This document shows, one piece after another, positions 1 through 64,000 of a stretch of 64,000 nucleotides of DNA. Source of the DNA: Anolis carolinensis (Eukaryota); NCBI RefSeq assembly GCF_035594765.1, contig NC_085844.1, forward strand, positions 188,248,107-188,312,106, in the 5' to 3' direction. Position numbers and translations under genes: made by a program. The notes below the pieces were generated by a model that worked only from the letters and a program-made list of their open reading frames with translations, searched no databases and was not told the origin of the DNA. Positions within the stretch are counted from its first letter, which is position 1; each line of letters starts with the position of its first letter.

Positions 1-1417
1 TAATTGTAGCATGTTATCTCAATTGACCACAGCAACAGTATCAAGCTATTCCAGTTGAGGCAGGGTAAGAATGTATGCATCAGCCGAAATGTATTGGAGA
101 CATTTAGAGCTAATGAGGCTACATGAGCCTCTATGATGGCTTGGCCTAAGAGGCTACTTGAGCCTCTATCATGGCTTGGGCAACTGTGGGAGGTTGAAAA
201 GACCCTATAGGGCTGCAGCCTGCCACTATATCCCTCCACCAAAAAACAAACAAGCACATTTTTTTTGTTAAATGCCACCATTTTGTTAAATGTCCCAGCT
301 GATCCGTGAATGTTAAACACTCATGATTACTGAGAGAAATGCTATAAAAATAGATGTAGGGAGGTTCAAGGAAGAAACTATCATAGTTTAAATTTTAATT
401 CTAATTATTAGTGTTAGCTTTACATTGCTTTCTACATAAGAAAATAATGCCTGCAGTCTAACAAAACACATTGCAAAGAAACCCAATTAGGTTGTTTGCA
501 CGAGTATCTTTCATGCCACAAATTATAGCAATCTGATATTACTTTAACCACCATTGAGATGACAGCTATATACATCAGAATGAAAGGCCCAGACTTCACA
601 GAAATACAAGATTTCCTCCCTGAGCCAGATTGTCTTCTTCCCAAGAATCTGCACGGTTTCTGCAGGCTCTGGTCTGGGTGACCAGTCAGCAATAGAGGGG
701 GGCAGGCTCTTTCTTGAGCCACACATTAAGCAATAGGTTCCACTTTGGGATGCCTGGGGAATACATTTTTGTTCCCCCAATCAGTCTGCTTCAATCTGGG
801 CTTTTGCTGCCTTTCCATGCACCCTATATGTGCTAGGGTTTTATTTATGCTGGCGCTATATATCACACACTTAGCATTGCAGCATGGGACAAGATTCAGG
901 GGGTTTTTTTTGGTGGGGGGGCACTTCAAGCCCTTCATTTCTCATTAGAGGATCCCCATAAGATATAGGGGTACAAGTGGTCAGGGTTCAGTCCCCATTC
1001 AAGGGACTGAAGTAAACATATCACCCAATTGTGTCAGGGAATCCCTCAATTGCCAGAGGACTAAATACCTTGCAGCATTTAGAGATGAAAACTAGGATAC
1101 TAGGAGAGCAGCATCAGAGTGTGGTCAGAATATAAACTTTCTCATTGATCTAAAAAGCTCTAAGAACTTTTAAAGGCTTTTAAGAAAGCGTTGTATTGTT
1201 TTAACCTCTACTTTTCATCCTTTTAAGTGTATGTTTTAAATAGTTTTACTGCTAACAATTCAATGGCATTTTAATGTCTAATTTTGTACAGTTGTAGCTA
1301 TTTTTCAAGCCTTTTAATTTTGTAAGCTGCCTTGAGTCCCAATTTTGAGAAAAAGGTAGGGCATAAATAACATGAAGTAGATTAGCAGCAGCAGCATTAT
1401 TAGTATTGTGGGCTTAC

Positions 1418-1528
1418 CTTGGGAGTGAACATATGCACAATCCCATCTACTGCTCCCCTCAAGAGCAAACCTCGAATCAGGAAACAGATCAACACCACAT
1501 AAGGAAAGAGGGAGCTGAAGTACATCAC
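1418..1528 (-). CDS. SLC6A17: SLC6A17 coding exon 5 (gene exon 6), 111 bp; gene continues beyond window start
   Basis: Reads [37 protein letters not shown]; acceptor attttctcttag|GTG, donor AAG|gtaagc; phase 0/0 matches preceding exon. Confidence 0.95.
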
Positions 1529-1884
1529 CTAAGAGAAAATGAGATGCTATGTCATAACGTGGGAATAGGCTTCATACATGATATATTCAAGGAAGAATAC
1601 TAAAGCTGTGGTAACACCATAGAAAACATATGTCTACTTGTAGTGACATGCCTTTCTGAAAAGCATTTTAGGAATATTTTAGTGAGGTATTGAGAATAGG
1701 GACTTGTTCAGAAAACTATAAGCTCTCTCCAACAGTATTACAGTTCCTAATTCCCATAAAATATTAATTAGTTTATATGTGATGTGAATGTGTTGTAATG
1801 CAGTTAATTGAGCAAGAGCATCCTAAAAATTGGAATAAGTTTTCTAGGTGTAACATTGCGGAATGCTGCATCATAACTGGAGTA

Positions 1885-2068
1885 TGACTTTGGAGAAAGG
1901 GTTTGAATCCCCAGTGAGCTATGGAAAGCCTTTGGGTGGCCTTGGGCAAGTCAAACACTTTCAGCCTAAGCAGAAGGCAGAAGTCAAACCTCCCTCTGAA
2001 CAAATCTTTCCAAGAAAACCATATGAAGACAGCTCCTTAGGGCTACCATACTTGAAGGCCCACAACAA
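1885..2068 (+). mobile_element. Old tRNA/CORE-type SINE (related copies ~53500-53685 +, ~37490-37700 -, ~38735-38950 -, ~28590-28890 -)
   Basis: gggtttgaatccc B-box, ccttgggcaagtca core, ttgaaggc..acaacaa tail. Confidence 0.55.
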
Positions 2069-2466
2069 TTTATTCCCTATAGACTTTTACACATGTTTCT
2101 TTCTGTATCATATAGCTGCCTAAAGCACAGAGACAGGCAAAATGAATTTGGTGGCAGATCAAAGTTTGCATCTTTTTCTTCTTATCTGTCTGCAGTTACC
2201 TGCCGAATAAGAACTGCTCATGATGTCTACAGATGTTTGAATTATGGTTATTGGAGCAGAACTGCAGACCCGGAATTGATATTGATTGCTATTCTGCAAC
2301 AAATTATAAGACAATTGAGTTGTGGAGTGCCTGATGGAGGATCCAGATTGATCCACCTCCTCCCAGGATTTAGATACATAGACACGCATTTCTTTATAAG
2401 TCTGTTCACTTGTGTTGTAGTATGACAAGTTCTGTTAAGCTTCTAGTTGCCACTATCAGCCCTTAC

Positions 2467-2648
2467 CTTTCCCGAAGACTGGATTCCTTTGATCATGGCC
2501 AAGCACACAAAAGTCCAAGCTGCTAGTAGGCATAAGGTCATTCTCCAATTAAGCCCACCACTCTCTGAGATGGAATTTGAAATTTCCAGGGCATCACGGT
2601 ACCAGAAATAGGTTGTAGCAGAGCTTTTGTCACATTCTGGTTCCACAG
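2467..2648 (-). CDS. SLC6A17: SLC6A17 coding exon 4 (gene exon 5), 182 bp
   Basis: (T)[60 protein letters not shown]; acceptor ttttcag|CT, donor AAG|gtaagg; phase 1 in, phase 0 out. Confidence 0.96.
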
Positions 2649-3328
2649 CTGAAAATGAGATGTGTTTTGGTTGTTACATGATGCACAGTCCTTTCTTTTT
2701 GGCATCTCATTAACACAGTAAAGCAAGTCAATATTTAGAGCCAAAGGAGGATGTACAAGCATCACAAGGCACTCTATAAAAGATGTCTATGCTTCATAGA
2801 AGGAGAAAGGGAGAAGGGAGACGTTCCAGCTGAAATAGGTTAAATAAATGGGGTAATTTACACTCACTATAAAACATTCAACTATCTGTTGGGTGATGTT
2901 CAAATTCTATTACACGCTCCATTAACCTCCAAAGCATTTCTGTTTTACTCAATGGAAAGTATTCATTTGCTGCCAACCAATGGTCAAATACAATTCTATA
3001 TCCTACCAGCTGGAAACAAGGCACCACTTAAACTGGGAGGGCTCTCTTTAGTATTTTCGACAATCTCAGAGAAAACATAGCTGTCTAATGACAGAGTATG
3101 AGCAGCCTGAAAAAGTTATTTGATTGGACTAAAGCTGCCAGTATCCCCATGGAGAAAGCAGATGTTCAGTAAATGTTTCTTTCTCCTTTTGTGTCACAAT
3201 GATGGAAGAAGAGAGTAGATGACAATTACCTATATCTGAGTACTGGAATGAACAGGCCCAAGTGAAACTCAAAGGCTTGACTTATCACTCCACCCTCTCA
3301 TACCAAGTTCTGAAGGCAAGATACTCAC

Positions 3329-3455
3329 TTGCTACTGAGCCGTTTTTTAAGAGAGGGCACTCGCTCCAAGGCAAAGGATACTGGAAAGATTTGAAGAAGT
3401 AAAAGATGCTCCACCCTATGATCACATTGTAATACAGCCCGACAAACAAGCAGAC
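3329..3455 (-). CDS. SLC6A17: SLC6A17 coding exon 3 (gene exon 4), 127 bp
   Basis: [42 protein letters not shown]; acceptor ttttgtcag|GTC, donor A|gtgagt; SLC6 TM3 YYN motif and LPW..C. Confidence 0.96.
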
Positions 3456-5785
3456 CTGACAAAAGGAGAACAAAATAGTGTTTGGATCCTGTACATCAAT
3501 TATGTCCTTCAAAGAAACTCAGGGAATATACAGAAAAGAATGACAAATATTGGCCATGGAAATACATAACGTTAGCCTGAACATCCATAGGAGTACACTG
3601 AAATAACAAATGACCACTGGAATTCATTAAATATAGTTGTTAAACTGTCTACATCAGTGATCCAAAAATTGAGGAACGATCAGAACAAGAATAGGGAGTT
3701 AAGTAATTAAGGACTTTTATGGCCCAAGATACAGAAGATCAGAAGCCTTTAGGCCCTCCCATCCCTTATCCCCCCCCCCAGTCTTTTCCCCGTGATCCCT
3801 GACACTGCCCTCTCTCACCCTTCCACTTCCCACCCCTCCCCTTATCCCACCCCTCTCACCCTTCTCTCCTTTTACCTATTTTTAAAATATTTACCCTCCT
3901 TTGGAAATACTTCAATACAAATTATTTTTAAAAATTTAGTCAAATTCAGTCCTTAGCAAAATAGCTGGTATTCCAAGTTACTCACGTTTACAAGATGTGA
4001 TAAGACAAGATTTGACTAATTTATTTTGATATACTATAATAATATTAATATAGATATTCTAAGCCGCAATTTCTCGGATGGTCTATGCAAAAATCTTATG
4101 TTTGCTCAATATTTTGAAATGTATGCTGTTTTTTTAAAAAAGTGTTTTACCTTTTAAAATTAAAATGTTAAAATTTTATAAAATGTAAAACTGATTATTC
4201 TTTGAGGTTACTATTTTTAGATAAATACAGCAGAAATAAACCATGATAAAAATATATATTTGAAAGTATTCAAAATAAAAGAAGCACCATTATAAACAAA
4301 CAAATAAAATGAAAAGAAACTCCAACAGTTTTAGCTAGAAGTGGAGAGATTATTCTCCCACAACCTTCGTATTATTACATTTCTTACCTTTCTGCCCACA
4401 GTTATACAACCTACAACCTAACATAAAGTCTTCATTGATCAAACAGAAAGCCTTCATTGATCAAACAGAAAACCTAAGCCCTTGGAAAAACAAATGGTAT
4501 CTGGTGAATCACATTCCCTAATGTATCAATTACTAATGTTGTGGGAACTTTGTGGGATTACAAGCCCTCTCACAATTATTACTGTTAGCTTTTAGTTCAG
4601 TTCTGCAGAGAATCAATTCCTTTGGCAGCATTGAACTGGCAACTAAGCCATAAAGGCGAAACTTTGAGGAAGGGCATCAAGAAATGGAAATGCACATTTT
4701 TGAGGTCATAACGTTTCTGGAGGTGTGTGTACGCACATGCCTATGGCCATATGTCCCAGAAGGGAATCTGTCTCTCAGGGCTGAAACAATGGTCAGAAAT
4801 CAAGACTGACGTGTTGCATTTGCACAGGAGATTCAGAGTTGGGAGCTAGAGCCATCTTTGCAAAGCCAGCCACAAAGTATTTCAATTTTGATGCAAAACC
4901 CAAATCATTACCTTTTTCACTGTCTCAATTCTACATATAACAAGCAGCTGGACTGAGAAATACTTTTGATTTCAACAATAGCAACAGGAAAGCATTTTCC
5001 GTAACACCAGAAGGAAGCTGGCTTCTTTAGGAAATGCAAAGCAGACTGACCTCTAAAAAGGGAGAAATGCTTGGAGAAATGCCATCCTACACCATCTGCC
5101 TCCTGGAGTGGTTAGCTCACTGTCTAATGGTAAGGCTGTCCTTACAGTCTTATGATTCACATAAAATGCTAAGTGAGAAAACTATGCTCAGTAGGGGTTT
5201 GAGTAGGTGTAGCAATGCTGACCTTCTGTTCCAGTATCTGGTGGCTGTGCTATCACTGCTGGTCTCCTGAGCCACTATATCTGGAAGATGAATCAATGAA
5301 CTACAGCTACATTTACTTTTGGGAGGTGGAAGCAGAGAATCAGATTAGGACACATTACACCTTCTTGAAGGGCATATCTGGTCTGCTCAAGTGTCTATAC
5401 GAATCTGCCCTATCTGTTTTAGGTGAAATCAAAATAGGTCAGGTATTGATGGCATTCACTTGATTTTGGTATGCAGTCCTGGGGAAACAAATCTCCCAGC
5501 CGTATTTGATTTCTCTTCTGTAACAGCTACTTATTCTTAACAACAGGAAGTAGATCTGCTGGACCAGGCCTGCACAATCTGTGGCCTTCTAGGTGTTTTT
5601 GGACTTCAGCTCCCAGAATTCCTGGCCATTGGAGCAGCTGGTTAGAACTTCTGGAAGTTAAAGGCCCAAACACCTGGAGAGCCTCAGTTTATTCAGGCAC
5701 GTGCTAGACAATCGAGTCCACCTATCTACAATCAATTCAGACACATTTCATACAACCAGTTATGAGGCATGTTCAAGCAACCCAC

Positions 5786-5943
5786 TAGGCAGCTGGCAAA
5801 TCCAATGCCCCCCAACCGGGGACAGACATAATTCCACACTCCTATGCTGCCACGGCGGATTCTCTGGCCCACAGCTAATTCCAGAAAGAACAGAGGGATT
5901 CCGATGAGGATGAGCAGTATCAGGTATGGAACAAGGTAGGCAC
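5786..5943 (-). CDS. SLC6A17: SLC6A17 coding exon 2 (gene exon 3), 158 bp; absent from the ORF track
   Basis: (G)[52 protein letters not shown]; acceptor ctttccag|GT, donor CTA|gtgggt; phase 1 in, 0 out. Confidence 0.96.
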
Positions 5944-8525
5944 CTGGAAAGAAAGAGATGGGTTGTTAGAGCAGCCTGCCTGGGATTATGCTCTTTTAGA
6001 GTGACAATTTAGTATTCTTCTGTTCCAGAACTGTCTATGGTTCCAGGCTTCCTAATCATAAACATCCCTGCTATAAAATAAGCTTTATTGGTGGTAAATG
6101 ATGCAAAAAACTGTACTCAGCTGAAAATCATTCCAGCCCTTTCACTTAAGGGCTCTAGCTTCTTGTTACAATCAATGATAGAACTGGGACCCAAGACAAT
6201 TAAACCTTACCCATGATATCTCTGGTTAGTGCTTCAGCTCTCCATCACTGGTTATGTGGGGGCCCTGAGGTGGAAGTACACTATCTCCAGAGTGAGGCCA
6301 ATGGAAGATGGATTCCCAAGGACAACATTGTGTAAAAGCAAATATATGTATGTTTATGTGTGCATATAACATGAACCATTTCTCCTCTCACAGCTAAAAA
6401 AACCCATGCAATTAGGTTAGCAACAGAGGAAAATTCACTCCCCAAGTCCATTCTCAGCCTTCCTATCTTTTTCCAACATTGAATTTCCAAGCTAATGTAA
6501 AAAAAAAATCACATAAGGTCATGCACACAAGTTGGCTCTTTCTCTATAGTTGGCTCTTTCTCTATATATTTGACCATGATGCTAACAAAGCCTTCAAAAT
6601 CCATCTGCCTAACATCAGAGGCCCAGGTAGCTACAATTACATTTTACACAGCTATCTTCCTCCAAAAGGGATCAATGTACTCTCACCTTCCCACCTTTTC
6701 TCATTGCAACAACCCTGAGAGATATGTTAGCCTGACAGCTAATGACTAGCTCAAGTTCACAAAGTAAGCTCATTGGTTGAATGGATTCTGGTACAACATT
6801 CTGACCATTACACCACACTGGCAGTGTCCAAATCTGAGAGAGATCATAACCTCTTCCTACTTGAAAATTTTTATATTTTACCAGCAATGGCTCAGTTTCT
6901 TGCTTAGGTGGAAAAGGATCAGGATTTGCAGATGTGCTACCTATCTGCTGACACAGGTCCTATTGTTACTGCTTCATTCTAAAGAGCCATCCATTCCCAT
7001 CAAGGGCAGTTGGTGGGCTTCTGCATCAATGGTGTAATGTTGCTCCTTTCATTTTTTTAATTCTAGACTTTAATAGAGCTGTCCAAGTTGTTGTATTCTT
7101 CATCCAAAAGAGATTCAGCACTATGGATAGGTCCTTTAGAGTCTAGAATACAGTTTTATTCACAACCCCACTGACAAAACAAGTGTCTCACCAAACTTGA
7201 GGCTAGCTCTAAGAAAGCTGTGGCCCCTGTGTGTGAGATATGCTGCTATTGATAGAGTTCACTTGCTTTTTGTCTTTACGCTGGGTGTTGGAAAGTGGCT
7301 TGTTCTTTTCCTGCCTCAAGATTTTGGCTGCTGTGTTAACAAAAGCTGTTCCCTGTGACATGAAGGGTGCCAATATTAGTCCAGAAAAGAGCAAACCAAA
7401 GTACACAGTGGCTAAACTAGGAATAATTCCAAACAAGACTCACAGTATGAAGGGATAATGGCAGCAAGAGGAACTGGGACATGAAAGGGGAAAGCTGTAT
7501 TTGTGGGACTTATTTTTATATCTTCTGATTGAGGAGAGTAACAGGAGCAACTGGAAATATGCCTATATTCCCATGAAAGGCATGCAATATAACAGGATAG
7601 AATGCTAATAGAGATACTTAAGATGTTCTTTCTCTTCAGGTGTACACACACAAGAAACAAACATACTTCTCAAGTGATGCAGAACATTTGCAATGAACTA
7701 TGTTGTTCAATTGTAATTCTGGGAGTTATTACAAGAATATGTGCAGAGAGTACTTTAGATCTGGGGCGGGGAAGAATACACAATAGTAGTAGCACATGCT
7801 CAGTTTCCTTAAGGTACTCATTCTTTGATGAAAACTACAATACCTATTTAAGTGGACAGTGTCAGTTCTCAACACAATAAAACCAACAAAAATCCAGTGG
7901 ATGATGCATGAACACTAATCACAGCATACTTTCCTCTGAAGAAAAAAAATCCTAGGGCAATCCATTGAAGAGTTAGCATTAGTATTGTATTAGTAATGAG
8001 AACCTTAGCAACCTACATTAGATTCATCCATTGCAATATGACTGCTTACAACTGCTGAATATTCTTTACTACTAACAGCATTTTAAAAAACGGATTTTTA
8101 TATGTGAAGCTCTGGGAAAACTTGGTCCCTAGCAAGGTGAAATACAATTGTTAAGGCTGACGTATGATTTATTTATTCCAAGCAATCTATATTCTGCTTG
8201 TTAATTTTTAAACACTTTCCCAGAATAGCCAATAAGAAAGAATTAAAAGGGAGTTTAAACTCATTTCCAAGGTAGACAAAAATATCTATTAGTAAAAACA
8301 AGAATGTTTTAAGACAGAGGAGAATCAATAAAGCAAAATGTATTACAAAAGAGAACGAATGCAGTTCCTTCAGGCCATCTTTCATTTTCTGCCAAAATAA
8401 CAGCAGAAACCTTAATCTTAAAACATACATTTCTTATTTAACATCTTATATTTAATGATAAATGGCGAAATAACATTCAAGTTCCATAAGGTACTACAAG
8501 GTGCCAGGCAATACCTTACCTCCTA

Positions 8526-8857
8526 AAGTAAAGGTAAAGGTTTTCCCTGATGTTAAGTCCAGTCGTGTCCGACTCTGGAGGTTGGTGCTCATCTCCACTT
8601 CTAAGCCGAAGAGCCAGCATTGTCCGTAGACACCTCCAAGGTCATGTGGCCAGCATGACTGCATGGAACGCTGTTACCTTCCCACCAGAGTGGTACCTAT
8701 TGATCTACTCACATTTGCATGTTTTTGAACTGCTAGGTTGGCAGAAGCTGGAGCTAACAGCGGGCGCTCACTCCACTCCTCGGATTTGAACCTGGGACCT
8801 TTCGGTCTGCAAGTTCAACAGCTCAGCGCTTTAACACACTGAACCACCGGAGGCTCC
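8526..8857 (-). mobile_element. Sauria SINE, full length
   Basis: tRNA-like head, (ACCTTT)n tail, 14-bp TSD TACCTTACCTCCTA (8512-8525, 8858-8871). Confidence 0.92.
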
Positions 8858-10320
8858 TACCTTACCTCCTACAGTACCACAAAATATATAAAGCAATATG
8901 TAATGTTAATCATATTTTTAAACAAATTTGATTATTGCAGTCACTCTTATTTGAGAGGAAAGGCAACTGTGCAGTCTATTATGGAGAAGGCAGTTGTAGG
9001 ATCTGATCTAAAACATACTCATGATCTGTGCAGTTGGACATTTCTCTTGTCTACCTCTCCCAACCTTGAAAGACTGATAACTGTAACCAGCATATCTGTG
9101 ACAAGTTGCAGTCAGGTAAGCAGTTGTTTTCAGCTGTAAAACTATACAAAACCCCAATCAGACTGGGAGCACACATCAGATGAAGGCCTAACACCTGCTG
9201 TTCTTCCAGAAGAAATGAGGCCAGATTAAGTTAATCCATTTAAATACATCCCCAACATGACATGCAGTTTTGGTCCTCTGTCAAAGGGAGCTATTTGTCT
9301 AGTTTCTGCCATGCCACTAGACCATGCCTACAATCTCCAGAGACTATATTTCCACTCTCTAATCAAAATGAACCAGGTCACCAAAGGAGACCATAGAAGT
9401 CTGTTTCTATATCACTGTTGCTCCCAGTTTGAGCATGTTTCTTAAAACAATAGTTACCAATCTTTAGTTAATCAAGTGTTTGGAGCTTCAACTCCCAGAC
9501 GTCCTGGCCAATTTGGCCAATTGTTTAGAATTATTGGAGCTGAAGTCCAAAATACCTGGGGACCAAATGCCAGGAACAACCAGCTTAAAAGATTCTATCA
9601 ATTTAACCATCATTTCTGCCTGTGTAATAATTTGACAACAAAGTTTTCTTTGTCTTTTCTTTTGCCTTTTGATGCTTGTAAAACATGTAAAACATAAGCT
9701 AGGATAGTTGTATACCCCAGTTCCATTGACTGTCAAAATAGTTGGTAGCAGGATTGCCAGATTGCAAACTAGAAATGATTTCTGTTCCTTTAAGGTTGTT
9801 CAGCAGAAAGAATTTCAGCAAATATTGCTTATTACCTGATTGCATAACAAGGCACACTTGCTAAAATTTCCACTTCTGAATAACTATTAAAGATACCAGA
9901 ATCATATCCAGTTTTTAGTCTGGAAATTCTAATTGGCAAATAGCTGCTAGCCACAAAATTAGTATACAACAGCTGTAATCTGTACATTACACATCGGCCC
10001 CACAATCTATTACAGCAGATTAATATATACTAATTTACTTCAGCACTATGGATGTTCAGCTGGGCGACTGAAATATTCTGTTGAGTACACAGTGTTCCAG
10101 AGAATTGGCCCAGTCTCTTCCTCTTTGTAAGGGAAAGCTGTTCACTCTACTAAACATATGTGCACTTTATTATTGGTATAATGGAGGCGGGGGAGAATTG
10201 TAAAGTACAACTACTCTCAGTGAAAATTTGCTGTCTTCACATGTAGCAGCACTGTTTTAATATATACAAAAAATCTTACATCACCAGTCAGGTAGTTGAA
10301 GTCATATTGTTGATCACGAT

Positions 10321-11092
10321 GGGCCCTTCTAGACAGGTCCAAAATACGAGACTTGTCTCGCTTTTACCAGAGGCGTCCAAACAACACCTCCTGTAAAAGC
10401 AAGACAAGTCCCGCATTTTGGACCTGTCTGGAAGGGCCCATAGTGATCAATCATATGATTTCAATTACCTGACTGGTGATGGAAGGTAAACTGAGTTTTA
10501 CCAGTTAACTCTGTGTTAATTAAACACCTCAACAAATCCGGACCTTCCTGAAAGGCCTGGGTTTGTTGAGGTACTGGGTCTGTGGGGATGACTCTTGAGA
10601 CTGCTTCTGCAGTCCCGGGGGCCTGTACCCATAGTCATCCCGCTTCTTTGGGCTACTAAAAGCCCGGAGGAGTGGGATGGCGCCCACTTACTCCCCTCCA
10701 ACCCCCCATTTGGGCCCCAAAACATACCAGACAGGCTTGCTGGCAGAACAGCCATCTCCCTACAGTCCTCCTGGTGTGAGAAAATGGTGCATCAGGAGGT
10801 GGGGGGGGGGAATTTCCCTCCTCTCTCCTCCCTTCTGCTAATGCATCATTTTATCACATCAGGAGGACTGTAGGGAGAGGTCTGTGATGCCAGAAAGCCT
10901 CTTTGGTAAGTTTTGAGGCCTAAATGGGGGCTGGGGGTGTGTGTTTGGATGTCATCCCAATTTGACTCAGGATGGCATGTAGCCACACACCCCAGGGAAA
11001 GTCCAGGATTTGCATTGGGGACTAAAACCCATGCAGACATGGGTTATTTTAACCCATTTCTGTGCAGGTATTAACTCTGTCTGGAAGTGCCC
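10321..11092. mobile_element. PIF/Harbinger-like non-autonomous element with rearranged left end
   Basis: Termini gggcccttctagacag / ctgtctggaagtgccc. Confidence 0.55.
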
Positions 11093-11886
11093 ACAGAAAA
11101 CAGAGTGGGAAACCAAAGAGGCTGCTAGTTCTATCCACACACTTATTATATTCTGTATAGTTCAGCATCTCGGTCTTAAAATATTTGGAACAGATTGTTT
11201 AAAATAATCTAAATAAAGTAATCATGGGCTATTGTTGGATAAATATCAAAGAATCCTATGGCACTTAATACAAGCCAGTTCATTAAAGCATGGGCATTCA
11301 TGGACTCTAGCTTATATTGTTCAAGTACTTCTTTAATGTTTCCATTGTTTCTTTAAAAAACAAACAAACATGAAAATCCACTACATATGAAATTAACTGT
11401 TATCACAACTTCATCAATCAATGTACTGTTTGTTTTTGCCTCCATAAAATATTGGGATAAATTTTCTCAGTAGTTTGGGAGAAGATTAAGTATCAGAGAT
11501 GCATTCATTACAATGAAGTTTATACCAGGGAGAAACTACATACTCTTGACCAGATTTCTTTCCATAGTTCATTGCCAATGACAACAATATTTCTTTCCTT
11601 TTTCATGAGCATTTAAATACCAAGATTTTGATCAATGGCAGCAACCTTGGCCTTATGTAGGACAAATCAGGAGCAACACTACCATTTTGTTTGATCAGAT
11701 CATCATCTAGTGTAACTAGAAGATCTAACTGCCTTTTATACTTTCCAGGATTCCAAAAAGAGTTTGCAGCTACATGTGGTTTTTTTTTTCCTGATCAGCG
11801 CAAAGATTTTTGCTATTTACGCACTAAACACACACACATTCAGCTTGCATCAGCTAGTTTCAGTTTCAAGAACTATCAAGGTATAG

Positions 11887-12121
11887 GGTTGTTGTGTGTT
11901 TTCTGGGCTGTATGGCCATATTCCAGAAGTATTCTCTCATGACGTTTCACCCACATCTATGGCAGGCATCCTCAGACGTAGTGAGGTACCTCGCTACCTC
12001 TGAGGATGCCTGCCATAGATGTGGGTGAAACATCACGAGAGAATACTTCTGGAACATGGCCATACAGCCCAGAAAACACACAACAACCCTGTGATTTCGG
12101 CCATGAAAGCCTTCGACAACA
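11887..12121. mobile_element. Penelope-like terminal repeat inserted as an inverted (palindromic) pair, with hammerhead motifs on both strands
   Basis: ~103-bp inverted arms centred at 11987/11988; 13-bp flanking duplication TATCAAGGTATAG (11874-11886, 12122-12134); CTGAGGA...GAAAC motif. Confidence 0.8.
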
Positions 12122-13410
12122 TATCAAGGTATAGCCATGAAGTTAGCTAATGAGTGAGTGCTGGGAAATATATGAAGAAGCTCATAGGATGACAGCAACT
12201 CAAGATACAGATCTATTAAGGAAATGACAGATATTTTTCATAAACTGAGCTTCCTTGAAGTGCACAGCTTGGGAAAGTGCTGATTTATGTAATTGTGAAG
12301 GAAAGGATAAAAGGAACTGTCAGAATTCCCCTTCCATGTTGTATTTATGAATGATAGGCAGGTTCCTGTTGAATAAGCTCTATTTAAGCAAATCTGGCCT
12401 TTAGCAAAGAGCTGGTTAAAAGGTTCTAATGCTTCCAGCTCTTTCAAAAGGGCTACAGATAATGTTCTTATGGTCAGAAATTTGTAGGTGTTAAATAAAT
12501 TTGACCAGAGGACTCAATATCCTAAAGGCACAAGATCCTATCTTATCTTGGAAGATAAGGGTCAGTACCACCAAGGAATATATATTTAGAGGAAAGAACT
12601 GTCAAAACCTTCACTGAATATTCCTTATCTAAGAAAACCCTATGAAAACCATGGAGTTACCAGAAGTCAGCAGGCAACGTGAAGACAGATAGACACACAA
12701 AGAAAGTTGACCAGACCATGGAAAGGGAAGCGGGGTTGAACTACAAATCTTAGAGTTCCTCAGCCAGTTTTCCCTGAAAAAGCTCCTGCAATTTTAATTC
12801 TAATTTGACATCTTTCTCCCAACAATGCACCATCATGGTTGGCAAGATGTCACACATTGATCTGTTGGCCTGCTTTGCAGCCATTAAAGGAATGGAAACT
12901 GTGATACAAAAATAGCTCACACTCCAAATGCTGAGTCACCTGATCTCCAAATGGGTTAGATGAGCAGGCCCATTTCTGCTCATAATGGTCAGAAACTATG
13001 CCACAAAAATAGCATCTATACCAAAGAGACACAAGTCACTTGAAAATGATCCAGGAAACACTGGCACTAGCACTGCCAGTGGACTTTCATGCAAATAGGT
13101 TAGAGAAAACAGCCAAGGGAACATATGCTCAGATATGAAAGAGAAATCATGGAATCCAAGATCTCAGCCACAGGGTTTATTCACTAAACAACCTGCTGTA
13201 ATGCAGAAAAAGAAGCAAATCAGTGATACTACGGTACCCTCTAAAAGCCTCTTAGATGTATCTTGATTGTAAAGCATGCTAAAATAAGAGGAGAATAAAA
13301 TTTCCCAATCTGAAACCCAGTTTCTGTTTGTATTTTTCCAGTAATTCTCAGCCAATAAATATTAGTACTCACTTTCAACTCTCCATCCTTACTCCTGGTC
13401 CCTGTATCTC

Positions 13411-13560
13411 AGGCCACTTCCACATTACTATATAATCCAGATTATCAAAGTAGATAATCCACATTGTCTGCTTTGAATTGGGTTATATGAGACTACACTG
13501 ACATATAATCCAGTTCAAAGCAAATAATCTGGATTTTATATGGCAGTGTAGGAGGGGCCT
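13411..13560. mobile_element. Harbinger-like MITE (related copies at ~14258-14394 and ~60512-60686)
   Basis: aggccacttccaca ... tgtaggaggggcct termini with internal ataatccag repeats. Confidence 0.6.
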
Positions 13561-13592
13561 CAGAGACTTCATTTTTAATCACATGTTTTTCC

Positions 13593-13915
13593 TGTTGGCG
13601 CAGTGTGTTAAAGTGCTGAGCTGCTGTACTTGAGGATCGAAAGGTTGCAGGTTCAAAGTCCGGGGAGCGCAGTGAGCACCTGCTGTTAACCCCAGCTTCT
13701 GCCAACCTAGCAGTTCGAAAACATGCAAATGTGAGTAGATCAATAGGTACCACTCCGGTGGGAAGGTAATGGCGCTCCATGCAGTCATGCCAGCCACATG
13801 ACCTTGGAGGTGTCAATGGACAACGCCGGCTCTTCGACTTAGAAATGGAGATGAGCACCAACCCCCAGAGCAGGACACAACCGGACTTAATGTTAGGGGA
13901 AACCTTTACCTTTAA
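13593..13915 (+). mobile_element. Sauria SINE
   Basis: Near-identical to the other copies; ends in acctttaccttt. Confidence 0.9.
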
Positions 13916-14697
13916 CCTACTAATTTATTTTTGAAATAAATTAACAGCCTTCAGTACTAATGCATAGCGTACTTTTCCAACTCTATTCTATGATTCTATT
14001 ATTCTAACTGAACAAGCTACCGAAGGCTAACTGTAATAGTAAGGCACATTTCTATAATCTTATTTGCTTTAGCCATGGATCTGTATGTATGATCAAAGAA
14101 AATACTTGGCTAAAATCTACTATAAATAAGAAATGCTGCCAGGCTAATTCAGCAATACTTTACTATCACAAGTTGGTATCTTTATCAAGTAACTAGCAAT
14201 CAACCAAGTGAGCAGTATTTGCATACAATGATAGGAAGGGGAACATTTATTGTCTAAGGGCCCTTCCACAGAGAATAACTCAGAATATCAAGACAGAAAA
14301 TCCCACAATATCTGCTTTGAACTGGGTTATCTGAGTCCACGCTGCCATATAATCAGATAATGTGGGATTTTATTCAGCTGTGTGGAAGAGGCCTGGGTGT
14401 AAAGGGACCACAAATTAATCTACTAAAGTAATGATTTGATATAGAAATACAAGAAGAGTTTGGTTCAGAGCAGCTATTAAACACTTTCTGTTCAATCAGC
14501 CCTCATGATCATACAAATGAATGACAAGAAAAACCCAACAATGGGTTTGAATATTTGGTTATCTGAAAAGCTGGATAGCCACTGCCAGTCAGTAGTTTAA
14601 CTTGGTATATATGTATGGTCTGATTCCGAGCTTGGAAAATGTACATTTTTGGACAAAACCCAGAAGCCTTCTGTTGGCATGGCTGTGTTGCTTAGAG

Positions 14698-14805
14698 TAA
14701 TGGTTCTCAACCTGTGGGTCCCCAGATGTTTTGGCTGTCAACTTCCAGAAATCCTAACAGCTGGTAAAACAAAACACCTGGAGACCCACAGGTTGAAAAC
14801 CACTG
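14698..14805. mobile_element. hAT (Charlie-like) MITE, 108 bp
   Basis: TIR tggttctcaacctgtgggtc / gacccacaggttgaaaaccactg; 8-bp TSD GCTTAGAG. Confidence 0.85.
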
Positions 14806-14975
14806 GCTTAGAGGATTCTTGCAACTGACATCCAAAGAAGTAAATTTTCCAAACTCTGTTCTGATAGATAAGGGATAATTTACAGCTTTCAAACCTATGC
14901 TCCCTTCTTCTACATTATGTCCATAAACAAATGTCTTTTAGTTTGCTCATCATGTTTTATTCCTTGTCTACTTAC

Positions 14976-15258
14976 CTCCACCATTTTTTTGACACAAATA
15001 TGGAAACCGCCATACATTCCCCAGTCCCACTGAGTAGCCAATCTGAGCCAAAATGTACTGAAGCTTGTTGTTCCATGCTGGCCTGTCCTCAACAGGCTCC
15101 TCCACATCTGGCTGCTGTTTGCTCCAGTTTTCTCCAGCCACATTTAGGACACTGTGCCTATAGTCCACAGGTTCCTCAAGGGCCAGTAGATCAGCCACTG
15201 ATTCTGTGACAGGTTCATTGCTTTGTTCCCGCTGGGTCACTTTGCTGCTCTTAGGCAT
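14976..15258 (-). CDS. SLC6A17: SLC6A17 first coding exon (sodium-dependent neutral amino acid transporter NTT4/XT1), 283 coding bp; exon probably begins at acceptor 15384
   Basis: [33 protein letters not shown]...[36 protein letters not shown]; the [19 protein letters not shown]-terminus fits SLC6A17 rather than SLC6A15; donor G|gtaag; acceptor ttctgtttgctttcttgttccacag| at 15385. Confidence 0.96.
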
Positions 15259-16031
15259 TGGGACTGTCTAGCTCAACCTCTCCAATTATATGATGAAAGT
15301 GGTAGAAGCAAGATGGAGGCAGTATATTTCAAAACAGGTGCTGGATTTTGAGAATGGACTTCAGAAGTTGGTCATCTGTGAGACCTGTGGAACAAGAAAG
15401 CAAACAGAATAAAAATGTAAAAATACATGAGATTTCTCTACTTTCTTCTCTGCTGAAATACACATGTCCGTGCATTTCACTGTCTACAACAAACACACAT
15501 AATGAAGAATGGTTATTAGTTAAACATTTCAAATCCTTGCAGACCTCAGCATTTACTGGTCAAGTTGACTGAAAGATTCGAGGCTTTGCTAATAAAGTTC
15601 AATCACTTAGAGATTCACTATCCAGTGCCTTTAATCCTCTCCTTTTCTTATTGTTTTGAATCTATGGAAGCTTAGGGATTGGCATTCACTTACTATAATA
15701 ACTTGCTTCACATTTATTGCATGCCAAAAATGTGTCAGAAGCTATTTAGCTTAAAATATGGTGGCATTAAAAAGGCATATGCTTTGGCAGTTTTTCTAAG
15801 GGAACAGCAAATATCAAGCTTATCTCTTCATTGCTGACATTATATAAGTAACTGGGATGGCCAGCAATCTTCTGTTAAATTGTCTGTGACAGTTTTACAA
15901 AAGATAGTATCTGTAGAACATTTGGCATTGCTTGTGAGGCCATCGATTACTATGCCTCTTCTTCATTCATAAACTGCAGTCTCTCAATAGAGGTCCTTAG
16001 CTCATATAGTCTGGCACTATCCCACTAACAT

Positions 16032-16343
16032 GGGAGCCCCCAGTGGTGCAGTGGATTAAACCACTGATCTGCTGAACTTTCTGTCTGAAAGGTCAATGGT
16101 TCGAATCCGAGGAGCGGGGTGAGCTCCTGCTGTTAGCCCCAGCTTCTGGCAAACTAGTTCAAAAACATGCAAATGTGAGTAGATCAATAGGTATCACTCC
16201 AGTGAGAAAGTAAGGAAGCTCCATGCAGTCATGCTAGCCACATGACCTTGGAGGCATCTACGGACACAGAAATACAGATGACCACCAACCCCCACAGTTG
16301 GACACGACTGAACTTGATGTCAGGAGAAATCTTTACTTTACCA
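16032..16343 (+). mobile_element. Sauria SINE, diverged, small internal deletion
   Basis: ggagcccccagtgg head; TSD CACTAACAT (16023-16031, 16344-16352). Confidence 0.85.
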
Positions 16344-16444
16344 CACTAACATCAGTGAAACACCTCCAGTTTACATTGCTTGAACCTGATTTTTCATTTT
16401 GTAAGCTTTCTGTCATACAGTTTCATGATCACAGTCTGAACTAT

Positions 16445-18175
16445 ATACTACTACTACTACTACTACTAATAATAATAATAATAATACTTTAATTTTCTAT
16501 CTTGCCTTCATCTCCTTGGAGGGCCTCAGGGCGGCTAACATGGGGCCAAGCCCCAAAGAACAAAATAAAATGCATGTAAACAACATCTTCAAGCAGATAA
16601 GAACACATTAAAACCATAGTAATGCAATATAATACAACAGAAAACAGTAAAATAATAAAATGATAAAATGCAAAGACCACCATTCAGTAACAAAGTGAAT
16701 AAAAGGGATGGCAGTCTAGACAAAAGTACGAAGATATGTATTGTAATGTCATTTGGGAGCATAAGTGGACAAAGTTCTAAAACATTCTCTGAGAGAGTTG
16801 AGGGGGGGGGGTAGGAAAACAGGTTACTTCCAACAAGGAGCAGAATAAAGTGCAAAATATAGTGATTTCGTTTAAATAGGGTTTTGTTGTGGGAGACTAA
16901 TTATTCAAAGGCGCACTGGAAGAGCCAGGTTTTTAACTCCTTTCTAAACACTGACAGGGTGGGTGCTTGCCTAATCTCCCTGGGAAAGGAATTCCAAAGC
17001 CGGGAGGCCACTACGGAAAAGACCCTCTCCCTCGTCCCAACAAGGACCACTTGTGATGGAGGAGGGGAGAGAGAAGAGCCTCCTTAGAGATCGGAGAGAT
17101 CATGCAGGTTGATGGGGGAAATGTGGTCATGAAGGTAGGCGGGTCCCAAACCGTTCAGGGCTTTTTAGGAGATAACCTGCACCTTGAATTGGGACTGGAA
17201 AATGATTGGCAGCCAATGGAGCTCCCTAAACAGGGGGGTTGACTGCTCCCTTTAATTTGCTCAAGTTAGTAGTCTGTCCGCCAATTGCTAAACCAGTTGT
17301 AGTTTCCGGGCCATCTTCAAGAGCAGCCCCACGTAGAGTGCATTGCAATAGTCCAATCTAGAGGTAACGAGGGCATGGACCAATGTGGCCAAGTCAGACT
17401 TCACAAGGTATGGTTGCAGCTGGTGCACAAGTTTTAATTGTGCAAAGGCCCTCCCGACCACCACCAACAACTGCACATCAAGTGTCAGTGTTGAGTCCAG
17501 GAGGACCCCCAGACTGAGGACCTGTGTCTTCAGGGGGAGTGTAACCCCGTTGAGCACAAGTTGCCACCCTATACCCCGATATGACATACAACTGACCTGG
17601 AGGATCTCTCTCTTGTCAGAATTGAGCTTCAGCTTGTTCACCCTCATCCAGCCCATCACAGCAGCCAGTGGCTGGCCCAATATCCAAGGGGCTTCCTTGG
17701 ATTTAGGTGGAAAAGTGTAGTAGAGTTGAGTGTCATTTGCGTAGAGATGGCACCGAACTCCAAAACTTTGGATGACCTTGCCCATCAGTTTCATGTAGAT
17801 GTTAAAAAGCATGGGGGCCAAAATAGTACCTTGCAGGACCCCACAGGTCAATGGCCAAGGGTCCGAGCAGGTGTCACCCAGCTTCACCGACTGGGAACGG
17901 CCCTCCAGGAAGGATCAGAGCCACTGCAGAGCACTACCACCAAGACCCATCACGGAGAGCCAACCCAGAAGGATACCATGGTCGATGGTATCGAAAGCTG
18001 CTGAAATGTCCAAGAGGACCAGTAGGGACACACTCTCCCTATCCAGCTCTCTGCAGAGGTCATCCACCAAGGTGACCAAAGCCATCTCGGTACTGTGCTC
18101 AGGCCTGAAACCAGACTATTATTGGTCTAGAAAATTGGTTTCTTCCAAGAATCCCTGGAGCTGAGAAGCAACCAC
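16445..18175 (-). mobile_element. L2-clade LINE, 5'-truncated, degenerate reverse transcriptase
   Basis: ORF 17288-17887 has GVLQGTILAPMLFNIYM, HLYANDTQLY (YADD-like), LDYCNALY; 3' stem-loop and (TAG/TTA)n tail near 16445-16540. Confidence 0.9.
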
Positions 18176-19206
18176 TAAGAGTAATTCAGGTTCTTGAATA
18201 TATAAGGCTTGCCCCATAGTGAATAGAAACTCCATGCTTACCAAGATGGAGATATGTAGGAACTGGCCAGAAGACATAGGCAATGATAAAAGGTTATGGC
18301 ATTGATGGTGAATGTGTTGCCCTTCAGACATTGTTGCAATGCAACTCCCATTAACTCTATACAGAATATTCAATGGTGAGATATTATGGGAGTCATAGTC
18401 CAACAACATTTGGAAGGTCACAGTTCCCCATCCCTGAACTGTGCAAAGCATCATGTGTCACCTTGGCCTACATATAACTTGGCACATATTCAGGATCACT
18501 TTACACTCTTGAACCACAGAACAGTGCAGATTCACATTTGCTATAATATTTCTGAATATAGAATCCAGAGAAACCATTGACAGTAACTTAACTGGCATAG
18601 AGTATGGTGTGAATTTGTTTATGCATCATAGGCTTATTTTAAAAAGAGCAGAGTGGGACTGAGTTCACTGAGAGTAGCTGTACTTTACAATTCTCCCTTC
18701 AATTGTGCCATCTAATCAACAGTAGAAGCAAAACTACTCAATGTACAATTACTGTTATTCTGATAATATCAGACATTAAGTAATTGGCAGGGGGTTGGAC
18801 TAGATGGCCCAAGTGGTCTTTCCACGTACATTTTTATGTCTCAGGGCACTCTTAAAGCAAAATATACTAACACATGATCATTAAAGATGAATTTTATAGA
18901 GTTAGAAACTGATGTAAACAAGAAAAATATTCCCCTAGCACATGTCAAACTAACATGGTCCTGGGATTTAAACTTATGTGGTACTAATTCATACAAGACC
19001 TTGGTGTCTTAACTAGGGCAACTATAACTAAATACGACATGAGGTTAATAAACACCTGCTTTTAGTTGCAAAGTGACCTTTACAGTACACTTCTGTGCAA
19101 GTTTACACAGGAGTAACTTGCATGGGTAAGCAAGCAGAAGATCACAGTTTCATTCACAGAAACAGTACCATCACAGGGAGTAGCTTCCCAAAATTTGTAA
19201 CTGCTA

Positions 19207-19517
19207 CACTATGTAACACAATTTTTGTTCCTGAATTATACGTGTCCTTTCCTAATTGGTTCTATAATAAAGACATGGAAAAAAATTATTAAACTGCAAA
19301 AACTTTGTTTTTGTAGGTCATCCTACAGCACATTTTGCTATAGTTTTTCAATGAATATCTTAGAGTCTCAACCAATTCAACATAATGTGTGGCAGCCATG
19401 AAAACAAAGTTTCTGGATTATAACAACTGTTTTTAAAATAAGTACTGCACAGTTAAACAAGAAATAATATTTTCAAACCAAGACCAGATTTTTTGCCCCA
19501 AATTTTGTTACATGGTG
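19207..19517. mobile_element. Tc1/mariner-like MITE
   Basis: TIR cactatgtaaca / tgttacatggtg with TA on the left. Confidence 0.6.
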
Positions 19518-20984
19518 TTATATAAATGCATACTAAAATTATACATAAACTACAAAATTCCATTGCTATAGAAGCCACAGAACAGCAAATGTTTGTTGGT
19601 TTGGCAATTGTGTGGGTGAGAGGACAAGGAATTCTTTTTTCTAACACTATTATTTTACTTCTTCTTGCTTAACATCTATTATGTTAACCTGCCTTGATTT
19701 GGATAAGATGCTTTGGAATTTTAAAAAGATGTTAAAGAAAAGACTATTAGAAGAGTGTTGTTTAACCAGACCAAAGTGTCAACTGCTTCTTTCTCACCCT
19801 AGTCAGTTTACAATGAGGTCCATGATGTAGTTCAGAAACCCTCATGGGTTTTAGCTCATTTGGCCCTACAGGGAGTGAGATTATGCACATAGGATCCGCT
19901 TACAAAGGCAAGAGATGGAAATGCAAGTTTTAAAATGTACAACATTTCTTCTCCTTTGACTGCTGTCCCAAAAGATTTTATTTAAATGTATGAAATCACT
20001 TAATCTCAACATGTATTAGAGTTCCCGCATTCGGCATTTAAAACAACAGTATCACTTGGTCTTTTAGCAAAGCTTACAATAACCATTTTGCTAAGCCTGG
20101 TCAAATATACATCTAAAGACAAATACTATAATCTAGTTCCCATGACACCGATGACACTTCAGTGCTAGAAAATCAGTTTAATAGTATTCTGTGTAAATAG
20201 ATACAGTTTAATCAGACCTGTCTTTTTGATAGGACATTCTGAAGCATTGCCAAGCATGATTATCATCAAAAGTACAGATCCTATGACCATTTCTTGGTCC
20301 AGAAAATGCTCTTGATAGACCAAAATGGGAATCTGCACTTAAGTATGCTGAGAAGTTTTATTAATCTTTATTGAGAGATGTCAAACTGGGCTTCAGAACT
20401 GACTGCATACACCATGGCAGCCTCTCTGCTTTAAACTACACCAACCCTCTCTTGATTTAGCTCACTACTATCTCACCAGAAAGAGTTTCTCTAAAAGCTG
20501 CATGGGGCAAGTTCAAAATCCAGACAGTGTAGAGTAAGCAAATCAAAATATCTAAATAAGAACAGAGCTGAATAAACTTTATCAAAATGCTATAAGCCTC
20601 TTGCTGTGGCAGAACTGTCGAGAAGCCTGTGTACAAATGATCAAATAGCATTGGCCTCAGTAGTTATCCATCCCATGCAGATACAATTGAGCAAGGTTGA
20701 TAAAAAATTTTGATTTTACTACTGGTATAATAGCTTATACTACTGGTACAATAGGTTAGTCCTATTTAAGAAAAATAAGCAGACTGAAATTTTTAGTGGA
20801 TTCAGAAAATAAAGTGAATGTATAATTAATGCTAAATCACATTATTATCCCTATTTTTAATTCTCAATATATTCAAACTTGGTAAGATAAAAAATGCCCC
20901 ACAATTTACACAATAGAAGTGTATTTATCCCAGTGCATGAAACCTAAACTGCAAGTTGTTGCGTGTCTTCAAACACTTTCAGGG

Positions 20985-21345
20985 GGACTATGTGATTCAT
21001 CCAAGCAATCTATATTCCTCAGACCATCTTAAACTCCAAGGTAGCTCATAGGGGGAGATACGTTTGAACAGGTAAACTGGGCCAGAACCATTTAGGGCTT
21101 TATAGGCTAAAGCCAGCACTTTGAATTGTGCTCAGTAGCAGACTGGCAGCCAGTGGAGATGACACAACAAAGAGGTTGTTTGCTGCCTGTACGCCGCTGC
21201 AGTGAGTAATCTGGCTACCGCTTGTTGGACCGTTTGAAGCTTCTGAACAGTCTTCAAAGGCAATCCCTTATAGAGTGCATCTATTTGGGATGTAACCAAA
21301 GCGTGGACTACCATGGCCAAGTCTGACTTCCCAAGTTACGGGAAT
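20985..21345 (-). mobile_element. L2 LINE internal fragment
   Basis: VVHALVTS..GLPLKTVQKLQ..LHWLPV, same region as the 17 kb copy. Confidence 0.8.
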
Positions 21346-22427
21346 GTTGTACCCCATTTATCTGTACCAGCAGTGTCAATAACAATTAGTTGTAGCTTAC
21401 TTTTGTTTGTAATATATATTTATTTATTCTATAGGTAGGAATACTCCTTGCAAAATAGAAACTTAGTCTTTTTGGAATACTGTGAGTTGAGAAAAATACA
21501 TTTGTCTATGTGGAAACACATCCCCATCACTGATATGATAATATAGAAGTGCCGTCCCAAATTAATAGGTTGCATTTTAAGGCAACAGGAGCACAGACAT
21601 TAGGAAGTTGAACTAAGGTTTTATGTATTTAATATTTCCTTTGAAAAAAACTTTTTTTGATCCTGTGATAATCATACCTGACGTGTACAATTTTACAGCT
21701 AAGGGTACTTTCTAAAGGTGACGTTATTCGAGTGACAATTATAAGCTGCAGAGAACAAAATGAATGGCACAGTTTTAAGAAACCAATCTAAACCCCACTG
21801 TAAATTCCATTTAATTTGGGAAACTACTTAATTTGAGTGGATGTCTCATTTTCAGACAGTACCGAAAGAGCAAGCCCAAAGAACTGACAAAGTATCTTAG
21901 CAACCAACAGCTTAAAATAGCATTTCTAATAGAAGCAGGAACTGCACGGGTGAACTGCGAGTTCTCAAAAGGAAGGAAATAATGAGGTGGAAAATCAAAA
22001 CAGTCCAACATATCTTATTGTTAAGCATTTAAATTCCCCTATGAATCCTCGTCAACGCACAGGCAATTCACTAGGTCTTTCAGAAGCTCACAGACAGTTA
22101 ATGTCTCAGCTGGTTTCCACAACCATTACTAGGCAAAACTATGACTCTCAAGTAATACGTATGTACACTCAGACACAGTTTAACTTTATAATAAGCTTCT
22201 AGTAATTCCTGATGTTCATATAAGTAGAGCAATTACAATTCAATCTACAAGAAGTCTATAGAACAGTGTAGTCCAAGTCATCTGGAGAGGAAAGGTTCTC
22301 CACTCTACTACAGAAATACACTAGTTCACAAATGAAGCTGTGTAATACTTTGGATTACTATTGACCAACTAGCATATATACCCAGTGATGCCCAGGTGTG
22401 GGAGGGGCTGCTGCTCCTTCTTTGCTT

Positions 22428-22584
22428 NNNNNNNNNNNNNNNNNNNNNNNNNNNNNNNNNNNNNNNNNNNNNNNNNNNNNNNNNNNNNNNNNNNNNNNNN
22501 NNNNNNNNNNNNNNNNNNNNNNNNNNNNNNNNNNNNNNNNNNNNNNNNNNNNNNNNNNNNNNNNNNNNNNNNNNNNNNNNNNNN
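22428..22584. other. Assembly gap (157 N)
   Basis: Run of N bases. Confidence 1.
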
Positions 22585-22627
22585 CCCTTTCTCCCTTCTC
22601 CAGCTCTGAAAAGGTCTACCTCACAAT

Positions 22628-22844
22628 ATCTCCATGGCAACATGGCCCTCCTGTGGCTTTTCCCTTCCTTCCGCCATACACATGTCGCTTCTCTTTCCCA
22701 GCGATATCACAAAGGGTCACTTCACCTAGCAACAGCCAATCCAGTGACATCACAAACAGCAATTTCACATAGCAACAGCCTTTATTGTACAGATGGACAG
22801 ACAGATGAACAGATAGATACAGCTCTATACTTTCTAGCAACAGC
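22628..22844. promoter_or_regulatory. Cluster of RFX X-box-like motifs with CCAAT and CRE-like site (candidate enhancer/alternative promoter)
   Basis: ATCTCCATGGCAAC (22628), TTCACCTAGCAAC (22721), TTCACATAGCAAC (22764), TTTCTAGCAAC (22831), CCAAT (22736), TGACATCA (22745). Confidence 0.45.
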
Positions 22845-23252
22845 AAGTTGAGATCTTTCTCTTGAATGACAGAATTGGATCTTCTTTTTCTCACCCCATG
22901 TGCAACTTCACAGTAGATGGAAACATTTAATTTTTGTGTGTGAGAGTTACATGAGGTTGTCAAAAGAGAGCTAGATTCACAGTGAAATAATATAGATTTT
23001 ATTAGAATCTACTGACTCGAATCCTGTTGATGTCTTATGTATGTGCAACTTCTGCTACAGAAACAGTTGGATATTTTTGTCCAATGCACTTCATGGACAT
23101 TTAAATCAAGATTGTGGAAATATTGTGGCACAAGTTTGTATTCTTGTCTGATGTGCATCTGTTTATTCCTTACTAAATGATAGTAGTACTCTTCCAGGGT
23201 TCCAATTTGTTGCACATCCATCATGCAATATGGCCATACAACACAGGAATTA

Positions 23253-24024
23253 TGAGGGTTGAATGAAAAGTAATGCCTCCACCTTCGTAACTCCCCAACA
23301 GATGGCAGTACTGGTATGCGGCAGGTACTGGCTTGTTCAGTAGACTCTCCAGTACAGTTCCATTTGGTGGGAAGCCTTAGCATTGAACGGTTGTGTTATT
23401 AAAGTGCAAAGTATGGAACCCTGTGCAGACGGTCAGTCAATGCGATGTAAGCAACGTGTAGTCTTTGAATTCTTGACAGAAGAAGGTGTCACCCCAAAGG
23501 AGATTCATCAGAGAATGCAAGCTGTTTATGGTGATAGTGTGAGTACTGTGTGTTGTTGGGTGAGTAAGATTAAAGATGTTGAAGTGGGAACATCTGACTT
23601 GCGTGACAAACAAAGAGTTGGACGTCCTGTGACAGCAACCACAGTGTTTCACAAGCAAAAGGTTGACAGATTGATTCAGGACGATTGTCATATCACTCAG
23701 AGAGAAATTTCAAGCATAATCGGCATTTCACAAGAACGTGTGGGTCACATTATTGCTTTGCTTGGCTATCGGAAGATCTGTGCACGATGGGTACTGTGAA
23801 AGGCTGGTTGCAGAAACAGAGTATCAACTTCTTCCGTGATGGCTTCAGAAAACTTGTTCATCATTGGCAGAAATGTATCCAATTGGCTGGTGATTATGTG
23901 GAAAAGTGAATAGTGATAGTTAAAGAACACATTCCAAGGATTATTTTGGCATTTGATTTATTAAAATATTCCCATCCAAACCCAAGTAACGAAGGTGGAG
24001 ACATTATTTTTCATTCAATCCTTG
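23253..24024 (+). mobile_element. Internally deleted mariner transposon
   Basis: ~38-bp TIRs (gagggttgaatgaaaagtaatgcctccaccttcg), TA TSD; N-terminal HTH ORF ending KICARWV joined out of frame to C-terminal WQKCIQLAGDYVEK*. Confidence 0.92.
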
Positions 24025-24194
24025 TATGTAGTGCAATCATGATGTAACTCTGCATGCAGAGGATTTACACTATGCAACCCTGATGTAGCTTCTCAGCTGA
24101 AGTCTTGCTACAACAGTGATAGGAATTTCATGGTTTGGCTGATATTGTTGGAATATAGCTCCCAAAATTTTATCCAATACTGTATGGTCAAGAC

Positions 24195-24250
24195 CAGGGG
24201 TCCTCAAACTACGGCCCGTGGGCCCCATTTAAAAAGTTTGGGGACCCCTG
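24195..24250. mobile_element. hAT MITE, 56 bp
   Basis: TIR caggggtcctcaaact / agtttggggacccctg; 8-bp TSD GTCAAGAC (24187-24194, 24251-24258). Confidence 0.88.
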
Positions 24251-24336
24251 GTCAAGACAGAGGAATGGCTGGAAGTTACAGTCCAATAACACATAGAGGA
24301 TACTTGCTGCTACAACAGGCAGCTCCAGCAGGAAGA

Positions 24337-24357
24337 ATCAGCACCAAGGACAGCATT
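24337..24357 (+). promoter_or_regulatory. Candidate RE1/NRSE (REST-binding) element in SLC6A17 intron 1
   Basis: ATCAGCACCAAGGACAGCATT matches the canonical TCAGCACC-NN-GGACAG core exactly. Confidence 0.65.
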
Positions 24358-27186
24358 CCTGCATATTGTAGCCAGATGTACAGGGAGCAATTCTTGGGAC
24401 TGAGCTCTCTTCCTAGAGAAGCATATTGTAATGAAAAAGACGGGAGAAATGGATAGCTTTCTTCTTTTGAAACCATATACGCTTCATGCAGCAGTATGAA
24501 CACAGCTGGCTGTATATCATATGCCTGTCTCTCCATTTCTGTCTCTCTTTTACTATAGCCCTCCTCACCTCTGCTAACTGCATGTCAAAACTGATTTCTT
24601 AAAGTCATCATTGACCCCAATTTTCAAGATATGAAGAGGATCTACAGAGTTAATAAAAATAATCTACATCCCTAAAAAGGACACGTGAAGATTTTACCTT
24701 TCATTATGCATAAAATGCCATAAATCGAACTTCAGATAATGAGTTCAAGTGGAAAAGCCACACAGAAGCTTTTTTAAAAAGTCCATTTTGCCATCACTCA
24801 GTTCCAGTAATACCAACATATTCACAACTATTTTGAATCAGATATTTACTTAAGGTGAAATGTAATGTCATAAAATGTTTTGGTGGTATTGGGCAACACA
24901 CCTTACGGTTAAGAATACCATTTCCAAGGTTCAAAACAGCTGTATTCAGAAAGCCCGACTGAGCTGACTGATCTTCCTCCTGGAGTTTCTGTATAACTCC
25001 CATCAAACTTTGTCATCCTCTTTCACTTATGTTTCTCCCTCCATTGTGCCTATGGGCTTCACACCTACTCTATCTATCCTTCCTGATTCCCCCTACATAA
25101 TTAAATTGACAAGAGTTCCAACAAAATCTTCCCCATATAGAATCTTGGCTAAAGGCCACTCTGTAAATTCATGGCAGAATTGAGATTTCTGTTCATAATA
25201 AAGTTACCTACATCAGAGATGGGATGGGAAAGTCAATAGCTCTTTCTGCCTATTGCTGGTGGTGCCAGATCCAAAACAAAGTAGACCAACTATCTATAGC
25301 ATTTCAGATCTGCAAATCTCTCTTAATTTGTGTTACTCCCAAATCCTTCTTTCTCCCTGCCCCACTAGTTCCACTCCACATGAAATAATTTAAACTAGGC
25401 TCTTAAACAATATACCAGACAGGATAAGTGTATGTTATTCCTTCATGTATCTACAGAAAATACACCCACCTGTTCAAAACCACTCATATACCAAAAGGAG
25501 TGTGTGGGGAGAGGTCACAACAAGGGCAATTCAAGTCAAGATTCATCACAGAATGTGTGCTAGCATGTGCTAAACAAACAGTGGGAATCAAGGTACAGAG
25601 GATTTACAATCAGCTAAAAATGTATCTATGGAGGTAAGGCAAACTTGGTTTCCCAGAATCATTGCAACAAGAGTTCCCTAGCTTCACCCCATGGCCATAC
25701 TAGATGCACTCATGTTTGTTTTCCTTTTTTAACTTGTTGACTTGTGTCTTCAATAGTTTGCATTTCTGAATAGTATTTATGCTCATTGCATAGAGAAAAG
25801 ACCTTTGTATTATTACGAGCCTTCTTGTAAAGTTCAGGTTTCATTATCCCATTTAGAAATGATAGTCTTTCTTGGAAAGCAGAAAGGATCATCCACATTT
25901 TTTCCATTTACCAGATGAAACCCTAGGGGCCCCAGGTAAAATGAGTATTGTGAGGAGCTTCCGTGCAAAGTAAAGCAATAGTAAGAAGATAACTGGCATT
26001 AGCCACAGTGTCTCCAGCTCCCACCTTTCTAAAGGTGATCTGTGATGTGGCTAGCTTTATCTGCATGTTTTTCTCCAAAACCACTGCAAGCCTAGAAGGA
26101 TAGGGATGGAGTTCACCATTTTGCTCCTATTTCGTGGTGTTATAAAAACCATTAATGTAGACAGCAGGGAATAAGAGAACATGATACAGATTATTTTTAT
26201 TTTTCTGCTAGAAATTGACCATAGCTTGTGCTGGAGGACCTAGGGATTCCTAGAGAGGTGCTCTCTCAAGTAAAAAAAAACAACATTTTAATTTAGTTTT
26301 CCAAGTTTTGCAGGAGTCCTGCATAAAACCTCTACGAAAGCAGAGGGCCTGCTTTACTGCATATTTAATCTTTAGCTCTTACTATCAGTAACTAAGCCTG
26401 AGGAAAAGCATGCCAGCAAATCTTTTAGAAAAACTGTGCAAAAGCTGTGAGACTAGTAAATAGGAGTATCTGTCCATTTTAATTCTCACCTTCAGTCTGG
26501 GGGAAAGATGGGGTATAAATAAAGAGATGGTTGGATGGTAACACATGGAAAGAAGTGTGGTCTTCTGGGCAATGTCAAAAGGCCATAATGGGATTCCAAG
26601 GAGTCAGATCTGGCCCCAGGGAGGGAGTTTCCACACTACAGATGGCAGGGATGGTGAATGTGGGCCAGTGTCCAGATAATCCTGAGGTCTGAACTCAAAC
26701 TATGTCTTAATAATAGATTCAATGGCTATTCCTATACTAATATTTCAGTCCCAACTCCATCTGTAAAATAAGGATAGAAATAATCTACTCACAGAGTTGT
26801 TATGAGCATAACATATTTTTGAAGCTTATACACAGTAAAGGTGCAACACATGATGCTGATGTCGATAACCAATTACAGTATCTTTACAGTATTAAGAGCA
26901 TTTAAAATTAATGAGGAATATAACAGCCTAAATAGCAGCCTTGTAAATGAGCAGTGGAGTGGGATGGGAATCAAACCTCCTAGGTATAATACATAGGATG
27001 TCCCAAAACTCTCCATAGGTAAAGGTAGAGGTTTTCTCTGACATGAAGTCTAGTTGTGTCCAACTCTGGGGAAGACACAACTAGACTTACAAAGTCTTCA
27101 TACATAGGAAAATTATTAAACTCATCTTAAGTTGTGTGTGTGTGTGTATACACACAGAGACACACACACACATATATACACCTATA

Positions 27187-27516
27187 CAGCAGAGTCTCGC
27201 TTATCCAACATAAATGGGCCAGCAGAACATTGGATAAGCAAAAATGTTGGATAATAAGGAGGGATTAAGGAAAAGCCTATTAAACATCAAATTACATTAT
27301 GATTTTACAATGTAAGCACCAAAACATCATGTTTTACAACAAATTGACAGGAAAAGCAGTTAAATACATGGTAACAATTTGTAGTAATTACCGTATTCAC
27401 AAATTTAGCACCAAAACATCGCAATGTATTGAAAACATTGATTACAAAAACAATTGACTACTAAAAGGCAGACTTCGTTGGATAATCCAGAATGTTGGAT
27501 AAGCAAGACTCTACTG
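27187..27516. mobile_element. pogo/Tigger-like MITE
   Basis: TIR cagcagagtctcgcttatccaac / gttggataagcaagactctactg; TA TSD both sides. Confidence 0.85.
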
Positions 27517-28665
27517 TATATATAATTTTATATTAGAAGAGTTTTGTAGTATTTTGCAATAAATATTTTGTAAATAAAGGTACATTTAACTACAGTTTCC
27601 CAGTTTCCCAGTTTCCCTATGTATGGGAACTTTTGGGACACCCTGTATATTTCTTGCTATATAGTCAATAGTTAATAGCCTTAGGGTATTCAGCAAGGAG
27701 GGTCAGGGAATGAAATACTTCTTTTCAGTTGCTTCCATAACCAGTGCTTTCATACTCTTGTGCTTTGTTTTATGAAGGAGAGAGGGAGAGAGAAAAAAAA
27801 CATTCCACTTAAAGATTAATAATCTCGAAGTGAGGAATTAAGTCAATGCATCTGATACTGTCCTTGTTGATTCCTTGTTTGTTATCAGAGCAGCAGACAA
27901 CAGTTCTAACAATATTACCCTGTATTTGAAATCCATGAAAGATTTTAGTCATATGACTGGCTTAAATGTGACTCACAAGATTACATTTTTCTACTTAAGA
28001 GTCATAGGGAAAATTGGCATTTTGATAGAAAAACACAAGACCAGCTTCATTATGAAAAACAGCAGAAGGGGACTGAAAGTTAATACTGAACTGCCCAGCA
28101 TCATCACTGTGGATTATGTTCAAATGTTAATGGTTAGCTACTGTTTACTTTCTCTTGTTTATCTCACTCCCGATTTGTGATATTTTAATATTACGCAGCT
28201 GTGGATATGGGAAAATTTGTTGTAGGCCAACATAACTTTGCCTTTTATTTTATACATTTTTACAGTGGTGATATCTATGACCTGTTGGGTGCATAGAGTT
28301 CATTGAATCCCTAAGAGACCTCATCAGAGCCTGCCTTTCTCCATCACAAAAATGCTCTAAAATGGACAGTTATACTCCCAGAAGCCTACAAAAAGCATAT
28401 CAATTCTATTACTATTAGGGGGCAGCTTCTAGGCCTTTGGAGAGAAGGACAAAATACCCTTTCTATAAAATTAGAAGGATTTTTGTTCTTTTCTGAATAG
28501 TAAGGGGGATAGGTGGTAGAAAACAGGATGACACAACCTGCCAGACCAACCAGTATTATCCATCTCATACTCACTGTTCTTGTTGACATGTACCTCCAAA
28601 TAATCTGTGAGTTATGGTGACCCCATCAAATGATTTTCTTAGATAGGCATCTTCAGATGAGGTTT

Positions 28666-28781
28666 TGTTGTTGTTTATTTGTTCAGTCGCTTCCTACTCT
28701 TCGTGACCTCATAGACCAGCTCACGCCAAAGCTTCCTGTCGGCCTTTGCTGCCCTCAGTTCCTTCAAGGTCAAGCCAGTCA
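28666..28781 (-). mobile_element. BovB 3' end (116 bp) nested in an older SINE
   Basis: Homologous to 40843-40960; 15-bp TSD CTTCAGATGAGGTTT (28651-28665, 28782-28796). Confidence 0.8.
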
Positions 28782-31700
28782 CTTCAGATGAGGTTTGCCA
28801 TCTACTAACACAACAACCTGCCCTAAGTCACACACTGGGTTTCCATAGCTGAGTGGGGATTGAGTTTAGTCCAACCACACAATACTTGCTCATAGTTACT
28901 TACAGGGATAATTGTTCTCTCATTCTACCCTGCTGCATAAATGTCTCCCTATCAGATATAGGATTGCTGCCATGCAAGCAAAAGCAATTCTGCTGTGAAA
29001 AGTAAGGTACATGAAGGGAGATGCAGAGGCTTGAAGCCACCAAATAGGGAATATGTTACCCCTGAGGAGGAAGGACAAGTTGGGAGGGACAGATAGGAAG
29101 AGACAATTCTGCCAAATGATGTCAGGACCTCAGCTGATGCCACTCCTGGGGCCACCAGCAATGCATTCTGCAGGATTAATAATGCACGAGGCACTTCCAA
29201 TTGTATAAAAAGTGCTTTACCATTTCTAGCTCATTCTCCTACCCCAAGTCTTAATTCTCAGAGACAAAAGCTTGTGAGTTTAGTCACAATTAATCATTTT
29301 CAAAGCAGGGCATAGACTGGAGATTGGTCCAAGGCCATTTGACAAATTCATTTGCCTAAGAATGGGATCCCAGAATTTTTAGATTTCATGTCTCATGGTC
29401 CATATTAACTATCAGCATCAGAAAATGAGTTGGAAGACAGGAAACCCGAGTCACATAAAAACTGTATTACTCCCTTGGGAACATCAAGATGGATAGAGAG
29501 GTCCTTCAAAAAGGCTGTATTATTTGCAGCTTAAACAAAAATCACATACTAGAAAGATCCATCTAGCCTATGCAGCAAAACAGCGCCTAATCAGACATAT
29601 CCATTTAACCTTAAAATATGTAGTTCATATGTATACAAAGAAGAATTAATTTATAATAGTGAATAGCAGTTGAATTAAATGTCATTTGAAAATAAAGCTG
29701 CATACCATGCTGGCTTTACTTTTTGGTGATTCTAAGTCATGGGTGAGAAACCATGGGTCCCCCAGATGGTGACAAATTATTAATCTCATCACAGCACCAT
29801 CTGCTGGCCAAACTGGCTAGGCTGATGGGAAATAGAGTTTAACACCATCTAGAGGACCATAAGTTTCTCCTGCCCTGTTCTAAAGGGATGACTAAGGACA
29901 CACTCTGAAGGAACAGTAGTTTTGCTGCAAAGCAGATGAAACAGATAAGCTATGCTTTGTTACATCATGTTCTCTAGTTGTCCAAATGAGAGCAGACCCA
30001 TTGAATCAAAGGAATGTATATAGGTATTGATTTACCACTTCACAATCGATTCAGTAGGTCTGCTGTAGTTGGGATTACCAATAGGATTCTTGCACATGTA
30101 TTTTGATGCCTGAGCACAACAAAGCATGAATGGAGGATGATGGGCTTGGTAGAAGGAAATGGGAAATTCCATCTTAGGCTGGGTGTCTACACAGTGGTCT
30201 CAGGACATGTCCTGGCACACATTGAAAACAACAGAAAACAGCTTGTCCAGCAGGCCCAGCTGCAGGAACTGGAGTGGCAGTGAAAGAGACCTCATCAAAG
30301 CATGGCAAGGACGCCATCAAATGGGAGACATGGGGAGGATCCAATAGCCCCAAAAGTCTTGACAGATGCAGTGACTGGGTACCATTTAATTCAGAGTGGA
30401 CAAATGCAGTGGATCCAGGGGTAAATTTGAGGTACTAGGGCTCTTCATGGACCTTTCAAACTGCCCCCCAAAAGCTGAAAAAACTGAATGTACACAGACT
30501 TCCACTGGGTTTGATTGATTTCTGAACTGTTTGCATGACCTTCAAAACATTTAAAATGTGAACAGTTATTCCTGAAAGCCTTCAGGAAAGGCAATTCACC
30601 ATGGAATGGGATTCACTTTTGTCTCTAGTGTAACTTTTAACCATCCTAATTTAAATATTTCATATAGGGCACTAAAATACCCACTGTTTATATGTCTACC
30701 TGAGATAAACATCAGATCATGGAACAGGACTGATACTGTCCTTAGAAAGAATGAGACAGGTTCCTCAAAGCAGATGCTGAAAAGTATGCAGTATGACTGA
30801 GAAGCGAACGGTGTGTGCCATTCTGCCCCTTGTCTTTTATATTAATGTAGTACCATTGGGTTATATGGAGGATGCTGTCTTGTCACCAGTAGAGAAATCA
30901 TATTTAGCTGCCAGCCTGTTGGCTTTTGAATATGGAAAGAGCGTGAGGGTGCCATTTTGCCTTCTTCGCAGGCAACCTAAGATCTTGCCCTAAATTCATT
31001 TTGGTTAAAGTGGAAGTGCTAACGGAATTTCACACATATGCACACACCAAGGTTTTTTTTTAAAAAAAATTCTGAGCTAGGAACATACTGAGATCTCTGT
31101 TCTGACCTTTTAAAAGCACTTATGCTGCAGTTAGGACACCACCCTGTTAGTTCTGACCTCTGTTTCTTAAACTGAAAGGCATTTGTTCGCTGTTAGCTGT
31201 CTTGAGTCCCAACATAGTGGGATAACAAAATTAAGTAAATAATAATAATAAATCTTTATTTATATCCCATTTTTCTCCCTCACGGGACCCAAAGCGGCTT
31301 ACAACATATTAAAATCATGTAAACAACAGTCCAAATACATTAATAGTAAGTTTAAAACATCTTAAAATAAACAGTTTAAAACAACAACAATATACATTCT
31401 CATTCTTGTGGCATCATTTCAGATTATATTGCACTTTGTTCCAGTCCATAAACATTTATGATGTTTCTTATCACTCCAGATAAGTTTTCTTCACTAAAGG
31501 CCTGTCTGAACAGGAAAGTTTTTAATAAATAAATATAAATAAATAAATGTCGGCATATACATGCTAAAGCCCTGGATGTGCAGTCAGCCTTCCATATCCA
31601 TGGATATGAAAATATTTGAGAAAACTCCAGTTGAGCATCCTGGATTTTGGTACCCACCAGAAGTGAACCAAGGACTCACTGTATCCTCTATGAATCATTG

Positions 31701-31882
31701 CTAGTTAAAATGTCGATGTCCTTGAAATGAATTACTTATTTAGCAGACGTGTAATACTATTTTTTCAAAAATCCCAAAATACACAGATACCATTTTTTTT
31801 CTTCTGCCCAGGATAGAAGTGATCCCCTAGGACTCATCATCAGGTTTAAAGACAAAACCCAATTTAAAGACAAAAACCAAAT

Positions 31883-32299
31883 TGTTGTCAAAGGCTTTCA
31901 TGGCCAGAATCACTGGGTTGCTGGGAGTTTTCTGGGCTGTATGGCTATGTTCCAGAAGCATTCTTTCCTGACATTTTACCCATATCTATGGCAGGTATCC
32001 TCAGAGGTTGTGAGGTCTGTTGGAAACTAGGCAAGTGGGGTGTTATAGATCTGTGGAACGTCCAGGTGAGGGAAGGAACTCTCTCTGTTGGAGACAAGTG
32101 TGAAAATTGCAACTGGCCAGCTTTCAGCTTCAAAGCCTGGCTGCCTTCAGCCTGGGGGAATCTTTTATATAAAAGCCCACTTGCCTAGTTTCCAACAGAC
32201 CTCACAACCTCTGAGGATGCCTGCCATAGATGCAGGCGAAACGTCAGGAGAAAATGCTTCTGGAACATGGCCACACAGCCTGGAAAACTCACAGCAACT
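31883..32299. mobile_element. Penelope-like element, inverted pair of terminal fragments
   Basis: Same family as the 11.9 kb copy; 12-bp flanking duplication CAAAAACCAAAT (31871-31882, 32300-32311). Confidence 0.8.
32208..32248 (+). ncRNA. Minimal type I hammerhead ribozyme motif (Penelope-associated), intact core
   Basis: CCT-CTGAGGA-T-GCCTGC-catagat-GCAGGC-GAAA-CG-TC-AGG: conserved CUGAnGA and GAAA boxes, 6-bp stem II, GUC cleavage triplet ending 32245. Confidence 0.75.
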
Positions 32300-32311
32300 C
32301 AAAAACCAAAT

Positions 32312-33800
32312 CGCGGAAACCCCAGCGCGCAGCTCATCCCTGCCCACCTCGGTGCACCCGAACGAGGGCTCTGCGGTGCGGGCCTGCCAAAGGAGCGGGG
32401 AATCGGGCTCCACGCGTCCATTATTCATGAGGGCGGCGCGGCGGCTGCTGCTTCTCCTCTCAATGTTACCATCAAGGTCAGGCTCCAGGAGGCATCGATG
32501 GCGGGAGGAGGGCCTGGGACCTTGCTTTCCTGGTGAGGCGGCAAAGGCGGGCTTCTCCCCCCTTTCAGAGGCAAGCCACTCATCCTTACCTATCCTTCCT
32601 GCCTGCCTGCCTGCCTCCAAGGGCCCGGGCCCTTCAATTCCGCCCCAAGGGCCAGTTATTTGTAGGCTGCAGGTGAGGCTCGCCGTCCCCTCGGCTCGCC
32701 CATGTCTCCTTCTCCCCCGAGCCCCGTGTCTGTTCCCGCCTGGCAACGGAAGCTTCTCTCCGCGGAGGAGGCGGCCTGACCTGTTTCGAGGGAAACGGAG
32801 GGAAGGCCAGATGGGGCAGGAGAGCGCCGTCGGGCCGGAGGGGGCGGAAGGGGCCTCCGTACCGTGGCATGAATGCCGTGTGCCCCCCCCCCCCCTCCTT
32901 TCACTGCCAGGGCCCGGGGTCAATGCTGGGGAAGGTGGGATTTGCAGTTTGCCAAAGGCGGCTTAAGAGCTCCTAGGACTCCATGGCCTTGAGCCAGGGC
33001 AGTTGAAATGCTGCCAAAAGTATGTTCCGTTCATAAGGTATAGATGCGCCCTGAGAGGCTTACCTGCGCGGTGGCTTCAGCGGGACGACGCCGGTAGGGC
33101 TCCTGCAGCTGCGGAAGGCGAAGGCAACCTGGCCCGGGGCGCCTCTTCCTCTTTCCCGGGTGCCTTTTCCCTCCGCCGCTCCCGCTCCTCCGCGCTTGCC
33201 TTCAGGTGCCGGCCCTGGTGCCTTTTGCTGGCTCGAGCAGGAGCTGAACGCGCGCGCGCGCGCCCGCCCAACTTTGCACCGGTGGCTCGTGCCGGTGGCG
33301 CGCGCCGGTGCTGCCGTGTGCTGATTGCTGCTGCTGCTGCTAATGCCCAAAGCGCGGGCGCGTGAAGGAAGGGAGGGAGAGCGCGAGCGCACCTGGGAGC
33401 GTCGTCTCTGTGTGTGTGTGTGTCTGTCTGTCTTCCCTCCTTTCCCACCCCTTCCTGAGGGAAAGGCGAGCGCGTCTTTTTTGGCTGGGCGCGCGTGACG
33501 TGGGCTTGAGTCACTCGCCCAAGGATGCGCGTCAGTGACGGGAGAGGAGGGGGCAAAGCGCGGGGCTTGAGGGGTTGGCTGCACCAAGCCCTGGGGTCCC
33601 TGGGGAGGGCTGAGCCTCGCTGCCTGCCTGCCTGGACGACTGGGGCCAAGGCCGACCGCGCCACCTGATGCTGCGTGGGCCAAAGACCAGCCTGGCTCAC
33701 TGCGGGGAAAGTGAGCCCCTGAGCAAGGCGGCTGCGAGCGGAAGCGCACGGAGGCCCTTGGCTTTGGCCTCCGCGAAGAGCAGGACGCCTCCTTCCAAGA
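32312..33800. promoter_or_regulatory. SLC6A17: CpG island / SLC6A17 promoter region
   Basis: Very GC- and CpG-rich stretch in an AT-rich background; TGACGTGG (33496), AP-1 TGAGTCA (33507), paired CRE half-sites CGTCAGTGACG (33530-33540). Confidence 0.85.
33064..33400 (-). other. SLC6A17: Putative non-coding exon 1 (5' UTR) of SLC6A17; 5' boundary approximate
   Basis: Consensus donor CAG|GTAAGC at 33064/33063 inside the CpG island; no minus-strand ATG in the segment; ~17.7 kb upstream of exon 2. Confidence 0.7.
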
Positions 33801-34513
33801 ATCACAGAATCCTCGAGGTGGAAGAGAACTCAAGGGCTATTGGAAATAACTACACCCAGTCTCTGGGCACTCACCCCTTTGGAAATAAATGGCAATCCGT
33901 AACTTTATTGAAAATGGAAAAAAATGATGCCATATCCCTTTGGCAAATGTGAATCTCCATGAATATGTGGAGATCACCTTTTGAAAACCACTAGTCAAGA
34001 AAAGCCAACCCTTTGAACAAGTGATATTCATAAGCATTCATGTAATGGCACACTGGTAACTCAGCTGTTAAACTGAAGAACCATGTCTTTGAAGGACAAA
34101 GACATGCTACTATAAAAATATATATTTGGTTAGCAGAGGATGGTTGTTTCTTTCAAGTTGAAATTGCAGTTGCCCAAAAGATATACATTCCCTTGAAACC
34201 TCTTGGTGTTTAAAATATGCAACCAGAGATCTTGTCTTCTTTGAAAAATAACATATCTTGTTTACTAACAAACTTCTTGTATTAATTCACCTTACAGGCA
34301 CATTTCTTATTGAAGGTCAGTTATAAATAGGATGTAGTTTCTCTCCGTGTTGAGTACACAGGGTATCATTCTTAATCAATAGTCCATAGTCTTCAAGCAT
34401 ACTTGTACTCACTGAAGTCCATAAGCATACTCCTATACTGAAGTCCAAACAGCAAAATGCATGCATCCACCTCCACTGAAATCTGATACAAAATGAGAAA
34501 AAAATCTGATGCA

Positions 34514-35475
34514 AAAGGAGAAAAAATATTAAGACATTATACCAAATGTTATTGCAATGGACAACAGAAGAAGAGCAGATTAAAGACTGTCAAGTTAAAT
34601 AGGCCAAAGATCTAGGGCACAATATAAACTTAAATCAGTGGGAAGAAATATGGAACAAAAAATTTAAATATACTGTAGCAATCGAGATACGAGAGAATTG
34701 GTACAAAATGCAATTCAGGTGGTATTATACTCCAGTCAAAATAGCCAAATTTAACAGACGGATATCCAATAAAAGCTGGAAATGTGATAAAGAAATAGGA
34801 ACCTTTTACCACCAATGGTGGAAGTGTAAGAATATTAATAGGTACTGGAAAAAATACATCAGATAACACAAAAAATACTACAAATCAAGTTCCCATTAAA
34901 ACTGGAAATATATCTATTAGGCATAACAAGTCGAAAATTGAAGGAAAATGAAGATAAAATGTTCTTAATGAGCATGGCTGCAAGACTAGTTTTAACCAAA
35001 GTTTGGAAACAAAAAAATGTACCCACTACAGATGATTAGATTATAAAATTGCTGGACTTAATACAAATGGACATTCTAACACAGAAATTAAGTGACGGAA
35101 AAAAGAAGACGGACTGGACAGGCTTCAGAGATTATATTCAAAAAAGTGAAACACATTCACAATAAACTTATCTGACGCATGAAGACAAAAACTTTTTGAG
35201 AGTCAACTGGAAAAGAAAATGAATAAAACAACTAAAACTCCTCAAGAGGACAATGGGAAGTGTTTTTTTTGTTTGTTTTTTATGGGGGGAAGTTATTCTT
35301 TTTTCCTCTCCCCCTTACTATTTTTTCTTTTTTCCCTCTCTCTTTACCCTGTTTTCTCCTTATGTCTCTTCACCTACTTTCCCCTCCCCACTTCTCTGCA
35401 CCATCCCCATCAATTTTATTTTCCTCGCTTTCGCTGTATTTACACTTATAAACCAATAAAAATTATTTTAAAAAA
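34514..35475 (+). mobile_element. L1-clade LINE 3' fragment
   Basis: Encodes ENWYKMQFRWYYTPVK..WKC..GTFYHQWWKC (L1 ORF2 C-terminal zinc knuckle); pyrimidine-rich UTR, AATAAA and A-rich tail. Confidence 0.8.
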
Positions 35476-35559
35476 CCAAAAACAAAATGAGGTTTGATAC
35501 AAAAGGCATGCCCCTCCACGGAGGTGTAAAGCAGACTGAATACAAAATGGAGTCCTGAC

Positions 35560-35880
35560 CATCTGGACCCGTCCCCCGCATGCTGGGAAACACATTCAAA
35601 GCACTCCCAACAGATGGCCATCCAACTTCTGCTTAAAAACCTCCAGAGAAGGAGCTTCCACCACACACACTCCCATGCAGCATTTCCTACTATCAAACGG
35701 CTCTCATGTGAGGAAGTTCTTCATTATATTTAGGTGGAATTTTTTCCCCTCTGTAATTTGAATCCATTGCTTTTTGTCCCATTTTACCTTTAATCAGATA
35801 TTTAAAGCTGGCACTCATGTCCCCTCTCAGCCTCCATCTCTCCAAGCTAAACATCCCCAGTTCCCTCATCTGCATGGTTC
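35560..35880 (-). mobile_element. CR1 3' fragment
   Basis: RELGMFSLERWRLRGDM motif; homologous to 50.5-50.9 kb. Confidence 0.7.
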
Positions 35881-36397
35881 CAAAATGGATTGAAAGCCAG
35901 AAGGCCAGTGGGTTCCTCTTCCCTCTGTTTGAAGTCTGAAAAACCAGGGAACTTCACAACAGCCAAAACTAGGAAATGTAACCCTTTGGTTTCAAAGCAG
36001 CACCCCTTTGGGCACTCTCTTGATGTGCTGGTTGAGTATCCTTTGTCCCAAATCCTTGGGCACCAGAAATGTTTGGGATTTTGGAATACCAATATACATA
36101 TCTAATGATTTAAATTTAAAGTATTAATTCTTTGATTTTTTTTCTAGTTGCTTAATGGTTCTGGTTACTTGAGTTCAATAACCCAGAACTCAAGCAACCA
36201 GAACCATTAATCAATTAGCAAAAAAACAACAACAAAGAATTAATACTTTAAATTTAAATTAAATCAATTTGTAGAAGAAATGTAAGCTTAAGTTAAGTTT
36301 GTCTTTATTTTATTTTAATTACTGTATTTCAACATTAATATCTAGTCAATGCAGAGTTTATAGTGTGGTATAGTATTATGTATACAGTAGTATTCAC

Positions 36398-36947
36398 TGT
36401 AGGAATTCAACCCCACGCTGTCCAAGTCTCAAGTCCTCAATGAGGAACAATTTGGTTAGCTTAGTATAGACCAAGAGTTTCCCTTTCCCCATGTCTCCTG
36501 TATGACAGTTGGGAATGTATCTATTTTTTTTCTCTCCACTCTGTTTCTGCTCTCATTCTGATTGGTTGTGTAGAATGGATACTTTTCTACTTCAAGCCTT
36601 TACTTTGACTTCTGTTTCTTTCATCTTAGTATGGAGAGCATGCGTGTGTCAGAGAGATGAAATGCTTGGATGATTTTTCCCTCTCTTGAAACCTTAGAAG
36701 AGATGGGTGTTAGAGTAGCTCAGACTCAGTTATTTACCTATTAAGAAATTCAGTTATTCTTTATTATTGTAAATAAACCTTTTGTGATTTTTAAAGATTA
36801 GACGCTGCATCTTTGCCTGCCTAAATTCTTTACAGCCACAACCAGTGGCACCTGACACTCTGCTAGCTGTGAGCTAATGCTCAACTTTGTGTATTCTGCT
36901 TCCTTTTTTGGATGCTCTGCTATATTTTAGGGTAGTTGTCCCTAACA
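36398..36947 (+). mobile_element. Probable solo LTR (~550 bp)
   Basis: TGTAGG...CCTAACA termini, AATAAA at 36772 followed by T-rich U5-like tract; no clean TSD seen. Confidence 0.45.
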
Positions 36948-39900
36948 TTAGTTTGGCCTATTTTAATAGTAACTCTTAAGCAACCAGAAGTGACTTTTTC
37001 CCATGAGTGCATAAATAAATCACAGGTCCACAATGGAAAACATTTTTTTTCTATATTGTAGCCATTTTAATGTATTTTGAGTTGCTGAATTTGAGGAACA
37101 CTATAAAAATGCCAGGTTGCACACAGTTTTTTCACAAATTTAATTACTCGTTTCAATGTTAATTTTATTCAGTCACAGGTTACAGCATAAAAATGTCAAA
37201 ACAAGTTGCAAAAATAACTATGTGATGGAAAAAAATATCTGAGGACATTTTTTGGATTGAGAATGCCAACCTGTAAAACAAGCATACATTTTTTTAAAAA
37301 AAACGATTTTATTCCCCTTAGCTTTGCAGGCCTGTGTAATGACTATTTTATGGGGTTCTTCTTTTTTTACAGCTACCCATCTGGCAGTCATTGTTCCTGG
37401 CTGTTGCAGTATCTCAGATTATAAAGTACTGAAAATATCCTATCAGAAAAGCAGCATGTAGATAATGCACCCATCTGTTTCTGTGTTGCTATTGTTATGT
37501 AGCTTAAAGTCAGCTCCAGTTTATGACGATCTTATCCTGTTTCCTCTCTGCAAAATCTATTCAGAGGAAGCTTATCATTGCCTTCCTTTTAGACCGAGAG
37601 AGTGTGACTCACTCAAGGTTAGTGCATTTTCATGTCTGTGCATAAATCTGAACACTGGTTTCCCAAAGCTGTAGTCCAACTCTTTTATAACTACACCAGG
37701 CCTGCTCTCTCTATATAAACATATACAAATGCATAAATGCATACTGTACTTATATATACATCCAGATTGAACTCTTTTACTTTTGATTCAGCTACCAATC
37801 CAGAAGGATACCCAAAGATCTATAGGTTCTGAGGTGTCTCCTATATTTCTAGTGAATATGGTTGATGCCCATTAAGTAAATTTTGCCGATACAATAAGAT
37901 TGGTTCTGTAAGGTTTTTTCCCCATTAAGTTGAATGTATATGTAAGTCAGAACAGATACATTTTTAAGTGTAATGCCATCCTATCTATCTGTCTGTCTGT
38001 CTGTCTGTCTATCCATCTATAAGCTATGGGTAGCATAGGGAAGGGTTAACACTCCTGTGGTGTTTGTTTTGCTATATGTGCCACAGTTCAGAAGATTTCA
38101 CCTCCCTTTCTGTCTTTGTGATAATTGGATTTTGAAAACTTTGGCTTGTTGTGGAAACAAGGATTGGTGAGAAAGTTTAAATGGAGACATTTTTTTCCCA
38201 TGATAACTCTTCCAGGAGTGAATTTCCCTCCTGAGAGGTAGATTTTTCTCACATCCTGTTGTCTTACCCCATTCTTAACTATGAGTCGTGTGTATGTCAG
38301 ATATTTATAACTTGGGAACTGTATTGTCTTCAATTCCACCTCACTCCTGTAACAGCTGCCAACTGGACTGTCCCATGCCCAGCATTTCAGTCCTTGCTCC
38401 TTCTCACCTGCATCCTCCAGTCCTGTTCATTGCTGTCCAAGGGCACAGTCAGTTGCCCCAGCAATTCAGGTGAGATCAGCATTTGGAGAGCTCTCTGTGT
38501 TTTCTCCCTGTGGACTGAGAATGGCTCCACTTTCTCAATGCACTTACTGCTTAACCATTTCCCAATTATTTATTGATTAAAATATTTATATCCTGCCCTT
38601 CATTGTGGGAGTTTAAGTGGATAGATTAAACAATAAACAGCTGAAAACAATTCCAGATTAAACCAGCAAAATACAGTAGCTTGCACAGAATGAAAACATA
38701 TTCAACGAAAAAAGTCAAAGCAGCTTAAAAGGCTTTGTTGTAGTTGTCTGTCTTCAAGTCATTTCCAGCTTAGGGTGACCCTATCGTGGGGTTTTCTTTA
38801 TAAACTTTAGCCAGAAGGGGTTCTCTTTGTCTCCTTCTGAGTATGAGAGGGTGTGACTTGTCTATCTTCACCTTGTGAGTTTCCATGGCCAAGTGGGGAT
38901 TTGAAGCTTAGTCTTCAAAACCAAAGTACAGCACCCAGCACTCAGACATCTGCTGGTTCTTTCTTAAAAGGCTTCAAGAATTATAAAATAAAAATGTACC
39001 TGTGTATGTAAAATTAAATTAGGCCCCCAAGACTTTCATTGTTAATAGCCATACCTTGATTTGGTGCTGGATGCCAATTTAATTTCCAAGCAGAGGGCAT
39101 TCTTCAATTGGAGCACAGTTAGCAGAGCAACAGTTGACAGCAGTATAAGAAGGCTGCAGGAAAGAGAGGTTAAACTTTTCCATCACGCTTCCTTCTTTTG
39201 ACATTGCTAACTGAGAAAGAGCTAAATGACAGTGATGGGAAAGCTGCTCCACATCAAGAGATGCTTCCTCAAGGCATGGCAGCTTCCATGTTATTAATGG
39301 ATTCTGCCAGACACCATCCATGTTTGGCAAAATTCTGGCCAATCCCACCTGTAGGTTTACTGATCCCAGTCTGATTGCATCCACATTCTGCAGATTTCTA
39401 ACTTTATGCTACCTCTGGTCCTCTAATATCTGCACCGGCTCAGTTCAAGAGTACAGGACCTTTAGCAGCTGAAAATTGTCAAACCCAGAGCTTGTAAAAC
39501 CAGGGTTTTTTTTTAAGTTACTCCTACCACTAGGAATAATAAAAAGTTGTATTTTCAAAGGTCTGATTCATATTGACATTTACCCTAAAAACTAGAGCTA
39601 ATGCTGGCTGTTCTGGCATTAACAACACTGTGTCTGCCAGCACCGATTAGTATACATGTTGAAGAAAACATGTGTTGTAACAGATCATCATCAGAATCTG
39701 GAAAACTTACTTGCTTGGATTACAGCTACCAATACAAGGCTTTAGAGGAGGTTATCCAAAAGTAATAATAACATTTAGAAACTCTGGGCAAACAAGTGCT
39801 GTGCAGAAGACATCCATGCCTCCGAGCAGCTTATTTGAAAGGCATCCACAACGTCTCGTGAACAGGTTAGCCAGGCACAGATACATGCAGAAGGAGAAAA

Positions 39901-39949
39901 GAGCAATTTTCACAGATTAAGGATGTTGAGCTTATGCTAAATATTGCTC

Positions 39950-40265
39950 TTCCTGGTCTGTAATACAAAAGAGGATTTGGTTGTATCCACATCTGCTTTT
40001 ATTACATTTCAGTTAGACTGCTGTAATGCCACTGGATATGTAACTGCCCTTGAGGAGCATTTAGAAGCAACGCCTAAGGCAAAATGCAATTTTTTGCTTT
40101 GGATATCAGATGTTACCAATCCTAAAACAATTACACTAGCTTCCCATGTGTTGTTATTTTTCTCCTTTTTCCAGATGCTGGTGTAGACCTATAAAGTTCT
40201 AAATAGTTTTGAGGCCAGGGCATCTGAAAGACCACCTCCTCATTTGAAATTTCAGCGGGGCCTCT
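39950..40265 (+). mobile_element. Old degenerate L2 fragment
   Basis: LDCCNA motif and residual similarity to L2 ORF2 C-terminus. Confidence 0.5.
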
Positions 40266-40754
40266 ATAAAGTTGCTAAGCACACAGCATTAAAACTTTCT
40301 CTGCAGCCTCACCTTGTTTATGGAACTCCTTTCTGAGAAAGATCAGGTGGGTCTCATGCCAAATATCTGATATGTGTTTAGAATCGTATTGCTGCATAGG
40401 AACTTGCCAATGAGAAAAAAAAGAGAGAAGGGGGATATCACTTTGGTAATCCTGGTGGGCAGAAGAGTGATAAACAAATGTCTTTAATAAATAATAAAGG
40501 AAAGACCTCTCTTCACCGAACATTTACATTAAAAAGAGGGCCTCCCTTCCTACTGTCTCATATTGACAACATTCACAAATGATATATTCCCAACTAAGGT
40601 TGAAAATCTATGTCTTTTTACCTGGGAGCTAGCCCCCATTTAATTAGTGGGATTTACTTCTTAGTATGAATACAGAGAATTAAATCCCACTAATTAGTTT
40701 AATCAGGGGGATTTACTTCTTAGTACATATACAGAGAAGGGCCTAAATTCCCTA

Positions 40755-41472
40755 AAGGCACTCAATCCCATTTGATCTTGGAAGCTAAGCAGGGTCAGCG
40801 CTGCTTAGCACTTGGATGGGAGACCAGCAATGAATACCAGGTGTTGTTTATTCGTCCAGTTGCTTCCAACTCTTCATGACCTCATGGACCAGCCCACACC
40901 AGAGCTCCCTGTTGGCTGTCACTACTCCCAGCTCCTTCAAGGTCAAGCTAGTCACTTCAAGGATACCATCCATCCATCTTGCCCTTGGTCGGCCCCTCTT
41001 CCTTTTTCCTTCCGTTTTCCTCAGCATCATCTTCTCCAAGCTTTCCTGTCTTCTCATTATGTAGCCAAAGTACTTCATCTTTGCCTCTAATATCCTTCCT
41101 TCCAGTGAGCAGTCGGGCATTATTTCCTGGAGTATGGACTGGTTGGATCTTCTTGCGGTCCAAGGCACTCTCAGAATTTTCCTCCAACACCACAGTTCAA
41201 AAGCGTCTATCTTTCTTCACTCAGCCTTCCTTATGGTTCACCTCTCACATCCATAGGTTATTACAGGGAATACAATTGCTTTAATTATGCAGATCTTTGT
41301 TGCCAGTGTGATGTCTCTACTCTTCACTATTTTATCGAGACCAGATACTGTAGATGATATTTCAGAGGACAGAAATGGAAAATCACTTTTGAGTATTTGT
41401 TGCTTAAGAAAGCTCTATGAACTTCATGGTATCATTATAAGTCAGCAGGTGGTTTGAAGGCATATATACACA
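40755..41472 (+). mobile_element. 5S rRNA-derived SINE interrupted by BovB fragment
   Basis: gatcttggaagctaagcagggtcag...cttggatgggagacc..gaataccaggtg is 5S-like; body resumes after 41340 and ends ttgaaggcatatataca; related degenerate copy near 12530-12700. Confidence 0.65.
40843..41340 (-). mobile_element. RTE/BovB LINE 3' fragment nested in a 5S-derived SINE
   Basis: PWTARRSNQSILQEI..KYFGYIMRRQESLEK..GKRKRGRPRARWMDG. Confidence 0.9.
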
Positions 41473-44469
41473 TGTATGCAGAGAAAAGTGATATGCAGCT
41501 ATGATCCTGTGCTAATGTGACTAGAAGCAAACAGCACAGTTGACTGACCTTGTGCATTAAACAGTTGCACTCGCCATTGTTAATTTGATATCTGAAAGCA
41601 GCCTTAACACAATCTGAAAGCCACCCCCATTTCCATCTGGCTCTTCTGCTGAGAGAGTAAATTAAAGGACATGGCTACATTATCACAATCTTCATGACAC
41701 TACAGAATTCTTTACTGGCTCAGAGGATTTTACCCAGTCCATTTTTAATAATATTCAAAAGTGACATGTTCCATACAAGAAAGAATTAGCATCAGCCCTA
41801 AATGGCAATATACCAAAGAGTTGCTTACTCCAACATACCTGCCAGCGTTTGATTATCTGAGAAGCTCAGTGAACCTGAAGAAGGGACAGTTTGGCAAGAC
41901 GACATGACACATTCACCAAGATTATATGAGAGTATTTTATATGGTAGCAGCTGGAACCAAATTTAATAATGCTTACAGTAGATGTTTTGGATTTGACTTC
42001 CATAGTCTCTTCTAGTTATACCTAAACCTCGGTCTAGTCTTAATTGTCTACATTTGTTTGTGCATGAACCAGAAATACAATCTAGGTCAACTGGTTAAAT
42101 ATGCTATTGACATGCATTGACTTTGTTTAGCTTAAGTAAATTAAAATAATTGGATCTTCACCATGATCTTGATACAGCCAATCTTTTCTTTAACAACCTT
42201 GAGCAGATATTATGCAAATGCAGGGATTGGAAATCCTGGGGTTAAACCTAGACCTCCTGGGGACCCAAGGCATTCCTCAGGGGTTCACCAGGTAGCTATA
42301 GTATATGTACCCTTCCCTTTTACATTGAGTCTTCTTTGGGAGAGGAAAGTGGGATACAAATATCATCACCATCACCCTTTAGTGGTTTTCTAGATTTCTG
42401 TCTCTCATTCTAAAAGATAGAAATGACTCTGTAAGATCACAAGACAAATCTGGTCATAAGACAAGTCATGCATATGTTATTTCTATCAAGATCTGTACAC
42501 GGTTAAATCTCCCTGTTGCATTACTCTGTAACATTCAAAGGAAGCTTTTTATTGGAAAAAATAGGAAGCTCTTCTTCAACTATAATTTACTATCTGCCTG
42601 GAAACAGAAGCAAGAAAAGTGAGACAGAAAATAGACAGAGAATAAAGTTCACTATGATATAGAGATATAGATATTACACATTGAGGGTTTGATTATATAT
42701 GTTTCCATTGAGATCAAAATGTTAATGTTTTACTTTCTCTTCATTGCATCAAATTAGTAACATTTTTAGGGTAGTAAAATGCTTAAGGTCAGACTAAATA
42801 CATTTCATAAAGATGTTCAACTGTAGCGCAGTCACTGAAAGGCGATCCCAACTAAACTAGAGATGGAAGGAGCTTAGTACCATGTTAACTTATATCTTTT
42901 GCATGCAAAAATGTCCAGGATCAATTTCCACCACCTGCATGTAAAACTGGGATGAGTTTACATTGCTGAATGAATGTAGTTTGACCCACTTTAACTGCCT
43001 TGGTTCAGTATTTGGGAATCTTGTGCAACTGGGTGAGGCGCCAGGACATTTTAGAAGGAAGTCTGAAGGCCTTGAAAAATCACAACTCCCATGATTCCAT
43101 AGCATTGAGCCAAGGCAGTTAAAGTAATGTCAAACTGTATTCATTCTACAATGTAAATACATCTTGGGAAAAACATTCTGGATTATTCCAAGGATCCATA
43201 GAGACCACACTGATTTACAAGGACCAGTAGTCTAATTCTGGGTAAGACATCTTCCTGTGCCCCTATGGATACCCATTAGTATGATCCATGATATAACGTA
43301 CTGCCTTCCAGTTATATGAACAGAATGAAAATAAGCTTTTTTGTTTGAAAATGATAATATTGATATGTTAAATGTTTGCTATCCTTTTATGCAAGAAATT
43401 GCACAAGAATTTCTCTTTTGTGCATTCATAGACAATTTGTTTATAGGGGCAGCCCTACAAATAGGAAGAATGAAAGTGTTGTCTCCAACCATCTGACTTG
43501 GAGTGGCATGAAAGGACAGCAAACATTTAACATATCCATATTATCATTTTGATCTCGAGGATAAGCATTTGTGGGATTTTCAGGAGTAAAAATAACTTAC
43601 AATCTATTTTGACAGTGTGGGAGTGGATGGAGACATTGCTCTGTTATTTGCTACTTCACATCAGTAAAAAAAAACCTGGTCTAAACAGGAAATATTGAAA
43701 GTTGTGAAATGAGCTGTGTTGAGCATGATTGTGGGAGCATCTAAGAATAAGAAAATAAATTGAGCATGAATCCCGAACTCTCCTGATCTTGGCATACGTT
43801 GTTGGAGAATCCCCCTTCCTCCGCATTCAATTCAGAATTCGGAGGGATTTGTCTAATGCCTGAGTGCAAAGCGAAATAATCCCATGCCCACCTGATGAGA
43901 AATGGCGAAGATTAAACACCACGCTCAAAAAGCAGACGCAGCTCCATAAATTCACAAACACCAACCTATAAATAACTTGCTGGTTATGCAGCCAGCCTCC
44001 TGTGATCCCGAAATCTTACATCTTACAGCTGCCATCTGTCTCCATGGTGATGGCATCACATGACGCAGGGCCCATTCATTCATAGCCATTTCAGCTTGAC
44101 AGAAAGGAAAAAGGGGCCAGGAAAGGAAAGAGGGGAGGCAGGTAAGAACTAATTTGGGAAACATGACACTGGGGATCTGCAGGGAGGAAACTTCAAAATG
44201 TGGGAAGAGATTGACGGATCTGGCTCAGTTTGCATGCTAAAGAGGGATTGTTTGATAACTTGTGCTTAATCTGAGCGAAGATAACCCATTTCAATAAATC
44301 AGGGTTAGACTTAGAGATGCCAGGAGATCTTGGCAAGGAGAGTTTCATCAAGTGTTGATGATTTGGCTACGATGCTGAAATCACATCTGTCAGATTTACC
44401 TCTGTATTGTCAAAATAACCCCAAAGAAGCCATCAGGGGGAATAGAAGATATTTTACTGCCTCTAGCAG

Positions 44470-44801
44470 GGCCCCTGGTGGTGGCGCAGTGTGTTAAAGC
44501 GCTGAGCTGCTGAACTTGCAGACCGAAAGGTCCCAGGTTCAAATCCCGGGAGCGGAATGAGTGCCCGCTGTTAGCCCCAGCTCCTGCCAACCTAGCAGTT
44601 CGAAAACATGCAAATGTGAGTAGATAAATAGGTACCTCTCCGGCGGGAAGGTAACGGCGCTCCATGCAGTCATGCTGGCCACATGACCTTGGAGGTATCT
44701 ATGGACAATGCCGGCTCTTCGGCTTAGAAATGGAGATGAGCACCAACCTCTAGAGTCGGTCACGACTGGACTTAACGTCAGGGGAAAACCTTTACCTTAC
44801 C
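44470..44801 (+). mobile_element. Sauria SINE, young copy
   Basis: Many CpGs retained; acctttaccttac tail. Confidence 0.9.
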
Positions 44802-44904
44802 TAGTAGCAGAACCCTGAAGTGGAAAGAGAGATCATGTTCCCCCTTTACCTTGGCTTCCATCCACCCATTCCCCACCATTATCCCTAGCCATGCCCTTTA
44901 TGGT

Positions 44905-45110
44905 GCACCCATACTGTAGAATTAATAGATTTTGATACCACTTTAATTGCCATGGCTCAATGCAATGGAATCATGGGAGCTGGGTTTTATAAACTTCTCT
45001 GCCAAAGAGTGCTGGTGCCTCACCTAACTACAATCCCCAGGACCCCATAGCATTGAGTCATGACAGTTAAAGTGGTGTCAAAATGCATGAATTCTACTAT
45101 GTAGATTATC
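44905..45110. mobile_element. Palindromic MITE family (related copies ~42950-43160, ~45410-45608, ~53270-53490)
   Basis: actgtagaattaat...ccactttaattgccatggctcaatg arms repeated in inverted orientation. Confidence 0.6.
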
Positions 45111-45652
45111 CCTATGTCAGTACTATCAAAAGTAGTGGCTCCTGGACCAGTGCTGGTCCACAAACTATTGGCTACCAGCAGATGGCAATTTTCAAGAAAA
45201 AACAGTTGTCGCTAATACACACAAATATGGTACCAACTTTGGCATGTTGAATAGTCTGAGAAGCACTCCTCTGTGCCCCATGGACCATAAGATAGCAGTG
45301 CTCTGTGGAGAATAATAACAGCTGGACTAAATGTCTGGTTCTAAAAGCCAAGTATTGTGGGCTAGAGATCCTATCCTGTACTGCCATCTGACAGATCTTC
45401 ATTGGAAAACTAATTCAGTTAGACACCACTTTAATTCCCATGGCTCTGTGATATGCAATCCTTGGATTTGCAGTTTGGTGAGGCACCAGCACTCTGTGGC
45501 AGAGAAGGGTAAAAACCTTGTGAATCTACAGCTCACACAATTCTATACAGTTGAGCTATAGCAGCTGTAGTGGTTTCAAATTGCATTAATTCTACAGTGT
45601 AGATGCACTCTGTAGGAGGACCAGCCCTGGCTTGACGCAAAGAAAAAGATGG

Positions 45653-45654
<2 letters not shown>

Positions 45655-45696
<42 letters not shown>

Positions 45697-45711
45697 CCCC
45701 CCCCCCCCCCC
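45655..45711. repeat. (CT)n microsatellite followed by poly-C
   Basis: Directly visible. Confidence 0.95.
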
Positions 45712-46778
45712 GCCCATTCTAGTCAGCTCAGAATCTGACTAGACTGGCAATTTAATCTTATGATGGTGCTGCCTAAGTGTCTTTTACAACACTTAAGGGC
45801 TGTAGGCTCACTTATAGGACATAGGCTAAACCACCTGGCACACATAACACTGTCCTCCATCACAATGCCACTGCATCCCTCCTTTTTCCAGGAATTATGC
45901 AGGCTATTATAATATGAGTGTATAGTAGGCACAGGAATAGATCATAAGATAAACAGGAAAACTTAAAGAAATCTACTGGAGTTGGTCTATACTTGGTAAC
46001 AAGAGCCCTAAATATGTCATCTATCAGGGATAGCTAGCGACTGTTATTGGAGTGGGTATCTCATGACAAAAGGACAAAGAGAACACTTTCTTGAAGAAGT
46101 GGAATGTAACTATATCAGGTAAGAAGGAAGCAAAAGGCTTAAGTATATTTTTCATGTCAGGGGTGACTTGAGAAACTGCAGGTACATAAGATCCAAAGAA
46201 AGGCAGAGGAGAAACCACTGGTGTGTGTGTGTGGGGGCGGGGGGGGGGGGGGTATCTGACTCCCTTTTGGTCTTAATGTTTCTTTGCCTCTGTTTGGTGC
46301 CTATGGTAGATATTTCACTCCACCTACTGCTAGGTCCAAGCCTGGCCATTTATATTAGGCCAGTGACCTATTTATATCCTTGTCTTTTCAGTCTAGAGAC
46401 ACTGCAAAAGGAAAGCTCCATGTATTAAAATTTTCACAACGTAAACATCTCCCTGTTCTGAAATGGAGCTCTTCATTAGTGCCGTAGAGAGATGGAGAAG
46501 AGATAGGAAAATATTTCCCCCTTTGGAAGTTGCTGCTTGATGCAATAACTGTAACTGTTTCATCTCAAGGCCAACCCTGACCCAAAACAGCTCTTATTTT
46601 TCAACAGTTCATAGTCATGAACTGTTTAATAGTGACTTCCCTTCCCTATGGACTCCCATATGCTCTAGTTATTCCTATTAGGGGTTGAACAAGATCGAGA
46701 TATCTTAGGAGCTTATTGCACCATTCTTTTATGCCACATTATTCTACATGAAATCTGCTACAGCCAACCTTGCAATTG

Positions 46779-46874
46779 GATTGTTGTGAGTTTTCAGGGC
46801 CATGTTCCAGAAGCATTCTCTCCTGACGTTTTGCCCACATCTATGGCAGGCATCCTCAGAGGTTGTGAGGTATA
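46779..46874 (-). mobile_element. Short Penelope-like fragment with mutated hammerhead (GAAA to AAAA)
   Basis: Family homology; flanking duplication TTGCAATTG (46770-46778, 46875-46883). Confidence 0.7.
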
Positions 46875-47914
46875 TTGCAATTGTTGGCACTCTCTATTGC
46901 ACCCTGCTGTATTTGTGCTTTAAGAATATGACTTGTGTGTTTTATCTGCATTAATGGAGCCAATACACTGTTTTTAAGGCATCGAATAGTTGCCTATGTG
47001 TAAAGCCACCTTGAGTCCCCTCTGGCATTGAGAAAGGCAGGGTATAAATGTTGTAAATAAATAAATACATTATCAACTCTTTTACTGCTACTCATGTTTT
47101 ATGGTTGGCTCTTCTTTTTTTAAAAAATGAAGCCATAATCGTGAATGAGAAAAACAGTATGATGGTAGGATGTGTGATAACAATATGATGTTATAACACC
47201 AACCAAACAAATATCCACAGCCAGAAGAGGTTGTTTAAAGGGGTTTTAGCCATACTATAAAAGTGTTCTTCCCTGCCTGAGCACCAGAAGCAGTCTTGGG
47301 TTTCTTTGCTAGAGATTTCCGTGGAAAGTCTTGTGGGAGGGAGAACCTGGCCACATCCACATCATGTCTATTAATGGATTGTTCATAGAAGAAAGCTCTG
47401 TGAGATATCTGCACCCAAACTGGTTACCGAATTATTGCGGGAAAAAGAGATCCTTTCCAGCATGGGGAAAAAACACAGATTCACAATTACCCTATAATGC
47501 AACAATGTCTGGAAAGCAAAGATGCCTTGTGATAAGGCTGAAACAAAAGCAAGATTAATGCATTGGTATGACAATGTAATAACATGGTGTGATAACAACC
47601 GAAGAAGAACTCAGTTCTCATTTTGATTGAATGGGGATTGTGACTCAGACGGACAAATCAGGAATGACTTTGTAGTACATTCCTAATCTTGGGATTTCCC
47701 ACTGTGCTGGAGTACAACTCCCATTATTCCCCATCAGCAGGAAGATGGTTTTCCATGACAGATCTAGGGGTGTTATGGGAGGAGAACCCTTTAAATAATG
47801 GTCTGGAAGATTATCTGCTCAGTTTTAATGAGTCATGGGGATGGGGCAGGTTGGGAGGAGTGTGAGACATCCATATAATCCAGGGGCCATATATTATTAA
47901 TTCTTATTGCAGAA

Positions 47915-48345
47915 TTGTATTTATTTATTTATTTTACAGTATTTATATTCCGCCCTTCTCACCCTGAAGCGGACTCAGGGCGGATTACAATGAACATATA
48001 TATGGCAAACATTCATTGTTATCAGACAAACAACACACAGAGACATTTTACATTCCAGCTTCACGATTCCGGCCACAGGGGGAGCTGTTGCTTCAACGTC
48101 CACTAGTGACTGTACTTCCTCATTCCTTTTCCAACATGTTGCTGGCAGTTTTGTGGTGTTGTTAATTAGTTAAATTAGCCTCCCGCATAAAGCGTACCTA
48201 AATTTCCTACTTGACAGATGCAACTGTCTTTCAGGCTGCATAGGTAACACAGCAAGCCGGGCTATTTAATGGTCGGGGGTTTAACCCGACCCGGGCTTCG
48301 AACTTATGACCTCTCTGTCAGTAGTGATTTATTGCAGCTGGTTAA
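47915..48345 (-). mobile_element. tRNA-derived SINE with L2-type tail (Anolis SINE2-like)
   Basis: B-box-like gttcgaagccc on minus strand near 48295-48305; L2 stem-loop and (TAAA)n tail at 47915-47990. Confidence 0.65.
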
Positions 48346-49577
48346 TGATGCAAACATGGACTCCAATTTATTGGCAATATGTGGCAATTTGTCCTCAAAT
48401 GTTGCTCTTCCTTGTAGGATCAGATCAAAGTTTCTATCTGGGCATGTAATCTGTCTCCCACAATCACAAACCAGACAATACTTCTTTGCATTTTGCAGCA
48501 ATTGCAGTGTTTTCTGCTGGACTTTAATTTTCATCTAATCAGACCAAATTTTAGTATTTCTTTCCTTCATTTTAGAAAGCAAGAAATTGTTTTAATGTCA
48601 ATTCAATAATCAGGCCAAGGCAAAAATTCCACAATCAATTGCTAACAAGCAAACAGATTAGTGAAGAGCCACAGTTCATAGCTCTCCATGTTCAGCCAAC
48701 ACAGATACTAATGATGGGCAGTCAAACATGAAGTTGCATCTGTTTTTCTTTTTGTTTTTTGTTTTTTTGCTACCACTTTCCAGGAACAGCTCAGGGCTAT
48801 TCTTTCTCTCTATTTGGTGACTGCCTAGTTGGCACAGTGAAGTAAAGCAGATGGACATAGGTTTGCAGGCAGTTATTCTGAAAGCCAGTAATTCATAGTT
48901 TGGTAGTAATGTGCTGTGAATAGATAGATGAGTGAATAAATAGATAAATAACTTGGGGCTTATATTTACTCAATTCCATTTTGGAATAATGAAGGTATAA
49001 GAATGTTATACTCTGATGATAATTTAACAAGGGATAACTTCCCTTCTTTTACAGTGCAACTAAAGCTTAAATGAGTTCCAATTGGAGATGAACTACCTGG
49101 ATTTATGTAAATGTTGTCTTATCCTATAGCAATTAATTCTGTGAGTGAACTCCAGTTGAGCCTAGCAACTGGATTTAGGCCTAAAACAACAAATTTTTAA
49201 AGTTATTCTGCAGTTACTCCGTTTGTACTCGCTAAATGATTTGGATGGTGTGATCTTAATTGTTGTTTTAACCATTTATATTTTAATTGTTTGGTTTTAA
49301 TTGTAACTGTTTATTTTGATGTATGTGTGCATGGCATCAAATTGCTGCCTGTTGTAAGGCCGCCTTGAGTCTCCTTCAGGGTGAGAAGGGCTGGGTACAA
49401 CTATGGCAAATAAATAAATTGCTGATAAGCAACACTGCATGGCTTAAGTGTTGCCTTCTGTTCAGCTGGGAGAAGTTGAGGCAGCAACAAGATTGATAGT
49501 GCATTTTGTACAATAAGCCAGCATCTTGTCATATTCCATTTTTTAAAAGTAACTACACTTACTTTACTAAGTAACTA

Positions 49578-49811
49578 CAGCGGACCCTTGGTACCAACTG
49601 GAGTTTAATTCCAGGACCGCCCGTTGATATCAAAAATCTGTACTTACTCAAGTGCCATTATATACAATGACATAGTAAGGCAGCATCCTTTATATAAAAT
49701 GGCAAAACTCAAGATTTGCTTTTCAGAATTTAGTTTTTTTGGGGGGGATATTTTCAAGTCCATGGATGGTTGACAGAGGTTACAGAATACATGACTATGG
49801 AGGTCTGACTG
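49578..49811. mobile_element. Tigger/MER2-like MITE
   Basis: TA-cagcggacccttggta ... tatggaggtctgactg-TA. Confidence 0.55.
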
Positions 49812-50467
49812 TAAATGTAACTAATCATTCTTTTGAAATGAGAAAGTAAAGTGTTATTTAAAAAATGGAACCACAACAAAAACTACAAATTGTCACCATT
49901 ATAAATATTACTGCAGAAAATTAGAAGAATAACGGTTACCCTTTTTTAAAAGTACTTTCCCAAGCTCTGGACTAGCTCTGGACAATATTTTTTACTATAT
50001 GAAAGCATTGTATTCCAGCTCTCTGGATGCTGCTGAGGTCTTTGAGAAGAGACTGAAGGATGGAGATGAAACGAAGTCCTGTTTCTGTAAATATACTCTC
50101 CTCTGTTCCTGAAGGCTTCCTGCTGAAGCTTGTGCTTCAGAAAGAGCAGCTCGTGTTTCACGGCTGTCATGTGATCCCCACTCCCTAGTATATTTTAAGC
50201 CTCTCCTTGACGTCACACTCTTTCCATCGCAATAGGATTCTGCTCAGACTTTTTTTAAGGATTAGACTTCTACTCTATAGCTTGCTCCTGTTTATTATTC
50301 CCATCACCATAAGGCTTTGGGTGCTTAATAATGCTGATAATAACATTAAGAACTAGCTGCAATGCAAATCAAGAGGGGGAGGTGACGTTCTTCTTGCTCT
50401 TTATTCTTCTGGTCACGACAAAAAATCACTTCTCCTGAGTCACGCTGACCAGCCTCTCCTGTTATAA

Positions 50468-52420
50468 AATCATAGAGTCATAGAGTTGGAAAAGACCACA
50501 TGGGCCATCTAGTCCAATCCCCTGCCATGCAGGAAGGGCACAATCAAAGCACCCTTGACAGATGGCCATCCAGCCTTGATTAAAAGCCTCCAAGGAAGGA
50601 GCCTCCACCACACTCTGCGGCAGAGTTCTACTGTTGGACAGCTCTTATGGTCAGGCAGTTCTTCCTAACGTTTGGGTGGAATCTTCTATCCTGTAATTTG
50701 AACCCAGTGCTCTGAGTACTAGTTTCCAGGGCAGCAGAAAACAAGTCTGTTCCCTCTTCCTTATGACAGCCTTTCAAATATTAAAACGTGGTGATCATGC
50801 CTCCTCTCAAACTTCTCTTCTTCAGGCTAAACATCTCCAGCTCTTTAAGCCGCTCCTCATAGGGCATGATCTCCAGGCCTTTGATCATTTTAGTCACCCT
50901 CCTCTGGACACCCTTCAGCTTGTCAATATCTCTTTTAAACTGTGATGCCCAGAATTGGACACAGTATTATAGATGAGGTCTGACCAAAGCAGAATACAAA
51001 GGCACAATGACTTCCCTAGATCTAGACACTATACTGTTTTTGATGAAGTCCAAAATCCCATTGGCTTTTTATGCTTTTGCATCATGCTGTTGAATCATGA
51101 TCAATTTGTTGTCCACAAAGACTCCAAGTTCATTCTCACATTGTTGAGTCAGGCATCACCCACTCCATATCAGTGCATGTCTTTGTTTCTATCTAAGTGA
51201 AGTATCCTACACTTCTCCTTGTTGGAATACATTTTGTTAGTTTTGGCTCAGCAATGTAATCTACTGATGTCATTTTGAATTCTGATCCTGTCTTCTGGAG
51301 TATTAGCTATCCCTCCCAATTTGGTGTAATTTGCAAACTTGATAAGCATGCCCTCTAAACCTTCCTCCAAGTCATTAATAAAGATGTTGAACAGTACTAG
51401 TCCCAGGACCGAACCCCGGGGCACTCCACTAGTCACTTCTTTTCAGAATGAAGTGAAACCATTGGTGAGCACCCTTTCGGTTGCTTAACCAATTACAAAT
51501 CCACCATATAATAGTATTATCTAGTCTACATTTTACTAATTTGTTTGCAAGAAGACCATGGGGGACCTTGTCAAAGGCTTTACTGAAATTGATATGCTAC
51601 ATCCACAGCATTCCCTGCATCTACCATGCTTGTAACTCTATTGAAAAAAAAGAGATAAGATTAGTCTGGCATGACTTGCTTTTCAGAAAAGGGTGTTGTT
51701 GACTTTCAGTCATCACAGCATTTTTTTTAAGTGATTGCAGACTGCTTTCACAATGATCTGCTACAGAACCTTTCCTGGTATTGATGTCAGGCTGGCTGGA
51801 CAGTAATTGTTTGGGTCCTTCCCCCCCCCGCCCCTTGAAGATAGGGACAACATTTGCCCTCCTCCAGTCTGCTGGGACTTCCAAGAATTCTCAACGATTA
51901 TTACCAGTGGTTCTGAAATGACTTCTGCTAGTTCCTTCAACGTTCTTGGATGTAGTTCATCTGTCCCTGGAGACTTGAATTCATTTGGAGTAGCCAGGTA
52001 TTTCTTGACTACTTCTATACCCATTTTGGGTTGCATTTCCCCTATTACCTCATCTGCTCCATATTGCTCAGGTCGGACACCAATCTCTTTTTGGGAAAAG
52101 ACTGAGGCAAAGAAGGTGTTGAACAGCTCTGCCTTTTCCCTATCACCTGCTAGCATTTCACCACCTTCTCCACGCAGAGGCCCCACCATTTCCTTTTTGT
52201 TTGTTTTTTTTTTTACTTTTTCTTCCTACTGACATAACCAAAGAACCATTTTAATTGTTTTTAATCTCTCTACAAGCTTGAGCTCATTTATGCTTTAGCC
52301 TTTCACACCTTTTCCCTACATGTGTTGGTTATTTGTTTGAATTCCTCTTTGGTGATCCCCCCCTTTGCATTTCTTGTGCATATCTCTTTTAAATCTTAGT
52401 TCTGTTAAAGGTTCTTTGGT
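50468..52420 (-). mobile_element. CR1 LINE, 5'-truncated, frameshifted RT
   Basis: TSGVPRGSVLGLVLFNIFINDL; EKAELFNTFFASVFSQ; NEFKSPGTDELHPRTLKELA; CR1 3' octamer tail (ctatgactctatgatt). Confidence 0.92.
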
Positions 52421-54489
52421 GAAATGTCCTAAAACACTTCACCAAAGCTTCTTTTCTCATCTCTTGAACAGTGCCAGCAGTGAAGGGTGCTAAAGACCTA
52501 TGCTTCATACATTAAAATGCCTCTTCCTTGTTCTGTGTCAGCTTGACCTTGCTAAAGAAAAAGGAAAGAAAATAGTTTGTGGGTTAGGTTAGTACAAATT
52601 GAGTATTCCTTATCTACAGTGTCTGAGACCAGAAGTACTTTGGATTTCAGATTCCCCCCCCCCCCATTTTAGAATATTTGTATGTACACAAGGAGTTATG
52701 TTGGATATGGGAACCAAATCTAAGCACAATATTCATGTATGGTTCATGTACATTTTATGCACATAGCAATATTTTTAATAATTCTGTGCATTAAACAAAG
52801 TGTTTATACATTGAACCATCAGAAAGCAGAGGTGTCACTATCTCAGCAACCCATGTAGATGATTTTAGACTTGAAGAATTTCAGATTTTAGATAATGGAT
52901 ACTCAACCTATATCATCACTATTAAGAACTCCAGTGGGATCCACAATTCCTTCGGGTGAGAGAGGTGTGGGAATAGAGATGAACAGCTGGTCAGGGGTTG
53001 ATGCAGGGGACTAGAGACATATAACAAAGATCCACATTGCACCTTCTAATAAGCACTGTATACTGTATAAGAAGGCAATATTTGTGTGTATTTAATGCCT
53101 ACTGAAACACAATCAAACTTCCTTTCTAGGCCATCAGTCATCAGTAGACGTACAGACCTCTAGAGCTTTCTACAACTCTGTGTCTCTATCTCAGCCAGAC
53201 TCCCAGAATGAAATATTCTTATTTTTTGGACTCCAACTCCTGGGGTATATCCCCTAGGTACAATAAAAGCAGTCAATGTCATCATTTTAATTGCATTGAT
53301 TCTCTCTGATGGAATTTTGAGACTTGCAATTTCACAAGGTGCTCAGAATTCTTGAGTACAATCCCCTTGAACTACAACACAAGATCTCTTTCTGAGGAAA
53401 TTATAAGCCCTTCATAGAAATGCAGAACAAACAATTCTATAAGATGGAGACTAGTAATTAAAATGGTATCAAAGCCAGCATGATGTTGGGTGTTGTGAAA
53501 GGAGTCAAGGATACTAGGGTTCAAATTTTCACTTGGAAACAGACTCGATGATTGTGAGCAAGTCACATACTCTCAACTTCAGGTGAAGGCAATAGTAAAC
53601 TGGTTCTGAACAAATCTTGCCAAGAAAACTTCTTAGAGTCTCCAGGAATCAGAAATGACTTGGAGGAACACCACAACATCAACACAAGGACAATAATTAT
53701 TGTTTGGACATGCCTTAACATTTTTAGCCAACATGGTAAGTAGCTGGGGATACTTGGAGTTATAGTCCAAAAGGTTACTTTTCCAGGCTCTGCTTTGAGT
53801 TCTCAATTATCCCATTCTCATTTTGCTTTCCCCCATGACTCCTTTGCTTCCTCTGTCCTGCTTTGCACCCAATGCATACTAATACGAAGGAAAGGGCAAG
53901 CCAGGCAAGTGATGGAGTTGTCAGTGGCTACTGCTGCTATTCTTTTTTCTTGTGGTTACCATTAGTTGGTTCAATGTTTAAAGAGTCTTAGGGTACATGG
54001 GGAGCCAAAGGAAGGAGAAAAAGATGAGGGATGTGGCAGCTAGAGGTTCCAGAAGTGCAGATCAGCATTAGGCCTATAGGAGTGTGGGCATAGATAAGCC
54101 TTTGGAAATGCCAGCCCTGAGCCCATCCTCAGTTAAATACACTTAAAACTGCAGGCGGGCACATATTTTTAGGAAAGATCATGACACATTTCTCTGTTCC
54201 TGTATTTTTGTTCATTCGCTCATCCTTCTTGTAGTTATTTGTCCCAGCTTGCTACCTGGTTTTATGAGTCAGTCTTCAATTTGAGACAGCAGCACTGAGG
54301 AGTTTCCAAAACATAGGAATTGCACATTAGTTCCTTCCCTTCAGGTGTGTTCTGTGAAAGAAACTGTGTAGAACAGTTAGAAATCCTGATTAAGATGTCA
54401 AGGCACCAATGATCTGGAAAACAAATAAAAACTTTATTACAGGAATTCCCTTCTCGATTGGAAAATTACTCAGGCACTAATCTAAACAG

Positions 54490-54887
54490 AGGCCCCTCTG
54501 ACCTCGAAGGGACCCCCAGCAGCCCAGCCGGACCCCCGTTTCCTGACAGACACCCCTCAGGCGGTGACAGGGCTACAGCAAGAGGAGACCCCCAGCACAC
54601 TGATGCCCTCGGAGCCCCCCTTCACCCCGGGGGCTGCAGTGGGCCGGCCAGGGAGACCCCCAACGCCCCAGCAAGGGGCTGCTCCCAGCCAGCCGGCCCC
54701 CCGGGGGTCCTCCTCTCCGTCCCACACCACCCTCGCCATCGTCAGCCTCCTGGGAATCGCGCTCGTCTTGGTGGCCGTCGTGGTTTCCTTGGTTTGCCGG
54801 AGGAGGAGGAGGCGTCAGGAGGGGCCACTCCACCCTGCTGCCCTCGGTGAGGAGACCCATTGGCTGAACCTTCCCGAGAAGACCTGA
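54490..54887 (+). pseudogene. Orphan coding-like segment: Pro/Thr/Ser-rich stalk + transmembrane helix + basic stop-transfer + short tail (CXCL16-like C-terminus); terminal exon or duplicated gene fragment
   Basis: Open frame from 54486 to TGA at 54887: ...SSSPSHTTLAIVSLLGIALVLVAVVVSLVCRRRRRRQEGPLHPAALGEETHWLNLPEKT*; in-frame stop at 54483; possible phase-1 acceptor ctaatctaaacag|; followed by UTR-like sequence. Confidence 0.55.
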
Positions 54888-55159
54888 AGCCAAAGCTAGC
54901 GCACTTTAGTTGCCGGGACCACTTTGTGACGGAGGGGCCGACCACGTTTATTTATATGTCTGTCTGTCTGTCTGTCTATACTGAGTCCTTGAAGGTACTC
55001 CCCCCCTTCCTCCCCCTCCCCTCCTCTGCATTTCCACTTCCTGTTTTGTTTTCTTTTCACAAAGAATATAAATAATGGCTTATTTTTTTAAGCCTGCCCT
55101 GCCTTTGTGAGTTTTGTGGCCATGCCATTCCTTGTGGGGTGCCCCATTGAAAAGCACCT

Positions 55160-55362
55160 TAAATGTTTATTTAAATGTACAATTATGCAGGTTTTTAATG
55201 TATATTTCAATTTTTATTGTAATTTTTTTTAAGTTTGAAAGACTTTTAAATCTGATGTAAACTGTTTTTCTGAAGTATATGTTTATATTGTAAGCCGCCC
55301 TGAGTCCCCTGATGGGTGAGAAGGGCGGGGTAGAAGTGATGCAATAAATAAATAAATAAATA
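55160..55362 (+). mobile_element. L2-type 3' tail
   Basis: AT-rich UTR, tgtaagccgccctgagtcccct...gggtgagaagggcgggg stem-loop and (TAAA)n; similar tails at ~1.3, 47.0 and 49.4 kb. Confidence 0.75.
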
Positions 55363-57038
55363 GCTTCATTGTAGCAAAGTGCTGAGAGAGAACTGATGGG
55401 TAGAGAAGAAATCGGGAAATATCCAGTTTACATCATCTTAGGTAGACTCACACTGGAGCTTTCACGTGGGCAGCCCCGTTCTTCTGGTACGAGCAGAATT
55501 CTGGGAAATGTAGTTTAGGCCTTTTGAAAACTCTGCTACAGAGGTCCTTGCCTTCCCAAACTACATTTCTCTGAAATCGGCTCACACCGGAAGAACAGGA
55601 TTGCCTGCATTACAGCCCCAATGTGATATGGCTGATAGAGGGAGGACACTTTGAGTCACTGCATCTTTGTTATTTATACCAGCTCTGAGGCATTTTTGAC
55701 TCTTCAATGCTAAGTGTTGTTTGCACTTCCAACATTCTGTAAAGCACCGAAAGAAGGCTAAGCATATGTGGGATCAAGTACACAAAAAGCCTACAACGGG
55801 TAAAACTCATCAGCAGGATTAAGTACATCTATTTGCACCTTACCTAGCGGTTAGCATCCACCCAGTTAAATTGCTGTTTTCCATCTCTCCCCCAACAATT
55901 TTAGCCTAATTTTAGAGATTTTAAATGATATTTTAAAGATTTAATAATAATCATGTGGATTATTTTATGTCTTGTTTATTTATGTCAGTTTATAATTTAC
56001 TGAGTTGTTCTTGATTCATTTCTTGATTTGTTTACATGTTACTATCGGCACTGAATATTTGGGGAGATAGGGTGGGTTATAAATAAGGTTTCAAACCTAT
56101 TCCAAGGAGAGATTGGTGTATTTGTTTGGTACTTCTGTTTTTGTACCACCAGCCCTGCCCCATGCTGACACATTTTCAATTATAACTTTAATATTTTGGG
56201 GGGGGGGCACACAAATCGGTCCTTCTAGGACATGAGTGGAGGCATAGCAGAATCAGCTTATCATTGTACTAGAACAGATAGCCAAGTCCAGTGAAAAGCA
56301 ATCTGAGTACCTGCGAGCAGTAATGATGCTTTCCACATGCCCAGATACGACTGAAATAGAAGTACCAGCCCACCTGACCAATGACTTTTTAGTTGTAAAA
56401 GAAAAGGGTCTAGAATTTGTCACTGTTCTCAAAGTTGCTATGATGAGTAATCTAGACATAAGCGTGAAAATCACCTCAGTCCGTTTCTAAGCAACTCTTT
56501 GAAGAGGTGCCAAAGAGCTACACCAAAGCACACAAGCCATTTTGTTGCTATTTATTTTGCAGGATTGAGGAGTTCTTGCTAATTTTGGGCATCCTGGGCC
56601 AGCCATGTCTTGAACTGTGGAACACACAGCTGAATGTATTGTTCAATTATGATAGCATAGCATCCTTGTGGGAAGGCTGCTGAAAACATCACTGACTCAT
56701 ACATACAGCTTTATTTGGGGAAAACAAGGGTGAGAAACATGCACCCTGCCAAATGTTGCTGGATTGTTACTACTGGAATTCCTCGCTACTGATTTATGGG
56801 CGGCTGGGACTTACAGTCCAGAGCTATTTGGAATGTTCCATGGCTTTCACTTTTGAAGCAGACCCTAATAGCCATTGACAAGCCTTGCTGTAATGCTTAT
56901 GAATTCACAACAAATAGGTACCCGTCACAATCAGTTTTAAAAATAAAAGATTTACTGCCATTTTTGTGAATAGTGTTAGCTGAGCCTTAATACTTTTCTT
57001 CATTATACAGTACAGTATTATCATTTTAGTCATGGTGT

Positions 57039-57585
57039 TGTTATGAGAGCTCAGCTCCACTAAAACTGCAGGTTCAAGGCCCAGAGTGCCAAGCTTCCAA
57101 AGGACCAGGTAAGACACAGATGGACTGAAGGCAAAATCAATGGCTTTATTCTCATGACCAGAGGGTGTCAGCAGACAGAGTTCTCCAAAGAACCAACACA
57201 ACACAATTGCAAATACAGAGCTTTTTCCCTATTTGACAGCTATTCAAGAAATCTGAGCCACATCTTTATTGACATGGATCCAGCTAGGATCCATGTCCTA
57301 GATAGTTCAGGACTCTGTCTGATACCATCGCCTGTTGGCTGCTCATGGTGGCAGGAAATTTAATAAGCTGTCATTGAAGCATTTGAAGTATTGGTCCATT
57401 TATTGATCTGCCTCTGAAAGAAGCATGATCAGAAAGGAATGTGGTGTGGCAACTGCCAAAAGGACTGTAATGGGATTCATGGTTTGGCTTTGGTGGACAC
57501 AATGGTAACAGTCTAGAGTGCACAATAGGTACTTGAACATGAAAAATATTCCATTTCTTGATCAAAATACCTTGACAATGTGACA
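57039..57585 (-). mobile_element. Probable solo LTR (~550 bp), reverse orientation
   Basis: TGTTA...TGACA termini, minus-strand AATAAA (ctttatt ~57144); TSD unclear. Confidence 0.45.
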
Positions 57586-57589
57586 CAGT

Positions 57590-57937
57590 ATTTATTTCCG
57601 GTATTTCTACCCTGCCCTTCTCCCCTGGGGGACTCTGGGCGGCTTACAAATTGGCAACAAAGTGCCATCACATCAACAATACAATACAAAAGCCATTAAA
57701 AACTAAAAACATTTAAAACATCATAAAAACCAATATGCAATAATAAAACATTACCATGCACCAAGGTAATGTCCTTTCATTCACTAGACCTTGTTAATCC
57801 AGAGTCTTAAAAACCGACTGTGCCAAGCTCGAAGTTCATTCATTGAATGCTTGAGCACATAGCCATGTCTTTAGTTTTTTTCTGAACCCTAGAAGGGAAG
57901 GAACCTGCTGGATGTCACTGGGGAGGGAGTTCCACAG
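57590..57937 (-). mobile_element. L2 LINE 3' fragment
   Basis: Reverse stem-loop tail (ccctgcccttctcc...gggcggcttaca) and ORF2-end similarity (gggagggagttccacag). Confidence 0.7.
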
Positions 57938-58692
57938 CAAACATGCTCTTTATATTTGTGACTTTATATAGAAAACCTGTGTAGTATATAAACATTGGTT
58001 TCTAAGCTTGCATTATATGCTAGCTATGCATGCTGCAGTATTGGAGGTGGGGGTTGGGGTTCACTGAATCCATTTTGGTGACTCTTGCTCTCATCACCAA
58101 CCTTTTTGATGCATTTTGGATCATTAAACAATAGGCTTGATCGATCCATGAAAAATTTGATTCTAAACTCGTTTCAAAACTAGAGGGGGGCAGCGTTTCG
58201 TTTCTGAAGGTATTTCCGAATTTTGCCCCCCAAAAAATTCGAAATTAACGAAAATTCGTTATTTTCAAAATTAATTCGTTAATGGCAGACGCGCATGCGC
58301 AATTCCCAAAAACAGCACAGAGGGAGAGGACTTTACAGGACTCTCCCACCCTCATTTTTTGAGTGATCTTCTTCAAACTTGGTACAGTGGTAGAACACAT
58401 TTAGTACTGATAGCTCACCAAAATTTGGAACGTTTCCCTTATCCTCTGATTTTTGGAGAATTTTCATAGCTTTTATAATAAACCATTTTTTAATAATTGC
58501 AGAAATCTGTTCCTGGTTTGAAAGTCTTATTTCCTGTTAAATTGGGTTGTCTTTACTGTGAAAGTCATTGTTCTACTTCAGAAACTTTGTTTTTGTGGCT
58601 GAAACTTTGTTAAATTGGTGTGTGTGTGATATATACTGTGTATATATATATATATAGTCCCTGCATATGTGTGTGTGTGTGTGTGTGTGTAT

Positions 58693-58852
58693 AGGTAAAG
58701 GTAAAGGTATCCCTTGACATTAAGTTCAGTCATGTCTGACTCTGGGGGTTGGTGCTCATCTCCATTTCTAAGCCCAAGAGCCAGTGTTGTCCATAGACAC
58801 CTCCAAGGTCATGTGGCCGGCATGACTACATGGAGTGCCATTACCTTCCCAG
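58693..58852 (-). mobile_element. Sauria SINE 3' fragment inside the hAT element
   Basis: ggtaaaggtaaagg tail then SINE body truncated at ttaccttccc. Confidence 0.85.
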
Positions 58853-59216
58853 AAACACCCAGAAAATGGGAATTCCAGACAGGAAACAATCAGGGCCAGC
58901 TAATACCTCCCAACAAAGGATTCCCCCAGGTAGGAAGCAGCCAGGCTTTGAAGCTGCAAGGCTATTCAATGCTAATCAAGGTGACTAATTGCAGCATTCA
59001 CACTTGCCTCCCACAGACAAGAGTTCTTTCTCCCACCCTGGACCTTCCACAGATATATAAACCCCACTTGCCTAGCTTCGCACAGACGTCAAAACCTCTA
59101 TGTCTGCCACAGATGTGGGTGAAACGTCAGGAGAGAATGCTTCTGGCACATGGCCATAGAGCCCGGAATACATACCACAACAGTGTGATCCCGGCCATGA
59201 AAGCTTTCGACAACAC
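58853..59216 (+). mobile_element. Penelope-like element terminal fragment inside the hAT element; hammerhead core disrupted
   Basis: Homologous to the 11.9 and 31.9 kb copies (gccatgaaagctttcgacaac end); CTGAGGA core partly deleted. Confidence 0.75.
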
Positions 59217-60810
59217 AACCACAGTATCCATTCAAGTTCATGTAGCGTGGTATGGAGAGACCTGTATTGGGGGGAGGGAGGGTGAGAATCTGGGCCCCTG
59301 GGAGTCGTAGTCCTCCCTCCCTCCCTCCCCGGGAGCAGCCGAGGACGGGCCTGGCCCACACCCCCTCGCATCCCGGGCCTCTTCCTCCTCACCGCCGGGC
59401 CCCTCTCTGTTTCTCTCGGTCTCTCCAGGCCTGAGCTGAGGCGAGGCGGCGGCGGCGGCGGCCATTTCCCCCCTCCGTCTTCCTCCTCCTCCTCGGCCTC
59501 CTTCCCCCTCGCCCCCTCCCATTGGCTGAGCCCGTGACGCCCCTTTTGCTGAGGGGCAAAAGGAAAGGGCCTGAATGGTGGGAGTTTGGGTGATTTGCAA
59601 AAGCTTTTTTTCCTAACGAAAAAAACGAAGAAATAAGAAAAAACGGCCTCTTGCGATTCGAAACCGCGATATCCAGACGTGTGGACAATCAAGGCCGTAT
59701 ATTGCTTCAAAACAAACGAAAATAACGAATTAATAACGGGTAACGGGGAAATCGAATTATTTGAGCAAGCCTATTAAACAATACCAGCTTCCAATTCTGG
59801 TCACATCTCCATTTCTCTGGCTTTGTGTTTACAAACAGAATTACTGCTGTGTACTAATTAAATACTTCGTGACTACCAATTTAATTTTATTCATAGGGAT
59901 TATTCCAGCTCTGTTTGGAGGGGAAGGGTAGAGAGTAAAGTGCCATTATAAATGTCTGGGCTCTGTTATTAGAGCAGGGCTAGATGCTGAGCTGCATGTT
60001 TTTGATACCACTTGGAAGTGCATTGGAAAAGGGTTTTGCACAAACAAGGAGTCCAGGACGACCTCCTTTAAAAAAAACATTTTCCTACATGATGGTTAAT
60101 TTCCATATAGAAAAAGATATAAGTTTGGTTATTCATATTGCTGATGGCTCCATAGGCAGGAAAATTCTCACTATACCCTTCTGAGTAATTTCTTGAAAAA
60201 TTAACTAAAACAGTTTGAAACAATAACTCAGAATAAAGCCATTACCATAAAAGTCAGCATTTTTTAAATTTAAAAATCTTGTAAAGCAGGCAATTTTTTT
60301 TAAAAAAAACTTTACAAGGTAGGCAGTTTATAACCCTACAGAAGTTATTGTACTGCAACTCATAAAATTCATCTCCCATTAGCTCCTGTTGTTTAAGGAT
60401 GGTAGGAATTTCATTCATATAGTATCTGAAAAGGGAACATTTGCTGTGTACTCTTACCTTTGAACTACAGGCAGATTCCTTTCCCCCCCATATTTACTAT
60501 CAGAGGGATTAAGGCTCCATTTACACTGTCATATAATGCAGCTTGAAACTGCATTATATGAGTTACACTAACCATTATATGATTAGTGTTGACTGATATA
60601 ATGCAGTTTTAACTGCATTATATGAGTCTACACTGACCATATAATGCAATTTCAAACTGCACTACGATGACAATGTAGATGGGGAGTTATGGAAACCTGA
60701 GAGAATTAAGGTCTCTGAAGTAATACACTATGTCATAGACTCCACAGCACCTTTAGACATCACCATACCCAAATTATAATGGCTATGTAATATAACAAAT
60801 TGTATGACTA

Positions 60811-61442
60811 CAGTAGAATCTCGACTTAAGAACATCCCAACTTATGAGTGTTTTGAGTTAAGAGCCATCACCCAACCCAGGTTTCACTTTGACATACTAG
60901 CAGAGTTTTGAGTTAAGTGCTAGTGCCAGAGTACATGGCTTTAGGGGTTCAAGAGAGCAGCCTCTGTGCCTTGTGCCTCATGCTCTTGTTGCTTTGGGAT
61001 ATTGTTGTCTGCTTTGCTCTTGTTCGCTTTGAGGAACATTAGGTTAGTTGATTTTGTGTGGTTTTAATTCCTGGTATGTTTGGCTTCAAGAAGAGAGAGA
61101 AGGAAAGAGAGCAAGAGAAGGAGGGAGGCTGGAATGAGTAAGTATGAAAAAAAAAATGATGCTTCTGCCTCTTCGCTTTGTGCTTTGTGCCACAACTTTG
61201 TGCTTCTACCATTTTGAAGTTGATGATTCTTTTTTATTGTTCCATGTCAATGTGCATTTATACATTATTTCTTATTAATAAATACATTTTCTAATTTAAA
61301 AACACATAACAAAATGGGGGGGGTGGAACAGGTGAATAGCATTTCAATGCATTTCAATGGGAAATTTTCCTTGAGATAAGAGAGGTTGGGGTTAAAAGCT
61401 CATTAATGGAACAAATTACACTGTTATCTCAAGGCATCACTG
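60811..61442. mobile_element. pogo/Tigger-like non-autonomous element, diverged
   Basis: TA-cagtagaatctcgacttaag ... ttatctcaaggcatcactg-TA. Confidence 0.6.
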
Positions 61443-63854
61443 TATTTGTCTGCAGGACCTTACTACAGCATTAATTTAACATTTGCACTAGTTTTCTGTG
61501 CCTTATCTACTGAAATCTAAGGTATGGCTAGGCTTCTTATGTATACAGTCTTATGGTTTGGAGCAGAAATAACCCTGAGTCTTCCTCCATTTATGGTTCA
61601 TGGCACTTTAAAAAAGTATCATACATTCATCTCTTAAGTTTATTTTCTGTGCATCAAATAAGGACACCTCCAGAGTATTCTCAATGGCAATTTCTCACAT
61701 GTGGAATTCTCTTCCCCTTATTTGAACATCACTTAGCAATATATTGCTCTTATTTGAGTTGGCTTCAATTGCTCAAGGATCTAGCAGCATGAAGGAACCA
61801 TTTTAACATTTAGTTTCAGACATAGTCACCCACTCCACTGCAATAAACTTTTGGATGGTCTTTGGGAGCTACTGTATAATGCCTTCTTTACAAGTGCTTG
61901 GAAATGTTAATTTTTTGGACTGCAATCCCAGCATTCCCAAACCAGGTAATGTTTCCAAGCTTTGCTCCTCTGCTGGATTCTTACCACTTGGTGATATATT
62001 GAGGGAAAGTTCTGTATCTGAAGCCAAAGAAAATTTTGAAGATCAGAATAAACCAGCTTTGACTGTCCTATGCAGCCAGTTAAAAAAAAATCAGAACAAG
62101 GTCAGTGACATTCCTCTGAAATCTTCCTTTCTAAATCAGGGGAAATCCAGATAGAGAAGAAAAGGCCAGAGCTATCCAACCAGGATACCTCATGGTTGCA
62201 CAGTTTGATCACAGAGATGGATGCATCCATAAGATTTTTTTTCAAGGGAAACAGACCTATTAACTCTGTGAAACACAACTTCCTAAGAAAGACAATTCCT
62301 CATATATTTCAACTTCTGGTAGAATTCAGGCCACATCACATCTTCCAGGGAACAGGTGGTAGATTTTTCGGAATGTTACATTAAAGCCATTATATACAAT
62401 CCAACCTTGTGTGTGTTTATCAGCAGAGGTGAATTCTAGGAACTAGGTATCAAGTCACCTTGGCCATTGACCAATAGTTTTGACTGTTGGATTTGGAATT
62501 GGAGTTCAATGCCTGCAAGCTCATAGGTTGATTGCCCTGTATTAAGTTTCACATGGCAGTGGTGGGCAAACTGTGCCCCTCCAATTATTGTTGGACTGCA
62601 GAGTCTTTAATATCAAGCAGCAGAACTAATGCAGGAAGATGATAGCATTTGCAGCTTAACAACATCTACAGCCATGCATTTTCCATGCCGTATGGGATCA
62701 GAATGTCTTATGTCTTTAAAAAAAGGAGGAAGGATTAAGCAGAAGTTCCAGAAAAGACCATATTCTCCAGCCAGAACTGTTTCCAGAAGATGTTTGGGAC
62801 AGAATTGAACCTAAGTGTGGTACCTACCTACTCTGTGCCAAAACTTCCTTTTCTAAGTACCGGCTCTAAAAGCAGACTTTCTCTTCTACTGCCACTGTAG
62901 GCTAGCGGATAGTTAATTCAGAGGGATACTATGACAAATTGAAATCCATGTCATTCATCAAGCAGCTTACAGAAATCAGCTTAAGCCATGTGAAGAAACA
63001 GCAACTAGCTAAAATCTAGAGAAGATTCAAGTTGGGGAGTAAATACTATAGTTCTGCTTAGAAGGTGAGTGATACTAATCTCTCGTGTGTAGTTATCAGT
63101 GGCTAAAAACTCAGTGGCACACAGTACTTTCCCTAATATGTTGCCATATTTTTGTCTAGAAAAGGTGTATGGTGGTGATGGTTCACAGTTCTTCAAAATG
63201 TTTGCTTCAGTACAAAACTGGGAAGCTGACACATGCACAGTTGGAGTTCCTGCCTGTGTTATCTGAAAACCAGCTAGCCATTTGCAGACATGCAGTCCTC
63301 TTCCACCTGCTTTTTCTATAAAAACAAAGAACACGGTTAGATTTAAGATACAAAGGGATGAGGTATATAGGGGGGAAAATCCATGGCAACGAGCATCCTC
63401 CAGTACTCTCAGGCCTGCCAGAGAAATTCACAGGATGTTGATGGAGACCTTGAGATATTATATCTGCGATATTGCTCTTTTAAATTGCAGTGTCAGAGCT
63501 GGCACTAGTGCAAAGTGCACATTGAATCACATGTAACCTGATAGTGGGTGGATTTGATGTAGAATCAGTTTTAGCTGTGTGCTTTTTTCTAATGTTAATA
63601 ACATTATGTTATTTATCAGAGCACAACTGAAACAATTTTGCTTTTCTTTAAAGCCCTCCCTTTCTGCTGCCGTTTCAGGAAATGTGCACAAACATGTTTA
63701 GAAAGACAGACAGGACAATCTGTTGCCAAGAGAATTTGGCTGATGCTTCCTGCTTTATTGCTCTGATCTATCAGAGTATTAAATGACAAGAGAAGTAGCC
63801 TAACATAGGAACTAATGGTTTATGAACCAGCCTATTGCCCGTGTTACCTTTACA

Positions 63855-64000
63855 TCTATATATATAAAAGAGTGATGGCATCACGGCAATTCACAAAACA
63901 ACAAAAGTACAGGCCCCCCAACCTCAAAATTTGACAACACAACCCATCATCCACGCCTCAAGGTTGATACAACAAAAAGAAAAGAAAAATAAAGTCCTAA
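63855..64000 (+). mobile_element. Helitron-like element 5' end, truncated by window end
   Basis: Begins A|TCTATATATATAAAAG, the typical Helitron 5' TC terminus after a host A. Confidence 0.55.

Follow-up and report, generated by a model that had tools for sequence, protein, structure and literature searches.

The window analysed here, a 64,000-nucleotide stretch of Anolis carolinensis (NC_085844.1, positions 188,248,107 to 188,312,106), contains an isolated open frame for a stalk that is mucin-like, a transmembrane helix and a short tail, and the question raised by this locus is whether the frame belongs to a gene of its own or came from another gene and, in the latter case, how it came. The initial annotation, made from the letters alone, tentatively compared the frame with the membrane chemokine CXCL16 and offered two alternatives: a recently transposed gene fragment, or a terminal exon from a lineage-specific membrane-protein gene that has escaped annotation. 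On sequence grounds, the fragment is a partial duplicate of the known gene CXCL16, not the gene itself. The first alternative is thereby borne out and the second is left without support, as the frame duplicates a known gene and has no usable acceptor.

The Open Frame and Its CXCL16 Parent

The stop-to-stop frame is present as first described (54486-54887, + strand, 133 codons). It consists of the C-terminal part of a mucin-like stalk (codons 1-82; 54486..54731), in which 57% of the residues are P, T, S or A, a transmembrane helix (54732..54794), for which the top 19-residue Kyte-Doolittle window is 3.1, and a region in which a cysteine and six arginines (seven in the parent) are followed by a 23-residue cytoplasmic tail (54795..54887) ending in EKT, an ending that is common to other squamate CXCL16. 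The motifs reported 3′ of the frame are also found at their sites: an AU-rich one at 54947 (TTTATTTAT), a variant poly(A) signal at 55065 (AATATAAATA) and a tract rich in GT. The locus had been called a GC- and CpG-rich island, of which only the first half holds: GC steps from 0.41 in the 500 bases preceding the frame to 0.69 in the frame, but the observed/expected CpG ratio of the frame is only 0.47. So low a ratio at such a GC content points to inherited GC-rich coding sequence, not to a CpG island. A 133-codon frame with a comparable helix was found in none of 1000 dinucleotide shuffles of 54401-54950, whereas an open frame of 133 codons, helix ignored, was found in 430 of them, so that its being uninterrupted carries no weight.

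The only ATG is codon 40 (54603) and the 5′ end is without a start codon. The AG at 54488-54489 falls within T-E codons that are also present in the parent protein, and pyrimidines make up just 55% of the preceding 20 bases, so that it is an unconvincing acceptor. At the 3′ side, the sequence shared with a second, RefSeq-like version continues to at least 55157, ~90 bases beyond the proposed poly(A) signal at 55065; within 54888-55500, the canonical AATAAA occurs only in a LINE tail, at 55343-55360.

The protein comparison proposed in the initial annotation returned an annotated parent, CXCL16 of A. carolinensis (XP_008123195.1; 93% identity, E 4e-69), and 68-69% identity to CXCL16 of A. sagrei, so the CXCL16 label was right. 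These identities suggest that the copy postdates the split from A. sagrei. By tblastn, 54484..54887 (+) is a copy of CXCL16 codons 132-265 plus the stop codon (93% over 134 columns). Relative to RefSeq parent residues 132-265, the frame has eight residue changes, all of them in codons 5-65, and one arginine fewer, and the helix is identical in protein sequence. A C-terminal profile of 12 non-Anolis relatives, its columns drawn from an alignment of which the frame was itself a member, matches the frame with an E of 2.7e-15 (next best, 1.9). Pfam searches with the frame alone gave no hit above the cut-off and four weak helix matches below it, and Rfam gave no match at the fragment locus. The full-length parent protein matches the Pfam family CXCL16 (PF20902) at residues 31-105. 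A search of cluster representatives yielded 36 relatives of CXCL16: PF20902 is matched by all 12 that were scanned, 11 of them above the cut-off, and CXCL16 or CXCL16-like is the source name of five of the 10 representatives looked up and of further cluster members. Matches of the frame in the ESM Atlas are sub-0.9 look-alikes among other stalk-helix proteins and are superseded by the direct match to CXCL16. When metagenomes were scanned with the parent protein, 197 candidate stretches yielded one locus, of 17 residues on a 330-kb contig, which we take for a chance match.

The fragment is like A. carolinensis CXCL16 in its stalk, helix, Cys-Arg stretch and tail, and the stalk, single transmembrane helix, basic stretch and short tail of the CXCL16 domain plan, as described in PMC8446271, are all in it. 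It is unlike CXCL16 in having no signal peptide, no PF20902 domain and none of the first 27 stalk residues, and in having an SLC6 transporter gene as its neighbor. No annotated protein that pairs the C-terminus of the fragment with another N-terminus was found in protein searches spanning 73-2000 residues, which returned nothing but models of anole CXCL16, either complete or shortened at the N-terminus. The newer RefSeq model of anole CXCL16, XP_062813080.1 (LOC103282335), bears the name "uncharacterized" and has a different first exon with no evident signal peptide, which is probably an annotation error. CXCL16 has been described as a GC-rich and often "missing" gene of sauropsids (10.1101/2024.09.20.614078). 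The main text of that preprint does not mention Anolis, and its supplements may show the synteny of anole CXCL16. Anole CXCL16 itself is already annotated; a second, partial copy is without a published description in our literature search.

Upstream Exons and Neighboring Sequences

The statement that no upstream exons accompany the frame holds for the whole window, from which CXCL16 residues 1-131, i.e., the signal peptide and the chemokine domain, are absent. A tblastn search with the N-terminal parts of three parent proteins and a profile found nothing among 3388 six-frame segments (best E, 0.25), and planted control pieces scored E values of 1e-14, 3e-5 and 0.47 in the same search. Residues 1-31 have low-complexity chance matches only in the window, and the chemokine domain PF20902 with its cysteines is missing from it. 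The sole assembly gap in the window is at 22428-22584. That the frame is the final exon of the gene itself, the 5′ exons lying far off, was considered and rejected: no such exons are found in the window, and the transporter gene fills the upstream side.

This SLC6-family transporter is the sole host gene identified in the window, for which 11 frames were covered by the Pfam scan. Its first coding exon is at 14971..15267 on the - strand (Pfam SNF, E 1.3e-17) and, judged by the N-terminus, presumably belongs to SLC6A17. It is transcribed away from the CXCL16 fragment. A CpG island at 32200..33850 (GC 0.65, CpG observed/expected 0.71) is likely the transporter promoter, and the fragment lies ~21 kb past this island and points away from it. 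In mammals, CXCL16 is flanked by ZMYND15 and MED11, and its synteny is altered outside mammals (10.1101/2024.09.20.614078).

Several other elements were noticed in the window. A mariner-type transposase N-terminal fragment (weak HTH_48 match) is found at 23344-23796 (+), and a degenerate 5S rRNA match (47.2 bits) at 40734-40852 has a LINE-like fragment directly next to it (40851-41216, -). A hAT/hobo-like element of 1642 bp at 58132-59773 has the ends TAGGCTTG and a perfect 8-bp target duplication, TTAAACAA, and contains a SINE piece. Inside this element, at 59220-59560 (-), is what seems to be a promoter with a first exon taken up from elsewhere; it has a CCAAT box and GC boxes, an ATG followed by a run of Ala codons and a GT donor, and is directed at the CXCL16 piece.

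Two Versions in the Sequencing Runs

Window DNA, whole or in part, is present in 20 of the 24 public sequencing runs listed, none of which is recorded as RNA, a blank that says nothing about expression. Contigs were compared from four of the 24: X1, which is possibly the source of the assembly, X6 and X17, which come from other studies, and X19. The 5′ junction at 54486 is bridged without differences by contigs of X1 (53000-54708), X6 (54314-54527) and X17 (54367-54549) and is unbridged among the pieces listed for X19. As contigs of three of the four runs span it, an assembly error is ruled out. A second version carrying the RefSeq residues is found in X6 and X17. It has the RefSeq residue at six of the eight changed codons (among the 40 of 120 rows shown, which do not include codons 5 and 65). 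Its contigs (54800-55101 in X17; 54596-55046 and 55017-55157 in X6) run unbroken through the stop codon to 55101 and 55157, respectively. Together, the bridged 5′ junction and the RefSeq-like second version indicate that the fragment duplicates the 3′ end of the gene and did not arise by misassembly. Letters of both versions occur together in the X6 contig 54596-55046, and the contigs therefore leave the two unphased.

The possibility that the two versions are alleles of one locus was also rejected, on the basis of depth bookkeeping in X17. The second version covers ~37 bases of the bin 54404-54520, and the observed depth of this bin, 6.87, equals that expected for a breakpoint at 54484 (6.87), whereas 7.91 or 12.42 would be expected for an allele that shares the flank. 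Paired contigs in X1 and X6 end at 55157, and both versions are apparently identical up to the start of a repeat. In X1, a parent-like contig is lacking at 54518-54638, and a second contig seems joined over only ~35 bases, 54674-54708, as estimated from bin depth; this short join may be left over from the parent path or may mark another copy that is shorter still. Contigs of X1 and X19 have an allele with Trp in place of Arg at 54798. Contigs of the presumed RNA runs, X17 and X19, also extend over the non-coding flanks and are therefore not readable as transcription. An empty-site joint from ~54485 to 55361 is not among the 15 of 27 joints shown, nor do the 24 loose ends shown, of 947, include one at 54486, and neither blank carries weight.

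The Two Ends of the Copy

The 5′ breakpoint, at ~54484-54486, lies ~27 codons beyond the chemokine domain (residues 31-105). The human CXCL16 stalk begins and ends in exon 4 (PMC8446271), and from this single-exon human stalk it follows that the break in the anole sequence is probably mid-exon; the copied unit seems to fall within one exon. TAAA (54483..54486, +) is the sole direct repeat of at least 4 bases common to both ends and fits either a short target duplication or chance. No direct repeat of at least 8 bases is found at the junction.

The stop codon is followed by parent-derived 3′ sequence (54888..55157, +) with the AU-rich motif, a GTCT microsatellite and a pyrimidine tract with AG at 55064, and then by the 3′ end of an L2-type LINE (55160..55361, +; 5′ limit approximate), which the initial annotation did not list and which gives a hint to how the piece arrived. 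This LINE end comprises an AT-rich stretch, a stem-loop (inner stem, 55295-55328) and a terminal (AAAT)n with four AATAAA. It folds at a z of -3.3, and two of four tail copies beat their shuffles. Its last 70 bases match six further places in the window by blastn, eight such tails are present in the 64 kb, and contig depth is in the thousands from ~55187, as in a high-copy repeat. The tail motif is also found behind a reverse-transcriptase fragment (17291-17914, -). This decayed LINE fragment (16480-18200, -), which matches Pfam RVT_1 only and has a 3′ tail ending in ATT/AGT repeats, is one that we take, from its sequence, to belong to the L2 clade. The CXCL16 unit is thus closed by an L2-type end on the same strand, and tails of this type are common enough (eight in 64 kb) for their adjacency to be due to chance.

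The 3′ limit of the homology to the parent is bracketed between 55158 and roughly 55570. An X1 contig, 55542-55844, is without differences, which suggests that the homology is over by there, and no contig across 55361 is among the contigs listed. No A-run longer than 4 occurs in 55041-55600, i.e., there is no poly(A) there. The strong acceptor-like tract (85% pyrimidine) ends at 55064, a further GT is at 54997, and at 54847-54848 a GT in the window stands against a GC in the second version of X17. A splice from 54847 to 55064 would shorten the cytoplasmic tail; such a joint is not among the 15 of 27 shown.

Origin of the Copy

We propose, with a probability of roughly 0.45, that the fragment is a ~880-bp, 5′-truncated and likely dead copy that was made by L2 reverse transcription of a LINE-tailed CXCL16 transcript. 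The parent CXCL16 would have an L2 tail within its final exon or immediately after it; an L2 protein would have bound the stem-loop of this tail in the CXCL16 transcript; reverse transcription would have been primed at the (AAAT)n and halted after ~880 bases, inside the stalk exon; and the copy, without promoter or acceptor, would now be decaying through CpG loss. This mechanism is favored by the same-strand tail, its stem-loop and (AAAT)n, the lack of poly(A), the few bases shared by the two ends and the extension of the shared sequence to at least 55157. It is also consistent with what has been described for this group of elements. The proteins of stringent LINEs such as L2 require and bind the stem-loop and terminal repeat of their own tail (PMC4176376; PMC3747384), and L2 inserts leave short duplications of 5 bp (PMC4245944) or 1-9 bp (PMC4476161). 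L2 is active in this lizard and its inserts are mostly 5′-truncated, with <7% of the polymorphic ones being full length (PMC5389967). Host RNAs are reported to need to acquire an L2 tail for mobilization, and this lizard is known to have U6-L2 chimeras (PMC4476161).

Several known systems resemble parts of this arrangement. The fragment is like the U6-L2 and U6-AnolisSINE2 chimeras (PMC4476161) in that 5′-truncated host sequence precedes a short, same-strand L2 end with a simple repeat and, as in the U6-L2 chimeras, poly(A) is absent and at most a few bases are duplicated; it is unlike them in that the cargo is a protein-coding exon, not U6, and that one copy is known. With AnolisSINE2 and its partner, Anolis LINE 2 (PMC3747384; PMC4176376), it shares a stem-loop and a terminal repeat, a predicted handle for the L2 protein. 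Unlike AnolisSINE2, it has no internal promoter or signs of a family, and its template would be a host polymerase II transcript. Like L1 processed pseudogenes (PMC5470649), it is a 5′-truncated, promoterless and dispersed copy of a 3′ end, but without a poly(A) remnant or a long target duplication. In being a short, dispersed piece of host DNA, it is like the cargo of the hobo/hAT elements of anoles (PMC3014272), from which it differs in that no terminal inverted repeats or 8-bp duplication surround it. Partial duplicates and chimeras of host RNA and L2 are both kinds that are already known.

Other origins are less probable. A duplication at the DNA level, in which a piece of CXCL16 was captured by a DNA transposon or during break repair, the tail came along as a passenger or arrived separately, and the copy is dead, is the most probable of these and has points in its favor: hobo/hAT elements of anoles often take up genomic DNA (PMC3014272), the hAT-like element with apparent host cargo and an 8-bp target duplication (58132-59773) is only 3 kb off, the homology to the parent extends beyond the variant poly(A) signal, and the acceptor-like tract at 55064 (85% pyrimidine) could belong to an unspliced intron of the parent. 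Against it, the CXCL16 fragment is not enclosed by terminal inverted repeats that have a target duplication (a search for such enclosing repeats gave one hit with a 5-bp repeat in ~4.8 million pairs, which is at chance level by a rough estimate), and it would have to be a coincidence that the 3′ end meets the terminus of a LINE on the same strand. A more improbable origin is a template switch, in which the L2 reverse transcriptase copied ~200 bases of its own RNA and then jumped to CXCL16 RNA near 55160, so that the parent would be tail-less. The layout of the fragment equals that of the U6-L2 chimeras, and U6-L2 and U6-AnolisSINE2 chimeras are known from this lizard, as is a 5′-truncated U6 before a short L2 piece from platypus (PMC4476161). 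However, both versions are apparently identical past 55157 and as far as the repeat, which is more simply explained by a parent that extends into the tail, and a poly(A) remnant is missing at 55160. Least probable of all, we consider, is an L1 retrocopy of CXCL16 mRNA whose poly(A) and target duplication were lost or overwritten by a later L2. It would agree with the 404 retrocopies counted in this lizard, which are credited mainly to L1 by a correlation in other species (PMC3136929), and with the 5′ truncation typical of L1 processed pseudogenes (PMC5470649); yet neither a poly(A) remnant nor a direct repeat of at least 8 bases is found, even though the frame differs from the parent by just ~4%.

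Fate of the Copy

Because no promoter, acceptor or partner exon was found, the copy is likely a pseudogene. The frame differs from the parent by seven synonymous and seven to nine nonsynonymous differences. Five of the seven synonymous differences are CpG losses on the side of the window, in keeping with decay of the copy. The differences are clustered, nine being found in the first 110 bases (54486-54595) and seven in the other 289 of the frame; this cluster may be due to chance, to a parent haplotype that is divergent or to gene conversion affecting the 3′ part.

That the copy is now a working last exon, used by a phase 1 splice from some upstream exon to 54490 or by a start at codon 40 and giving a chemokine-less stalk-anchor protein, appears from the sequence very unlikely. 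It is suggested by the lack of any residue change relative to RefSeq in codons 66-133, save one lost arginine, by the confinement of the nonsynonymous differences to the stalk (9/9 vs. 4/7 of the synonymous ones; Fisher p 0.06), by a pN/pS of 0.39-0.50 in the frame and by CpG losses that are skewed to synonymous sites (5/22 vs. 1/32 at nonsynonymous sites, p 0.036), this skew being a weak hint that may argue against plain neutral decay. However, the p value of the skew becomes 0.08-0.16 once a Pro-to-Leu change is counted along with the Arg-to-Trp allele, the pN/pS, which includes the branch of the constrained parent, is not distinct from 1 (p 0.07-0.16), and a neutral copy with eight to 16 changes retains its frame 68-83% of the time. 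The Arg-to-Trp change at 54798 is carried by contigs of two runs, the acceptor is weak, and no partner exon or annotated chimeric protein was found. Still less likely is the combined reading in which an L2-tailed CXCL16 RNA would have moved and the resulting cassette would have been kept by selection, expressed as a stub or spliced to a new exon.

Significance

A dead fragment of this kind is of small importance in itself, and it can mislead CXCL16 orthologue calls and misplace CXCL16 reads. If the parent proves to be tailed and the copy to end at the tail, the locus would be a clear example of how a stringent L2 moves the transcript of a protein-coding gene, and would suggest a genome-wide count of lizard retrocopies ending in L2 tails vs. 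poly(A). Expression and constraint of the copy, if they too applied, would make it a young membrane-anchor cassette from exon shuffling; were the combined reading of L2 transfer and selection true, such shuffling would have been caught at an early stage, in one anole lineage, and carried out by a LINE clade thought unable to move mRNAs.

Follow-up and report, generated by a model that had tools for sequence, protein, structure and literature searches.

The locus examined here raises a question: how did a patchwork of unrelated repeats come to lie between the two ends of one DNA transposon? The transposon lies in a stretch of 64,000 nt from Anolis carolinensis that was analysed as a whole, hereafter the window. 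The first-pass annotation had read it as a hAT family that collects cargo, acquired by template switching during gap repair, and had set this against nested insertions at one site.

The unit spans 58132-59773 (1642 bp), exactly the coordinates given in the first-pass annotation. Its claim that the unit was inserted as one piece is borne out by these limits, by the 8-bp target-site duplication TTAAACAA present on both sides, as in the hAT superfamily, and by 11-bp terminal inverted repeats, TAGGCTTGATC and TAGGCTTGCTC, with an identity of 10/11. Identical 8-mers were obtained in 6 of 200,000 random pairs drawn from the window, which sets the chance level for such a duplication. When the end motif was scanned across the 64,000-nt window, the two ends of the element were the sole matches. 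The terminal bases TAGGC fit the hAT end motif YARNG at 4 of 5 positions, and the published hobo_AC end likewise fits at 4 of 5 (PMC3014272). The positions of the features are listed in Table 1.

The two arms behind these ends are not long inverted repeats; they have an inverted 14-mer and an inverted 12-mer in common, together with many TTCG/CGAA words. In keeping with hAT biology, the CpG-rich left arm (58143-58300) is likely a transposase-binding region. Its weak match at 27.4 kb falls within an unrelated mariner-type element, and an exact scan with the left end found no stretch in metagenome contigs and none in viral contigs, both collections without lizard genomes. That mariner-type miniature element (about 27190-27518) has an end that resembles, by eye, those of TcMar-N7/N8/N12_AC in the table of PMC3014272. 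Among 36 stop-to-stop frames of at least 35 aa, 35 were searched against Pfam and none matched a family, the remaining frame lying almost wholly in the left flank, in agreement with the annotated absence of a transposase from the interior. Inside the element Rfam gave two weak matches alone (E 0.028 and 0.15), far below the family thresholds. The element is a genuine copy of a cut-and-paste transposon that has no transposase of its own.

Table 1 Features of the transposon copy and of its target site, from left to right (positions in the window; X1 and X15 are sequencing runs).
Feature	Position	Strand	Remarks
Left target-site duplication	58124-58131		TTAAACAA; fits NTRNNYAN of hobo-N1 to N12
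Left terminal inverted repeat	58132-58142	+	TAGGCTTGATC; fits the hobo_AC and hobo-N1-6 end strings
Left arm	58143-58300	+	CpG-rich TTCG/CGAA words; CpG o/e 1.92 (58132-58300); X1/X15 depth 54,000-175,000
Unassigned multicopy segment	58301-58480		X1/X15 depth 126,000-242,000 (bins 58344-58491)
Decayed end of Chapaev3-type non-autonomous element	~58481-58619	-	72.5% over 153 aligned bases to 19207-19517
TG/TA microsatellite	58620-58691		Repeat arrays; left out of the contig depth profile
SINE 5' half (ACA/Sauria type)	58692-58851	+	157 bases align to positions 3-160 of the 332-bp free copy
Penelope-type end	~58852-59215	+	About 364 bp, abuts the SINE break; 58915-59215 aligns to 31883-32288 and 11888-12121
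Multicopy spacer	59216-59261		X1/X15 depth 12,000-17,000 (bin 59232-59305)
CpG block with promoter-like and first-exon-like motifs, inward-facing	59262-59543	-	GC 0.72, CpG o/e 0.58
Right arm	59544-59762	-	CpG o/e 1.53 (59544-59773); X1/X15 depth 38,000-86,000 (bins 59528-59749)
Right terminal inverted repeat	59763-59773	-	TAGGCTTGCTC; fits hobo_AC TAGGCTTGMTC; 1 base off the N1-6 string
Right target-site duplication	59774-59781		TTAAACAA; same 8 bp as left

Beyond the element, 143 of the 279 window frames of at least 60 aa were searched against Pfam and five of them matched: three SLC6/SNF exons, one reverse-transcriptase fragment (17.3-17.9 kb) and one weak HTH. The three exons belong to a gene of the SLC6 (sodium:neurotransmitter symporter) type at 3288-15267 on the minus strand, and the 143 frames searched revealed no tie between the element and a host gene. 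A 5S rRNA-like Rfam match at 40734-40852 (47.2 bits vs a threshold of 38) is probably a 5S-derived repeat or pseudogene. Two inverted Penelope-type ends at 11888-12121 form a hairpin, which is the source of spurious microRNA-family matches, and a large CpG island at 32200-33900 has an inverted Penelope-type end (31883-32288) at its left edge. A GC-rich frame on the plus strand at 54486-54887, without a Pfam match, closes with hydrophobic residues, then arginines, then a stop codon, as does the final exon of a gene for a single-pass membrane protein. The stretch 55490-55650, 2.5 kb to the left of the element, carries ZNF143-like, CCGGAAG and CCAAT motifs and is possibly a promoter.

Transposons with such ends have been described in the green anole. 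In Novick et al. 2010 (PMC3014272) the autonomous hobo_AC elements measure 9-15 kb and end in TAGGCTTGMTC, and 15 non-autonomous hobo families of 16-689 copies each are distinguished, which diverge by about 1% or less from their consensus; the target pattern of N1-N12 is NTRNNYAN. The interiors of the hobo families are read there as captured genomic DNA with old TE fragments, and so are the Chapaev and Sauria-SINE fragments held by autonomous hobo_AC. Deletion and recombination made the short families. Group A among them descends from autonomous elements by deletion and carries a 520-bp Penelope piece and a 333-bp SINE; hobo-N1 and N6 share a 176-bp deletion in the SINE, and in N4 both pieces are shortened, Penelope to about 270 bp. 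The lengths given are 1854 bp for N1, 1995 bp for N6 and 2042 bp for N4, within a range of 1.3-3.4 kb in the text. Bourgeois et al. (PMC7561263) describe 45,421 Hobo insertions across anole samples, skewed to singletons and rarely fixed.

We compared the element with these families by their published end strings, lengths and descriptions. Both ends match the hobo_AC string TAGGCTTGMTC and also fit the N14 string, the right end being one base off the string of N1-6. The target site TTAAACAA fits NTRNNYAN, as do 2% of the 8-mers in the window. Both cargo pieces of group A, SINE and Penelope, are present, and the 157 aligned bases of the SINE equal the 333-176 left by the published N1/N6 deletion. 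The Penelope piece (~364 bp) and the total length (1642 bp) match neither the 520/270 bp nor the 1854/1995/2042 bp in print, and because of this the element was filed under group A and not under a named subfamily. On these sequence features it is likely a young group A member of hobo-N, nearest to hobo-N1/N6. Its class is already in print and so, very probably, is its family.

The interior is, as first described, a chain of unrelated truncated pieces, and every piece listed in the annotation was found: a Chapaev3-type fragment, the TG/TA microsatellite, half a SINE, a Penelope-type end and the CpG block. The segment 58301-58449 had no relatives in the rest of the window. The Chapaev3-type piece matched the element at 19207-19517 at 111 of 153 bases, with a score of 117 vs at most 45 in 200 shuffles, and the alignment begins at base 2 of that element's end. 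The label "Tc1-like MITE" given earlier to the 19.2-19.5 kb element should be dropped. This element is 311 bp long, carries 17 of 18 bases of the Chapaev3-1N2_AC end string CACTATGTAACAAAATTT at each end, and is flanked by CTA and TTA, a 3-bp duplication with one mismatch; Chapaev3-1N2_AC itself is described with ends CACTATGTAACAAAATTT, a length of about 320 bp and a TWA target (PMC3014272). Tc1/mariner was rejected for 19207-19517: its left flank ends in TA and its right flank starts with TT, so that there is no TA duplication, and its ends begin with CAC. Together with the TcMar-like end at 27.19 kb, this second fit to the published table speaks for the green anole as the species. The text of PMC3014272 places a Chapaev insertion in group B, not in group A.

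The SINE half is 87-91% identical to three free copies in the window, which are 87-93% identical to one another over their first 165 bases; the 332-bp free copy carries its own 14-bp target duplication. The 5' start of the half is intact and adjoins the microsatellite. Over 58915-59215 the Penelope piece is 75-86% identical to free copies in the window, and the loose ends of these copies near 58868 would place its left edge near the SINE break. The element is without four bases behind 59098 that a high-depth family contig and the free Penelope copies have (59095-59103), in a stretch where Penelope ends hold the core of a hammerhead ribozyme; Rfam listed no hammerhead in the whole window. In naming 58852-59215 Penelope and 58692-58851 an ACA/Sauria SINE we follow the first-pass annotation, and both assignments are in line with PMC3014272. 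The spacer shows small indel variants at a depth of 900-2,200, and neither the spacer nor the CpG block had relatives in the rest of the window.

The absence of target duplications around the internal pieces had been taken as a mark of capture. None above chance was indeed found, but the test is a weak one: matches of at least 5 bases turned up in 1,200 of 2,000 random pairs, and the same kind of search gave a clear target duplication for one of the three free SINEs. As none of the pieces retains both of its ends, this absence separates neither capture from insertion nor deletion after capture from piece-by-piece template switching. The same loss of ends leaves room for an account in which ordinary insertions nested in an ancestral hobo, were later cut back by deletions and multiplied together with it, without any capture of flanking genomic DNA; any target duplications would be gone either way, and the intact 5' start of the SINE beside the microsatellite fits this account too. 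The Chapaev piece, however, shows decay (72.5%) well in excess of the age of the hobo families, and PMC3014272 argues that Chapaev, described as extinct, could not have jumped into a young element. We regard ancestral nesting without capture as very improbable, although the argument from decay weakens if the history of hobo is older than its present copies show. The cargo is old, at 87-91% identity to free copies for the SINE and 72.5% for the Chapaev piece, and the decay of the latter, as PMC3014272 also argues, makes it more likely that old genomic DNA was captured than that a fresh insertion occurred.

We then turn to copy depth. Contigs of 4 of the 24 listed sequencing runs were placed on the window: X1 and X15, which are of DNA type, and X17 and X19, whose library type is not on record and which are RNA by guess. 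Summed contig depth serves as a rough guide and not as a copy number; single contigs are more reliable in this respect. In X1 and X15 the flanks had a depth of 8-11 (the left flank was covered in X1 alone of the four runs) and the CpG block one of 7,100-11,900, about 840-1,300 times the flank; the interior stood at hundreds of times the flank depth in both DNA-type runs. Single contigs with family forms reached about 240-430 times the flank depth. Among them, a contig with four extra bases behind 59098 had a depth of 3,293 in X1 and 2,967 in X15, and a joint from 59094 to 59387, from the Penelope piece to the CpG block, had a depth of 2,627 in X15 and was present also in X17 and X19. This joint has a microhomology of 4-5 bases; it marks a deletion in a sibling form, in which it connects the Penelope piece with the CpG block. 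A joint of low depth from 58563 to 58869, seen in one contig each in X1 and X19, connects the Chapaev piece with Penelope in a different copy. At position 58405 more than 98% of the depth in all four runs showed a different base, so that the copy studied here carries a private change. The summed contig depth over 58344-58639 (126,000-295,000 in X1/X15) lay mostly above that of the hobo arms, and this segment may belong also to another, more abundant repeat.

None of the 32 pieces listed (205,866 further) crossed the junction of SINE and Penelope, and none of the 15 joints listed (129 further) was an empty site. The junction contigs, at both ends in X1 and at the right end in X15, hold 23-25 element bases, below the 31-base rule, and suggest that the insertion is present in both runs. 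These depths bear on the idea that a small hAT landed and that insertions then accumulated at this locus. Free copies of the same repeat families do occur in the window, as such an idea would have it; against it, the spacer and the CpG block, without relatives in the window, stand at about a thousand times the flank depth, and contigs of high depth run from Penelope into the CpG block. Local nested insertion is strongly disfavoured, and we give it next to no weight. Because the interior is hundreds of times deeper than the flank and sibling variants occur in two DNA-type runs, the mosaic is likely inherited family cargo and not a product of nested insertions at this locus.

The reading that best explains the data as a whole, to which we give a probability of about 0.82, is a group A hobo-N copy whose mosaic was inherited from a long capturing ancestor and reduced by deletions, its CpG block being most likely a remnant of the transposase promoter. 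An ancestral, much longer hobo would have taken in genomic DNA that already held old scraps of Chapaev, SINE and Penelope. Internal deletions would then have shortened this ancestor, at the cost of its transposase and of the 3' half of its SINE, and the reduced form would have spread to hundreds of sites. The present copy would have been moved in one piece, in trans, by hobo_AC transposase made elsewhere, and the CpG block would most likely be left over from the promoter and first exon of the transposase. For capture by autonomous hobo_AC and for the history of deletion we rely on the text of PMC3014272; the subfamily, the mobilisation in trans and the origin of the CpG block are what we infer from this copy.

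Piece-by-piece collection is the alternative closest to the first-pass annotation. In this Pack-TIR sense, a short non-autonomous element would have gathered each piece separately by template switching in gap repair. In favour of this, unrelated pieces do abut without target duplications, joints of the microhomology type occur in the family, and PMC3014272 allows that non-autonomous families also incorporated DNA. The break in the SINE, however, corresponds to a deletion described for group A, whose ancestor had the 333-bp SINE whole; the SINE was probably cut by later deletion. According to the same paper, group A arose from autonomous elements through deletions. In addition, Tan et al. (PMC8277862) associate gap filling chiefly with single-copy Pack-TIRs and replication fork switching with those present in many copies. 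Deletion after capture accounts better for the truncated pieces, and piece-by-piece switching, which is not needed, appears very unlikely. Of the wider claim, a cargo-collecting hAT and not nested insertions, one part holds: a single hAT unit moved whole, and its cargo is common to many copies. The family, on the other hand, very probably belongs to a published hobo_AC group. The annotation had also said that an interior matching that of an autonomous hAT would speak against its reading, and this partly applies, because according to PMC3014272 group A consists of deletion products of 9-15 kb autonomous elements that already held captured genomic DNA.

The CpG block deserves separate treatment. 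On the minus strand it carries CGTCA at 59539, CCAAT at 59525, an ATG at 59465 followed by 24 codons, and a splice-donor-like GCG|GTGAG at 59393/59392; a ZNF143-like motif lies at 59311. We take the CGTCA, CCAAT, donor-like and ZNF143-like motifs to be putative signals of a promoter and first exon. The block begins 230 bp inside the right end and is oriented inward, and the sibling deletion 59094 to 59387 keeps the donor-like site. Because the block sits just inside the end and points inward, we lean towards the view, based on these motifs, that it is a leftover of the promoter and first exon that belonged to the transposase itself.

The block alone could instead be a captured host-gene promoter and first exon, which would be compatible with the family assignment. 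Vertebrate housekeeping promoters typically carry motifs of this kind. Ten contigs of X17 depart from the element at 59543 and run on into a second GC-rich stretch that contains CCAAT; a longer form of the promoter-like block thus exists. In the same run the block stood at 0.65 of the right-arm depth, vs 0.14 and 0.20 in X1 and X15. In X19, however, the ratio was the opposite (0.03), and GC bias can explain both the enrichment and the depletion; with X19 depleted and the library types not on record, the enrichment in X17 is no sign of activity. Protein searches with the frames of the block found no relatives and hence no host protein that starts like its frame, a weak result given just 24 low-complexity codons before the donor-like site, and the position and inward direction are those where a transposase promoter would be. 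A host origin of the block seems less likely than a native one. A word search of the text of PMC3014272 found none of the words promoter, CpG and exon, and the open-access papers listed for these subjects included no later work on hobo_AC and none on a promoter in such elements.

As what looks like a further copy of a known kind the element has little new significance, since DNA capture by anole hobo has been in print since 2010; the promoter-like block is the sole addition to the published picture. Should the block be the promoter and first exon of the transposase, the first intron of that gene would hold the cargo, which would explain how elements of 9-15 kb stay active. If it is host-derived and still working, then a young transposon family would be dispersing a promoter among the members of a wild vertebrate population. 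That young, mostly unfixed hobo copies scatter a working CpG-island promoter, captured from a host gene with its first exon and splice donor, to about a thousand anole sites is unlikely; if true, transcription start sites would differ between individuals and chimeric transcripts would arise.

Among known systems, plant Pack-MULEs belong to the Mutator superfamily and their cargo consists mostly of gene fragments. The element resembles them as a cut-and-paste element that ferries genomic DNA, but it is a hAT and no gene fragment has been demonstrated in its cargo. Animal Pack-TIRs are defined by a cargo of 100-5000 bp with a unique parental copy of at least 90% identity that is not flanked by TEs (Tan et al. 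2021, PMC8277862), in a paper whose main text contains neither the word lizard nor the word anole. Microhomology at the breakpoints of capture is a further mark of theirs; in the present family the microhomology observed is that of a sibling deletion joint. Like them, the element encloses foreign DNA in the range of 100-5000 bp between the ends of a single TIR transposon and is multicopy through transposition; unlike them, its named cargo is old repeat DNA with no parent identified. Autonomous hobo_AC, as described in the text, has the same TAGGCTTGMTC ends and likewise holds Chapaev and Sauria-SINE fragments, whereas the element is about one tenth as long and without transposase. The closest likeness is to hobo-N1_AC and hobo-N6_AC, which share with it the ends, an 8-bp NTRNNYAN site, the lack of a transposase, a SINE cut to about 157 bp, a Penelope piece and hundreds of copies. 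They differ in length (1854/1995 bp vs 1642 bp here) and in the Penelope piece (520 bp vs about 364 bp here), and the published passages on group A name neither the Chapaev-like piece nor the CpG block, both of which the element carries.

Follow-up and report, generated by a model that had tools for sequence, protein, structure and literature searches.

A GC-rich, promoter-like block lies near the right end of a hobo-type transposon in the window (the whole 64,000-nt stretch of Anolis carolinensis DNA analyzed here), and we estimate a probability of about 0.5 that it represents the inward-facing promoter and first exon of the hobo family itself, kept after an internal deletion of the element. 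This reading is favored by the arrangement of the element, in which an inward-facing CCAAT box, ATG and splice donor are located near the right end and the left arm is nearly bare. It is at least as likely as an origin from a housekeeping gene of the host, because the block is found family-wide and is placed where the promoters of DNA transposons sit. The TIRs, the TSD and the cargo of the element match hobo_AC, and the block is present in high copy number. At the window site the promoter-like block most likely drives nothing useful.

The element that carries the block

The host of the block is a non-autonomous hAT element of 1,642 bp, which extends from 58132 to 59773 (Table 1). Both of its TIRs, TAGGCTTGATC and TAGGCTTGCTC, agree with the type TAGGCTTGMTC of hobo_AC group A, while the spelling TAGGCTTSATC, given for this group in Table 1 of the paper that described hobo_AC in 2010 (Novick et al., PMC3014272), is fitted by the left TIR only; the TSD TTAAACAA has the pattern NTRNNYAN on both sides. 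The AACGAA/TTCGTT array of the left subterminal region would likely be a transposase-binding array. The CpGs of both subterminal regions are intact, as a young insertion would show, and hobo_AC is thought to be a recent arrival in anoles (PMC3014272).

No Pfam match was obtained for the three internal ORFs of the element, and transposase is absent. A Chapaev-like filler begins in the left arm at about 58450-58503. The truncated SINE piece is presumably a Sauria/ACA SINE, and we take the repeat that adjoins it to be Penelope-like. These labels are also suggested by the published description, in which group A elements contain an ACA SINE and a Penelope piece, while the autonomous copies of 9-15 kb contain Chapaev fragments and other captured DNA (PMC3014272). 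The two dispersed repeats found here, of fitting size and accompanied by no transposase, correspond to this cargo. According to the same source, the non-autonomous families number 15 and measure 1.3-3.4 kb, hobo_AC has often captured genomic DNA, and the central filler is specific to each family. The present element shares with hobo-N1 to N6_AC (group A) the TIR, the TSD pattern, the lack of transposase, the Penelope-like and Chapaev-like cargo, and a size within the 1.3-3.4 kb range. Its SINE piece is 160 bp long, as compared to 157 bp (333 minus 176) in N1, N4 and N6, and its length of 1,642 bp differs from the listed hobo_AC consensus lengths, the nearest of which is that of N1, 1,854 bp (PMC3014272). 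Judged by its ends and cargo, the element is most likely a group A-like hobo_AC of A. carolinensis, with a length that fits no published consensus.

Other repeats were observed in the window. The 311-bp MITE at 19207-19517 has terminal repeats that resemble Chapaev3-1N2_AC (PMC3014272 Table 2). Nested inverted repeats at 60529-60664, MITE- or satellite-like, with arms of 27-36 nt that are 89% complementary, are located 750 bp to the right of the element.

Table 1. Positions of the features in the window (strand "." where no orientation applies)
Feature	Position	Strand	Remarks
First coding exon of SLC6-family gene	14968..15384	-	14968-15267 matches PF00209, E 1.3e-17
CpG island, putative non-coding exon 1 and strong donor (33063) of SLC6-family gene	32200..33800	-	
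Left TSD TTAAACAA	58124..58131	.	Fits NTRNNYAN (PMC3014272 Table 1)
Left TIR TAGGCTTGATC, 11 bp	58132..58142	+	Matches hobo_AC TAGGCTTGMTC
Left subterminal region, AACGAA/TTCGTT repeats	58143..58310	+	CpG intact (o/e 1.86)
NRF1-type palindrome GCGCATGCGC	58291..58300	.	Inner edge of left subterminal region
Chapaev3-like filler fragment	58503..58619	+	89/121 columns identical to MITE at 19207-19517
Truncated SINE piece, 160 bp	58692..58851	+	Similar copies at 5 other places in window
Penelope-like repeat piece	58852..59217	+	Left border approximate
GC-rich promoter-like block	59265..59585	-	Faces into element; 190-510 bp inside right end
Weak candidate splice donor GCG/GTGAGG	59387..59395	-	Putative
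Polypyrimidine tract and AG, candidate acceptor	59406..59428	+	
YY1-like site over ATG (59465), start of 75-codon low-complexity ORF	59457..59467	-	
NF-Y-type CCAAT box and CRE half-site	59519..59539	-	
Right subterminal region, AACGAA/TTCGTT repeats	59586..59762	-	CpG intact (o/e 2.05)
Right TIR, inward reading TAGGCTTGCTC, 11 bp	59763..59773	-	
Right TSD TTAAACAA	59774..59781	.	Perfect 8-bp copy of left one

Motifs and composition of the block

The earlier note had read the block as a housekeeping-type promoter and first exon on the minus strand, and the motifs it named were all located, none more than a base or two from the place given. The CCAAT box is present at 59525-59521, within AGCCAATGG. 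The CRE half-site GTGACG lies at 59534-59539, where it reads, as written, on the plus strand rather than the minus strand. The YY1-like motif AAATGGCCGCC at 59467-59457 overlaps the ATG and reads as claimed, the GT of the candidate donor is at 59392, and the ZNF143/SBS-like motif is GGACTACGACTCCCAG at 59313-59298, all on the minus strand. The acceptor proposed for the plus strand near 59429 has its AG ending at 59428, and with 17 pyrimidines out of 20 it is the best in the element. The palindrome GCGCATGCGC, which the note assigned to NRF1, was also found; it is located 1 kb from the block in the other arm and, taken alone, is not above chance, as it appeared in 1354 of 3000 shuffles. The CCAAT box, the ATG and the donor, all inward-facing, lie 249, 309 and 381 bp from the right end, respectively, while in the left arm the subterminal DNA spans no more than about 180 bp, with one NRF1 palindrome.

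The significance of single motifs, which were chosen post hoc, was estimated against 5000 dinucleotide-shuffled versions of the block (321 bp). None of them contained the ZNF143-like motif, 53 had the YY1-like motif and 162 the extended NF-Y motif, and the CRE half-site (618), the donor-like 5-mer (957) and bare CCAAT (1348) were commoner by chance. When motif classes were counted per tile with a fixed panel of 12 promoter motifs, the block had three classes (NF-Y, CRE and ZNF143), a number reached in 82 of 3000 shuffles and by 14 of the 591 tiles across the window. The YY1-like site is one base off the panel consensus AANATGGCS. Hence, the motif enrichment of the block is modestly above chance. 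The tile with the promoter of SLC6A17 itself scored only one panel class, which indicates that the panel is a blunt tool.

The block has a GC content of 69%, as against 38% in the subterminal region. CpG islands are defined by a length of at least 200 bp, GC above 50% and CpG o/e of at least 0.6. The CpG o/e is 0.53 for the whole block (59265-59585) and 0.69 for its core (59300-59545), and the CpG-island label is thus borderline, depending on the interval. The candidate donor scored 3.2 bits, as compared to 7.2 bits for the exon-1 donor of SLC6A17, on a rough scoring matrix.

It is very unlikely that the block is GC-rich low-complexity DNA with coincidental motifs and without promoter activity. 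Such a coincidence would be consistent with the 14 window tiles that also reach three motif classes, with the low CpG o/e of the whole block, the imperfect YY1 site and the weak donor, and with the report that computed CpG islands are a poor guide to unmethylated DNA in lizard (PMC3583005), but it is at odds with the absence of the ZNF143-like motif from the 5000 shuffles, with the promoter-like order of the motifs, and with a variant of the block, described below, that gains two promoter motifs at the expected upstream place. An old inverted repeat at 55448-55626, with arms of 72 nt that are 75% complementary, also contains a classic ZNF143-type motif at 55514 (minus strand) together with an E-box; in the anole genome the motif thus occurs outside promoters too.

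Protein searches with the 75-aa ORF and a 124-aa frame were blank. For the 75-aa ORF, one protein search gave 704 candidates, none at E ≤0.01, and a further one gave 9 candidates, none at E ≤1, while for residues 1-40 there were 104 candidates, none at E ≤10. The 124-aa frame of the block had no match among 1.84 billion proteins at E ≤0.001. These protein searches are weak evidence against the ORF belonging to a coding first exon already known from a host gene or from a transposase. Pattern scans gave no matches in metagenome contigs and none in viral contigs, no second copy was found within the 64-kb window, and all eight Rfam matches were far below the gathering score. Two bacterial pattern matches extend over 21-26 bp only and were rejected as chance.

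Occurrence across the family and origin of the block

Of the 24 runs listed, 20, from 8 studies with one organism label, contained half or more of the words sampled from 59218-59773. Assembled contigs were aligned for four runs, X1, which is of DNA type, and X9, X12 and X14, which are RNA by guess only; the comparison omitted as repeat the stretch 59424-59507, which holds the ATG and the plus-strand acceptor. The ratio of contig depth in the block (59280-59423) to that in the end (59568-59747) was 0.68, 0.74, 0.33 and 0.48 in the four runs. The summed depth in X1, which is not a copy number, was about 1.0 million for the block, about 1.5 million for the right subterminal region and about 29 for unique flank. 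The large share of the end depth that the block reaches in four of four runs shows that it travels with a large part of the hobo ends, family-wide. One contig of X14 spans from the Penelope-like piece into the block (59174-59386), in another the right end continues into a different flank, and the flank 59784-59880 of the window copy was almost uncovered in the aligned runs. The depth ratios and the X14 flank point to multiple copies at different insertion sites, as would be seen with a Pack-TIR or captured promoter, and the block is inward-facing, beside the subterminal repeats and family-wide, as would be seen with a promoter of the family itself.

The family copies differ in their promoter motifs. 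At 59543 loose ends were found in 14 contigs of X1 and 8 of X9, in which the short inverted repeat that the window copy has at 59544-59563 gives way, upstream of the CRE half-site, to a GC box and another CCAAT box; these ends indicate that the promoter motifs vary among copies, and the variant may be an autonomous or a group B form. Some copies have a 31-bp deletion (59295-59331, between short direct repeats), which removes the ZNF143-like motif. The window copy has a few private sites relative to the family majority, including 59285 and 59652, each of which costs one CpG. A donor-like GT on the plus strand at 59282 depends on the private change at 59285, where more than 99% of the X1 depth has the other base. 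Few of the variants listed affect CpGs, in contigs that lose rare variants. The depth in X12 and X14 has no step at the putative start, in contigs that register neither starts nor levels. Among the eight joints and 24 of the 447 loose ends, none was located at the donor (59392/59393), and the same 24 loose ends contained no parental locus outside the element.

If the block belongs to the family itself, transcription of the full-length hobo_AC would begin near 59500 through factors that bind its NF-Y, CRE and GC-box motifs, and the donor at 59392 would join a short first exon to the transposase exons on the far side of the filler DNA. The location of filler in the first intron would explain why autonomous copies tolerate a length of 9-15 kb. 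The transposase gene was presumably lost by internal deletion, and a copy that retained both ends and subterminal repeats could be mobilized in trans, carrying the promoter along. An inward-facing terminal promoter near the TIR is known from maize Ac. The Drosophila hobo is similar in that the promoter fragment tested was its first 315 bp, with an annotated CAAT box, so that an inward promoter lies within about 300 bp of the TIR (PMC6446368). It differs in having a TATA box and in being inactive in human cells, while the anole block is TATA-less and GC-rich, with motifs of the vertebrate housekeeping type.

Several observations speak against a promoter of the family itself. The donor is weak and coincided with none of the joints and loose ends given above, the searches gave no homologue of the ORF, and the motif enrichment is modest (82/3000). 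The degenerate TIRs of the recombinant hobo-N14/N15 (PMC3014272 Table 1) imply that the GCTC end is labeled 3′ by the authors, and if this label follows the ORF, the block would be antisense to the transposase. In favor of a family promoter, that paper used 300 bp from the 3′ region for its tree of non-autonomous families of both groups; should this region be the end that carries the block, the 300 bp would reach 59473 and cover the CCAAT/CRE part. The frequent capture of genomic DNA reported for hobo_AC would favor a captured promoter over one of the family itself.

It is possible, on the unlikely side, that the block is a CpG-island promoter, exon 1 and donor of the host, captured early by hobo and amplified as cargo in the manner of Pack-TIRs or HelibatN3, and not serving the transposase. 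There are precedents in bats, where Helitron-borne promoters from 15 genes were amplified to 4,690 copies and HelibatN3, which carries six codons and a splice donor of NUBPL along with its promoter, traps exons (PMC4778049, PMC4224331). If captured, the anole block would resemble HelibatN3 as a promoter, short coding start and donor within a high-copy non-autonomous transposon, but HelibatN3 is a rolling-circle and not a cut-and-paste element, and its parent gene and exon trapping are established, while the anole block is known from its sequence. In frog, Pack-hAT-N8_XT, with the CAPSL 5′ UTR, is likewise a hAT with an internal GC-rich, 5′-end-like sequence, and multicopy Pack-TIRs favor GC-rich DNA; Pack-TIRs are, however, defined by their parental copy, and the frog element has three copies, as compared to a large share of thousands here (PMC8277862). 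The screen of that study reported no Pack-TIRs for anoCar2, but it used no hAT or AcHobo consensus for this assembly, and its zero therefore does not touch hobo_AC. The sharp GC step at the block border and the implied 3′ label of this end also fit cargo. On the other hand, no host protein starts with the ORF, which is weak evidence; in a large share of copies the block keeps its position next to the subterminal repeats, whereas the central filler of the published families is family-specific (PMC3014272); and the 59543 variant was present in more contigs (14 and 8) than a single-copy parent gives. The claim of a mobile promoter cassette thus holds as far as a promoter-like, highly multi-copy block enclosed by hAT TIRs and an 8-bp TSD without mismatch is concerned, and the origin from a host housekeeping gene is only a rival explanation, as a promoter of the element itself, the refuting case that the note set out, is at least as likely. 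The two origins can both hold if an ancestral element captured a promoter and then used it.

It is unlikely that another transposable element (of the L1 5′ UTR, LTR or DIRS type) supplied the block, as filler, from its promoter-bearing 5′ end. The remaining cargo of the element is all repeat-derived, L1 5′ ends have a similar purine-rich stretch before a YY1 site, and the ZNF143-type motif recurs in the inverted repeat at 55514. The upstream CCAAT boxes are, however, unlike the internal promoter of L1, the window has no second copy of the block, and the block depth stayed below that of the hobo end in four of four runs, which gives no sign of extra copies outside hobo. Returning to the promoter of the family itself, no description of such a block was found in the open-access literature, and the words promoter, CpG, exon and intron are absent from the main text of PMC3014272; the carrier family has been known since 2010.

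The SLC6A17 neighborhood and the meaning of the block

The SLC6-family gene on the minus strand, which we take to be SLC6A17, has a CpG island with 73 CpG in 801 bp (o/e 0.82). An assembly gap of 157 bases (22428-22584, N run) is located in its first intron, and a Mariner-like transposase N-terminal fragment with weak HTH matches was noticed at 23344-23799 (plus strand). The frame at 54486-54887 (plus strand), between the hobo copy and SLC6A17, encodes a stalk rich in Pro, Ser and Thr, a single transmembrane stretch and a basic stop-transfer segment, is followed by an AU-rich tail to about 55290, and resembles a retrocopy or the final part of a type I membrane protein; it had no Pfam match at the cutoff, and its atlas look-alikes were all below 0.9.

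The earlier note proposed that the cassette points toward SLC6A17, about 26 kb away on the same strand. The strand and the distance are correct (26,329 bp from the block donor to the putative SLC6A17 exon-1 donor), while the link itself is unsupported, as the gene has its own CpG island and strong donor and its next acceptor is about 44 kb from the block donor. It is highly improbable that the window copy is an alternative promoter or enhancer of SLC6A17. Exon 1 of the gene appears non-coding, so that exon 2 might in principle accept splicing from an exon farther upstream, and captured promoters did likewise in bats; the shared strand also fits, though this orientation is a coin toss. Against such a role speak the distances, 26 kb from the native promoter and 44 kb from the acceptor, the intervening 28 minus-strand AATAAA sites and strong-looking acceptors (6 of 290 candidates with at least 17 of 20 pyrimidines before the SLC6A17 promoter), the membrane-protein-like ORF on the plus strand in between, and the absence of joints and loose ends at the donor, as given above. 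Anole hobo insertions are also hardly ever fixed: nearly all of the 45,421 insertion sites are polymorphic, and one anole cluster has 2 fixed and 19,344 polymorphic insertions (PMC7561263 Table 1).

As the promoter of the family itself, the block would be a useful annotation of a very active, known anole family and an ordinary feature of a DNA transposon. Its significance would be greater if it were derived from the host. The inactivity of the fly hobo promoter in human cells (PMC6446368) and the recent arrival of hobo_AC suggest promoter capture as a route by which a hAT may settle in a new host. We hold it for a doubtful, though not far-fetched, proposal that a newly arrived hAT captured a lizard housekeeping promoter, exon 1 and donor, possibly for its own transposase, and that this cassette was then spread over thousands of sites that are still polymorphic in wild anoles. 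If true, it would be a cut-and-paste counterpart of the bat HelibatN3, on a scale beyond the animal Pack-TIR screen, and a captured exon-trap cassette could help to explain the near absence of hobo fixation. As the insertions are polymorphic, their effects on neighboring genes can be compared directly between carriers and non-carriers.
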